DNA of 64,000 nt, from sequence record NZ_CP024444.1, one strand, 5' to 3'. Source of the stretch: a plasmid. Below, in pieces: positions 1 through 64,000 of this stretch (the first letter of the stretch is position 1; every line of letters begins with the position of its first letter). The notes beneath the pieces were generated by a model, which was given only the letters and a program-made list of their open reading frames with translations, was not told the DNA's origin and ran no database searches. The translations under genes were made by a program, and so were the position numbers.

Positions 1-504
1 AGTACGGATATCACTTACATCCGCCTGTCTAAGGGCTTCGTTTATTTGATGGCGGTGATTGATTGGTACAGTCGTTATGTCTTGGACTGGTCGCTATCAA
101 CGACACTTGAAGCAGATTTCTGCATTGATACGGTGGGTAAACTATTGCACAATGGGTTACGCTGTGAGATTTTTAATACGGATCAAGGCTCGCAGTTCAC
201 CACGCCAAGATTTACCATGCCACTCATTGATTCGGGCATTGCTGTGAGCATGGATGGTCGTGGCAGGGCGTTGGACAATATCTTTGTGGAAAGGCTTTGG
301 CGGTCAGTAAAATACGAGTGCGTGTATTTACGCCAGTTTGATACAGTCAGTCAAGCCAGAGTTGGTTTGAAAGAATATTTCGAGTTTTACAATCATGAGC
401 GGTTGCATCAGTCGCTTGATTACCATACCCCTGCACAGGTTTATTTGAACAATAGTTCGGATAATACTGTGCTTTATCAACCCAATTCTATCTTAATTTT
501 ATAA
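1..504 (+). CDS. IS3-family transposase OrfB (DDE integrase core), C-terminal part
   Basis: Frame open from nt 1 (STDITYIRLSKGFVYLMAVIDWYSRYVL...). About 95% identical to the OrfB at 10640-11410. Carries the rve-type DDE region. Confidence 0.85.
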   Translation, partial: STDITYIRLSKGFVYLMAVIDWYSRYVLDWSLSTTLEADFCIDTVGKLLHNGLRCEIFNTDQGSQFTTPRFTMPLIDSGIAVSMDGRGRALDNIFVERLWRSVKYECVYLRQFDTVSQARVGLKEYFEFYNHERLHQSLDYHTPAQVYLNNSSDNTVLYQPNSILIL

Positions 505-535
505 TAATTTGGTCTAGACATTGGGGAGTACCTTA
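1..535 (+). mobile_element. IS3-family insertion sequence, copy A (3' portion only; truncated by the window edge)
   Basis: Same sequence as the right parts of the elements at 10172-11441 and 24017-25287. Ends with the shared terminus ...TTTGGTCTAGACATTGGGGAGTACCTTA at 535. Confidence 0.85.
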
Positions 536-668
536 CTATTTAATTTAATTAGCACCAAAAATCACAAACGCTTTTTTTAGCACCTGTAAATTTTTTTACC
601 TTCATAAAGCACTTTTTAATGCTGTTAATCCTATTATTAGCTTGTACTCTAGCATTTTAATAACTGGG

Positions 669-1388
669 CTATAAAGTACCCTGAAAATGATAGCGCTCAC
701 CTGCATACCACATATTGACCACTGTAAGCACTTGGTCTTGCGATAACGTTTTACGGTTTAGCAATAACACCGGCGCACCAACTTCGATAGACAGAGCCTT
801 TGCGATTACTTTATTCGCCAATTTAGCAGATATGGTGTATTCACCACCTTGTAAAGGCGCATGGGCAATTAAGTACTCACTAGTATTAACTTGGGTAAAA
901 TCCTGCGCTAAAAAATCGCCTACCTTGCTGTGATTGACCCAACGCTCTTCAAATTGTAAAGGCACGTTGTCCGCAAAATGGATAATCTTTACAGTAGCAA
1001 TTTGGCTTTGATCCTTCTCTACAGGGGTACAAAACTGTGCCTGTATGCTATCAGGCAATTGTGAAAACTCAAGCAATCGTTGCTCCAAAACTTGCGCCTG
1101 ATATAGATGGTCTTGTGCTTGAATATCATGCGCAATATTTCGTATTTCAACAAAAGTGTGACTAAAATGTCGCTGTGTCACAAATGTGCCTGAGCCTTGA
1201 CGTCGCTCAAGCACGTTTTCTTCAGACAATTCCTTTAACGCTCGATTGACCGTCATACGAGACACCCCAAACTGCTGCGCTAAGGTAAGCTCAGGTGCAA
1301 TTGCTTCTCCAGCTTGCCATTCACCTTCATGAATCTTTTGTAAAATCATCTGTTTGATTTGTAGGTAGCGAGGAGTTTTTTTGCTCAT
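669..1388 (-). CDS. hutC: GntR/HutC-family histidine utilisation repressor
   Basis: N-terminal GntR wHTH (LAQQFGVSRMTVNRALKEL) plus a UTRA-like C-terminal domain. Divergent from hutH. The track ORF starts at 1403 (MWLLLMSKK); the ATG at 1388 (MSKKTPRY) matches HutC N-termini better. Confidence 0.8.
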   Translation of the reverse strand: MSKKTPRYLQIKQMILQKIHEGEWQAGEAIAPELTLAQQFGVSRMTVNRALKELSEENVLERRQGSGTFVTQRHFSHTFVEIRNIAHDIQAQDHLYQAQVLEQRLLEFSQLPDSIQAQFCTPVEKDQSQIATVKIIHFADNVPLQFEERWVNHSKVGDFLAQDFTQVNTSEYLIAHAPLQGGEYTISAKLANKVIAKALSIEVGAPVLLLNRKTLSQDQVLTVVNMWYAGERYHFQGTL

Positions 1389-1510
1389 TAGTAACAACCA
1401 CAATATTATTTAACGTAAAAATAGCCTTTGCCAGACTTGGCAAATTGACTTGATATGATACTGAGAAAATAGCAAAAAAAATACTTGCTAAACCAGTTAT
1501 AAGTTGATAA

Positions 1511-1524
1511 TTTGTATATACAAA
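1511..1524. promoter_or_regulatory. Candidate HutC operator (perfect 14-bp palindrome TTTGTATATACAAA)
   Basis: Lies in the hutC-hutH intergenic region. Resembles the Pseudomonas hut operator core CTTGTATGTACAAG. Confidence 0.55.
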
Positions 1525-1587
1525 TATTCATTTGTTTCCATTACAAGGACTGAACATGGAAAAAATCAACGATTTCAAGGGGTTAAT

Positions 1588-3144
1588 ATGACTGTGTTAA
1601 CTTTAATAACTGGTAAATTAACCCTTGAACAATTACGCCAAGTCTATGACCAAGACGTAACAATTGAGCTAGTGGCAAGCGCGTATGAGGCGATTGATGC
1701 CTCACGCAAAGCAGTTGAAGCAATCATTGCCAAAGATAAATCGGCTTATGGGATTAATACAGGCTTTGGTTTACTTGCCAAAACGCGTATCAGTGACGAT
1801 GAGCTTGAGCTTTTGCAGCGTAATTTGATTTTGTCACATTCGGTTGGGACTGGTGAGCGCTTACCTGATAATGTGGTACGTTTGATTATGGTGATGAAGG
1901 TTTCAAGCCTTGCACAAGGAATGTCAGGCGTACGACGTGAATTGGTCGATAGCTTATTGGGCATTATCAATCACAATATCATCCCCAACATTCCTGCCAA
2001 AGGCTCGGTAGGCGCATCAGGTGATTTAGCGCCATTGTCACACATGACTTTAGCTATGCTAGGTGAAGGCGAAGTGTTTGTTAATGGCAACAAACTATCT
2101 GCCAAACAAGCACTCAGTGATGCTGGGTTGCAGCCCATTACATTAGCAGCAAAAGAAGGCTTGGCGTTGATCAACGGCACCCAAACCTCAACTGCGCTGA
2201 CGCTACGTGGTTATTTTATGGCGCAAGACTTGGTGGCAACAGCGACGGCGGTTGGCTCGTTATCGATTGATGCTGCTAAAGGCTCGGATGCCCCTTTCGA
2301 TCCACGCATTCATCAAGCGCGTGGACATCATGGACAAATTGAGATTGCCAAAACCCATCGCCAGTTAATTGAAGGCAGTAAAATTCGTGCATCACACCAA
2401 GGCGACAACGATGACCGTGTACAAGACCCTTATTGTTTACGCTGTCAGCCCCAGGTCATGGGTGCATGTCTAGATTTAATCAACCAAGCTGGCAAGACCT
2501 TACTGATTGAAGCCAATGCGGTAACTGATAACCCCTTAATTTTTAGTGATAATAATAATCCTGTGGCGATTTCTGGCGGCAACTTTCACGCTGAGCCAGT
2601 AGCATTTGCTGCTGATATTTTAGCCTTGGCAATTAGTGAAATTGGCTCGATGAGTGAGCGCCGTGTGGCGTTATTGATTGATACCACGTTATCAGGTTTG
2701 CCGCCGTTTTTGGTGAACAACCCTGGCGTCAACTCGGGTTTTATGATTGCGCATGTTACGGCCGCTGCTTTAGCCAGTGAAAACAAATCACACGCCCATC
2801 CTGCGAGTGTTGACAGTATCCCTACGTCTGCCAATCAAGAAGATCATGTATCGATGGCAACCTTTGCTGGTAGACGCTTATTTGAGATGGCGCACAACAC
2901 CGCTACGATTGTCGCAATTGAGTTATTGGCAGCAGCGCAAGGCATAGATTTTCATCAGCAAGACGGTTTGACCACCTCCGCTTATTTACAAGTAGTTTAT
3001 GACAGGCTACGTCAACAAGTCGCCTATTATGATAAAGACCGCTATTTTGCACCTGATATTGAAGCGGCAAAGCAATTGGTGCTCAATGCTGAACTCATTG
3101 ATAATTGGGCGGCATTGCGCGAAAACTGGTTTTTAGCCAACTAA
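1588..3144 (+). CDS. hutH: histidine ammonia-lyase
   Basis: ASG MIO-forming motif ([15 protein letters not shown]); aromatic amino-acid lyase family. The ATG at 1588 is preceded by AAGGGG; the track ORF starts earlier in an unlikely leader. Confidence 0.9.
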
Positions 3145-3176
3145 TCAACATTGTTCACCCATTATAAGGACTTAAT

Positions 3177-4895
3177 ATGGAAAACTTCACCCGCCGTGAC
3201 GAAAGTCGTAACATCTTAGCGCCAACTGGCACGTCATTGACTTGTAAAAGCTGGCTGACTGAAGCGCCTTTTCGCATGATTCAAAACAACCTGCATCCTG
3301 ACGTCGCTGAAAATCCTAAAAGTCTAGTGGTATATGGCGGTATTGGACGTGCGGCGCGAAACTGGGAATGTTATGACCAAATTCTTGCATCATTAAAAGA
3401 ATTGGAAGATAACCAAACTTTGCTGATTCAATCAGGTAAACCAGTGGGTGTGTTTAACACTCACGAAAACGCCCCACGAGTGCTGATTGCCAACTCAAAC
3501 CTTGTGCCGCGTTGGGCGACTTGGGAGCATTTTAATGAGCTTGATCGTAAAGATTTGTTCATGTATGGGCAAATGACGGCAGGTAGCTGGATCTATATTG
3601 GTACTCAAGGGATTGTCCAAGGTACTTACGAAACTTTTGCCGAAGCTGGACGTCAGCACTACCCAAGCGAAACAGGGGATAACTGGAAAGGTCGTTGGAT
3701 TTTGACGGCGGGTCTTGGTGGGATGGGTGGTGCACAACCGCTAGCAGCGACATTTGCTGGTGCCACATCACTTAACATCGAATGCCAACAATCAAGCATC
3801 GATTTTCGCCTACGTACTGGCTACATTGATAAACAAGCGAAAGATTTGAATGATGCTTACCGCTTGATTAAAGAACATACCGAAAAAGGTGAGGCAGTAT
3901 CAATCGCTTTATTAGGTAATGCTGCCGAGATTTTACCTGAGATGGTAAAACGGTCACAAAACGCTTCAGCCAATGAAAAATGGCTTAAACCGGATCTTGT
4001 CACTGACCAAACTTCTGCACATGACTTGATTAATGGTTATTTGCCAATAGGTTGGACGGTTGAAGAATGGAAAGCCGCTCAACAAGACCCAGACCAGCAC
4101 GAACAGCTAAAGAAAGATGCCGCGCGGTCTTGTGCTATCCACGTTGAAGCCATACTGCATTTTCAAGAACTGGGTATCCCAGCCACTGATTATGGCAATA
4201 ATATCCGCCAAGTAGCTTTCGATGAAGGGGTCAAAAATGCCTTTGATTTTCCTGGATTTGTCCCTGCCTATATTCGTCCGCTATTTTGTCAAGGTAAAGG
4301 ACCTTTCCGCTGGGTTGCTTTGTCAGGCGACCCAGAAGATATCTATAAAACTGACCAAAAAATCAAAGAGCTGTTCCCTGACAATAAACACGTCCACAAC
4401 TGGCTTGATATGGCAAAAGACCGCATTCACTTTCAAGGCTTGCCCGCTCGTATCTGTTGGCTAGGCTTAGGGGAGCGGGATAAAGCGGGGCTTGCCTTTA
4501 ACGAGATGGTAAAAAATGGTGAGCTTAAAGCGCCGATTGTCATCGGTCGTGACCACTTGGACACAGGCTCGGTTGCCAGTCCGAACCGTGAAACTGAAAG
4601 CATGAAAGATGGCACTGATGCCGTGTCAGACTGGGCACTGCTGAACGGTATGCTTAACGTGGCAGGTGGCGCAACTTGGGTATCATTACATCACGGTGGT
4701 GGTGTAGGTATGGGCTACTCACAGCATTCAGGCATGGTCATTGTCGCTGACGGTACCGATGCTGCTGCCAAACGTCTTGCCAATGTGTTGGTCAATGATT
4801 GTGGTAGTGGTGTGATGCGTCATGCAGACGCTGGCTATGAGCTTGCCATTGAGACAGCAAAAAATTATGGCCTAAAATTACCCATGATTAAATAA
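3177..4895 (+). CDS. hutU: urocanate hydratase
   Basis: 572 aa, typical HutU length and context between hutH and hutG/hutI. Good RBS (TAAGGA). Confidence 0.9.
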
Positions 4896-5065
4896 GCCCG
4901 ATTACTTAAAAGTCATTTTAGTAAAGTCGTTTTAATGGATTTGTCTTTACTAAATTTAAGATAACCTTAACTCGGGTATTTGGTGGCACGCTTAGTGGTT
5001 TGTTTACTTTATAAGCTCCAAGGCTGCTTTGTTAGTTGACAATGTTTTTATTAAGGAAATCATAT

Positions 5066-5740
5066 ATGCATTATTCACCAAAAAAAGATGGGCCTCGTAG
5101 TCATGGTCTTCCATATGACCCGTTTAAAAGTAGCGCTGTGCCCCGTCCTATCGGCTGGATTTCAACCGTGTCAGCGGATGGTAAACACAATTTAGCCCCC
5201 TATAGCCAATACCAAAATCTGACATGGGATCCACCGATGGTGATGTTTGTTGCCAATCAATCGGTGCTCGACAATGGTAAGAGCCGTAAAGACACGGTGC
5301 GTAATATTGAAGAAACAGGCTGGTTTGTGTGGAATATGGCAACCTACGATTTGCGAGAGGCGGTCAATCGCTCGGCTAAAGCTTTGCCTTATGGCGAAGA
5401 TGAGTTTGAATTTGCTGGTGTCACCAAGGCTAGTTGTCTTGAAGCCCCAGGCGCTAGAGTGGCGGAGTCACCGATTAATTTTGAAATTGAGTTTGTCCAA
5501 TCACTGCATATTCCGACAGGAAATCCTGTTTCTACCTTTGATTTAATCATTGGTCGGGTTGCGCATGTGCATATTAAAGATGAGTTTATTTTAGACGATG
5601 GTAAAATTGATATTTTATCCATTAAGCCTTTGGCGCGCTTGGGTTATTACGATTATACCTATGTGGATAAAATGTTTGAGATGAAAGCACCTGCAGCTAC
5701 GGCTGAAGAGTTAGCTGGTTTAGAAGGTCGTACTGATTAA
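5066..5740 (+). CDS. flavin reductase-like (FMN-binding split-barrel) protein
   Basis: PIGWISTVSADGKHNLAPYS...FVAN motif pattern typical of the flavin reductase domain. ATG at 5066 with AAGGAAA RBS. Confidence 0.55.
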   Translation: MHYSPKKDGPRSHGLPYDPFKSSAVPRPIGWISTVSADGKHNLAPYSQYQNLTWDPPMVMFVANQSVLDNGKSRKDTVRNIEETGWFVWNMATYDLREAVNRSAKALPYGEDEFEFAGVTKASCLEAPGARVAESPINFEIEFVQSLHIPTGNPVSTFDLIIGRVAHVHIKDEFILDDGKIDILSIKPLARLGYYDYTYVDKMFEMKAPAATAEELAGLEGRTD

Positions 5741-5853
5741 ATTTTAATTTACTTAGTAAGACATTGGTACGCGATGGCTGATCAAGTATTGATTAAGCGA
5801 TAAGTTAATGCTTGGTCAGCTGATATATTGGTTGTCATTAAAAAGGAATTTCT

Positions 5854-7278
5854 ATGAACCAGCTGTCTACTGATATCCCCAAACAAGCTGTTTCTGCTGT
5901 GAATAGCGGTATTATTGAACACCGTACAATTGATTTTATCCCAGAGTCTGAGCGCCACGGCAGTCTATTTAGCCAGTTTACCTTATGGTTTGGCGCTAAT
6001 TTACAAATTACTGCCATAGTGACTGGGGCATTAGCCGTGGTGCTTGGTGGCGATGTATTTTGGTCAATTATTGGGCTGTTTATAGGTCAGCTATTTGGCG
6101 CATTTGTCATGGCTTTACATGCGGTGCAGGGTCCCAAACTTGGCTTGCCACAGATGATTTCAAGCCGTGTGCAGTTTGGTGTACTTGGCGCAGGTATTCC
6201 GATTGCTCTAGTGTGTGTGATGTACATTGGCTTTATCGCCACAGGGTCGGTGCTGTCGGGGCAAGCCTTATCAAAGCTGTTTAATATCTCCACAAGTATG
6301 GGTATTTTAATTTTTGCAGGGCTAATTATTATCTTTGCATCGCTGGGTTATCGTATTATTCATGTGATGGGGAAGGTCAGTAGTGTTGTTGGCGTATTGT
6401 CGTTTATTTATCTATTTGGGGCGATTTTTGCCAAGTCAGATATTAGCAGTTTACTTGCGGTCAATCATTTTAGCTGGACTTCATTTTTTTTGGCAATTGC
6501 CTTATCGGCTTCTTGGCAGATTTCGTATGGCCCGTATGTGGCGGATTATTCTCGTTATTTGCCCTCAAATACCGATGGCCGCAAGGTATTTTGGTCGGTG
6601 TTTTCGGGGACAGTCATCGGCGCACAGTTGGCGATGATTTTGGGTGTGTTTGTTGCCCAGTTGGCTCAAGGTAGTTTTTTGGGTCATGAAGTCAGCTATA
6701 TGGTAGGGCTGTCGAGTGCAGGGCTGATTGCGGTGTTATTGTATGCCAGTATTGTGGTGGGTAAGCTTACCATGTCTGTGCTAAGTGCGTACGGTAGTTT
6801 TATGTGTATGGCGACAATGGTAAGTGGGGCAAATGCTTCTATTAAATTTACCAAGATGCAGCGGATCGTGGTGGTAATATTGGTAGTTTGTTTTTCTGCA
6901 GGCATTGCACTGGTAGGGCAAGCTGAGTTTTTAAAACTATTTAAGAATTTTATTTTATTTCTTTTAACGTTTTTTATCCCGTGGAGTGCTATCAATCTAG
7001 TCGATTATTATAAAATCTCGAAAGGTCGCTATAATATTGAGGCACTGGGTGATGTCAATGGTCAGTATGGTAAATGGAATTGGGTGGGCTTGGGCTGTTA
7101 TATGGCAGGTATCCTCATTCAGCTTCCGTTTATTGATAGTCCGTTTTTTACAGGGAGCATTGCCAAAGCAGTGGGAGGGCTAGATTTATCATGGCTTGTT
7201 GGGTTGGTAGCAACAGGGATTTTGTATTACTTTCTCGCTAAGCGACAACGTGACAATACCACACTGTTGGTAAATTAA
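5854..7278 (+). CDS. NCS1-family (purine/cytosine/hydantoin-type) permease, probable hut-associated transporter
   Basis: 474 aa, about 12 predicted TM helices. NCS1-like N-terminal region (ESERHGSLFSQFTLWFGANLQI). Embedded in the hut operon. Confidence 0.6.
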   Translation: MNQLSTDIPKQAVSAVNSGIIEHRTIDFIPESERHGSLFSQFTLWFGANLQITAIVTGALAVVLGGDVFWSIIGLFIGQLFGAFVMALHAVQGPKLGLPQMISSRVQFGVLGAGIPIALVCVMYIGFIATGSVLSGQALSKLFNISTSMGILIFAGLIIIFASLGYRIIHVMGKVSSVVGVLSFIYLFGAIFAKSDISSLLAVNHFSWTSFFLAIALSASWQISYGPYVADYSRYLPSNTDGRKVFWSVFSGTVIGAQLAMILGVFVAQLAQGSFLGHEVSYMVGLSSAGLIAVLLYASIVVGKLTMSVLSAYGSFMCMATMVSGANASIKFTKMQRIVVVILVVCFSAGIALVGQAEFLKLFKNFILFLLTFFIPWSAINLVDYYKISKGRYNIEALGDVNGQYGKWNWVGLGCYMAGILIQLPFIDSPFFTGSIAKAVGGLDLSWLVGLVATGILYYFLAKRQRDNTTLLVN

Positions 7279-7287
7279 AGATTGGGT

Positions 7288-7400
7288 AGCCCATCAAAAA
7301 GTATGCTGAATAAAAACAGGCTGAAACATTGATAGAAGTTAGTATTTTTTATATCAATAATGGATCTGCTTGACGTCAGCATATTTTTTAAAGCCCATCA
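7288..7400. mobile_element. MITE-like 113-bp element derived from the IS1-family IS at 57114-57901
   Basis: The left end CCCATCAAAAAGTATGCTGA and the right end TATATCAATAATGGATCTGCTTGACGTCAGCATATTTTTTAAAGCCCATC match the terminal IR and subterminal right end (TACATCAATAATGGCTTCATTTAATGTCAGCATACTTTTTGAAACACC) of that IS. No transposase is present. Confidence 0.6.
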
Positions 7401-7476
7401 AATAACAAATGTGACCTAAAAACTCTGACAACCGCACAATTATTGACAATGAGTTTAGCATAATTGGAAAAATAAC

Positions 7477-8508
7477 ATGGCACATGTGGAAGTAACCGAG
7501 TATAACCCAGACCTTTACACAGGACGCGCCGAGCCTTACGAGTCAAGTGTTGCTCAATACTGGTATCAACATATTAAGGCATTTAATAGCGACCAACCGA
7601 AAAAAATTGGCTTAGTAGGGTTTGCCTCCGATCAGGGGGTTAACCGTAACCAAGGACGTATTGGTGCGAAATACGCCCCTGATGCCATCAAAGCCGCCCT
7701 CGCCAAATTACCCGTGCCTTTATCAATCCAGAAACAAGGTGAAAAACTAACAAACTTAACAAACTTGGTCGGAGATATGGGCAATGTCGCTTGTGTTGAC
7801 GATGATACGATTGTCCCCGAAATTTTGGAATCGGCTCAACAGACTTATGCCAATCAAATCACTCATATCCTTGCTCAACATAGTCTTGCTATTGGCTTAG
7901 GGGGTGGACATGAAATCGCCTATGGCAGTTTTATGGGACTATGGCAGCATCTTACACAGACTGAAATAACCCTACCTACTATCGGCATTATCAATATTGA
8001 TGCCCATTTTGACTTACGTCAAGACCAGTATGCCACTTCTGGCACGCCTTTTCGCCAAATATCGGAACTTTTAGCTGAGCAACATCAAGATTTTTATTAT
8101 TTGTGTGTGGGTATTAGCCAGTTTGCTAACACAGCGGCTTTGTTTGAGCGAGCCGAAAACTTAAGTGTAAAAACAATTAGTGATGATGATTGTCATCGCC
8201 TTGACTGGTTCGCAATTGAACAGCAAATTTTAAATTTTATCGCCCCGCTTGAAGTGATTTATTTAACGATCGATATGGATGCTTTATCGGGATTTGTCAT
8301 GCCAGCCGTGAGTGCGGTGGCGGCAAAGGGTTTGAGCCTTGATTTTGTTGAGCGCTGCGTGTCGCTGATTATTGGTACTGGCAAAGTCAAGCTAATTGAT
8401 ATGGCAGAAGTCAGTCCGAAGTTTGATATCGATGGGCGAGGACTGAAAGTAGCCAGTCGTTTGCTTGCATTGATGATTGAACAGGTTTTAACTCTTACTA
8501 ACCCCTAA
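7477..8508 (+). CDS. hutG: formimidoylglutamase (arginase family)
   Basis: Arginase/ureohydrolase motifs (GGGHEIAYG, DAHFDLR, DMDAL). Hut context. Confidence 0.85.
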   Translation: MAHVEVTEYNPDLYTGRAEPYESSVAQYWYQHIKAFNSDQPKKIGLVGFASDQGVNRNQGRIGAKYAPDAIKAALAKLPVPLSIQKQGEKLTNLTNLVGDMGNVACVDDDTIVPEILESAQQTYANQITHILAQHSLAIGLGGGHEIAYGSFMGLWQHLTQTEITLPTIGIINIDAHFDLRQDQYATSGTPFRQISELLAEQHQDFYYLCVGISQFANTAALFERAENLSVKTISDDDCHRLDWFAIEQQILNFIAPLEVIYLTIDMDALSGFVMPAVSAVAAKGLSLDFVERCVSLIIGTGKVKLIDMAEVSPKFDIDGRGLKVASRLLALMIEQVLTLTNP

Positions 8509-8523
8509 TATAGGCAGGAAACG

Positions 8524-9756
8524 ATGATGACACAATGTTTTGATACGTTAATTATCCATGCTAATATCGCCACGATGAACGCTGAGTTTGGCTTTGGGCT
8601 AATAGGCGAAAGTGCCGTGCCTTATGGTCAAGTGCTTGATGGCGCCATTGCTATCTCTGATGGCAAAATTGCATGGCTTGGTGCAACTGCCGACATTGAG
8701 CAAATTTCTGCCAAACAAACTATCGACCTACAAGGTAAATGGCTCACCCCAGCCCTCATTGATTGCCATACCCATATCGTGTATGCCGGCAATCGCAGCA
8801 ACGAATTTGAAATGCGACTCAATGGCGTCCGCTACGAAGACATCGCCAAACAAGGGGGTGGGATTTTAGCGACAGTAAAAGCCACTCGGGAAGCAAGCTT
8901 TGATGAGTTGTATGCGCAAAGCGAAAAACGTTTTCAAGCATTGATTGGTGAAGGGGTGGGGACGGTCGAAATCAAATCAGGCTATGGACTTGACCTAGCA
9001 ACTGAGCGAAAAATGCTCCAAGTCGCCCGTAAATTGGGTAAAGACTATGGCGTGACCGTCAAAACTACTTACCTTGCCGCTCATGCTACCCCGCCAGAAT
9101 ATCAACACCAAAATGACGCTTATATCGAACAGGTATGTGAATGGCTACCGATTTTGCATGGCGAAGGCTTAATTGATGCGGTCGATGCGTTTTGTGAACA
9201 CATTGCTTTTAGCACCGAGCAAGTCAGAAGGGTTTTTGATGTTGCAGCATCGCTTGGTTTGCCCGTCAAACTACACGCCGAACAAATGAGCGACATGGGC
9301 GGTGGGGCGTTGGTTGCCTCGTTTGACGGTTTATCGGCTGACCATATCGAATATTTAAGCGATGTAAGCATTGATAAAATGGCACAATCGGGTACGGTAG
9401 GCGTGTTGTTGCCGACTGCTTTTTATGTACTACGAGAAACCAAACTACCACCGATTGAAAAAATGCGTGAACAAGGCGTACGCATGGCAATCTCTACTGA
9501 CTGTAATCCTGGTACCTCACCGTCCACATCCATTTTGCTAGCAATGAATATGGCGTGTACTTTTTTCAAACTTACCCCCGAAGAAGCATTAGCGGGTACA
9601 ACCCTTCATGCCGCCAAAGCCTTGGGGTTACAAGATAGCAAAGGTAAAATTGCGGTGGGCTTTGATGCACAGTTATCAGTGTGGGATATCGATCGACCGG
9701 CGGATTTAAGTTATTTGATTGGCGAAAATAGACATAATAAGCAGTACAAATTCTAA
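8524..9756 (+). CDS. hutI: imidazolonepropionase
   Basis: Amidohydrolase with HutI signature (DCHTHIVYAGNRSNEFEMRLNGVRYEDI). Confidence 0.9.
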   Translation: MMTQCFDTLIIHANIATMNAEFGFGLIGESAVPYGQVLDGAIAISDGKIAWLGATADIEQISAKQTIDLQGKWLTPALIDCHTHIVYAGNRSNEFEMRLNGVRYEDIAKQGGGILATVKATREASFDELYAQSEKRFQALIGEGVGTVEIKSGYGLDLATERKMLQVARKLGKDYGVTVKTTYLAAHATPPEYQHQNDAYIEQVCEWLPILHGEGLIDAVDAFCEHIAFSTEQVRRVFDVAASLGLPVKLHAEQMSDMGGGALVASFDGLSADHIEYLSDVSIDKMAQSGTVGVLLPTAFYVLRETKLPPIEKMREQGVRMAISTDCNPGTSPSTSILLAMNMACTFFKLTPEEALAGTTLHAAKALGLQDSKGKIAVGFDAQLSVWDIDRPADLSYLIGENRHNKQYKF

Positions 9757-10247
9757 GCATTCGATACTACCAACGCATACAAATAAGATGAGCAGCTAAA
9801 TCGCCTGTGGGGGTCTCAATTTCTACTATCAGGCTGCTTGCATCAAGCTGCTTGATGAAATCTACTCACTTTTTTTTCAGCTTTTTGAGTCAAGTAAGTT
9901 ATCATAGCTATCATTGGATTGCGCCGCCTACAAGTTTCCTATCTGCTTTTAGGCTAATCAAAAACACAGACACTTGACCTGATTGGAATGTCTCAATCGC
10001 CTCGCTACGTTTTTTGGTTTGAGCAGTTTTTGCGTTATTTGATGACTGGCTAAAAGCTCTGCTACGTCATTTGCCATGGATTTGTGAGTCACAAGTATAG
10101 TCAGCAATCGCTACAAGACGCATTAACCCTTATAGCGTTTTTCGAAAATCACTGGCTGACATATTAAACTATAATACTCCCGGAAAACTAGACCAAAAAA
10201 TCGTAGTAAATAAGATAGAATAACCTTTAGAAAAAGAGGTCTATCTA

Positions 10248-10538
10248 ATGACAAAAGTTCGTAAACGTCACAATGCTGAATTTAAAAGCAAAGTTGCCAT
10301 TGAAGCCATCAAAGAGCAAAAGACTATCAACGAATTAACCGCAGAATATGGCGTGCATGCAACCCAAATCAGCAACTGGAAAAAGCAAGCCTTGGCTGTC
10401 ATACCAAGTGCCTTTAACACCAAACAACATGACAACGAACAAGCCCAGCAAGCCACTATCGATGAACTGCATCGGCAATTAGGGCAAGTCATTAGCGAGA
10501 GAGACTGGCTTAAAAAAAAGTCCTCACAGCTACCCTAA
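10248..10538 (+). CDS. IS3-family transposase OrfA (HTH)
   Basis: MTKVRKRHNAEFKSKVAIEAIKEQKTINELTAEYGVHATQISNWKKQ: HTH plus leucine-zipper region typical of IS3 OrfA. Confidence 0.85.
   Translation: MTKVRKRHNAEFKSKVAIEAIKEQKTINELTAEYGVHATQISNWKKQALAVIPSAFNTKQHDNEQAQQATIDELHRQLGQVISERDWLKKKSSQLP
10512..10520 (+). promoter_or_regulatory. Programmed -1 ribosomal frameshift site (A8G) for the OrfAB fusion
   Basis: TTAAAAAAAAG at the orfA/orfB frame junction. The same motif is in copy C at 24359-24367. Confidence 0.6.
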
Positions 10539-10639
10539 ATGCTCGTAAACAACTGCTAGAGCCTGACAATAAGGATTTCAGTACTCGTAAGCAATGTGAA
10601 CTACTGGGTATTAACCGCTCAAGCCTGTACTATCAGCCA

Positions 10640-20173: not shown

Positions 20174-21418
20174 ATGACAGAAACACTAATTAAAATTGAT
20201 ATTAACCAATCACCTTATGAAAATGAAAATATCCATAATCGTTGGCACCCAGACATTCCTATGGCTGTAAGTGTTAAACCAGGCGATGATTTTATCGTAG
20301 AATGTTATGAATGGACGGGCGGACAAATTCAGAATAATGACAGTGCTGAAGACGTAAGAGACGTTGATCTTACGAAAGTCCATTTCTTATCTGGTCCAAT
20401 TGAAGTAGAAGGTGCTGAGCCAGGTGATTTGTTAGAAGTTGATATTATGGACATTGGTACATTAGCAGAAAGCCAATGGGGGTTTAATGGATTCTTTTCT
20501 AAAGAAAACGGCGGTGGTTTTCTAACAGAACATTATCCAGAAGCACAAAAATCTATTTGGGATTTTAATGGTATTTATACTAAATCTCGTCATATTCCTG
20601 GTGTTGAATTTGCAGGTATTATTCATCCTGGGTTAATTGGTACTATGCCGTCTCATGAGATGTTAAAAGAGTGGAATGACCGTGAAAAGGAATTATATGA
20701 TACTGATCCTAATCGCGTTCCAGGGTTAGTAAATCTTCCGTTTGCTAAAACTGCTCACATGGGAAAATTGCAGGGTTCAGAGAAAGAATCTGCAGCTGCA
20801 ACGGCAGCTCGTACTGTTCCCCCTCGTGAAAATGGTGGCAACTGTGACATTAAAGATCTTACAAAAGGGGCGAAGATCTATTTTCCGGTTTATGTGAAGG
20901 GCGCAGGCTTATCAGTAGGCGACTTGCACTTTAGCCAAGGTGATGGAGAGATTACCTTTTGCGGTGCAATTGAGATGGCAGGTTGGATTCATTTAAGAGT
21001 TAATTTGGTCAAAAATGGTATGGAAAAATATGCTATTAAAAATCCAATCTTTAAACCAAGTCCCTTAACGCCAAATTACAATGATTATTTGATTTTTGAA
21101 GGTGTTTCTGTTGATGAGCAAGGTAAACAGCATTACCTAGATGTACAAGTTGCTTACCGTCAAGCCGTATTAAATGCCATCGAATACTTGAAGAAATTTG
21201 GTTATAGCGGTGCACAAGCTTATTCTTTATTGGGGTGTGCACCAATTCAAGCACATATTAGTGGCGTAGTGGATGTGCCAAATGCTTGTGCGACGTTATG
21301 GCTACCTACAGAAATATTTGACTTTGATATTAATCCTGGTGCGAATAAACCTGAGAAAAATCCAAAAGATATTTCTGATCTACCGTTAGCAATAAATCCG
21401 CCACAAATTAAATCATAA
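20174..21418 (+). CDS. fmdA: formamidase (acetamidase/formamidase family)
   Basis: 414 aa. FmdA/AmdA signature regions (HFLSGPIEVEGAEPGD, CDIKDLTKGAKIYFPV, GDLHFSQGDGEITFCGAIEM). Confidence 0.85.
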   Translation: MTETLIKIDINQSPYENENIHNRWHPDIPMAVSVKPGDDFIVECYEWTGGQIQNNDSAEDVRDVDLTKVHFLSGPIEVEGAEPGDLLEVDIMDIGTLAESQWGFNGFFSKENGGGFLTEHYPEAQKSIWDFNGIYTKSRHIPGVEFAGIIHPGLIGTMPSHEMLKEWNDREKELYDTDPNRVPGLVNLPFAKTAHMGKLQGSEKESAAATAARTVPPRENGGNCDIKDLTKGAKIYFPVYVKGAGLSVGDLHFSQGDGEITFCGAIEMAGWIHLRVNLVKNGMEKYAIKNPIFKPSPLTPNYNDYLIFEGVSVDEQGKQHYLDVQVAYRQAVLNAIEYLKKFGYSGAQAYSLLGCAPIQAHISGVVDVPNACATLWLPTEIFDFDINPGANKPEKNPKDISDLPLAINPPQIKS

Positions 21419-21573
21419 ACTTATAAGCTAATGCTATGAGTATTAAATAAAATTTATATTTCCTTATTATGCTATTTAATAAATATTATTGAATAGCATT
21501 CTTTTTCGAATGATTAGTAATATTAATTTAGATCTTTTGCTATTAATAATATTATTTTGAAAGGTAATTTATC

Positions 21574-21894
21574 ATGCCGGTATATGATTATAAATGTCCA
21601 AAACATGGAATATTTCACGAACTTGGTGAAATAAAGTTAGCAGGTACACCAAAACAGTGCCCTAAATGCCAAACCACGAGTCCTCAAATAATTATGATGC
21701 CCCCTGTGTACCTAGATATGGATGCGGATAAGAAAAAAGCCTGTGCATGTAATGAACGAGCTCAGCATGCTCCTTTAAAAAGCTCACAGCTTCTCAGACC
21801 TGATTCGTCAATGAGTAAAAGTAAAAATACTTTAATTCACCCGGATGGAACCAAAACAATTCCAAACCAAAGGCCTTGGATGATTAGTCATTAG
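21574..21894 (+). CDS. fmdB: FmdB-family zinc-ribbon putative regulatory protein
   Basis: MPVYDYKCPKHG...CPKCQ CxxC...CxxC N-terminus typical of FmdB. Immediately downstream of fmdA. Confidence 0.7.
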   Translation: MPVYDYKCPKHGIFHELGEIKLAGTPKQCPKCQTTSPQIIMMPPVYLDMDADKKKACACNERAQHAPLKSSQLLRPDSSMSKSKNTLIHPDGTKTIPNQRPWMISH

Positions 21895-21954
21895 TAAAAT
21901 GAACCATGCATATAGGGCGGTAAGTACATTTGTCGAATATTTTTAAGTATCTTT

Positions 21955-22060
21955 TACTTGTCTAAAAAACGAAGGTTTTTTGGACAATTTTTTTACCCTC
22001 AAAAAACGACCGCTTTTCTATAGTTTGTTGAATAAAAACCCGTCTAAAAAACAACGTTAA
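21955..22060. repeat. Three spaced copies of an iteron-like motif (G/C)TCTAAAAAAC(G/A)A
   Basis: GTCTAAAAAACGAAGG (21960), CCTCAAAAAACGACCG (21996) and CGTCTAAAAAACAACG (22041), spaced about 40 bp apart, upstream of the TA/resolvase block. Confidence 0.4.
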
Positions 22061-22146
22061 AATAACCCTCTAGAAATTGCTTTTTATATAGTTCTGGCTC
22101 ATACTAACCTTATACTTTTTGTTCTCACTGTCAAACAGGAGAAGTT

Positions 22147-22416
22147 ATGTTAGATATATTAACGGTGAGCAACCACTACCCAGATCGGCCGAATGTCCTT
22201 GTGCTGACTGATAGTCTATTGGCAGAGCTTAATCTGGCCAACAATACAAAGTTGTCTATCGTGAAGCACGATAATGGAGTTATTGAACTTGTGCCTGTGT
22301 CCGAACACAGCAAAGGTGATATTCGCCGTCTCAAAGGGTTGGTGAAAACTAACATAACCGCCAGTATCGATGAGATGAATGACGGCATTGCAATGGGTGC
22401 GATTCATGGAGAGTAG
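22147..22416 (+). CDS. antitoxin (AbrB/MazE/VapB-like swapped-hairpin fold)
   Basis: 89 aa. Overlaps the downstream PIN gene by 8 nt (ATGGAGAG...TAG). Confidence 0.55.
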   Translation: MLDILTVSNHYPDRPNVLVLTDSLLAELNLANNTKLSIVKHDNGVIELVPVSEHSKGDIRRLKGLVKTNITASIDEMNDGIAMGAIHGE

Positions 22417-22819
22417 TGCTGAGCTTATTGGTATTGATACCAACGTACTGGCTCGTTATCTTGTTCAGGATGATCAAGAACAAGCTGAGCAAGCCAGTGC
22501 ATTTCTTGAAAGCCTAAATGCGCATAAAAAGGGCTATATCTCCGTCATTGTGTTGATAGAGCTGATTTGGTTACTAAGACGTGTCTATAACCAATCTCGC
22601 AGTCAAGTGGCGATGATCTTGGATGAGTTATTGGCGATTGATACATTGGTGTTTGAACATCAGGCATTGGTGTTACAAGCACTGGCTATTTATCACACCA
22701 TGTCATCAGATTTTTCTGATCTTCTAATTCACAAGATTAATCAACAACAAGGTTGTGTGTATACGGTCACCTTTGATAAAGGGGCGGTCAATAAAGCAGG
22801 TATGACCAAATTACAATAG
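22409..22819 (+). CDS. vapC: PIN-domain toxin (VapC-like)
   Basis: MESSAELIGIDTNVLARYL... has a PIN-like N-terminus (IDTNVL). Paired with the upstream small gene. The track ORF starts earlier, at 22379. Confidence 0.6.
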   Translation, partial: ESSAELIGIDTNVLARYLVQDDQEQAEQASAFLESLNAHKKGYISVIVLIELIWLLRRVYNQSRSQVAMILDELLAIDTLVFEHQALVLQALAIYHTMSSDFSDLLIHKINQQQGCVYTVTFDKGAVNKAGMTKLQ

Positions 22820-22835
22820 GATTAATCTCAGCTAT

Positions 22836-23402
22836 ATGAAAATCGGTTACGCTCGAACATCCACCATTGACCAAAACTTAGATTTGCAACTTGATGCACT
22901 CACCCAAGCAGGCTGTGAGAAGGTCTATCAAGAAAAAATATCCTCTGTTAACGATCATCGATCTGAACTAGAGAACTGCCTTAAGGCCTTGCGTGAAGGC
23001 GATACATTATATATTTGGCGGCTAGACCGCTTGGGCCGTAGCCTAAAAGAATTAATCAGTCTGGTTAATCAGCTACAAGAGATGGGCTGTGAGTTGGTAT
23101 CGATTAAAGAGAATATCGATACCAGTACACCAACTGGTAAGCTTGCCTTTCATTTATTTGCGTCATTGGCAGAGTTTGAACGTGAACTGATTCGAGAACG
23201 TACTCAAGCAGGGATATTGTCAGCAAGAGCTAGAGGGCGTATGGGCGGACGGCCTCAGAAACTTACCGATACAGAGAAAGTCATGATTCGTCAGCTGATG
23301 AGTGACCGAAGTAACTCACCAACTGACATTGCCAAACGCTTTGGGGTGAGTCGGGCAACGGTTTATAGTGTGACTAAAGAAGTTGAAATGGCTAAGTCTT
23401 AA
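22836..23402 (+). CDS. serine recombinase (resolvase/invertase family)
   Basis: MKIGYARTSTIDQNLDLQ...RLDRLGRS catalytic-Ser N-terminal domain plus a C-terminal HTH (IAKRFGVSRATVY). Confidence 0.85.
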   Translation: MKIGYARTSTIDQNLDLQLDALTQAGCEKVYQEKISSVNDHRSELENCLKALREGDTLYIWRLDRLGRSLKELISLVNQLQEMGCELVSIKENIDTSTPTGKLAFHLFASLAEFERELIRERTQAGILSARARGRMGGRPQKLTDTEKVMIRQLMSDRSNSPTDIAKRFGVSRATVYSVTKEVEMAKS

Positions 23403-23549
23403 TTCTGAACAAATAGGTAAACAATTTATCGAGTGAACCTTTGAGCGTTTTTTAAAAAGATTGGCTACAGGTAAAGTTGTCCTTATCATGGACAGAACCA
23501 ACTGACAATTTAGCAAACATGATATCAATATCCTCATGCTTTCCATTGT

Positions 23550-24016
23550 TCACAGATCTGCTTTTTTTTGATCATCAAACCCAGACTTAAATTTTTTGTA
23601 CTCAATTTCCACCCATTGATTGACGAGTAGTTTGATCGACATTCGATTTACTTTAGCCATCTCTTCTAGATATGGCATTTTTTTTTGTAGAATCTCAACC
23701 GTTCGGTCTTCCAAAGTTCTTTTTCTAGATTCTCTGTTCTTACCAACAGCCACCCGATTCTTATATTTATCGATATAATGCTGTCGATTCTGCTTGAAAA
23801 TTTCTGGAATGGTCTTCTCGGCAAAAGTCATTTCAAGTTCAATATTTGGAAAACTCATATCTGAATATTGTTCAATTTGGTGCAGGTAGTTTTCATCATA
23901 AAAAAATGGATTATGGTAAAGGTCTCGATTGAAGTTTATTTGATCATCTACAAAAATTATAATGCCCTTATTGATATAAACTGTATATGTTCCCTCAAGT
24001 AAACAGATGCTCGTAG
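23550..24016 (-). pseudogene. hypothetical protein gene, 5' end interrupted by IS3-family copy C
   Basis: The ORF runs into the IS left end at 24017. The N-terminal 28 aa of the track ORF are encoded by IS sequence. Confidence 0.4.
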
Positions 24017-24094
24017 TATAATACTCCCCGAAAACTAGACCAAAAAATTGTAGCAAATAAGATAGAATAGCCCTTAAGAAAAGAGGTCTATCTA

Positions 24095-24385
24095 ATGACA
24101 AAAGTTCGTAAACGTCACAATGCTGAATTTAAAAGCAAAGTTGCTGTTGAAGCAATTAAAGAGCAAAAAACGATCAATGAGCTGACTGCTGAATACGGTG
24201 TTCATGCAACCCAAATCAGCAACTGGAAAAAGCAAGCCTTGGCTGTTATACCAAGTGCCTTTAACACCAAACAGCACGACAACGAACAAGCCCAGCAAGC
24301 TATTATTGATGAACTGCATCGGCAGCTTGGGCAAGTCATTAGCGAGAGGGACTGGCTTAAAAAAAAGTCCTCACAGCTCACTTAG
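24095..24385 (+). CDS. IS3-family transposase OrfA
   Basis: 96 aa, 4 substitutions relative to copy B. Confidence 0.8.
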   Translation: MTKVRKRHNAEFKSKVAVEAIKEQKTINELTAEYGVHATQISNWKKQALAVIPSAFNTKQHDNEQAQQAIIDELHRQLGQVISERDWLKKKSSQLT

Positions 24386-24513
24386 AGTCTCGTAAACAAC
24401 TGCTAGAACCTGACAATAAGGATTTCAGTACCCGTAAACAATGCGAACTGCTCGGTATTAACCGCTCAAGCCTGTACTATCAGCCAAAGCCCATCAGTAA
24501 GCTTGATATCACC

Positions 24514-25256
24514 TTGATGAACTTGCTTGACGAACAATATACCAAAGCCCCATTTTACGGGGTTAAACGCATGACAGCGTATTTGAGACAATTAGGCTAT
24601 CAAGTGGGAGAAAAACGAGTTAGGCGACTGCTACGGCAAATGGGGCTAGATGCCATCTACCAGCATCCTAACACGAGTAAGCCGAATCCCGAGCATCAAG
24701 TTTACCCGTATTTGCTTAGAAATGTACCCATCACCCGCTGTAACCAAGTGTGGAGTACCGATATCACATACATTCGCCTGTCTAAAGGGTTTGTGTATTT
24801 GATGGCGGTGATTGATTGGTACAGCCGTTATGTTTTAGGTTGGTCGCTATCTACCACGCTTGAGGCAGATTTCTGCATTGATACGGTGGGTAAATTACTG
24901 CACAATGGGTTACGCTGTGAGATTTTTAATACCGACCAAGGTTCGCAGTTTACCAGTCCAAGATTTACCACGCCACTCATTGATTCGGGCATTGCTGTAA
25001 GCATGGACGGTCGTGGCAGGGCGTTGGATAATCTCAAGTAGAAAGACTGTGGCGATCAGTAAAGTACGAATGCGTGTATTTACGCCAGTTTGATACGGTC
25101 AGTCAAGCCAGAGTTGGTTTGAAAGACTATTTTGAGTTTTACAATTATGAGCGGTTGCATCAGTCGCTTGATTACCATACCCCTGCACAGGTTTATTTAA
25201 ACAATAGTTCGGTTAATCCTGTGATTTATCAACCCAATTCTATCTTAATTTTGTGA
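24514..25256 (+). pseudogene. IS3-family transposase OrfB, disrupted
   Basis: Stop after ...RALDNLK (25041). Continues in another frame at 25074-25256. Confidence 0.75.
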
Positions 25257-25287
25257 TTATTTGGTCTAGACATTGGGGAGTACCTTA

Positions 25288-26060
25288 TTCTTGGCAATCC
25301 AAAGACCGAGCAATTCTTTACGCCCTTCAGTATTAATGCCAAGCGCAAGGTAAACACATTTATTATGAGCAATACCTTCTTCTCGATTTTTAACCACCAA
25401 TCCGTCAAGATAGACGACAGGGTAAATCGGTTCAAGTGGACGCTGTTGCCATTGTTTGACTTCATCCAGTACGCTGTCGGTGACGGTGGAGATAAAGGTA
25501 GATGAAACGTCAACGCCATAGATTTCTTTTAAATGCGCTTGAATGTCACGGGTGCTCATGCCTCGGGAATATAGGGAGATGACCTTATCATCAAAGCCGT
25601 TTAGGGTGCGTTCATGCTTTTTAACAAATTGTGGCTCGAAGCTGCCTGCTCGATCCCTTGGTACGTCAAGTTCTATTTTACCAAAGTCAGTACGGATGGT
25701 TTTTTTAGTGGTGCCGTTACGGGCATTGCTATTCTTACGAGCGGGTTTGCCTGCAAGTGATACGGTTTCTTCGCTTATGGTACTAGGCTGGATAGTTTCT
25801 TCTTCAGCTGATGGCTGTTCGTCCTCAAGCCAATCATTTTTAGGTTCATGATTGATGAAGTCATCAAGCGTTTCTTTATTAGCTTTGCTTTGGTAGTCGT
25901 GTTTGGCGTAGCCAAGATGATGGGTCATTTCGGCTTGTAAGGCTCGTTCGGCAAGTCGTTTAGTGAGTTGTTTTAAGATACCGTTTTCACCCAAGATTTG
26001 TTCGGGTGTTTGGTAGTCTTTTAAGAGTTCGTCAAGCAAAACTTCTGTTGATTCTTTCAT
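25288..26060 (-). pseudogene. IS256-family (Mutator-like) transposase, C-terminally truncated
   Basis: ELLKDYQTPEQILGENGILKQLTKRL...LDVPRDRAGSFEPQFVKKHERTLNGFDDKVISLYSRGMSTRDIQAHLKEIYGV...WQQRPLE are hallmark IS256 motifs. Confidence 0.8.
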
Positions 26061-26130
26061 GTAAATATTCCTGTGTAAGTCCTGGTGTTAAAATTGGGTT
26101 TACACAAAATATTTTACAGTCTCCAATCGC
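25288..26130 (-). mobile_element. IS256-family element remnant (3' part removed by the IS3 copy C insertion)
   Basis: Transposase N-terminal two-thirds only. Left end near 26090-26130 (GGTGTTAAAATTGGGTTTACAC). Confidence 0.65.
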
Positions 26131-26319
26131 CTAAAATAATTAGCCTTAAATATAAAAACCCAATTTCATATTGGGTTTTTTTTTGGGGAAATTTAATCAG
26201 TATTTACATCATGCCGTGCGCAAAATATGACAGCATCGGACAATGTAGGATAAAATAATATTTTGTCGGAAAAACTGAAATATCGTGCTTTTTATATAGT
26301 ATAATTTCTTTAAGTAGTA

Positions 26320-27570
26320 TAGAGACCTTTGCACGAAACAGCCCCTTTGCTCGAGGCATACCACCAAACCGAAAAAAAACAAAGAATGGCAATGAAATAA
26401 GCAAAACAATGGCTAAATCATGGATAAAATCTCCAAATGGTTGTTAAATTTGTGTCTATTGGCTGAGCTTACTAACCAACAGACACAATAACCCTAGGCG
26501 AGTCCGTATTTTCGTTTCAAGCTTAGGGCAGTTTTTAAATTATGCACCATGCTTGCAAGCAAAGTGCTGGTATGAAATTGCATTAACCCTAAATGACGAG
26601 CTTTGCTCATCCCATAATGCAGTTTAAAATGTCCAAAGACCCGCTCAACGGTGTTTCTAGTTTGGCTCTTTTGGGTATTATTGCGTTTTTGCTGTTCGGT
26701 TAAGGGTGTATTGCGCCATGCTCTATCATGAATATGATTTTTTATCGGTGGTTCATGCTCGGCAAGGTAGTCATCATGGGCTTGGCTTTTATACGCACTG
26801 TCAGCATACACGGCTGATTCATCATCTGTTAACAGCATGGTAAAACATTGGGAATCATGGACATTGGCAGGGGTAGTTTCAACCTTTTTGACAAAGCTGT
26901 CTTCATCACAGTTGAGATGAATTTTAAAGCCGTAGGTGGTTTTTACTTTACCTGTACTGTCTTTTTTACTGACATAGGCGGCTTCGTTATCTTGGGTATT
27001 GTCGGTGTGTTTGCCTTTCTTAGGTCGTTTGTTTTTAGCTTCAACGATACTGGCATCGATGATGCTGACATTGCCCGCTTTGATAAAAATGTTTTGTTGG
27101 GCTAGTTGCTCATTGATTTGGTTGAACAATGGTTCAATCAGTCTAAGCTCACCTAGGTGTTTGTGGTATCGCCAAATGGTGCTATGGTCGGGTACATCAT
27201 CCGTTAATGATAGGCCAACAAAGCGACGAAATAGTAAGTCTCGTGCCAGTTGTTTTTCCATGGCTGGATCCGATAGGTTATAGAGTTTTTGTAAGAGTAA
27301 TACTTTAAACATGATGACAGGGTGAAAGGCAGATTCCCCACGCTCACTGCTATGAACGTGGCGTAAGGTTTGCTCGATAGTTTGCCAGTCAATTAGGTTG
27401 TGTAGTTCATCTAATTCTTCGATGGCTTTGTGAGCGTTAATGAGACTGTCTGCTAGGGAGAGTTGCCCTGTTTGTTTCCATGCCATAGTCGTGTCTTTTG
27501 CTAGGTGATTGATTTTATTGTATTATACCAATTTAATGAACTTTTGTGTGTTTATTCGTGCAAAGGTTTC
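26320..27570 (-). mobile_element. IS5-family insertion sequence (approximate bounds)
   Basis: Single 330-aa DDE transposase. 12-bp inverted repeats CCTTTGCACGAA at 26326 and 27555 (inverted). Exact termini uncertain. Confidence 0.6.
26494..27486 (-). CDS. IS5-family transposase
   Basis: 330 aa. N-terminal transposase_11-like region (HPVIMFKVLLLQKLYNLSD) and DDE_Tnp_1 region (IDASIVEAK...YADSAYKS). Confidence 0.8.
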   Translation of the reverse strand: MAWKQTGQLSLADSLINAHKAIEELDELHNLIDWQTIEQTLRHVHSSERGESAFHPVIMFKVLLLQKLYNLSDPAMEKQLARDLLFRRFVGLSLTDDVPDHSTIWRYHKHLGELRLIEPLFNQINEQLAQQNIFIKAGNVSIIDASIVEAKNKRPKKGKHTDNTQDNEAAYVSKKDSTGKVKTTYGFKIHLNCDEDSFVKKVETTPANVHDSQCFTMLLTDDESAVYADSAYKSQAHDDYLAEHEPPIKNHIHDRAWRNTPLTEQQKRNNTQKSQTRNTVERVFGHFKLHYGMSKARHLGLMQFHTSTLLASMVHNLKTALSLKRKYGLA

Positions 27571-27628
27571 GTATATTTTTTATGCTACTTATCTTAATTA
27601 ATTTATAGCGAATAAATAGGTAAACTGT

Positions 27629-27856
27629 ATGATGCAAGACGAATATGAAAAAATTTCTTTGCGTGTCCCAAAGCAATTAAAAGCATGGGCAAATGATATT
27701 GCAGATGAAAACTGTCAAACGCTTTCAGGCTATATCATGAAGTTACTTCTTGAAGAAAGAAAACGGCTTGAGCAAAAAAGAATCGAACAACAACGTGCAC
27801 AACAGCTGCGGACGTTCGCCACTTTTGAAGAACAAAACCATTGCTTGCGCAGCTAG
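27629..27856 (+). CDS. ribbon-helix-helix (Arc/MetJ-like) small DNA-binding protein
   Basis: 75 aa. KISLRVPKQLKAWANDIADENCQTLSGYIMKLLLEE is an RHH signature. Confidence 0.55.
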   Translation: MMQDEYEKISLRVPKQLKAWANDIADENCQTLSGYIMKLLLEERKRLEQKRIEQQRAQQLRTFATFEEQNHCLRS

Positions 27857-27876
27857 ATAAACATAAGGTCGGTATT

Positions 27877-28125
27877 ATGATAAATGATGTATCTTCTGAA
27901 CAAGAAAAATTGCTTGGACAACTGGTAGACGACTTTGCAGAAAAAATGAAAGCAAAGTTGGTTGAAAAAAGCAGGCAAGGTTGGAACGGCTGGCAAAATT
28001 GTGCTCTTGAAGACTTAAAACAGGGCCTTGCTGACAATCTTGCCCAAGAAGATTATTTGGATGTAGCAAACTATGCATTATTGCTAAATAAGCGAGCCCC
28101 AATGTCTGTGCTATCACAAAGTTAG
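27877..28125 (+). CDS. hypothetical protein
   Basis: 82 aa from the ATG with an AAGGTCGG RBS. No recognisable domain. Confidence 0.4.
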   Translation: MINDVSSEQEKLLGQLVDDFAEKMKAKLVEKSRQGWNGWQNCALEDLKQGLADNLAQEDYLDVANYALLLNKRAPMSVLSQS

Positions 28126-28235
28126 CCGGAATTTAGCAGTGACATCCCCCATTTAATCAAAAACGCGCAAAATAATATTTTGTGCGTTTTCTATATGTTT
28201 CTAATATAAGCAATTTCGCAGCAACCTATGCATTA

Positions 28236-29180
28236 ATGTATGCAATCAATAGAAAAATTATGATGCTATTTGAACCTGAAAAACCGAGTAGACAGGCTCC
28301 AAAATTTGAAACCTTGAGAAAATTATACGTGCTATCGGGTAATCTATGCGCCTATCCAGGGTGTAATAAATTATTGCTTGATGCAAATGCCAATTTCGTG
28401 GGTCAGATTTGCCACATAGAAGCTGCCAGCCCAGGTGGTGAACGCTTTAACCCTAATATGACCAATGAAGAGCGACGACATTTTGATAATTTGATGTTGA
28501 TGTGTTATGACCATCATATTGAAACGAATAAAGTAGCTGAATACCCCGTTGAACGGCTCAAAAGTTTCAAACGTGAACATGAAGCAAAATTTAGCACTGA
28601 AGCCTTAGTACAAAGCATCTTAAACAGCTTGCGCGATTACACAGAACACGGTGCAGATTTTGAAAAAGTTAAATCACTGGAAAATTTGTTTGATACTTTA
28701 TATCCCCAAAACAATCAATCACGTCGTCCGGTTGAAGAGATAGAAAGGGATTGCGATGCTTTTAATCAGACTATCGAACAATATTTAAAATTAAGTTTAC
28801 GAGCGCGAAAACTGTTCTTGATTGGGTTAAAGCATTCCCATCATCCCTTTTATACAAAGTGGCGTCTTGACACCGACGTATTGTATGTAGAGTTTTCGGA
28901 AATTGCCAATAAGCTTAATATGACATTCCGTTTAAATCGTGAAAATGATATTGGTTCGCTTGTCGATGAAATAGAGTCTAATGGGCTTATGCATGTGTCA
29001 GAGTTTGATTTAGGATATGATAGGATTGTTCATCGGTATACCTATACCGCTGTCAATCCTAAGCTAGAGGCTAGTGAGTTTATTTGGTTGTATATTAAGG
29101 ACTTCTGTGAGAAGACAAACAAAGATGTGGTAAGTTTTGTTAGCGATTTGGATTTTAGCGAACTGGATGAACCGATATAA
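28236..29180 (+). CDS. HNH-motif nuclease-domain protein with an uncharacterised C-terminal domain
   Basis: CAYPGCNKLL...CHIEAASPGGERFNPNMTNEERRHFDNLMLMCYDHH fits the C-x2-C / H-N-N / C-x2-HH HNH pattern. About 200 aa follow with no known domain. Start ambiguous (28236 or 28260). Confidence 0.55.
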   Translation: MYAINRKIMMLFEPEKPSRQAPKFETLRKLYVLSGNLCAYPGCNKLLLDANANFVGQICHIEAASPGGERFNPNMTNEERRHFDNLMLMCYDHHIETNKVAEYPVERLKSFKREHEAKFSTEALVQSILNSLRDYTEHGADFEKVKSLENLFDTLYPQNNQSRRPVEEIERDCDAFNQTIEQYLKLSLRARKLFLIGLKHSHHPFYTKWRLDTDVLYVEFSEIANKLNMTFRLNRENDIGSLVDEIESNGLMHVSEFDLGYDRIVHRYTYTAVNPKLEASEFIWLYIKDFCEKTNKDVVSFVSDLDFSELDEPI

Positions 29181-29372
29181 CAAGACAATCGCTATTAAAA
29201 TCAGTCAAAAAAACATGTCAGTGTCGCACTGACATGTTCGCATGAGCTAATTGAGTAGTGGCTGTGATTAAATCAAAAATTGTTGTTACAGCAGTGTTGT
29301 ATCGATCGCCTACCGTCAGTTTAAATGTTTTATTAGTGGTATTAACATACCAAAATAGAGCCAAATTAAAAC

Positions 29373-30389
29373 CTATTCGATGTCAAAAAAGGGGAAATTA
29401 GATTGGAAAATAGGATGTTGTTGGTTTAAAAGACGTGTGTAAATTTCATTAAGATACGGGGTATTTTTAATAAATGTGAGATTTTTTTCATAAAAATCCG
29501 CCCAATTTACCCAATTCTTTTTATTATGCCCAAAACTTATATCAAATAAATCAAAGCACCATTCACCATATTCGCCATGCTCGGCTTTATTGATAACCTT
29601 TAAAGGGTGTTCTTTGCCTTCCAATAACCGCATGAACAGCTCACCATCGAGCACATACCCAAAGCAGTTAGGCATGGCATCGGCATGGGTTAACACGTAG
29701 ATGACCAAACTGAAAAATGCCGTCTTGTATGCCTGTTTTTCTGTTAAATTTTCATTAAGATAAATGTCGGTGGTGAAAAATTGGCACGTCCTGTCATTAT
29801 ATTGCTTGAGGATACCTAATTCGCCTGCCAAATTGTCACATCTAATCAAGTAAATATTAGTGAGTGTGTTGTAAGGGTCATCGGGTGTGATAATAAACTC
29901 TATCAGTTGGTCAAAACTATCAAAGTCCGGTAATTTCTTCGCCTGAAAAGGTCTACCTAGTCCAAACAACAACCAATCTTTGCTACAGCCAAAAATCTTG
30001 GCGATTTGTTTTAGGTCATCAAACTTAGGTTCAACACGCCCATCAAACCATGCTTCAACGTTACAAGCGGTGTCAAAGTCTAATTGATAGGCGAGTAGTG
30101 ATGGGTTTAATAACGGCATCTTGTGCAAATAATTGGCTTCATTCACCAGTAAATGTAATCGATTGGAAATATCAATCAAGCGATTGCTTTTTTGATAATT
30201 CTCAAAAAACTCATGTAAATCATGAGTTATCTGTTGCTGATTGCTTGGCGTCGGTGCGTTAAACGACGCCACTAGGCGGATATTTAATTCGTTATTTAAC
30301 GTGCGGTTATTTTTTTTGGCAATCGCATGAATTTTTTCTTTTAGCTCAATCGGCAATCTCAAATTGACTTGCACATCCGACTTTTTCAT
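29373..30389 (-). CDS. RHH (Arc-like) plus HTH regulator-like protein with a large unknown C-terminal domain
   Basis: N-terminus VNLRLPIELKEKIHAIAKKNNRTLNNELNIRL (Arc family). Central KQIAKIFGCSKDWLLFGL (XRE-type helix). About 200 aa with no known domain. Confidence 0.5.
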   Translation of the reverse strand: MKKSDVQVNLRLPIELKEKIHAIAKKNNRTLNNELNIRLVASFNAPTPSNQQQITHDLHEFFENYQKSNRLIDISNRLHLLVNEANYLHKMPLLNPSLLAYQLDFDTACNVEAWFDGRVEPKFDDLKQIAKIFGCSKDWLLFGLGRPFQAKKLPDFDSFDQLIEFIITPDDPYNTLTNIYLIRCDNLAGELGILKQYNDRTCQFFTTDIYLNENLTEKQAYKTAFFSLVIYVLTHADAMPNCFGYVLDGELFMRLLEGKEHPLKVINKAEHGEYGEWCFDLFDISFGHNKKNWVNWADFYEKNLTFIKNTPYLNEIYTRLLNQQHPIFQSNFPFFDIE

Positions 30390-30577
30390 TATTTATCTCG
30401 TTGTTCTTTAATCTCAACAGGTAATCTTATCGTGATCTCTTCATCTATGTTACTCATGGTTGTCCTTTATGGGCTAAAATAATTTAATAGAGCCGTCTAT
30501 CCGTGGGTTGGCCGTGTTTAGTGCCTAGTAACCAACTTAAATGCCATTTTATTGTCAGTTGGGTTTTTGGTTAAAAG

Positions 30578-31240
30578 CTAGTTAAATACCATCCAAATAC
30601 TGTAAAAAGCAGCAATCAACACGAATAATAATGCGACCCAAAAAGATGAATGGCTAAATTCTTTGTTGTTAGTTAAAAATGCTTGAAATTGACTTAGTTT
30701 TTGCTCGATAACGGGTCGTTTAACCACGTCCACGTGATAGTCAATCTGTCTTAACATCGCAAATTCTGTTTGACTATCAAAAAGCTTGTCGACATCATAA
30801 AAGACGCCATGGTCAATCACGCCAGTAGGCTTGGGCATCCCGTTAATGACCAGCTCTTGGGTCGCTTGCTCATAATTCAGGATTTTGTTATTTTTAAAAC
30901 GGTAGTACATCCAATCGTCACGATTATCACAATCAAAGAAATTATTAACCAATGAACTGGCTGTTTTAAAACTTGATACGTCAACGGTAGCACTGCTTTC
31001 TAAGCGAACAATATAAGCCTTAAATCGATTTTCATAATCATCATAGACATGGGTATCGTCTTCGACAAGAACATCACCTACTACCGTAATGGCAGCAAGC
31101 TGTGAGCAATGGTACATCACGGATATAGCATGATTGTTGTATTGCACACGGTTGGTTGCGTTGCCATCCATCTTCCCAAAAACGTAACATTCTAACTCTT
31201 TGAGCGCATCACGTTTTAATGTATAGCCGATTTTACCCAT
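30578..31240 (-). CDS. hypothetical membrane-anchored protein (single C-terminal TM)
   Basis: 220 aa. C-terminal FWVALLFVLIAAFYSIWMVF helix. Confidence 0.4.
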   Translation of the reverse strand: MGKIGYTLKRDALKELECYVFGKMDGNATNRVQYNNHAISVMYHCSQLAAITVVGDVLVEDDTHVYDDYENRFKAYIVRLESSATVDVSSFKTASSLVNNFFDCDNRDDWMYYRFKNNKILNYEQATQELVINGMPKPTGVIDHGVFYDVDKLFDSQTEFAMLRQIDYHVDVVKRPVIEQKLSQFQAFLTNNKEFSHSSFWVALLFVLIAAFYSIWMVFN

Positions 31241-31474
31241 ACTACACCTGTCTTTTTAGCTGTATTTTTCTACCAAAGACATGATTTTGCGCTCGTTTGG
31301 CCACAAAATATGATAATCACTACAAATTCTAAAATCGACCTTTTGGGCATTTTTGATGGCATCCCAGCTTTCTTTCTCAAACTCACTACTTAGCACAAAA
31401 CGCCCGGTAGTGTCAAAATAGTAAGTTTTAGATTAAAATAAACGCATTTCATCACCAACAAAGATATTCCCCCT

Positions 31475-31777
31475 ATGATAACCGAAGAACAAACCTACCA
31501 TTGCCGAAAATGCCAATCTACCAACGTTAGAAGAAATGGGTACAACAAAGCGAAAAGTGAACTATACCATTGTTATGACTGCAACTTTTACGGTGTCATG
31601 TACCCAAAAGTAAAATACAGCGAAGCACGCAAAGAAGAAATCATCAACGCTTATCATGAAAGAGCTAGTATGAGAGGCATACAACGGATCTATGGCACAG
31701 CGCCAGCCACGTTAAGCAACTGGTTAAAAAAAAGCCCAGATACCGACAATCCAACACCTACTACCTGCAAAACCTGA
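31475..31777 (+). CDS. IS1-family InsA-like protein (Zn finger plus HTH)
   Basis: CRKCQS...CYDC zinc finger; IQRIYGTAPATLSNWLKK HTH. Confidence 0.7.
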   Translation: MITEEQTYHCRKCQSTNVRRNGYNKAKSELYHCYDCNFYGVMYPKVKYSEARKEEIINAYHERASMRGIQRIYGTAPATLSNWLKKSPDTDNPTPTTCKT

Positions 31778-31799
31778 TGACATTCTAGAACTTGACGAA

Positions 31800-32207
31800 A
31801 TGTGGACATTCGTACAGAAACGAGACAACAAACAATGGCTTTGGCTTGCCTTATGTCGTAGAACAAAACAAATAGTCGGTTATTATATTGGTGATAGAGG
31901 CATCAAAGCCTGTAAGCAATTTAGCGCAAACATTGCGCCAGGTTATCAAAACCTCATCACCAAAAGCGATATGTGGAAAGCCTATAATAAAACCTTTGAT
32001 CCAAGTCTGCATGAATGTAGCGAGTATCGGGGTGAAACAAGCCATATAGAGCGTTGTAATGCGACTGTCCGGGCTAGAATGGGTCGGCTTGTTCGTAAGA
32101 GCTTGAGTTTCTCTAAGCAACAAGCAATGCACATTTCTGCTATTCATGTTTTTATCAACAAGTATAATGTTCAAAAGGCTAATGAATATAGAAAACTTAC
32201 TATTTAA
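31800..32207 (+). CDS. IS1-family InsB-like transposase catalytic part
   Basis: DEMWTFVQKRDNKQWLWLAL...IERCNATVR is conserved in IS1 InsB. Confidence 0.7.
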   Translation: MWTFVQKRDNKQWLWLALCRRTKQIVGYYIGDRGIKACKQFSANIAPGYQNLITKSDMWKAYNKTFDPSLHECSEYRGETSHIERCNATVRARMGRLVRKSLSFSKQQAMHISAIHVFINKYNVQKANEYRKLTI

Positions 32208-32288
32208 ACACCACCAACGCCCATCTGACGTAGTGCTGCTTAGTGTGGTAGCTGCGATATCTCGCCCGTCTGCTCGCCAGTAAACTGT

Positions 32289-32630
32289 TTGGCAAGCCTT
32301 AAAGTCGTTATTCAAAAAGGTGATCGCATGCGCTGGCTTATACAAAATAACAATGGGAAAACTAACATCGTTTTCATTATGCCGACCTCGAAACCCAAGT
32401 ATGCCATTATGCTTTTCAAACGCACCGCCAAACGCTCTAAAACCTATGGGGGTATTGCTATCTGTTGTGGTGCTAGTCTTCACGCGCTTGGTCTTAGGTT
32501 TGGTGTTTTTTTTGCTTTTACTGGCGTGTGTCTTATTGCTGTGTGCTTTACTGGTTTTAGCCATCGCAGGCGTGCTGGCAATCATACCGATTAAAGCCAG
32601 TGCTGTTATTAACTTGGTACTCAATTTCAT
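32289..32630 (-). pseudogene. small lysine-rich secreted/lipoprotein-like gene, 3' end apparently fused into or disrupted by the IS1-family element
   Basis: Signal peptide MKLSTKLITALALIGMIASTPAMA, then K/T-rich region. The ORF reads through into IS sequence (track ORF 31851-32630). Confidence 0.35.
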
Positions 32631-34291
32631 GCGCTTTCCCCCATAGAATTTTGATTGTCTTTTGATTTATCGGCATCGCCATCTTTAACGGTCAAATTGA
32701 TATCACCAAGCTCTTTTAATAGCCAATCAAGACGGGCAACATACAGCTTTTTTCGTGCGCGTGTTAAGGTGACATACAACAGACGGTATTCTTCTTTGGT
32801 CGTTGATTTACGCTTTTTGTCACTACTGCCCGAATCAAAAAAATGGTCTAAAAAGTCACCGTGTACCATCACCCGGTCCCACTCACACCCTTTACTGCGG
32901 TGGGCGGTGGTAACAATTAGGTCAAACTCATTGCCGTCACTTGACTGAAAGTCGTCGATTTTGCTTAATTGGCAACGGGTTAATGCGCTTGAGATAATGT
33001 CGTACTCATACTGCTCAAGAATTTTCACGAACGGCACGATGGCTTGGTCACCAGGATAGTCTTCACAATACTGCTGAAGCTCACTATAGCTTTTAAATGA
33101 GCTAAGTAGGGGGTGCTTTAAGGGGCGTCTGCCTAATGAAAACTCGTGCAAATTATTAATCATGTCTAAGCATTCTTTGACATTGATGTTTTGTGGTTGG
33201 GCTTTTAACCCGTGCTTTTCATACTCAAGCAGGCATTCAAGCGCACCTAAGTTAGTACGGCAAAGCACCGCATCGATGTCTTTGGGTAGCTTATTGCTGC
33301 CATCAACCAGTGTTTCGGTGTCAGGAAGTCCCCTAAAGGTGTTAGCTTCGCCTAATCGGTCTAATATGGGCTGGCATGTTTTGGCAAGATTGTCGCCAAA
33401 GCGAAAAGATTGGGTTAAATAATATGACGGTAAGGGTAGGGCTTGCATGACGTTAATCGCGCCACGCCATGAATAGATTTGTTGGTGCGGATCGCCCACA
33501 TAAATCACTTGTACATGGCTAGGCTGTTTTAATAGCACGCCAAGCATAATGGGGTCGGCATCTTGTGCTTCATCAAACAAGATAAAATCGGCATCAATAA
33601 TCGGCTCACTATTCGCCCAATACTTTAAATAGACATTGTGATTATTGCCGATACCTAATTCATCAAACTCATTGGTGTATCGGTTCCATAAGATTTCAGC
33701 TAGGGGGAATAACCGTAGCACGATGTTTTTTTGGTCTTCTTCTATCACATCGGGTAATAACTCGCGTACCGCTTCAGCAATGTGACGTTCGGCTGGGTAT
33801 TTGGCTGCTGTCGACATGTACTTATCAAGCCCAGCATCAATAATACGTTTTTGGAAAAACCCACTAACCTTGGTCTTACCGTTTTTCTTCGGTGCACCCG
33901 GGGCAGGCGAGCTGAAGGTTCTTACACTAAAGTCTTTTAAATTGTAATGCGCGATAAAGTCTTTAGGGTGGAATGCCTGACCTTTAAGCTTATTTTTCAT
34001 CCAAGCTGGACATTGACTTAACGCTAAGGAATGAAAGGTGCAAGCATGGACACCAACAGGCATTTTTTGCTTGGCCTCTTTTGCGATATCTTTATTGAAA
34101 GCTAGGTATTTACCAACCTTTCTACTACCGTAACGGTTTGGTTGTTGGCATAGGGCGTGGGCGATTAATACTAGGGTGGAAGTCTTGCCGGACCCTGCCA
34201 GCGCAATGAGTTTAAGGCTATGACCCTCTAAAGCTGCATTTAATGCCGCTTGCTGTTCCGCTGTTGGTGGGAACTTGTTTTTTGAAGACAT
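32627..34291 (-). CDS. UvrD/Rep-family superfamily-1 DNA helicase
   Basis: Walker A (LAGSGKTSTL), motif DEAQD, GDPHQQIYSWRGA, motif VI-like (TAHRSKGCEWDRVMV). About 555 aa. Confidence 0.75.
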   Translation of the reverse strand: MSSKNKFPPTAEQQAALNAALEGHSLKLIALAGSGKTSTLVLIAHALCQQPNRYGSRKVGKYLAFNKDIAKEAKQKMPVGVHACTFHSLALSQCPAWMKNKLKGQAFHPKDFIAHYNLKDFSVRTFSSPAPGAPKKNGKTKVSGFFQKRIIDAGLDKYMSTAAKYPAERHIAEAVRELLPDVIEEDQKNIVLRLFPLAEILWNRYTNEFDELGIGNNHNVYLKYWANSEPIIDADFILFDEAQDADPIMLGVLLKQPSHVQVIYVGDPHQQIYSWRGAINVMQALPLPSYYLTQSFRFGDNLAKTCQPILDRLGEANTFRGLPDTETLVDGSNKLPKDIDAVLCRTNLGALECLLEYEKHGLKAQPQNINVKECLDMINNLHEFSLGRRPLKHPLLSSFKSYSELQQYCEDYPGDQAIVPFVKILEQYEYDIISSALTRCQLSKIDDFQSSDGNEFDLIVTTAHRSKGCEWDRVMVHGDFLDHFFDSGSSDKKRKSTTKEEYRLLYVTLTRARKKLYVARLDWLLKELGDINLTVKDGDADKSKDNQNSMGESA

Positions 34292-34424
34292 GTGATATCC
34301 ATTTGTGCCTATACTAGACACAGCTTATTCGCTAATAATTAATACAATACCAAAATGGTCTTTTGATATATAAAGAGGCTAACGCCTTGATATGGTTGGT
34401 GTTACGCACACCGATAAAAAACGC

Positions 34425-34895
34425 TTAATTAATTTTATCAAAGTTGGTTAACAATTCATACCAACATTTGTCTGACCCATCAAACTCACTATTGGTGAGT
34501 AATTGACGTAGCTTACCGTTTTTCATATTAGCCAGTGCCGAGCTATGTTGTTCGGTAAATGTATCGAGATCAAACGGGGTTTGGGTAGTATCAAGTAGAG
34601 TCACCTGTTCTGCGATGATTTCATCGATGATAATGCGCTTACCCTTAACTTTCATGTCACGTTTTAATAATTTACCAATGACCCGTACCCAACAATCACG
34701 GGTTAACTGCGCTAAACTTATCTCGTCACCCAGCCTATCTAGGTAGATGTAAACCCGATGGATTTGATGGCAGTCTTCATGGAAAAAACTGGTTTCTTCA
34801 ATTTGGACTAAAGCCATTTCACCATAGGGTGTATCTTGACAAACAGGGTTCCCGATAAGTTTGCCTTGAAGAACAAACATTTGGAAACTTTTCAT
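34425..34895 (-). CDS. OB-fold ssDNA-binding protein (PriB/SSB-like)
   Basis: The N-terminal 100 aa (MFVLQGKLIGNPV...GEMALVQIEE...VYIYLDRLGDEISLAQLTRDCWVRVIGKL) follow the PriB/SSB OB-fold spacing. Confidence 0.45.
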   Translation of the reverse strand: MKSFQMFVLQGKLIGNPVCQDTPYGEMALVQIEETSFFHEDCHQIHRVYIYLDRLGDEISLAQLTRDCWVRVIGKLLKRDMKVKGKRIIIDEIIAEQVTLLDTTQTPFDLDTFTEQHSSALANMKNGKLRQLLTNSEFDGSDKCWYELLTNFDKIN

Positions 34896-34996
34896 GCGCT
34901 ATACCTACTAACTGACACAGTTTAATGATATTATCATATTTATAGTGGGTTAAACTCACTCTTGATTTCTTTTAGCGAATAAAATCATCACGAGGT

Positions 34997-37651
34997 TTGA
35001 TTATGTGCCCTGCGCCTGTTCAATCTAAGCCAAAGACTACCTATGTCATGACGCCTGAACAACAAGCCGTTCAGGATGCCAGGGACAAATTTTTTGATAC
35101 GCATAAAGGTATCAATCCTGTGTTTTTAAAAGCCTGCCTGACACGCGAAGATTTAGCTGAAGCCATGAGTGCTAAATTGTTTGCTGAAGCTGGCGTGATT
35201 ATCAGCTCTGATAAATTACTTGTTGGCGGTACCTTTAAAAAAGAAGTGGATGTTGTCAATTCCGATGGGAAAACCATATTGGGTTCTAAGGACCGTAAAG
35301 GCTTCGTCAAAGCCAGTGTTGAAGGGGGATGTGGTTATTACGCCCAAAACCATGCAACAGGTGAAGAAATCCGTGGTAGCCTTACTATCGACGACGTTGA
35401 CCAATACTTATCAAGCTTTAGTAAATCTGACTTGGATGACCGCGGTTGGCTACGTTCACACTTGGTAATCAATAAAGTTGGCTCAAAAGCCTCGCCCGAA
35501 CGTTCTAATCAAGCCAGTTTATCAAGAGAACAAATTGAAGCAGAACGCTTAAGAAGAGAACAAGAAGAGGCAATTTTGCAACGTGGCAGACAAGATAATG
35601 CAGCTCGCCTATGTCAAACACGCTTTGCTACCGCGCAGCAAAACCGCTTAAACTTCACCTCTAATCAACCCGACGTTCATATCCCAATGCATGGCAATCA
35701 TCAGTACCTAGTCGACAAATATGACTACTTTTTGCCAAACATTGAGCCGTACCTACAAAACACCTTAATTGAAAAAAACAATAGACCGATACATGAGCAA
35801 GTGCTACTGGTACCAGGCTATCGTTCGAGTGATGATAAGCTCATTAATATTCAGCCTATCCAAGTGAGTATGGAGGGTGATAAATATGAGTATAAATCCA
35901 ACGGCAAATACAAATATTCAAAGAAAAACACCCCGAATGCCGAAAAAACAGGGATGTATCATCCTGTCTTTAATCACCCAACCAATGACACTGAAATCAT
36001 TTTGGCAGGCGAGGGGTTAACCTCTGCCGCTGCATTCGCGATTGGCATGGATGTATTAAATGACCCAAACAAAGATAAGATTGCGGTGATTTCGGTGTTT
36101 GATGCCAATAACGCCTTTCCAACCCTAAAAACAATGGCGGAACGTTTCCCAAATGCCACCATTATTTATGCCACTGACAATGACTTGCATAAATACAATC
36201 AAGCAGCTGCCGAAGGACGCACCATTAGAAATGCCGGGCTTGATGCCGCGAACAAGCTTGAAACAATTGGTATTCCATCGGTTACCCCTGATATTAGCTT
36301 GTTGCACAACGGGCAAAGTGACTGGGATGATGTGTTGGCAAATATCCGTGATACATTAACAGAACGAAACGGCTCGCCAGCAAGCTTTGATGAAACCATG
36401 CAATATTTTCAGCCATTGGTTCAGCAAACTATGCAGCAAACCCTAGAGAACTTCAAACAGCGTCTAGCGCAAATCAATAGTGAACTACAGCAAAATGCTG
36501 GCGTGTCGAACGAAACAGTCAACCAAGCCCAAGAGCAGTACCAAGCACAGCAAACCCAACAACACCAACAAGAAAAAGTTGCAGATATGCTAAATCCATC
36601 AATCCCTGAACGTTCAATTACCGACGATATTGTATTGGCAGCATCCAATGTGAACTTTAAAAAATTACTTGTGAATGTCATGGACACACTTAAAGAATAC
36701 CCACCAACGCAGCATTGGTCAAATGAGCTCGATGGTTCAATTACGCTACTCAATCAAATGCCAATCGATCCTGATATTTCAAAAAAACACACTCAAAAAG
36801 AGTTAGCTCAAGCCAGCCGTAACACTCTTGAAAGTTTTGCTAAACTCATTACCGCTGGTACCACGCATAACTACGATGGCATTGATAACCGTCAATTGGT
36901 TGCAACCATTGGTGACCAACATTGGGTGCAATACGGTGGCGTGAACCCAAAATACGTTGAAGCATTTAATTCAGCAGTTGACAATGTAGCCAACAACACC
37001 GCACAACAGCCGTCCCAATTTGATAAACCAAAATGGCTTGGCTTGTTGCAAGATGCCATTGCTGACAAGATTATCGAAACAGCCAACGCGATGGGACAAC
37101 CCGTCCCGGCAACCAATGCGCCATTAAACACCCAAACCCACCAAAGACAAGTCGATTCCAATACCGCCTATATGTTTCGTGAGTCTTTAAAAGACCATCA
37201 GTTCGCTAATGGGGTAGATTTTTTGGTAGGCAAGCTTCAAGTTGATGGTAAGTACGAACCAACGCAAGTTGAGCAACTAAGGCAAGCAATCACCCAAACC
37301 ATTGAGTACCATAAAAGCCAGCCAGCCACATTCCCACGTCGAGAGTCATTAGTTGAAGCATCCTCTTCGCTGGCGAGTATGTTATCAGCTGGCATCAATG
37401 ATAAAGAAAAACTGATTGCCGATATTAATACACAAATGCCTGTATTGCCAAAATACAAAAACTCGTTTATCTCAACTATCCAACGTGAGATTACCCAGCC
37501 TTTACAAGCGTCTAATCAGCACTTGCCAAGTTGGACTCAAGCCTTTATTCATGAGCAACCACAACAGCAAGCAAGCTTACAAGCACATCAACAGGCGACA
37601 AATGATAAAAAAAAGGACTTAACCTCGACAGCTAATGACTTAGCACTTTAA
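34997..37651 (+). CDS. Toprim-domain protein (putative plasmid/ICE primase-like replication or mobilisation protein) with a Q-rich C-terminal region
   Basis: 884 aa. Toprim signatures EIILAGEGLTSAAAFA (conserved Glu) and IIYATDNDLHKY (DxD). Low-complexity Q-rich segment around 36400-36600. No relaxase HxH motif was seen. Confidence 0.55.
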   Translation: MIMCPAPVQSKPKTTYVMTPEQQAVQDARDKFFDTHKGINPVFLKACLTREDLAEAMSAKLFAEAGVIISSDKLLVGGTFKKEVDVVNSDGKTILGSKDRKGFVKASVEGGCGYYAQNHATGEEIRGSLTIDDVDQYLSSFSKSDLDDRGWLRSHLVINKVGSKASPERSNQASLSREQIEAERLRREQEEAILQRGRQDNAARLCQTRFATAQQNRLNFTSNQPDVHIPMHGNHQYLVDKYDYFLPNIEPYLQNTLIEKNNRPIHEQVLLVPGYRSSDDKLINIQPIQVSMEGDKYEYKSNGKYKYSKKNTPNAEKTGMYHPVFNHPTNDTEIILAGEGLTSAAAFAIGMDVLNDPNKDKIAVISVFDANNAFPTLKTMAERFPNATIIYATDNDLHKYNQAAAEGRTIRNAGLDAANKLETIGIPSVTPDISLLHNGQSDWDDVLANIRDTLTERNGSPASFDETMQYFQPLVQQTMQQTLENFKQRLAQINSELQQNAGVSNETVNQAQEQYQAQQTQQHQQEKVADMLNPSIPERSITDDIVLAASNVNFKKLLVNVMDTLKEYPPTQHWSNELDGSITLLNQMPIDPDISKKHTQKELAQASRNTLESFAKLITAGTTHNYDGIDNRQLVATIGDQHWVQYGGVNPKYVEAFNSAVDNVANNTAQQPSQFDKPKWLGLLQDAIADKIIETANAMGQPVPATNAPLNTQTHQRQVDSNTAYMFRESLKDHQFANGVDFLVGKLQVDGKYEPTQVEQLRQAITQTIEYHKSQPATFPRRESLVEASSSLASMLSAGINDKEKLIADINTQMPVLPKYKNSFISTIQREITQPLQASNQHLPSWTQAFIHEQPQQQASLQAHQQATNDKKKDLTSTANDLAL

Positions 37652-37806
37652 ATAGTGTAAATATTTGCAATTAAGCACTATATATAGTTGACTATTGCCT
37701 ACCTAATATCTATACTTCATATAACACAGGTTATGTGTGCGTTATAAATAATAGTGCTCTCTCGACAAGTGCAGTATTTAAATCTTGCTAAGTAATTATA
37801 AAGTAA

Positions 37807-37840
37807 AGGCCCTGATTATCAGGGCTTTTGCTTTTTTTTT
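37807..37840 (+). terminator. rho-independent terminator
   Basis: AAGGCCCTGATTATCAGGGCTTTTGCTTTTTTTTT: 8-bp stem plus T-run, after the Toprim gene. Confidence 0.6.
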
Positions 37841-37992
37841 GCCTCTAAATAATATAAAATCACTGTTAACATTTATGGGCTTTTGTAAGAATTTGCTAAG
37901 TAAATAAATAAAGAAAAGTCAAACTATTGACAATGGGTGTTATTGTTTATACAATCCTATTATCAAAAAATTGTTATCAGTGAAGGTGACGC

Positions 37993-38985
37993 ATGTTATC
38001 GCTTAGTGAATCAACAGCTCAATACTTTAGATGGTCGTTGTTGAGCCACATCATATTCCCATCCCCAGCAAATTCATCGCCAATTTGCTTGGAATCGCGT
38101 GCTGAAAAAATGTTTAAGCACTTTACCAACATGCAGATTACTTTTCTTGCTGACGAAACAGAAAATAATTCACATTACAAAATCAGCGACAATGAAGTGC
38201 GTTATGCCATTGCGTATGCCAAGCATTATGTATTAGAAAGTGGGGAAGTGGTAATACCTGATTTATTGACCCCAAAAGATATGCTGCGCAACTTGTCGCC
38301 GCTGGCAGAACACTGCTATAAGATTTATGAGTTTATCTCACATCTTTCAGCGCAGTTGACCAGTTTTGATATTGTGTTTACTGGACAAGATAAACGAACA
38401 GGTGAGCAACTTATTAACTCATTTAATATCGATAATATTGAAGGGTTAAAAGATTTTGCGAAAGATATGTTCATGTATTATTTGGTGTCCGAAGTAACCC
38501 AAATGCACCCGGTAATGGATGGTATTCAACCTGTCTTATTTGAGAATATCTCAATGAAAGACATGTTAAAGTCAATGTCTTCCGGCATTATCTACCCATT
38601 AGTATCTATTTTGTCCCTGCTTGAAGCAAATAATTGTTCGGCTGCACGAATTGATGTTACCGATGGGGTTTATTACTTCACATTGGTTAATCGCCAAGTG
38701 CTTTCACTTACTGTGCTATCACATGAAAATCAATCGATGTTGATTGAACTACGTGAAGATGACACTTGCAGTAATCAGGTTGGCATTTTCACCAAATTCT
38801 TGAAGCCAGCTGGCGTGGTGCCTGTTGATAAGACATCTGCAGGCTATGAAGCCAAACAATTTCAGAACCAACGTGTGTATGTGTTGAGCTACTCGGTCTT
38901 AACCAATATCATCAAGTATGATTATGTCACTACCATGCCTAAGCTTAACTACTACCGCTTATTAAATAACATTAAATATCGTTAA
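37993..38985 (+). CDS. hypothetical protein
   Basis: 330 aa. AAGGTGA RBS before the ATG at 37993. No recognisable domain. Confidence 0.45.
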   Translation: MLSLSESTAQYFRWSLLSHIIFPSPANSSPICLESRAEKMFKHFTNMQITFLADETENNSHYKISDNEVRYAIAYAKHYVLESGEVVIPDLLTPKDMLRNLSPLAEHCYKIYEFISHLSAQLTSFDIVFTGQDKRTGEQLINSFNIDNIEGLKDFAKDMFMYYLVSEVTQMHPVMDGIQPVLFENISMKDMLKSMSSGIIYPLVSILSLLEANNCSAARIDVTDGVYYFTLVNRQVLSLTVLSHENQSMLIELREDDTCSNQVGIFTKFLKPAGVVPVDKTSAGYEAKQFQNQRVYVLSYSVLTNIIKYDYVTTMPKLNYYRLLNNIKYR

Positions 38986-39007
38986 TTCTAAGCGGATAGG
39001 GCACGCA

Positions 39008-39466
39008 ATGAATAAATCAAGTAATAATCTTCAATCTGAACAGGTTGAAGATTTGCCTGCTTCAAAGCTTGTAGATCGAAATAACTTTTTCATAAACAAT
39101 GTGGTCAAGTATATCCTAATTGCGCTTACCGTTATCGTATTGATTGGTTGGTACTATCTATCCAAAAACCCAGCAATGCAAAAGCCGACAGTTAATGAAG
39201 CCTCCATTAAAATATCTCAATGGGTTGAAATAACCCAAAAGAATAAAACCACTTCAAACCTAACCATGCATTTTTCAGGCTGTTTCCCGGTCAGTGTTGA
39301 GAAGACGCCTGATTTTTTAATCTCTAATACCATCGCTATGGCGAATGAATTGTCTAAAGACTATAAGTTCAATGCGGCAGATAGTGAAGCTGTGATCCAA
39401 AACTTCTACGATAGTAAAAATTGTGCCAATGCGCCAGTTTCATCTATGATTTACGTGAACGAGTAG
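39008..39466 (+). CDS. hypothetical membrane-anchored protein (N-terminal TM)
   Basis: 152 aa. TM helix ILIALTVIVLIGWYYL. Confidence 0.4.
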   Translation: MNKSSNNLQSEQVEDLPASKLVDRNNFFINNVVKYILIALTVIVLIGWYYLSKNPAMQKPTVNEASIKISQWVEITQKNKTTSNLTMHFSGCFPVSVEKTPDFLISNTIAMANELSKDYKFNAADSEAVIQNFYDSKNCANAPVSSMIYVNE

Positions 39467-39837
39467 GATGGTGGTTGTCTTTACTGGCTGGCATGGTTTA
39501 TTTAGCAAGCGCAGCAGGGTAGAGTGGGGGTTATGAATGTTCCGGTGGACATTTTGACAGTCGGGAAGAGTAGGGATTTTCTATTTTGCTCAAAAACCCC
39601 TTTATTTTCGATTTTAGTCAAAGCCAATAGTAAGCTATTAATATTTCCCAATCACTAATAAAGCTAAAATAAGCGCATTTTAGCCTTTTTTGTCATTATT
39701 GAATAAAAAACGGTATTGTTTTACCATTTTGCCTTTCTTGATTTGCTCGTAATTTACCATGATGCCCATTGTTTGTTGAAGTTCATTGATTGCTTTGTCT
39801 AGGACGTGAACCCGAAAGTCATAGTTACGGCTATATA

Positions 39838-39918
39838 GGGGTCGTTTGCGGGAGAGGGCGAAATCCTACGCTAAGGCTTTGGCCAACGATATTCTCCGGT
39901 AAGATTGATGTGTTCCCA
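39838..39918. repeat. Tn5393-type 81-bp terminal inverted repeat remnant (downstream of strB)
   Basis: GGGGTCGTTTGCGGGAGAGGGCGAAATCCTACGCTAAGG... resembles the Tn3-family IR of Tn5393 (GGGGTCGTCTCAGAAAACGG...ACGCTAAG). GC-rich segment boundary. Confidence 0.6.
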
Positions 39919-39943
39919 GGGGATAGGAGAAGTCGCTTGATAT

Positions 39944-40780
39944 CTAGTATGACGTCTGTCGCACCTGCTTGATCGCGGCCGCGATAGCTAGATCGCGTTG
40001 CTCCTCTTCTCCATCCGCGTTCCAAGCTGCGGAAAGGCACCCATAAGCGTACGCCTGGTCGAGCAGGCGACGCGGATCGACGTCCAGCGCACGAGAGAAT
40101 GCGTCCGCCATCTGTGCAATGCGTCTAGGATCGAGACAAAGGTCGTCTCTGTCAGCCGGATCGTAGAACATATTGGCGGCGCCAAAGCCCACTTCACCGA
40201 CCAGACCGACGGGATCTATCACCAGCCAGCCGCGACTGGAGAACATGATGTTTTCATGATGCAGATCGCCATGTAGCCCACGCAGTTCCGAGGCATTGCT
40301 CATCATTTGATCGGCTATAATCGCCGCGTGGACGTAGTCAGTTTGACAACCTGCGTTTTGATCATCGCGCGCCCGCTGAAACAAAGCTGCAAAGCGATCC
40401 CGGATCGGGAGAAGGGCAGAAGGCAGGGGTTCCTCAGATGCGGCATACAGCTTCGCCATTAGTTCCGCTGCAATTTCGGTCGCCTGGTAGTCGCCGTGCT
40501 CGGCAACGATGTGAGAGAGCATTCGCTCCCCGGCATATTCGAGCAACATCAGATTGTTCTCACGACCGAGCAACCGGACTGCTCCCCTCCCATTGCGCCA
40601 TACCAGATAGTCGGCCCCGCGCAGTTCATCAGCAATGTCTTCTATAGGTTTCAATCCCTTGACGATTGCAGGAGTCCCGTCTGGCAATGAAACTTTCCAA
40701 ACGAGGCTGGAAAAGGTGTCCGCAATGAGAACAGGTTGCGAAACGTGCCAATGAGCAGGAAAAACAGGCGGCATGAACAT
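39944..40780 (-). CDS. strB: aminoglycoside 6-phosphotransferase APH(6)-Id (streptomycin resistance)
   Basis: Starts MFMPPVFPAHWHVSQPVLIADTFSSLVWKVSLPDGTPAIVKGLKP..., the recalled StrB sequence. Start overlaps the strA stop by 1 nt (TGATG). Confidence 0.95.
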   Translation of the reverse strand: MFMPPVFPAHWHVSQPVLIADTFSSLVWKVSLPDGTPAIVKGLKPIEDIADELRGADYLVWRNGRGAVRLLGRENNLMLLEYAGERMLSHIVAEHGDYQATEIAAELMAKLYAASEEPLPSALLPIRDRFAALFQRARDDQNAGCQTDYVHAAIIADQMMSNASELRGLHGDLHHENIMFSSRGWLVIDPVGLVGEVGFGAANMFYDPADRDDLCLDPRRIAQMADAFSRALDVDPRRLLDQAYAYGCLSAAWNADGEEEQRDLAIAAAIKQVRQTSY

Positions 40781-41583
40781 CAACCCCAAGTCAGAGGGTC
40801 CAATCGCAGATAGAAGGCAAGGCGTTCGCGGTCGGGGGCTTCGATCCCCAATACATTGAATAGGACAGCGAAGGCGCGCTCTGCTTCATCTGGCGCTGCC
40901 CAGTTCTCTTCGGCGTTAGCAATCATGAGTGCCAAATCGGCATAGCGATCTGCTGTTCCGAGCCGCCCAAGGTCGATCAGACCCGTGCATTGAAGAGTTT
41001 TAGGGTCCACCATGAAGTTCGGCATGCAGGGATCACCATGGCAAACAACCATATCGGTGCGCTCTTGGTCGAGCCGCACCGGTAGCTCTCGTTCGACACG
41101 AGCCAAAAGATCGAGCTGCGGCGTACTCTTGTCCTCGTCCGGTAAGAAGTCGGGATTGACGGCATTGCGGGACACCACATCAACGGCGCGTCCGAACATT
41201 CGCGACAGCCTGCGCTCAAACGGACATTGATCAACCGATAGGCTGTGAACAGCGCCAAGTTGCTGCCCCATTGACGGCCACGCTTTGAGCAAATCCGCTC
41301 CAGACAGATCAGCCGCCGGTACTCCCGGAATTGCCGTTATCACCAAGCATGCACCCTCCTGTTCCTCCTGCCAGTTGATCACCTCGGGGCAAGCCACACC
41401 TCGACCTTTGAGCCAAATGAGGCGGTCACGCTCTCCAGCGAGCTCACCGCGGCGGGAAGCAGGTGCGATTTTCGCGAAGGCATGCCCGTCACCACGTCGA
41501 AAAACAAAATCACCAGATTCTCCGCCTCTGACAGGCAACCAGTCAGAATGCGATTCACCAAAAAAAATATTAGTTCGATTCAA
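40780..41583 (-). CDS. strA: aminoglycoside 3''-phosphotransferase APH(3'')-Ib (streptomycin resistance)
   Basis: MNRTNIFFGESHSDWLPVRGGESGDFVFRRGDGHAFAKIAP... matches recalled StrA. GC-rich. Confidence 0.95.
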   Translation of the reverse strand: MNRTNIFFGESHSDWLPVRGGESGDFVFRRGDGHAFAKIAPASRRGELAGERDRLIWLKGRGVACPEVINWQEEQEGACLVITAIPGVPAADLSGADLLKAWPSMGQQLGAVHSLSVDQCPFERRLSRMFGRAVDVVSRNAVNPDFLPDEDKSTPQLDLLARVERELPVRLDQERTDMVVCHGDPCMPNFMVDPKTLQCTGLIDLGRLGTADRYADLALMIANAEENWAAPDEAERAFAVLFNVLGIEAPDRERLAFYLRLDPLTWG

Positions 41584-41659
41584 TGGAGGTTCCTTCAGTT
41601 TTCTGATGAAGCGCGGAGGTGGCTCATTTGTCTTTTCTCAACAACAACAAAATAATTTT

Positions 41660-41730
41660 ATGGGGTAAAGGGGTATCCCCTTTCGGACTTCCAAACTTAA
41701 TGAAATTAGTTTGGTAAAGTGCGCCATTCT
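41660..41730. promoter_or_regulatory. MOBQ-type oriT-like region (hairpin plus nick-core-like GGTAAAGTGCGCC)
   Basis: Inverted repeat AAAGGGGTATCCCCTTT (41667-41683) followed by TTGGTAAAGTGCGCCATTCTGG. Resembles the RSF1010/R1162 oriT (...CCGGTAAATGCGCCCT). Adjacent to mobC. Confidence 0.5.
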
Positions 41731-41767
41731 GGAAAACCATTATAGCTTAGGAAGGCATTGAATCTCA

Positions 41768-42100
41768 ATGGCAGGTATCCTATGCTTGAATGGTTTTTTA
41801 GGTATGGGAATTACAATGACAAATGAATCTTTAGAACAGAGAATTGCTAAGCAGGAAGAACGCTTAAAGCAACAGGAAGAACGCTTAAAGCAGCTTAAAG
41901 CTCAAAAGCAGGCTAAAGACGCTCGTGAAAAGGCAAAACAGAAAGAACAAGATCGAAAAAACGATACCAGACGTAAAATTTTACTGGGTTCTTACTTGCT
42001 CAAGAAAATGGAAGATGAAGCAGAGAAACAAAAAATACTCGCTGGCATCAACGAGTATTTAACAGAAGATCGGGATAGAAAATTATTTAATCTGCCATAA
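41768..42100 (+). CDS. mobC: MobC-family mobilisation accessory protein
   Basis: LEQRIAKQEERLKQ...KNDTRRKILLGSYLLKK...YLTEDRDRKLFNLP parallels RSF1010 MobC (LEEQRARINAEIQ...KNETRRKVLVGAMIL...YLERDHDRALFGLP). The true start may be the ATG at 41816. Confidence 0.7.
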   Translation: MAGILCLNGFLGMGITMTNESLEQRIAKQEERLKQQEERLKQLKAQKQAKDAREKAKQKEQDRKNDTRRKILLGSYLLKKMEDEAEKQKILAGINEYLTEDRDRKLFNLP

Positions 42101-42331
42101 TTAATTTTGTATTGTTTTTAGCATATTGATAGCAAAGGTTACTTTGCTTTCAATATCTTTAAGCACTGTTTTATGATCATTGAAATCATCAAAATGTTTA
42201 ATCTCAACATCAATAATAGAGCTTAAATATCCAGTCAATATCTTTGCTTTTACTTCATTACTCTGATTGAAAATAACATCATTGAATTTGGCAACTTCTT
42301 CATCAAAATTAAAATTATCTAACTCAATCAT
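42101..42331 (-). CDS. small rep-associated hypothetical protein
   Basis: 76 aa. Start overlaps the rep stop (ATGA). Confidence 0.4.
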   Translation of the reverse strand: MIELDNFNFDEEVAKFNDVIFNQSNEVKAKILTGYLSSIIDVEIKHFDDFNDHKTVLKDIESKVTFAINMLKTIQN

Positions 42332-42807
42332 GGTTTAAATCCTAGTTTTTTTAAATATGGAAGAAGCTGTGGTTGTTGGTCAGGATCTCGAAGCATTGTT
42401 TTAAGCCTTAATGCTAAATCTTTGTAGCTTTCACCCTCTCTAGCTAAATAACTTAATTCAGAAAGTTCTGATAATTGATTACCAAAACTATCAACCTGAG
42501 CATCAGACAGTTTAAGGAAGTTATTTTTCTGTTCTTCAAACATATCAATTGTGTCAGGGCATCTTAATTGCTCTTTTTCTGCATTTTTCTTCTTAAATTT
42601 TAGCTCAAGACTATGAAATTTATTGCCCTTTTTAATTAGCTCATATTTAACCGTATAAGGGGATTTTTCATTAATTTCAGTACATGCAGCATCAATCACA
42701 CGCCTTTTTAAATCAGCAGCATTTGAATATAGACTTTCTAAAGAAAGTATTTTACGCAATTCTTTAAGGGGAATGTTGCAATAACCTGTCGACTTAAATT
42801 GCATCAT
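42328..42807 (-). pseudogene. rep: Rep_3-family plasmid replication initiator, N-terminally truncated
   Basis: LKELRKILSLE...DLKRRVIDAACTEINEKSPYTVKYELIKKGNKFHSLELKF is the C-terminal signature of Rep_3 (RepAci-like) initiators. Only about 159 aa remain, next to an IS. Confidence 0.65.
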
Positions 42808-42894
42808 TAATTGATATATTCGGAAGCTATAAGAGAGGTGGTCCCACTTGTTTGAACAACTAAAAGCGTATTTATAAGTGATATTCCGCTCTAG

Positions 42895-43635
42895 TTAAGC
42901 CACCTTGTTTTGTTGGGGTAGCTGATCATAGTAAAACTCATTTGGTGTCATTTTGTCTAGACTCGAATGAGGTCGTTTCAAATTATAAAACTCAAAATAT
43001 GCACTTAATTGCTTTTTCGCATCTGTGACACTGCTATAAGCTTTGAGATACACCTCTTCATATTTAACGCTCCGCCATAATCGTTCAACCATCACATTAT
43101 CTACCCATCGACCTTTACCATCCATACTGATTTGAATGCCATTTGATTTCAATACATCAATAAATGCATCACTGGTAAACTGGCTGCCTTGGTCTGTATT
43201 AAATATTTCAGGTCGACCATATTTTTCAATCGCTTCATTTAAAGCCGAAATACAAAAATCCACCTCCATACTAATCGATACCCTATGCGCAAGTACCTTG
43301 CGGCTATGCCAATCAATCACAGCACATAAATAAACAAAGCCTTTTGCCATAGGGATATACGTTATATCCGTAGACCACACTTGATTACTGCGCTGAATAG
43401 CCAACCCTTTGAGCAGATATGGATATTTACGGTGAGCTTGATTAGCCTGGCTTAAATTTGGTTTGCAATATAACGCCTGAATACCCATTTTCTTCATTAA
43501 AGTACGTGTATGACGTCGTCCTATATGATGTCCTTGACGATTCAACAAATCACGCATCATACGACTGCCTGCAAAAGGATATTGCATATGTAATTCATCA
43601 ATACATCGCATCAGCTTCAGATCTGATGCACTCAC
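42895..43635 (-). CDS. IS3-family transposase OrfB (DDE integrase)
   Basis: WSTDITYIP...DQGSQFTSDAF...ERLWRSVKYEEVYL. Confidence 0.8.
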   Translation of the reverse strand: MSASDLKLMRCIDELHMQYPFAGSRMMRDLLNRQGHHIGRRHTRTLMKKMGIQALYCKPNLSQANQAHRKYPYLLKGLAIQRSNQVWSTDITYIPMAKGFVYLCAVIDWHSRKVLAHRVSISMEVDFCISALNEAIEKYGRPEIFNTDQGSQFTSDAFIDVLKSNGIQISMDGKGRWVDNVMVERLWRSVKYEEVYLKAYSSVTDAKKQLSAYFEFYNLKRPHSSLDKMTPNEFYYDQLPQQNKVA

Positions 43636-43721
43636 AGGTTTTGGGCGATAGTAATAACAACCACGGGAGACTTTCAGCAGCTTAGCTTGCTTAGATACTG
43701 AAATCTGAAGTGAGTCGTCGA

Positions 43722-44039
43722 TTAACTTTTGTGGTTGAAGCGGCCCAGTTTCTTCAACACACCTTCTAAAAAATCAATTTCTAATGCCTGCTCACCGATT
43801 TTTGCATGTAGTTTTTTTAGATCGATGGGTGGTTCTGTTGGAGCTTTTGATTGATCGAAAGCTTGCGAGGAAGCTGAGATCAATTGATTTTTCCAGTCAA
43901 TAATTTGGTTTTGATGAACATCAAACTCAGCACTCAATTCAGCAAGTGTTTTTTCTGCTTTAATCGCAGCAAGTGCTACCTTAGCTTTAAAATCATTTGA
44001 ATGATTTCTTCTTGGTCTACGTGCCATAAAATACTCCAT
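43722..44039 (-). CDS. IS3-family transposase OrfA
   Basis: MARRPRRNHSNDFKAKVALAAIKAEKTLAELSAEFDVHQNQIIDWKNQL. Confidence 0.8.
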   Translation of the reverse strand: MEYFMARRPRRNHSNDFKAKVALAAIKAEKTLAELSAEFDVHQNQIIDWKNQLISASSQAFDQSKAPTEPPIDLKKLHAKIGEQALEIDFLEGVLKKLGRFNHKS

Positions 44040-44191
44040 ATATTGATGTTTATAACATCATTTGAGGAGCAGAATATCACTTATAGGAGTTGTTCAAATT
44101 TACGGATCCATCTCTTTATCTCAATTGAACACCTTCATGAGTCGGTTAGTATATTAATCGCTTATTTCTATCTCACTCACAGGATAAATGC

Positions 44192-44830
44192 ATGAGAAGA
44201 TTGCCAGTTTACCTTTTACTTGATACATCAGGTTCTATGTATGGAGAACCTATTGCAGCAGTAAAAAATGGCGTTGAAATGCTCTTATCAACACTACGCC
44301 AGGATCCTTACGCATTAGAAACCGCTTATATTTCTATCATCACCTTTGATTCAACCGCACAACAGATTGTACCGCTCACTGATTTAATTAATTTTAAAGT
44401 ACCTGATTTAGTCGCAAGTGGAACAACTGCATTAGGTTCAGCACTTACTTTAGTTTCCAGTCGTATTGAAAAAGAAGTACAAAAAACCACGGCTGAAACA
44501 AAAGGCGATTGGCGCCCATTAGTTTTTGTGATGACAGATGGAGCCCCAACAGACGATTGGAAAAAAGGCGTTGAGAAATTTAAAGCGGCACGCACGGGTG
44601 TTGTTATTGCGTGTGCGGCAGGACGAGCAGCACAAACTGATGTGCTAAAAAATATCACCGAAATTGTCTTACAGCTAGATACTGCGGACTCCAACACCAT
44701 TAAGTCATTCTTTAAGTGGGTTTCAGCCAGTATTTCTGTCGGTAGTCAAAAGGTCGATTTAACTAAGAAAGATATTAATGATCTTGATGACTTACCACCG
44801 CCACCTCCTGAGGTTAACGTTGTACTTTAA
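44192..44830 (+). CDS. TerY-like von Willebrand factor A (vWA) protein 1
   Basis: MIDAS motif LLLDTSGSM...S...T...MTDGAPTD. C-terminal PPPPPEV tail. 212 aa. Confidence 0.8.
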   Translation: MRRLPVYLLLDTSGSMYGEPIAAVKNGVEMLLSTLRQDPYALETAYISIITFDSTAQQIVPLTDLINFKVPDLVASGTTALGSALTLVSSRIEKEVQKTTAETKGDWRPLVFVMTDGAPTDDWKKGVEKFKAARTGVVIACAAGRAAQTDVLKNITEIVLQLDTADSNTIKSFFKWVSASISVGSQKVDLTKKDINDLDDLPPPPPEVNVVL

Positions 44831-44847
44831 ATAAAAAAGGAATGAAT

Positions 44848-45489
44848 ATGTCTGTTAGTTTAAAAAAAGGACAAGGTGTTAGTTTAAAGAAAAATGAATA
44901 TGACCTTTCCTCTGTCACTATCGGTTTAGGCTGGGATATCAACGAAGAAAAACGCGGATTTCTTGGTGGGCTTTTTGGTAAAAAAAGCGAAGAATACGAT
45001 TTAGATGTTATCGCCTTCTTATGTGGCGAAAATGGTAAAGTTAACGATTTGGGACAAATTGAAGGCGGGCAACCTTCTCTCGTCAATGGCGATATTATTT
45101 TCTTTAATAGCTTACAACACAAATCTGGACAGATTTGGTTAACGGGTGATAACCGAACTGGTGCTGGCGATGGAGACGATGAGCAGATCATCGTGAAATT
45201 AAACACACTTGATCCTAAATTTACCAAAATTGTCTTTATTGTTCAGATTTACAATGGTCGAGAGCTACAACAACACTTCGGTAAAGTACAAAACGCCTTT
45301 ATCCGCGCTGTTGATGCCAAAAATGTAGAAATGGCTCGTTTTGATTTATCTGGAGGCGAAGCCTTCAACAACCAACGTTCAATGCTGTTTGCTGAATTAG
45401 TCAGAGAAGAAAATGGCTGGAAACTTATCGCCATTGGCGAGCCTTCAAGTTCAGATAGCTTCATTTCTTACTTAAAGGACTTCACCTAA
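44848..45489 (+). CDS. TerD-family stress protein
   Basis: SLKKGQGVSLKK...LGWD..., GDNRTGAGDGDDEQI calcium-binding-type TerD motifs. The ATG at 44848 has better RBS spacing than the track start at 44842. Confidence 0.75.
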   Translation: MSVSLKKGQGVSLKKNEYDLSSVTIGLGWDINEEKRGFLGGLFGKKSEEYDLDVIAFLCGENGKVNDLGQIEGGQPSLVNGDIIFFNSLQHKSGQIWLTGDNRTGAGDGDDEQIIVKLNTLDPKFTKIVFIVQIYNGRELQQHFGKVQNAFIRAVDAKNVEMARFDLSGGEAFNNQRSMLFAELVREENGWKLIAIGEPSSSDSFISYLKDFT

Positions 45490-46127
45490 TGAGAAGACTC
45501 CCTGTTTACCTATTAATCGATACTTCTGGATCAATGAGGGGTGAATCTATTCATGCGGTTAACGTTGGCATACAAACAATGCTTAATGCATTGAGACAAG
45601 ATCCTTACGCATTAGAAAGTGTGCATATCTCCATCATTACCTATGATAATGAAGCACGTGAATTTATCCCATTAACCGCATTAGAGGATTTCCAATTCTC
45701 TGATATCACTGTACCTAGCTCTGGCGGTACTTTTACGGGGGCAGCACTGGAGTGTCTAATCAAGTGTGTCGATCGTGATATTAAACGCTCTGATGGTGAC
45801 CAAAAAGGTGACTGGCGCCCTCTCGTTTTTTTAATGACCGATGGCACACCTTCTGATGCTTACGCCTATGGTGAAGCGATTAAAGAAGTGAAAAAACGTT
45901 CATTTGGTTCGATCATCGCTTGTGCTGTTGGCCCGAAAGCCAAACACGATCACCTTAAAGAACTCACATCTCAAGTAGTGGCTTTAGAAACGCTAGACTC
46001 CAATGCCTTCTCTGGCTTCTTTAAATGGGTTTCTGCCAGTGTTGCATCCGGCAGCTCAAGTGCAGGCGTGAATACGGATAAAGATACCCTACCGCCACCA
46101 CCTCCTGAAATCCAACTGGTACTGTGA
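45489..46127 (+). CDS. TerY-like vWA protein 2
   Basis: MRRLPVYLLIDTSGSMRGE...LMTDGTPSD. Paralog of 44192-44830 (about 45% identical) with the same PPPPPE tail. Start overlaps the TerD stop (TAATG). Confidence 0.8.
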   Translation: MRRLPVYLLIDTSGSMRGESIHAVNVGIQTMLNALRQDPYALESVHISIITYDNEAREFIPLTALEDFQFSDITVPSSGGTFTGAALECLIKCVDRDIKRSDGDQKGDWRPLVFLMTDGTPSDAYAYGEAIKEVKKRSFGSIIACAVGPKAKHDHLKELTSQVVALETLDSNAFSGFFKWVSASVASGSSSAGVNTDKDTLPPPPPEIQLVL

Positions 46128-46232
46128 TCTGCAAAAGCAAAGCGCTTCAAAAGGCTTTGCTTTTATTTTATTCAGGCTTTGGTTTATTCATCACAATACA
46201 TAACAGCCACAATAAAGTGATAAGGTACAACA

Positions 46233-47273
46233 ATGAGAAGGCTACCCATTTTCTTTGTTTTAGATTGTTCAGAATCGATGATTGGTGAAAACCTAAAAAA
46301 GATGAATGACGGTCTGACAACTATTATTAGCGATCTAAGGCGTGATCCACACGCCCTTGAAACTGCTTATGTTTCTATTATCGCCTTTGCTGGCGTTGCA
46401 AAAACGATTGTTCCACTCACTGAAGTCGTCTCTTTTTACCCACCTCAACTTCCATTAGGAGGAGGCACTTCATTAGGCAGTGCATTACGAGAACTTTCTC
46501 ACCAAATCGACACTCAAGTAAGAAAAACCACGCTTGAGCAAAAAGGCGATTGGAAGCCTGTCGTTTACCTTTTAACAGATGGCAGGCCTACCGATGATTA
46601 CGCACAAGAGATCAAGCGCTGGAAAGATCACTACGCCAACAAAGTTAACTTAATTGCGATTGGATTAGGCTTAAGTGCAGACTTACATGTGCTGTCGCAA
46701 TTAACTGAAAATGTACTGTTATTTACCGAAACACAAGAAGGCGATTTTACTCGTTTTATTAAATGGATAACGATGTCAGTGGTTTCTCATAGCCGAAGTG
46801 TGGGCGAAGAGCCACCACCACTTTTAAGTCAAACAGAGCATATTGTTCGCCTTGCAAAAGATGATGTCGCGCGTGCTTATGATGAATCTTGTGTCACTTT
46901 TGTCGGCCGTTGTAGCCACACACGCTCACCTTATTTAATGAAATATGAACGCCCTCCCATGAAAGCTTCAGGGCTGGATTTTAATCTTAACCTTAATGGC
47001 TTTAACTTAACGGGTTGCTACACCTTAAATGAAGATTACTTTGCATGGAGTGATCTCAGCGCCACCGCATATCAAGTTAATACCAGTGAACTTCATGGCA
47101 CTCCAGGTTGCCCTTATTGTGGTAATGCGACTGCTTTTGCCGTTTGCCAATGTGGCAAATTGCTCTGTGTAAATGGCCCTGAAACCGTTATTTGCCCTTG
47201 GTGTGATAACAACATCACCTTTGGGGATAACAGCAATCAATCTGACTTTGATGTTACACGAGGTAAAGGCTAA
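46233..47273 (+). CDS. TerY-like vWA protein 3 with a C-terminal cysteine-rich zinc ribbon
   Basis: MRRLPIFFVLDCSESM...LLTDGRPTDD, then about 140 aa of extension ending CPYCGNATAFAVCQCGKLLCVNGPETVICPWCDNN. Confidence 0.8.
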   Translation: MRRLPIFFVLDCSESMIGENLKKMNDGLTTIISDLRRDPHALETAYVSIIAFAGVAKTIVPLTEVVSFYPPQLPLGGGTSLGSALRELSHQIDTQVRKTTLEQKGDWKPVVYLLTDGRPTDDYAQEIKRWKDHYANKVNLIAIGLGLSADLHVLSQLTENVLLFTETQEGDFTRFIKWITMSVVSHSRSVGEEPPPLLSQTEHIVRLAKDDVARAYDESCVTFVGRCSHTRSPYLMKYERPPMKASGLDFNLNLNGFNLTGCYTLNEDYFAWSDLSATAYQVNTSELHGTPGCPYCGNATAFAVCQCGKLLCVNGPETVICPWCDNNITFGDNSNQSDFDVTRGKG

Positions 47274-48769
47274 TGGATAAAAAAGCCCTACTCACAAAAC
47301 TGATTATTGATGACACACTGACACAACAGCGTATTCCGGTACATGAAGAGTTGGTTATTGCGCTGTATGAAGATACGAAAATCGCTCAACATATTGATTT
47401 TATTATTGATAGAATCAAAGCAAAAACAGCAGAAAAAATAACAACGCAAGACAAAGCACAACCTATTCTTCTGTTATTGCCACCAGCCCGCGATTTAGCC
47501 TCTGAAGAAATATCATTACCAGAAGAGAGCCTATTAAAACCGGGACAAATTCCAACACACTCATCGCCAATGCCAATAGAAAAACCGATTATTCAACGCC
47601 CTACAGCAAAAATTACTCTTTCTAATGCCAAAGTAGGTACCGCGTTTAACTCTATGCTCAATATCGAGCTAGATACTCTCGAAGTTGCTGAAATTGAAGC
47701 GGTTAATTTTCCTGAAGCACTTGGAATAAGTTTTGATCCTGAAAGTCGTTGCTTAGTAGGTATGCCAACAAAAAGTGGCAATTTCACATTGGTTGTCCAT
47801 TGGTCTGTTAATAACACTCGCTATCACAATGACGTCTTATTAATAATCAATCCTGATCCTCGTAGCTTATGGCAAATCAACGAGCCTCCCGCAGACAGCC
47901 CTTATCCTAAAGCGCATATAGATAGCAAACTTATTCTTGAAGAAGATATTCGTATTGCAGGCGCCAGCCGTCGCGGTCGCTCTCATGAACATGCAGGTAC
48001 ATTCCGTGATGATGATTTTTATATTCACCACGATGAGCAAAGCCAGTGGAATATTTTAATTGTCGCAGACGGTGCGGGTAGTGCACGCTATTCTCGTGAA
48101 GGCTCACGCATTGCTATCAATACCGTAAGCCACTATTTAAAATCACAGTTAAGCAAGGGAAATGAAACGTTTAAACCTCATCTTGAAGCCATCCATCAAT
48201 GGAATGACAATAATGCCATTAATCAAGTAGGAAGTTTCTTTGCTCAACTCTTTCGTAATGCAGCGCAATTAGCGATTAATAACCTCAAAAATGAAGCCAT
48301 TCATATTAATGAACCGGTAAAATCTTTTTCGACTACGTTATTAGCCACGGTTTCTTTGCGTATCAATGATGAGTTATTTGCTGCCTCATTTTGGATGGGA
48401 GATGGTGCTATTGCGGCTTATGGCCCAGCAGGAAAAGTGCGCATTTTAGGTACTCCTGATAGTGGTGAATATGCAGGACAAACCCGTTTTCTTGATGACA
48501 GTGCACTCAACGATGCTGAGTTTAATCGACGCATTATTATTGGTAAGTGGAAAGAAATTTCACATCTTATTTTAATGACTGACGGGGTATCTGATCCGGT
48601 ATTTGAAACAGATAATGGCTTACAAGATCCCAATAAATGGGCTGCACTCATTGATGAAATATCGCCTTGTTTAGCCTCTCCTGAAAATGCAGATAAAGCA
48701 TTGGCTGAATGGCTGAATTTCTTTTCAGCAGGCAATCACGATGACCGCACTCTGGTTGTGGCTTGGTAA
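47273..48769 (+). CDS. PP2C-family (PPM) Ser/Thr protein phosphatase with an N-terminal extension
   Basis: C-terminal 300 aa: RRGRSHEHAGTFRDDDF...LIVADGAGSARYSREGSRIA...MGDGAIAAY...LMTDGVSD...GNHDDRTLVV. Start overlaps the previous stop (TAATG). Confidence 0.75.
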   Translation: MDKKALLTKLIIDDTLTQQRIPVHEELVIALYEDTKIAQHIDFIIDRIKAKTAEKITTQDKAQPILLLLPPARDLASEEISLPEESLLKPGQIPTHSSPMPIEKPIIQRPTAKITLSNAKVGTAFNSMLNIELDTLEVAEIEAVNFPEALGISFDPESRCLVGMPTKSGNFTLVVHWSVNNTRYHNDVLLIINPDPRSLWQINEPPADSPYPKAHIDSKLILEEDIRIAGASRRGRSHEHAGTFRDDDFYIHHDEQSQWNILIVADGAGSARYSREGSRIAINTVSHYLKSQLSKGNETFKPHLEAIHQWNDNNAINQVGSFFAQLFRNAAQLAINNLKNEAIHINEPVKSFSTTLLATVSLRINDELFAASFWMGDGAIAAYGPAGKVRILGTPDSGEYAGQTRFLDDSALNDAEFNRRIIIGKWKEISHLILMTDGVSDPVFETDNGLQDPNKWAALIDEISPCLASPENADKALAEWLNFFSAGNHDDRTLVVAW

Positions 48770-48787
48770 TCATAAAAGAGAGAATGG

Positions 48788-50296
48788 GTGAGTTTCATGG
48801 CAGAGATCATTACCTGTACAACGCAAAGTGGAAAAACAGTTCAGTACGTCAATGAAATTATTGGCTCTGGCTCAATGAAAGATGTCTATTTTTCCCCTGA
48901 CCGAACCTATGTTGTTGCCTTCTATAAAACAGAACAGAATGCACAAGCTAAAGATAGGATCGATATGATAACAGGCTCTTATCGACATAATATCTTTGAG
49001 CAAAGTGGCGGAGAATATTGGAAAAACCTCTTTTGCTGGCCAACAGATGTTGTCGAACATCAAGGCAAAATTGGTATTGTTATTCCGACTTATCAATCCC
49101 ACTTTTTCTTTAAATATGGTTCTAAAAACAACGACTTTCTGGCAATAAAAGGCCGAGAAAAAGAAGGTAAATGGTTTGCAAGTGCCAACAACCAAAATAA
49201 ATTTCTCGATCCTCGCGAAAGAGGTAATCTATTAAATTATCTGAAAGTCTGTTTACTGCTCTCTCGTGCCGTGCGCCGAATGCATGCCGCAGGCTTATGC
49301 CATAGTGATTTAAGCTATAAAAACGTCCTTATCGATCCTGAGCAAGGTCATGCCTGTGTTATTGATATTGACGGTTTAGTGGTTCCCGGCAAATACCCAC
49401 CTGATGTTGTGGGAACTCCTGACTTTATTGCGCCAGAAGTGGTAAAAACTAGTCATTTACCGAAAGAAGATCCTAATCGTATTTTGCCAAGCATTACGAC
49501 CGATAGACACGCACTTGCGGTATTAATCTATATGTATCTATTTTATCGTCATCCATTACGTGGCGGTAAAATTCACGATCTTGACGATGAAATGCGTGAT
49601 GAAACACTGTCTATGGGTGAAAAAGCACTGTTTATTGAGCACCCAACCGATCGTAGCAATGCGGTCAAATTGAATCAGGTAAAACCGTCATCTCTTCCTT
49701 GGGCGGATCCTGAAAAAATCCCATACACGATTATGGGGCCATACCTAACGCCTCTTTTTGAAAGAGCTTTTATTACAGGGTTACACAATCCTTCGCAACG
49801 CCCTACCGCAGATGAATGGGAAACCGCTTTAGTCAAAACGGTAGATTTAGTTCAGCCTTGTCAAAATAAAGACTGTGAACAGCAATGGTATGTTTTCTCA
49901 GGAAAAACACAGCCCGTTTGTCCTTATTGTCACACCCCATATAAAGGGCAATTGCCGATTTTAAATCTCTACTCATCACGTAAAGCCGGTAGCTTCAGAC
50001 CCGACGATCACCGCTTAATGGTTTGGAGTAATCAATCACTGTTTCCTTGGCATGTTAATCGCCTTATTGCGCCTAATGAACGCACCACCGATGAACAGAA
50101 AAAGCGTGTAGGTTATTTTGTTTATCACAATTCAATATGGTGGCTTGTTAATGAGCGTATTGATGGATTAATGGTATTGCCAGAGAAAAAGCAGATAGCG
50201 ATTGGCGATAAAATTGCCCTAACTGATGGGTTGCAATTTGTATTATCGACAGAAGAAGGCGGGCGACTTGTTGTGGTGCAATTAGTGTCTAATTAA
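48788..50296 (+). CDS. Ser/Thr protein kinase with a C-terminal zinc ribbon
   Basis: VVAFYK (beta-3 Lys), catalytic loop LCHSDLSYKNVLID, DIDG (DFG-like), GTPDFIAPE (APE). C-terminal CQNKDC...CPYC. Track start is GTG; an ATG at 48797 is an alternative. Confidence 0.8.
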   Translation: MSFMAEIITCTTQSGKTVQYVNEIIGSGSMKDVYFSPDRTYVVAFYKTEQNAQAKDRIDMITGSYRHNIFEQSGGEYWKNLFCWPTDVVEHQGKIGIVIPTYQSHFFFKYGSKNNDFLAIKGREKEGKWFASANNQNKFLDPRERGNLLNYLKVCLLLSRAVRRMHAAGLCHSDLSYKNVLIDPEQGHACVIDIDGLVVPGKYPPDVVGTPDFIAPEVVKTSHLPKEDPNRILPSITTDRHALAVLIYMYLFYRHPLRGGKIHDLDDEMRDETLSMGEKALFIEHPTDRSNAVKLNQVKPSSLPWADPEKIPYTIMGPYLTPLFERAFITGLHNPSQRPTADEWETALVKTVDLVQPCQNKDCEQQWYVFSGKTQPVCPYCHTPYKGQLPILNLYSSRKAGSFRPDDHRLMVWSNQSLFPWHVNRLIAPNERTTDEQKKRVGYFVYHNSIWWLVNERIDGLMVLPEKKQIAIGDKIALTDGLQFVLSTEEGGRLVVVQLVSN

Positions 50297-50306
50297 TAAA
50301 GTAAAA

Positions 50307-50348
50307 GAATAATCCGTTTAATTTATCGCGGGTTATTCTCTTTTTTCA
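50307..50348. terminator. probable bidirectional rho-independent terminator
   Basis: AAGAATAATCCG...CGGGTTATTCTCTTTTTT between convergent genes. Confidence 0.45.
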
Positions 50349-50359
50349 TGATATTAAAT

Positions 50360-50797
50360 TTAATCTTGAGCTCCAAGCTTAAATTCCATAACAAAATTTA
50401 AATCTTTTGCTGGTTTTCCTGTTTCATAGCGCCATTGTTCCATAGCGTGAATAAGTGACAAACCAAAAACATCCACTAAAGGGGAATCTAACACCCTAAT
50501 ATTTTGTACATACCCATTTTCGTCAACATCAAATTTAACCTTTAATTCTCCTTCCATCCTATTAAAAGCCGCTTTTACAGGATAATTAGGTAATACTCGT
50601 AATAAATTCTTAGGATAACCTTTAACCGTAAGATTTAACTCTTTTATTTCACTTTGAGTCATTTTCTCTGGTTCATCGGCTAATTTTGGTTTCAATAACA
50701 AATTAGATTGAGCATCCGGCTGTATTGATTGAATAGCACATCCATTTAGTAAAATAGTGCCGCAAAATAAACTTAAAATAGCTAATTTTATTTTCAT
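50360..50797 (-). CDS. lipoprotein with a TonB C-terminal-like domain
   Basis: Lipobox LLNGC. C-terminal P-x-YP...A...EG-V-V-F-V...G-V pattern of the TonB_C fold. Confidence 0.55.
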   Translation of the reverse strand: MKIKLAILSLFCGTILLNGCAIQSIQPDAQSNLLLKPKLADEPEKMTQSEIKELNLTVKGYPKNLLRVLPNYPVKAAFNRMEGELKVKFDVDENGYVQNIRVLDSPLVDVFGLSLIHAMEQWRYETGKPAKDLNFVMEFKLGAQD

Positions 50798-51055
50798 TTT
50801 TCTTTTCTAAAATAAGATTAAGTATAAAAAACACAATAGCACATATCATAATCATTTCTATTCTCACCTCTATATTTAGTTAAGAAAAACTGTGCAATTA
50901 ATCCTATTTTTGCCATTTTATTTAAATCAAAGTCAGATCACATATTTACCACTCCCACTTCCCATTTAGCGCTAACGTTCAATATTGGATATCAAGATCC
51001 CAGTTTATTAAGCCTCATTATTTACAATACCCTACAGTGATAATTGGAGGCATGA

Positions 51056-52024
51056 ATGAAAACTAAAAATAAAATCAATGTGCTAGAACTTATTTCGCCA
51101 GAAATGAAGCAAGTTATGCAATTTTATGCAGATAATCCTCAACCTACGCCAGAAAATGATGGTTATCCATCAATGCGTCTTGCTTATAATCAAGATAGGC
51201 GTTATTGGAATGCGGATGCGCCAGAGATGTTTAGCATACAAGATATTTCAGTAAGTACTTCTTATGGAAATGTATTAACGCGTCTTTATAAACCCAAACA
51301 AAAAACACCCGCAACACTCTATTATCTGCATGGCGGTGGTTTTATTTTAGGGAACTTAGATACTCACGATCGCATTATGCGACTACTTGCCTGCTATACC
51401 GGTTGTGCAGTTATTGGTATTGACTATTCATTATCTCCCGAAGCTCGCTATCCCCAAGCCATCGATGAATCAGCGCAGGTTTGTCAGTATTATCATCAAA
51501 ATGCAAAATACTATGATATTAATACGCAACATATCGGTTTTGCGGGTGATTCTGCGGGTGCAATGCTGTCTCTTGCTACCGTATTGTGGCTACGCGACAA
51601 ACAAATTCACTGCGGCAATATCAGTGCAGTTTTGCTTTGGTATGGATTATATGGATTACGCGATTCCACCAGCCGTCGCCTTTATGGAGGGGAATGGGAT
51701 GGATTGCGCCAGCAAGATCTAGAAGAATATGATAATGCATATCTAACCGCACTTGGCAGTCGCGATGCTCCTTATTATTGCTTATTTAATAATGATTTAA
51801 CGCAAGATATTCCGCCTTGCTTTATCGCCAGCGCACAATATGACCCACTTATTGATGATAGTGTGACGCTATTTAAAACCTTAGAAGCCCATCAATTAGC
51901 TTGTGAATATAAAATGTATCCAGGCACATTACATGCTTTTTTACACTACTCACGCATGATGAAAGTGGCTGATGACGCCATTCGAGATGGTGCTCACTAC
52001 TTTGTCAAACAACTCACTTTGTAA
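51056..52024 (+). CDS. alpha/beta-hydrolase esterase/lipase (hormone-sensitive-lipase / Aes family)
   Basis: HGGGF oxyanion motif, GDSAG nucleophile elbow, C-terminal DPL...H. Confidence 0.8.
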
Positions 52025-52036
52025 AATGTCAGCCTA

Positions 52037-52750
52037 TTAAAACTCAAGATTTCGAATAAAACGATAATCCGCGGACGCCTCTTTAAGTCGATACAGACTT
52101 GCGGGGCGTCCTCTTTCTGCACGCTTTTCTCCAGTATCAATTAATAAATCGGCTTGTTCGATGCGTCGCCTAAATGATTTTTTCTGGATCTCTTTACCAA
52201 TCAGAATTTCATGAACATGTTGCAATTCTGGCAAGGTAAATACTTCTGGTAATGCAAATCCGGGAACAATCGAATAAAGTGATTTTTGCTTTAATCGCTC
52301 TCTCGCTTGGACAATTAATTTATGGTGATCAAACGCTAAGCTTTGTTGTGCAATCTCATCAATAGGACACCACATCACCGAATCTACGGTATCTATATGC
52401 GCTTCACAGGCTTGATGTGCAATTAACGCGGTATAACAAACCGTCACCGACCAACCTCTTACATCACGCTGGCTATTTCCCACTGAACAGAGTTGCTCTA
52501 TATAAGGGGGGATCACGCCCGTTTTCTCTTTTAATTTTCTTAGCACCGTATCTTCAAGGCATTTGTCTTGCACTTCATCGATAAATCCACCTGGTAAGCC
52601 CCATTTTCCTTTTTCAGGATGCTCCCCTCTTTTCACCAACAACACTTTTAACTGCTCTTCATGATAAGTAAACAGTACGGCATCAATGGTGATCAGTGGA
52701 GATAGGAAATCACGACGGTTATAACTGGCTAAAAAATCTTGTTCATTCAT
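52037..52750 (-). CDS. nrtR: NrtR-family Nudix-related transcriptional regulator (Nudix domain plus C-terminal wHTH)
   Basis: Nudix box GKWGLPGGFIDEVQDKCLEDTVLRKLKEKTG, then a wHTH-like C-terminus (FTLPELQHVHEILIGKEIQKKSFRRRI...LYR). Start placed at the ATG 52750 (MNEQDF). Confidence 0.65.
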   Translation of the reverse strand: MNEQDFLASYNRRDFLSPLITIDAVLFTYHEEQLKVLLVKRGEHPEKGKWGLPGGFIDEVQDKCLEDTVLRKLKEKTGVIPPYIEQLCSVGNSQRDVRGWSVTVCYTALIAHQACEAHIDTVDSVMWCPIDEIAQQSLAFDHHKLIVQARERLKQKSLYSIVPGFALPEVFTLPELQHVHEILIGKEIQKKSFRRRIEQADLLIDTGEKRAERGRPASLYRLKEASADYRFIRNLEF

Positions 52751-52847
52751 GGCGTAAGCTTTATTAAAAAACGATGAAACTATTTTAAGCCTAAACAGCA
52801 AAAAATCAAATTTTGTCATAAAGACACTAAATCAGTTGACAAAGATA

Positions 52848-52862
52848 GTGTCGATAGGACAC
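52848..52862. promoter_or_regulatory. palindrome GTGTCGATAGGACAC in the nrtR/SPFH divergent intergenic region (candidate operator)
   Basis: Inverted GTGTC...GACAC. GACACTAA is also repeated 3 times within the 84-bp intergenic region. Confidence 0.35.
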
Positions 52863-52903
52863 AATTCAGTTAATGTCACAAGGACACTAACTGGAGAGAC
52901 ACT

Positions 52904-53923
52904 ATGTTTAATTTAAATTACTCTAAAGCTGATTCATCAACATTCATTATCAAATCCGTCAATGGTCGCGTTCGCCAACAAGGTAAAGGCTTGAGTTTTT
53001 GGTATAACTCCGCCACAACCTCCATTGCGGCATTGCCTTTAAACGCTCAAGAAGCACCTTTTATTTTTAATTTCCAAACCTCGGACTTTCAGGGTTTACG
53101 TATTCAAGGGCAAATCTCATTTCAGGTTAAAGCGCCCGAAAAAGCCGCAGAAGTACTCAACTTTAACTTGAGCAAAAACGGCAAATCGTATGCTTCTGAA
53201 GATCCGCTCAAACTCAGTGATCGTGTTGTACGTATTGCACAAACCTTAATTCAAGCAAAGATCCAAAGTACACCACTTAGAGAAGCGTTATTACTTAGCC
53301 AATCATTAGTGACTTTAGTGATGGAACAATTAATTGAACATCCATCATTAGAGGCATTAGGTATTGCGATTTTAGATGTCTCTATAGCGGCAATCACACC
53401 ATCACCAGAAACCTTAAAAGCACTAGAAGCTGAAGCGAGAGAATCCTTACTGAAAGAAGCCGACGATGCCATTTATGCTCGTCGTAAATTCTCAGTAGAA
53501 CAAGAGCGCACCATTAAAGAGGCTGAATTAGAAACCGATTTATCTGTTCAACGTAAACGCCAAGAGATTGAAGAAGCACGTTTAGAAAACGAACGTACAT
53601 TACTACGCGAACAAGCTGAGATTGAAAAAGAACGCCTTGAAGCCAAAGTTAATGCGGAAGCAAAACGCAAAGAACTAGTCGCATTAAGTGCTGAAAATCA
53701 GCGAACACAATCAGAAGCGGATGCTTATGCTATTGAAGCTACCATGCGTGCTTATCGTGAATTACCAGTTGAGAACCTAAAAGCAATGGCATTAGCAAAA
53801 ATGGACTCACAACAATTAATGGCAATGGCATTTGAAACCTTAGCACTGAATTCAGGAAAAATCGGCGAGTTGAATATCACACCTGATTTATTTAGCCAAT
53901 TTATGAAAAAAGGCAGTAAATAA
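52904..53923 (+). CDS. SPFH/band-7 (flotillin/stomatin-like) domain protein with a coiled-coil C-terminus
   Basis: 339 aa. N-terminal SPFH-like beta/alpha region, then a long charged coiled-coil (EQERTIKEAELETDLSVQRKRQEIEEARLENERTLLREQAEIEKERLEAK). Confidence 0.55.
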   Translation: MFNLNYSKADSSTFIIKSVNGRVRQQGKGLSFWYNSATTSIAALPLNAQEAPFIFNFQTSDFQGLRIQGQISFQVKAPEKAAEVLNFNLSKNGKSYASEDPLKLSDRVVRIAQTLIQAKIQSTPLREALLLSQSLVTLVMEQLIEHPSLEALGIAILDVSIAAITPSPETLKALEAEARESLLKEADDAIYARRKFSVEQERTIKEAELETDLSVQRKRQEIEEARLENERTLLREQAEIEKERLEAKVNAEAKRKELVALSAENQRTQSEADAYAIEATMRAYRELPVENLKAMALAKMDSQQLMAMAFETLALNSGKIGELNITPDLFSQFMKKGSK

Positions 53924-54867
53924 TGCAACGTAACGAAGATTTTCGCTTTGTGCTGGTGATGAGAAAAAGCCGCTTACAGGAATTAATTGAGCGCTTTAAT
54001 ACCTGGTCACAAGCCAAATTCTATTTAGAACACAACAATGTTGAGGTAAAGGATTATCTCAATGAACACAATTTATATCAAAAGCAACTCACAGAAGCTG
54101 AGTTGATTTTAAAATCATTAGGACGATTTCAACTTTTAGAAAGAGGCTTATTACCCAGCTATCAATTCTCACCTCACGATATTGTGGTGGTGATTGGTCA
54201 AGATGGGCTTGTTGCCAATACGCTGAAATACCTTAATGGACAGCCTATCATTGCCATAAATCCTGATCCATCAAGGTGGGATGGTAAATTATTACCCTTT
54301 GAAATAGGGCAATTAAAAGAGACAGTTATTAACACCATTAATAAAAAAATGCCATTTAAAACGGTCACTTTTGCACAAGCAACAACCAATGATGGTCAAT
54401 CCTTATTAGCGGTTAATGACTTATTTATTGGCCCTAAAAGCCACACTTCCGCACAGTATATTTTGCAATGGAATGGCGCTGAAGAAGTGCAATCTTCATC
54501 AGGCATTATTGTATCAACAGGATTGGGATCAACGGGGTGGTTTCAATCTATTCTTGCTGGTGCGATGGCAATTACAGGAGAAGCTTCGCACCCTCTATTA
54601 CAAGGCTTTAGCTGGAGTGATCGAAAGCTACAATTTAGTGTAAGAGAGCCATTTCCAAGTAGAACAACAGGTGTTGCACTGACTTTTGGCACTATTGAGC
54701 CTGACTCACCACTGCAATTAGGATCTTTGATGCCAGAGAATGGCGTAATTTTCTCTGATGGCATCGAAGATGACTATTTACAATTTAATGCAGGTTGTAT
54801 TGCTCACATTGGTATCGCTGACATACAAGGGCAACTAATTAGCCAAAAAGGGCGTCAGCGAATTTAG
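53923..54867 (+). CDS. NAD kinase-like (ATP-NAD/DAGK catalytic fold) protein
   Basis: VVVIGQDGLVANT (GGDG-like), NDLFIG, STGLGSTGWFQS (NAD kinase conserved region). Translationally coupled to the SPFH gene (TAATG). Confidence 0.6.
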   Translation: MQRNEDFRFVLVMRKSRLQELIERFNTWSQAKFYLEHNNVEVKDYLNEHNLYQKQLTEAELILKSLGRFQLLERGLLPSYQFSPHDIVVVIGQDGLVANTLKYLNGQPIIAINPDPSRWDGKLLPFEIGQLKETVINTINKKMPFKTVTFAQATTNDGQSLLAVNDLFIGPKSHTSAQYILQWNGAEEVQSSSGIIVSTGLGSTGWFQSILAGAMAITGEASHPLLQGFSWSDRKLQFSVREPFPSRTTGVALTFGTIEPDSPLQLGSLMPENGVIFSDGIEDDYLQFNAGCIAHIGIADIQGQLISQKGRQRI

Positions 54868-54869
54868 AT

Positions 54870-55496
<627 letters not shown>

Positions 55497-55524
55497 CTAC
55501 CTCAAAATAAAATAGCCTTGACAA

Positions 55525-55540
55525 TCTATCACTGATAGAG
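55525..55540. promoter_or_regulatory. tet operator 1 (TCTATCACTGATAGAG)
   Basis: Canonical tetO palindrome in the tetR-tet intergenic region. Confidence 0.85.
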
Positions 55541-55553
55541 ATATTTTACACCC

Positions 55554-55570
55554 ACTCTATCACTGATAGA
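55554..55570. promoter_or_regulatory. tet operator 2 (ACTCTATCACTGATAGA)
   Basis: Second tetO copy 13 bp downstream. Confidence 0.85.
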
Positions 55571-55584
55571 TTTTTAGGATCTCA

Positions 55585-56787
55585 ATGAATAAATCAATTA
55601 TTATTATACTGCTGATCACCGTATTAGATGCCATTGGTATCGGGCTTATCATGCCAGTACTCCCTACTCTATTAAATGAATTTGTCAGTGAAAATTCACT
55701 GGCAACCCATTACGGTGTGCTATTAGCGCTCTATGCTACCATGCAGGTTATTTTTGCTCCTATTCTAGGACGACTGTCTGATAAATACGGCAGAAAACCC
55801 ATCTTGCTGTTTTCCCTTTTAGGCGCGGCACTCGACTATCTTTTAATGGCATTCTCAACCACACTTTGGATGCTCTATATTGGGCGCATCATTGCGGGGA
55901 TCACAGGCGCAACAGGTGCCGTATGTGCATCAGCGATGAGTGATGTGACTCCCGCTAAAAATCGAACTCGCTATTTTGGTTTCTTAGGTGGTGCTTTTGG
56001 TGTTGGCCTTATTATCGGCCCAATGCTAGGGGGATTATTAGGTGATATCAGTGCTCATATGCCATTTATTTTTGCCGCTATTTCACACTCGATATTATTA
56101 ATACTCTCTTTGCTCTTTTTCCGAGAAACACAAAAAAGAGAAGCGCTTGTTGCCAATAGGACACCTGAAAACCAAACTGCCTCAAATACAGTCACTGTTT
56201 TTTTTAAGAAAAGCCTCTACTTTTGGTTAGCAACCTATTTTATTATCCAGCTTATCGGGCAAATTCCTGCCACCATCTGGGTGCTGTTTACACAATATCG
56301 TTTTGATTGGAACACAACTTCTATCGGTATGTCTTTGGCGGTTCTGGGTGTATTACATATTTTCTTTCAGGCGATTGTCGCTGGGAAATTGGCACAAAAA
56401 TGGGGCGAAAAAACCACCATTATGATCAGTATGTCTATTGATATGATGGGCTGTTTATTATTAGCGTGGATAGGCCACGTTTGGGTCATCTTACCAGCAT
56501 TAATTTGCTTAGCGGCAGGAGGTATGGGGCAACCCGCATTACAAGGTTATTTATCAAAATCTGTCGATGATAATGCGCAAGGGAAATTACAAGGTACTCT
56601 GGTGAGCCTAACCAATATTACCGGGATCATTGGTCCCCTTTTATTTGCCTTTATTTATAGTTATAGCGTCGCTTATTGGGATGGTCTGTTATGGCTGATG
56701 GGGGCAATACTTTATGCTATGTTGCTTATTACCGCTTATTTTCACCAAAGAAAAACCACACCTAAAGCTGTTATTTCAACCCCTTAA
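55585..56787 (+). CDS. tet(H): tetracycline efflux MFS transporter, class H-like
   Basis: 400 aa, 12 TM. MFS motif A (GRLSDKYGRKP). About 55% identical to Tet(B). Length and sequence agree with recalled Tet(H). Confidence 0.8.
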   Translation: MNKSIIIILLITVLDAIGIGLIMPVLPTLLNEFVSENSLATHYGVLLALYATMQVIFAPILGRLSDKYGRKPILLFSLLGAALDYLLMAFSTTLWMLYIGRIIAGITGATGAVCASAMSDVTPAKNRTRYFGFLGGAFGVGLIIGPMLGGLLGDISAHMPFIFAAISHSILLILSLLFFRETQKREALVANRTPENQTASNTVTVFFKKSLYFWLATYFIIQLIGQIPATIWVLFTQYRFDWNTTSIGMSLAVLGVLHIFFQAIVAGKLAQKWGEKTTIMISMSIDMMGCLLLAWIGHVWVILPALICLAAGGMGQPALQGYLSKSVDDNAQGKLQGTLVSLTNITGIIGPLLFAFIYSYSVAYWDGLLWLMGAILYAMLLITAYFHQRKTTPKAVISTP

Positions 56788-57113
56788 TACTAGAAATTAT
56801 AAAGATCATAAAAGTCCTGTCCGCTCTTAATAACGTTGATAGGACTTTATTTTTATCGCAATTAATAAGCCTCTTTTACCCAAGGCTTACTGGCTGCAAT
56901 CATAAACATCGGCGTTGAACGATAAAGCAGGTAAGGGAGTCGTTTAGTTACATAGTTATTTTATGATAGTTATTTTCAATCATATTCACCCTGAGTAAAA
57001 AAAACAAATATTTCATTATTAATTTACTTTTTATTTACATTGTGAAATTATTATCCAACTAAAAATAAAAATAGAATTTCTATTAGTTTTAGCTCTATTT
57101 AATTAAGAATTAT

Positions 57114-57901
57114 GGTGGTGTTTCAAAAAGTATGCTGAAACAAAGCAGGTTGAATTTTGATAAAATAGAGAAATGCGAATAACTCTAGAAATCAAATGTC
57201 CAACCTGCCTCAGTGACAGTATAAAGAAAAATGGCATCAAAGTAGATGGGAAACAAAACTATCAGTGCAAAGACTGTAAACGTCAGTTTATTGGTGACCA
57301 TGCTCTGAGCTATCTAGGATGTCATTCAGGCATTACTCGAAAAATATTACAGTTGATGGTCAGAGGTAGTGGTATACGAGATATCGCTGAAGTTGAGCGA
57401 ATCAGTATCGGTAAAGTTTTACGTACTTTAACCGAATCGACCTACCAAATTCAGCCTAAACAAAGTCATTATGAGTCTCTTGAAGTTGATGAGTTTTGGA
57501 CTTTTGTGGGAAATAAAAATAATAAACAATGGCTTATTTACGCCTACCATCGAGAAACAGGTGAGATTGTTGCTTATGTTTGGGGTAAAAGAGACTTAGC
57601 TACAGTTCAACGATTGAAGGCAAAGCTTAAACAATTAGGTATTCACTACACCCGAATTGCAAGTGATCATTGGGACAGTTTCATAACTGCTTTTAAAAAC
57701 TGCAAGCAAAGTATTGGTAAATTTTTTACTGTAGGTATTGAAGGTAATAATTGCAAAATAAGGCATCGAATTAGGCGCGGTTTTAGAAGGAGTTGTAATT
57801 TTTCAAAAAAGATTGAAAACCATTTTAAAGCTTTCGACTTAACCTTTTTTTACATCAATAATGGCTTCATTTAATGTCAGCATACTTTTTGAAACACCAC
57901 C
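57114..57901 (+). mobile_element. IS1-family insertion sequence (single-ORF type, 788 bp) with perfect 25-bp terminal IRs
   Basis: IRL GGTGGTGTTTCAAAAAGTATGCTGA (57114-57138) and its exact reverse complement at 57877-57901. No obvious TSD. Confidence 0.8.
57173..57874 (+). CDS. IS1-family transposase (fused InsAB-type)
   Basis: N-terminal zinc finger CPTCLSDS...CKDCKRQF, an HTH, then VDEFWTFVGNKNNKQWLIYAY (IS1 DEMWSFV-like) catalytic region. Confidence 0.75.
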   Translation: MRITLEIKCPTCLSDSIKKNGIKVDGKQNYQCKDCKRQFIGDHALSYLGCHSGITRKILQLMVRGSGIRDIAEVERISIGKVLRTLTESTYQIQPKQSHYESLEVDEFWTFVGNKNNKQWLIYAYHRETGEIVAYVWGKRDLATVQRLKAKLKQLGIHYTRIASDHWDSFITAFKNCKQSIGKFFTVGIEGNNCKIRHRIRRGFRRSCNFSKKIENHFKAFDLTFFYINNGFI

Positions 57902-58245
57902 AAAAATCAAACTACGAAAAATATCCTAAGCATATTTTATAAGTGCATCCCCCAACGCGCCAAAAATATGGCACAAGAAATATCCTAAGCATAAGAGAAC
58001 TTTTTTAAAAAACCGTCCCCAATGTTAATATTGTGACCTGAAGCTAAAAATGGTACAATCTAAGGACACTTCAGGCAAAACTCAACTGCCTAGCATACTT
58101 TCAAAACTTTGTCAAATTTTCAAATTTCCAATTTTTCCAAAAAACGTGCAAAAATAAAAAAATGGTTACCAAAATGGTTACCAAAAATTTTTATAAAAAT
58201 TTCTCTAAACCACTCTATTACTGCGTTTCAGAAGATTTTGTATAG

Positions 58246-58282
58246 AAAAAACGACGCAACTATGACTTGCGTCGTTTTTTTA
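58246..58282. terminator. rho-independent terminator-like hairpin
   Basis: AAAAACGACGCAACTATGACTTGCGTCGTTTTTTT: 11-bp stem flanked by an A-run and a T-run (bidirectional potential). Confidence 0.5.
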
Positions 58283-58792
58283 CTTGTACTTATTTTCCAA
58301 AAAAGTTAAAATATTTTCATTGCCAATAAATCATATTTTCTTTATTTTCTATTTTCGGCATTCCACTTGGTTAAAACCGCCAAAAATGAATATATCAAAT
58401 TATGATGGCAAAATATTATCCACATCAAAATTGCTTAGGATATTTCTTGCGACACAGTTTGTAATTAAATTTTCCATAGCATCTGTTTTGATTGTGACAT
58501 CTTTATGCGACAATTATCGTGTAACCTAATTTTTAGCGAATAATTTATAAGGTCATTCAATGTTGAACAACAAAATGGCTATTACCAAAATACGGCAATT
58601 TCCGGTACGCGATTTTGCCATGTTATTAATTTTTCATTTTGGTAATTTCACCCGGTCACCAATTGGCCATTTTAGTATGTTAAGGCTTTTATCGTAGCTC
58701 TTATCTTTTTATTGATGTTGCCTATATTTAGTCGCTGGTTAAATTACATTAAGTAAGTGTCGTTAATATTCATATAAACAAAGGAATAACCA

Positions 58793-59038
58793 ATGACCCA
58801 ACATGTAACTAATCAAGACTGGTTGTACCCATTTATGACATATCGGTGTGCGTTTCCACCGCACGGTGTTGTTTGGTACTTTAATACACGCCAGCCAATT
58901 AACTTAGACACTATCAACACACACGATGATTTACTTGATCTGACGGTGGAAATGAAACCAGGTGCAACCATTGAAGCTACCAACAATTGGCGTTCGACAC
59001 TACAAAAGTTTTGTCCTGCCAAAACTTCAATGCAATAG
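58793..59038 (+). CDS. hypothetical protein
   Basis: 81 aa ORF with an AGGAATAACCAATG RBS. No domain recognised. Confidence 0.35.
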   Translation: MTQHVTNQDWLYPFMTYRCAFPPHGVVWYFNTRQPINLDTINTHDDLLDLTVEMKPGATIEATNNWRSTLQKFCPAKTSMQ

Positions 59039-59347
59039 TTGCCAAAAAAAGTTGTGAGATACCTTATGAGTTATGATATTTCTACGCCTGCAAACTCGCC
59101 ATTAATACAAAACCAGGATATAGAAACTGACTTTTTATTAAGGGTTTTATTTGGTGCTTTGGCTTATGACGATATGCATAAGTTTGCAGTTTTACTAGAA
59201 GAAAGCCGCCTTAGAGAACTAAATCACGTTACTGCGCATTTAAGTGACTCTAAGGACGATGCTATTAAGTCATCATTATTGGCCGAAGTATCTTTGAAAT
59301 GCAAAGAGCAAATCTTAAAAAATATTCAATTGGCACGTCAAAACTAA
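59039..59347 (+). CDS. hypothetical protein
   Basis: 102 aa ORF. Start adjacent to the previous stop. Confidence 0.35.
   Translation: MPKKVVRYLMSYDISTPANSPLIQNQDIETDFLLRVLFGALAYDDMHKFAVLLEESRLRELNHVTAHLSDSKDDAIKSSLLAEVSLKCKEQILKNIQLARQN

Positions 59348-64000: not shown

What the first reader, a model, noticed from the sequence alone, without database searches (positions are those of the whole stretch)
44192..50296. Expanded TerY-P-type operon: three vWA (TerY) paralogs, TerD, PP2C phosphatase and Ser/Thr kinase with zinc ribbons
Six co-directional, translationally coupled genes (stop/start overlaps TAATG at 45489 and 47273) encode:
- three MIDAS-containing vWA proteins, two of them with PPPPPE tails;
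- a TerD-family protein;
- a PPM/PP2C phosphatase with a 200-aa N-terminal extension;
- a eukaryotic-like Ser/Thr kinase (HxD-KxxN, APE motifs).
The third vWA and the kinase each end in a Cys4 zinc ribbon.

The vWA + PP2C + kinase triad is the TerY-P module proposed by comparative genomics and later reported as an antiphage defence system. The arrangement here (three vWA paralogs plus an embedded TerD) is richer than the canonical three-gene system. It sits directly beside a truncated plasmid rep gene, an IS3-family element and strAB, so it is plasmid- or island-borne. It is a good candidate for a phosphorylation-controlled defence or stress module whose vWA paralogs may each recognise a different trigger.
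Basis: partly seen in the sequence, partly recalled or inferred. Interest (0 to 1): 0.8.

Follow-up and report, generated by a model that had tools for sequence, protein, structure and literature searches.

The report
Stray fragment of the ter locus
The six genes are real, but they are the ordinary, long-known terY1-terX-terY2-terY3-phosphatase-kinase part of the tellurite-resistance (ter) stress locus, here cut out of a Proteus chromosome and carried as a passenger beside the tet(H) tetracycline-resistance gene into Moraxella osloensis DNA, not an expanded new defence system.

Summary
Observation confirmed. 44192-50296 holds six co-directional genes: vWA, TerD, vWA, vWA+TerY_C, PP2C and Ser/Thr kinase (Pfam E 1e-10 to 1e-53).

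Interpretation only partly right. The "expanded" layout is the standard terY1-terX-terY2-terY3-PP2C-kinase block of the classical ter locus.
- IncHI2 plasmids have the same order and sizes, with 55-84 % identical 1:1 orthologues.
- 325 of 5426 complete E. coli genomes carry it.
- 53 of 54 fully flanked loci from six phyla have the three vWA genes plus PP2C and kinase.

In this window the block is the left end of a 13.0-kb segment (44116-57113). That segment is 99.2-99.99 % identical to chromosomal contigs of a Proteus species. There it follows terW, the ter biosynthetic genes and terZ/terA-like TerD genes, all of which are missing here. The segment lies between ISAba14 and an IS1-family element, in a strAB/tet(H) resistance region on a Moraxella osloensis backbone.

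The module is therefore most likely a hitch-hiker of tet(H), cut off from its partners.

New details: the kinase ends in a Cys4 zinc ribbon plus an FHA-fold domain, and the phosphatase carries an Ig-like N-terminal domain.

Verdict: already known, low interest.

The parts
44116..57113 (.). 13.0-kb segment of Proteus chromosomal DNA. It carries terY1..kinase, a TonB_C gene, an esterase, a NUDIX/NrtR gene, an SPFH gene, a 314-aa gene and tetR(H)-tet(H).
   Evidence: Single blastn HSPs at 99.18-99.99 % to contigs L001-L008 (128-439 kb), starting and ending exactly here. It is 79-92 % identical and syntenic in six named Proteus species.
44126..44155 (+). Promoter-like site (TGAACA-18-TATATT) inside the only 76 bp of native upstream DNA that is retained.
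   Evidence: Consensus scan. The junction was read by comparing. The source genome has a 523-bp intergenic region and terW upstream. Function not shown.
44192..44830 (+). terY1: vWA protein (212 aa) with MIDAS and an LPPPPPEVNVVL tail.
   Evidence: Pfam VWA. 76 % identical to the first vWA of the IncHI2 block. Tail and MIDAS conservation.
44842..45489 (+). terX: TerD-family protein.
   Evidence: Pfam TerD 8.8e-53. 82 % identical to the IncHI2 TerD gene in the same position.
45489..46127 (+). terY2: vWA protein (212 aa) with MIDAS and an LPPPPPEIQLVL tail.
   Evidence: Pfam VWA. 84 % identical to the IncHI2 orthologue. Tail and MIDAS conservation.
46233..47273 (+). terY3: vWA + TerY_C metal-binding domain (8 conserved Cys).
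   Evidence: Pfam VWA + TerY_C 1.4e-50. 75 % identical to the protein in 2240 enterobacterial plasmids. Conserved cysteines. 252 clusters at 50 % identity with E<=1e-30.
47273..48769 (+). PP2C phosphatase. N-terminal three-helix bundle (1-55), disordered linker with an LKPGQIP motif, Ig-like domain (111-195), NPDPRSLW motif, then the PP2C_2 domain (234-482).
48788..50296 (+). Ser/Thr kinase + Cys4 zinc ribbon (C358-C381) + FHA-fold domain (about 388-501). Probable true start is the ATG at 48797.
42895..44115 (-). ISAba14 (IS3 family). Its outer end at 44115 forms the left junction and replaces terW and the rest of the ter locus.
   Evidence: 99.98 % identical to the strAB-rep-ISAba14 module of pKLH80, ending at 44115. 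Transposase ORFs.
54870..56787 (.). tetR(H) (minus strand) and tet(H) (plus strand): the selectable cargo of the segment.
   Evidence: Pfam TetR_N/TetR_C_1 and MFS_1. 99.96 % nt identity to tetR(H)-tet(H) of pKLH80. The identical Tet protein occurs in 2892 blocks of the collection.
57114..57907 (+). IS1-family element (ISPa14-like) forming the right junction.
   Evidence: 99-99.9 % identical to annotated ISPa14 copies. Pfam DDE_Tnp_IS1. Junction sequence.
39944..41583 (-). strB-strA (aph(6)-Id, aph(3'')-Ib), part of the same resistance region.

Best explanation
The six genes are the terY1-terX-terY2-terY3-PP2C-kinase block, i.e. the 'TerY-P' signalling arm of the classical ter (tellurite-resistance / stress-response) locus.

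Provenance:
- In this window the block does not sit in its native setting.
- It is the left end of a 13.0-kb piece of a Proteus chromosome.
- ISAba14 cut that piece 76 bp upstream of terY1, which removed terW, the ter biosynthetic genes and terZABCDE.
- The piece ends just downstream of tetR(H)-tet(H), where an IS1-family element forms the right junction.
- It now sits with strAB in a resistance region on a Moraxella osloensis backbone.
- The ter genes are most likely passengers of tet(H).

How the module works in its native locus (inferred, not shown):
- It is a reversible Ser/Thr phosphorylation switch.
- The kinase has intact catalytic motifs, a Cys4 zinc ribbon and an FHA-fold domain that probably binds phosphothreonine.
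- The PP2C has an Ig-like N-terminal docking domain.
- Kinase and PP2C set the phosphorylation state of the metal-binding TerY vWA proteins and/or TerX.
- The conserved LPPPPPE-x-N-x-V-L tails of TerY1/TerY2 probably act as docking peptides.
- The switch gates the TerD/TerC and biosynthetic arms of the ter system.

Without those arms the block here is probably idle. At most it acts as a residual stand-alone switch.
For: Identity:
- Pfam domains.
- Identical gene order and protein lengths in IncHI2 plasmid pAGR6137a, next to terW, ATP-grasp/PRTase/StiP/lyase genes and terZ-terD.
- 1:1 orthology of 76/82/84/75/55/83 %, against 38-49 % between the vWA paralogues.
- The block has a published name, terWY1XY2Y3 (PMC11003894). 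PMC8115787 describes a 14-gene cluster that includes terXYW.
- 2240 plasmids and 325 of 5426 E. coli genomes carry it.
- 53 of 54 fully flanked loci from six phyla have two vWA genes + TerY3 + PP2C + kinase. 52 of 54 have further TerD genes within 10 kb.

Provenance:
- Sister contigs show TerD, TerD, ATPgrasp_Ter, PRTase_2/TRSP, StiP/PELOTA_1, C-C_Bond_Lyase and a TerW orthologue directly upstream.
- Homology to the window starts at 44116 and ends at 57113, at 99.2-99.99 %.
- Named Proteus species are syntenic at 79-92 %.
- The flanks 26125-39841 and 59562-64000 match M. osloensis pMOXF1 at 98 % and are collinear with it.
- The exact proteins are recorded under Faucicola (Moraxella) osloensis and as 'MULTISPECIES Gammaproteobacteria'.
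- The IS ends lie exactly at both junctions.
- tet(H) identity.

Mechanism:
- Conserved catalytic, MIDAS and Cys residues.
- FHA fold.
- Ig-like fold.
- Conserved tails.
- The phosphorylation-switch hypothesis for TerY-P is as summarised in PMC11090510.
Against: - All six ORFs are intact, and a promoter-like site survives in the 76 bp that were kept. Expression and some residual activity cannot be excluded.
- TerY-P triads can defend against T7-like phages on their own (PMC7699616; 10.1101/2022.08.12.503731).
- No experiment links kinase, PP2C and TerY proteins in any ter locus that I could read. The substrate assignment, the FHA-phosphothreonine binding and the role of the tails are inference.
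The best named relatives reach only 88-92 % nt identity.
- The replicon type of the window (plasmid or chromosomal island) is not settled. The six-gene block (44192-50296) has no near match in the plasmid collection.
Confidence: 0.82

Rival explanations
1. This is a self-sufficient, expanded TerY-P anti-phage defence system carried by a plasmid or island. Its three vWA paralogues each sense a different trigger.
For: - The triad domains and catalytic motifs are intact.
- TerY-P triads protect against T7-like phages and Autographiviridae.
- The R478 ter cluster was reported to inhibit phages (cited in PMC8115787).
- The ORFs are intact and a promoter-like site is retained.
Against: - The layout is not expanded. 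It is the ancestral norm.
- In the donor genus it is a syntenic chromosomal locus embedded in the ter system.
- The experimentally tested TerY-P modules have a kinase with a C-terminal OB fold, per PMC11090510. Here the domain is FHA-like.
- No PADLOC model hits the vWA, TerD or PP2C proteins even at E<=10.
- Linkage to tet(H) explains the mobility without any selection on the ter genes.
Confidence: 0.12
2. It is a working tellurite/oxidative-stress resistance determinant that Moraxella acquired.
For: More complete ter clusters that include terXY1W gave better survival under tellurite than terBCDEF alone (PMC11003894).
Against: - terZ, terA, terB, terC, terD, terE, terW and the biosynthetic genes are absent from all 64 kb. 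No blastn match to the 7.9 kb upstream of terY1 in the source was found.
- The constructs that conferred tellurite resistance in that paper all contain terBCDE.
Confidence: 0.03
3. The Proteus segment is an assembly chimera, joined to Moraxella DNA through shared IS copies, and not a real molecule.
For: Both junctions lie at IS ends, and the window holds several IS copies.
Against: - The IS ends abut Proteus DNA at positions where the Proteus contigs have no IS. IS insertion into this DNA is therefore real.
- The same strAB-rep-ISAba14 module and the tet(H) unit occur together in Moraxellaceae plasmids such as pKLH80.
- The exact proteins are deposited under M. osloensis.
Confidence: 0.03

Closest known systems
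terY1-terX-terY2-terY3 (+PP2C, +kinase) block of the classical ter locus (terWY1XY2Y3 / terZABCDEF) of IncHI2 plasmids such as R478, of E. coli, and of Proteus, Yersinia and Klebsiella
   Same: Same six genes, same order, nearly the same lengths (212/213/212/346/545/499 against 212/215/212/346/498/499-502). Positional orthologues are 55-84 % identical, with a TerY_C domain on the third vWA.
   Different: - Here the block is severed from terW, the biosynthetic genes and terZABCDE.
- The first ~86 residues of the PP2C (the three-helix bundle and most of the linker) diverge. The alignment covers residues 87-498 only, i.e. it includes the Ig-like domain.
TerY-P (TerY-phosphorylation) triad of Anantharaman, Iyer and Aravind 2012, as summarised in PMC11090510 and PMC4978471
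   Same: TerY-like vWA + PP2C + Ser/Thr kinase with a C-terminal zinc ribbon, in one operon.
   Different: This is the ter-locus form, with three vWA paralogues and TerX, not the single-vWA triad attached to McrBC/CoCoNuT or DNA-processing modules. I could not read the 2012 paper itself.
TerY-P anti-phage system tested by Gao et al. 2020, and the P. aeruginosa variant (10.1101/2022.08.12.503731)
   Same: The same three enzyme and sensor classes.
   Different: - The tested kinases carry an OB fold where this one has a zinc ribbon + FHA-like domain.
- The tested system is a stand-alone three-gene system.
- No defence-model hit for the vWA or PP2C proteins here.
Type VI secretion threonine-phosphorylation pathway PpkA-PppA-Fha1 of Pseudomonas aeruginosa (from my own knowledge, not tested here)
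   Same: The same domain set: Ser/Thr kinase, PP2C phosphatase, FHA domain and vWA domain, working as a post-translational on/off switch.
   Different: - The domains are distributed differently. There the vWA is fused to the kinase and FHA is a separate protein.
- No homology beyond the domain level was examined.
- There are no T6SS genes here.
Mobile tetR(H)-tet(H) units (pKLH80 of Psychrobacter; Pasteurellaceae-size chromosomes L091-L098)
   Same: Identical tet(H) DNA at 99.7-100 %.
   Different: Those units start at window positions 54322/54420/54688, inside the 314-aa gene. This window keeps 10.2 kb more of the donor chromosome, including the whole TerY block.

Membership tests
ter-locus terY1-terX-terY2-terY3-PP2C-kinase block | Gene order vWA-TerD-vWA-vWA/TerY_C-PP2C-kinase, co-directional | tested here: met
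   The same order appears in the 24 of 54 fully flanked loci that have the embedded TerD. In the others the TerD genes lie just upstream.
ter-locus terY1-terX-terY2-terY3-PP2C-kinase block | Each protein is the positional orthologue of the IncHI2 gene, i.e. closer to it than to its own paralogues | tested here: met
   76/82/84/75/55/83 % identity to the positional orthologues, against 38-49 % between the vWA paralogues.
ter-locus terY1-terX-terY2-terY3-PP2C-kinase block | Physical linkage to terW, the ATP-grasp/PRTase/StiP/lyase genes and terZABCDE | tested here: not met
   Absent from the 64-kb window. Present immediately upstream in the donor contigs. The window therefore holds a truncated copy.
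TerY-P triad (comparative-genomics definition) | TerY-like vWA domain with an intact MIDAS | tested here: met
   Pfam VWA in three proteins. DxSxS, T and D are at least 95 % conserved.
TerY-P triad (comparative-genomics definition) | PP2C-family phosphatase in the same operon | tested here: met
   PP2C_2 9.8e-49. Conserved acidic motifs in the alignment.
TerY-P triad (comparative-genomics definition) | Ser/Thr kinase with a C-terminal zinc ribbon | tested here: met
   Pkinase 6.4e-10. HxDxxxxN, DxDG and APE motifs, and Cys4 C358/C363/C378/C381, are conserved in 69 orthologues.
TerY-P anti-phage defence system (Gao 2020; defence-finder models) | Proteins recognised by curated defence-system HMMs | tested here: inconclusive
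   PADLOC-DB v2.0.0 gives no model for vWA, TerD or PP2C even at E<=10. The kinase has only weak hits to mad6, PD-T4-6 and MkoA. I could not verify that this library holds TerY-P models. DefenseFinder is not available.
TerY-P anti-phage defence system (Gao 2020; defence-finder models) | Kinase fused to a C-terminal OB fold, as PMC11090510 describes the tested modules | tested here: not met
   [not shown]
TerY-P anti-phage defence system (Gao 2020; defence-finder models) | Protection against phage when expressed alone | not testable with these tools
   Needs cloning and a phage challenge.
FHA domain (C-terminus of the kinase) | 11-stranded beta-sandwich FHA fold | tested here: met
   [not shown]
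FHA domain (C-terminus of the kinase) | Phosphothreonine-binding Arg/Ser/His/Asn set | tested here: inconclusive
   R409, H422 and N455 are at least 95 % conserved in 69 orthologues. S417, R409 and H422 are invariant in a 30-sequence alignment. Their placement in the binding loops was not checked residue by residue.
Tellurite-resistance determinant | Presence of terB, terC, terD and terE | tested here: not met
   No such genes in the window. The only TerD-family gene is terX.

The most novel reading that the evidence does not exclude
The severed block is not idle. In this reading the three TerY proteins, TerX, the PP2C and the kinase form a self-contained phosphorylation-gated sensor that still gives Moraxella a benefit (phage or metal stress) without terZABCDE.

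Assembly would run through two interactions not recorded in the sources I could read:
- the FHA domain of the kinase reading phosphothreonine;
- the phylum-spanning LPPPPPE-x-N-x-V-L tails of TerY1/TerY2 docking on the Ig-like domain of the phosphatase.

This would make the window a natural 'minimal ter signalling arm' experiment.
Probability: 0.1. Interest if true: 0.45.

Novelty: already known. Interest (0 to 1): 0.18.

Why it matters
For the finding as posed, very little. The gene set is the textbook ter accessory block. It is present in hundreds of E. coli genomes and thousands of plasmids, so it should not be flagged as a new or expanded defence system.

Two by-products have some value:
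- **Untested ter-locus module.** Its kinase carries a zinc ribbon plus an FHA fold, and its phosphatase an Ig-like domain. Those features give concrete handles (FHA-phosphothreonine, tail docking) for the long-open question of what TerY/TerX do.
- **tet(H) history.** The window preserves 13 kb of donor context around tet(H). That points to a Proteus species as the likely chromosomal source of this widespread veterinary tetracycline-resistance gene. It also shows how resistance-gene capture drags unrelated stress or defence genes across families, here from Morganellaceae to Moraxellaceae.

Tried and rejected
- **Early guesses, all rejected.** I first took the window for Acinetobacter DNA with tet(B), and then took the tet pair for the tet(J)-type gene I recalled for Proteus mirabilis. 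The Tet protein is identical to Tet(H) of pKLH80 and of Pasteurellaceae-size genomes. The backbone is Moraxella osloensis.
- **Plasmid collection.** A megablast of the six genes against 72,556 plasmids found nothing. Only the protein-level search revealed the IncHI2 orthologues.
- **PADLOC.** Run at E<=0.01 and at E<=10. There were no hits for the vWA, TerD or PP2C proteins.
- **Pfam on the unassigned parts.** Searched at E<=10 on the PP2C N-terminus, the kinase N-terminus and the kinase C-terminus. Nothing credible came up, so I used structure prediction instead.
- **NCBIfam.** It gave only far-below-cutoff partial hits.
- **Papers not held.** The primary TerY-P paper (Anantharaman 2012: PMC4104200 and its DOI) and Whelan 1995 (PMC177279) are not in the library. 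Their content is cited only through papers that summarise them.
- **Donor species.** The genome-contig scan returned no genome with about 100 % identity. The best named species reach 96-98 % aa and 88-92 % nt.
- **tet(H) origin in the literature.** One search for a published origin of tet(H) was uninformative.
- **tRNA search.** No tRNA gene was found that would mark an island boundary.
- **Composition.** The base-composition profile shows no contrast between the Proteus segment and its flanks.

Full report
**1. Observation**

The region 44192-50296 holds six co-directional ORFs. The Pfam hits are far beyond chance:
- VWA, 3.7e-13
- TerD, 8.8e-53
- VWA, 2e-13
- VWA 1.3e-14 plus TerY_C 1.4e-50
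- PP2C_2, 9.8e-49 (residues 234-482 of 498)
- Pkinase, 6.4e-10

The ORF coordinates show one-base stop/start overlaps at 45489 and 47273. The MIDAS residues of all three vWA proteins, the kinase motifs HxDxxxxN, DxDG and APE, and the PPPPPE tails are present. They are at least 95 % conserved across 69-79 orthologues.

Three points need correcting:
- The kinase has a genuine Cys4 ribbon (C358/C363/C378/C381). TerY3 has eight conserved cysteines, i.e. the TerY_C domain.
- The kinase probably starts at the ATG at 48797 and is 499 aa long.

**2. What the gene set is**

A protein search of TerY3 against plasmids found it at about 75 % identity in 2240 mostly IncHI2-type enterobacterial plasmids, with three vWA places per record.

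The annotated region of one such plasmid, pAGR6137a, reads terD-terC-terB-terA(TerD family)-terZ on one strand. On the other strand it reads ATP-grasp, PRTase, a hypothetical protein, StiP, an HpcH-type lyase, DUF4236 and terW. Then follow VWA (212 aa), TerD (213), VWA (212), TerY-C (346), PP2C (545) and kinase (499).

Each window protein is the positional orthologue of the plasmid protein, at 76, 82, 84, 75, 55 and 83 % identity. The three vWA paralogues are only 38-49 % identical to one another. The triplication is therefore old.

The literature already names this block. PMC11003894 calls it terWY1XY2Y3 next to terZABCDEF. PMC8115787 describes a 14-gene cluster that includes terXYW.

The block is common:
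- 325 of 5426 complete E. coli genomes hold the whole block, at 294 plasmid and 58 chromosomal places.
- TerY3-like proteins form 252 clusters at 50 % identity with E<=1e-30.
- I examined 80 loci from Gamma- and Betaproteobacteria, Desulfuromonadota, Campylobacterota, Chloroflexota and Bacteroidota. Of the 54 with full 10-kb flanks:
  - 53 have two vWA genes + TerY3 + PP2C + kinase with almost constant lengths;
  - 24 have the TerD gene embedded between the vWA genes;
  - 52 have further TerD-family genes within 10 kb.

**3. Where this copy comes from**

The exact TerY3 protein occurs on 128-439-kb contigs. There the six genes are preceded by two TerD-family genes, ATPgrasp_Ter, PRTase_2/TRSP, StiP/PELOTA_1, C-C_Bond_Lyase and a 163-aa ORF. 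That ORF is 60 % identical to IncHI2 TerW.

These contigs match the window in one block, 44116-57113, at 99.18-99.99 %, and nowhere else. Named Proteus species (columbae, penneri, vulgaris, hauseri, cibi, faecis) are syntenic over the whole 21 kb at 79-92 %. The donor is therefore a Proteus species of the vulgaris/penneri group, which I could not name.

The window on either side is different DNA:
- 26125-39841 and 59562-64000 are 98 % identical to, and collinear with, Moraxella osloensis pMOXF1.
- 1-25000 matches other M. osloensis plasmids in part (11-20 % of the stretch, at about 92 %).
- The exact proteins are deposited under Faucicola (Moraxella) osloensis and as 'MULTISPECIES Gammaproteobacteria'.

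The junctions:
- The left junction is the outer end of ISAba14 at 44115. This element belongs to a strAB-rep-ISAba14 module that is 99.98 % identical to that of the permafrost plasmid pKLH80.
- Only 76 bp of the native 523-bp region upstream of terY1 survive.
- The right junction is the inverted repeat of an IS1-family (ISPa14-like) element at 57114.

terW, the biosynthetic genes and terZABCDE are absent from the 64 kb.

**4. Why the fragment moved**

The right end of the segment carries tetR(H)-tet(H).
- The Tet protein is identical to one found in 2892 blocks of the collection, including 2.2-2.7-Mb chromosomes.
- The DNA is 99.96 % identical to the tet(H) region of pKLH80.
- In those other mobile contexts the shared DNA starts at 54322, 54420 or 54688, inside the 314-aa gene.
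- This window keeps 10.2 kb more of the donor chromosome.

The simplest reading is that selection acted on tet(H) (and strAB), and that the TerY block came along because an IS happened to cut 76 bp upstream of terY1.

**5. Defence-system question**

TerY-P triads are a recognised comparative-genomics unit: vWA, PP2C, and a kinase with a zinc ribbon. They are hypothesised to be a metal-sensing phosphorylation switch (PMC11090510; PMC4978471).

Stand-alone TerY-P-like modules protect against T7-like phages and Autographiviridae. According to PMC11090510, however, the tested modules have a kinase fused to an OB fold and not to a zinc ribbon.

Here no PADLOC model matches the vWA, TerD or PP2C proteins, even at E<=10. 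The kinase gives only weak generic kinase hits. I could not confirm that the library contains TerY-P models, so I rate this inconclusive.

It is met.

**6. Anatomy that bears on mechanism**

*Phosphatase N-terminus*:
- a three-helix bundle, residues 1-55;
- a variable disordered linker that ends in a conserved LKPGQIP motif;
- an invariant NPDPRSLW motif.

*TerY tails.* TerY1 and TerY2 end in LPPPPPE-x-N/Q-x-V-L from Proteus to Flavobacterium.

**7. Proposed mechanism**

This section is inference.
- In the native locus, kinase and PP2C set the phosphorylation state of TerY and/or TerX.
- The FHA domain reads phosphothreonine.
- The proline tails and the Ig-like domain are docking elements.
- The MIDAS, TerY_C and TerD sites bind metal.
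- The output is control of the TerD/TerC and biosynthetic arms.

The domain set (kinase, PP2C, FHA, vWA) is the same as in the T6SS threonine-phosphorylation pathway PpkA/PppA/Fha1. This comparison rests on my own knowledge and was not tested.

In this window the output arms are missing. The block is therefore probably idle. It is still intact because the transfer is recent (99.99 % identity to one donor contig).

**8. Rivals and verdict**

| Explanation | Confidence | Main point |
|---|---|---|
| Active stand-alone defence system | 0.12 | Not excluded: the ORFs are intact and a promoter-like site (44126-44155) is kept |
| Working tellurite-resistance determinant | 0.03 | Contradicted by the absence of terBCDE |
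| Assembly chimera | 0.03 | Unlikely: the IS ends abut Proteus DNA at sites that are IS-free in Proteus, and the proteins are deposited under M. osloensis |

The 'TerY-P type' label is correct. The 'expanded, novel' claim is wrong. The plasmid/island context is real but secondary. Novelty: already known. Interest: low.

Noticed in passing
window 54262-57113 (tetR(H)-tet(H) and flanks); loci L001-L008, L091-L101: Mobile tet(H) units in Pasteurellaceae-size chromosomes and in pKLH80 are 99.7-100 % identical to a stretch of an unnamed Proteus species' chromosome. Several other Proteus species (P. vulgaris, P. cibi, Proteus sp. FME41) have orthologous tetR-tet genes at the same locus, at 88-90 % nt, the same divergence as the flanks. 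That Proteus species looks like the source of tet(H). This window holds the longest piece of donor context I saw (13 kb). I did not establish whether this origin is published.
   Followed up: partly
window 57105-57120; L092/L097 7520-7535: The right end of the Proteus-derived DNA differs by only 3 bp between two contexts. In this window it reads ...GAATTAT|GGTGGTG (IS1-family inverted repeat). In the Pasteurellaceae units it reads ...GAATTATTTG|GGTATAC (ISL3-family inverted repeat). This is either an AT-rich insertion hot spot or a shared earlier boundary.
   Followed up: partly
[not shown]
   Followed up: yes
window 44795-44830 and 46092-46127; orthologues in L009-L089: TerY1 and TerY2 end in a motif, LPPPPPE-x-N/Q-x-V-L, that is conserved from Gammaproteobacteria to Bacteroidota. 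It looks like a docking peptide. The partner is unknown.
   Followed up: partly
window 47273-47974 (PP2C residues 1-234): The phosphatase N-terminal extension is modular. It has a variable helical bundle, a length-variable low-complexity linker (up to about 150 extra residues in Yersinia and Pectobacterium), an invariant LKPGQIP motif, an Ig-like dystroglycan-type domain and an invariant NPDPRSLW motif.
   Followed up: yes
window 1-535, 10159-11441, 24015-25287: There are three copies of an IS3-family element, about 86 % identical to ISPpy1 of pKLH80. The window is IS-rich.
   Followed up: no
window 1-25000: The best plasmid match (M. osloensis CP024445, 92 %) lists an 'anti-phage deoxyguanosine triphosphatase' and a patatin-like phospholipase among the features under the match. 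Real defence genes may therefore lie elsewhere in the window.
   Followed up: no
window 52037-54867: A NUDIX/NrtR-type regulator, an SPFH (Band 7) protein and a translationally coupled 314-aa protein without any Pfam hit travel with the segment. They are conserved next to the ter locus in Proteus.
   Followed up: no
window 39833-59562 against pMOXF1 134611-143362: The roughly 19.7-kb resistance region replaces about 8.7 kb of the pMOXF1-type backbone, including its replication initiation gene and a Tn3-family element. The six-gene block (44192-50296) has no near match in the plasmid collection, and the window holds no tRNA gene. Whether it is a plasmid or a chromosomal island is open.
   Followed up: partly
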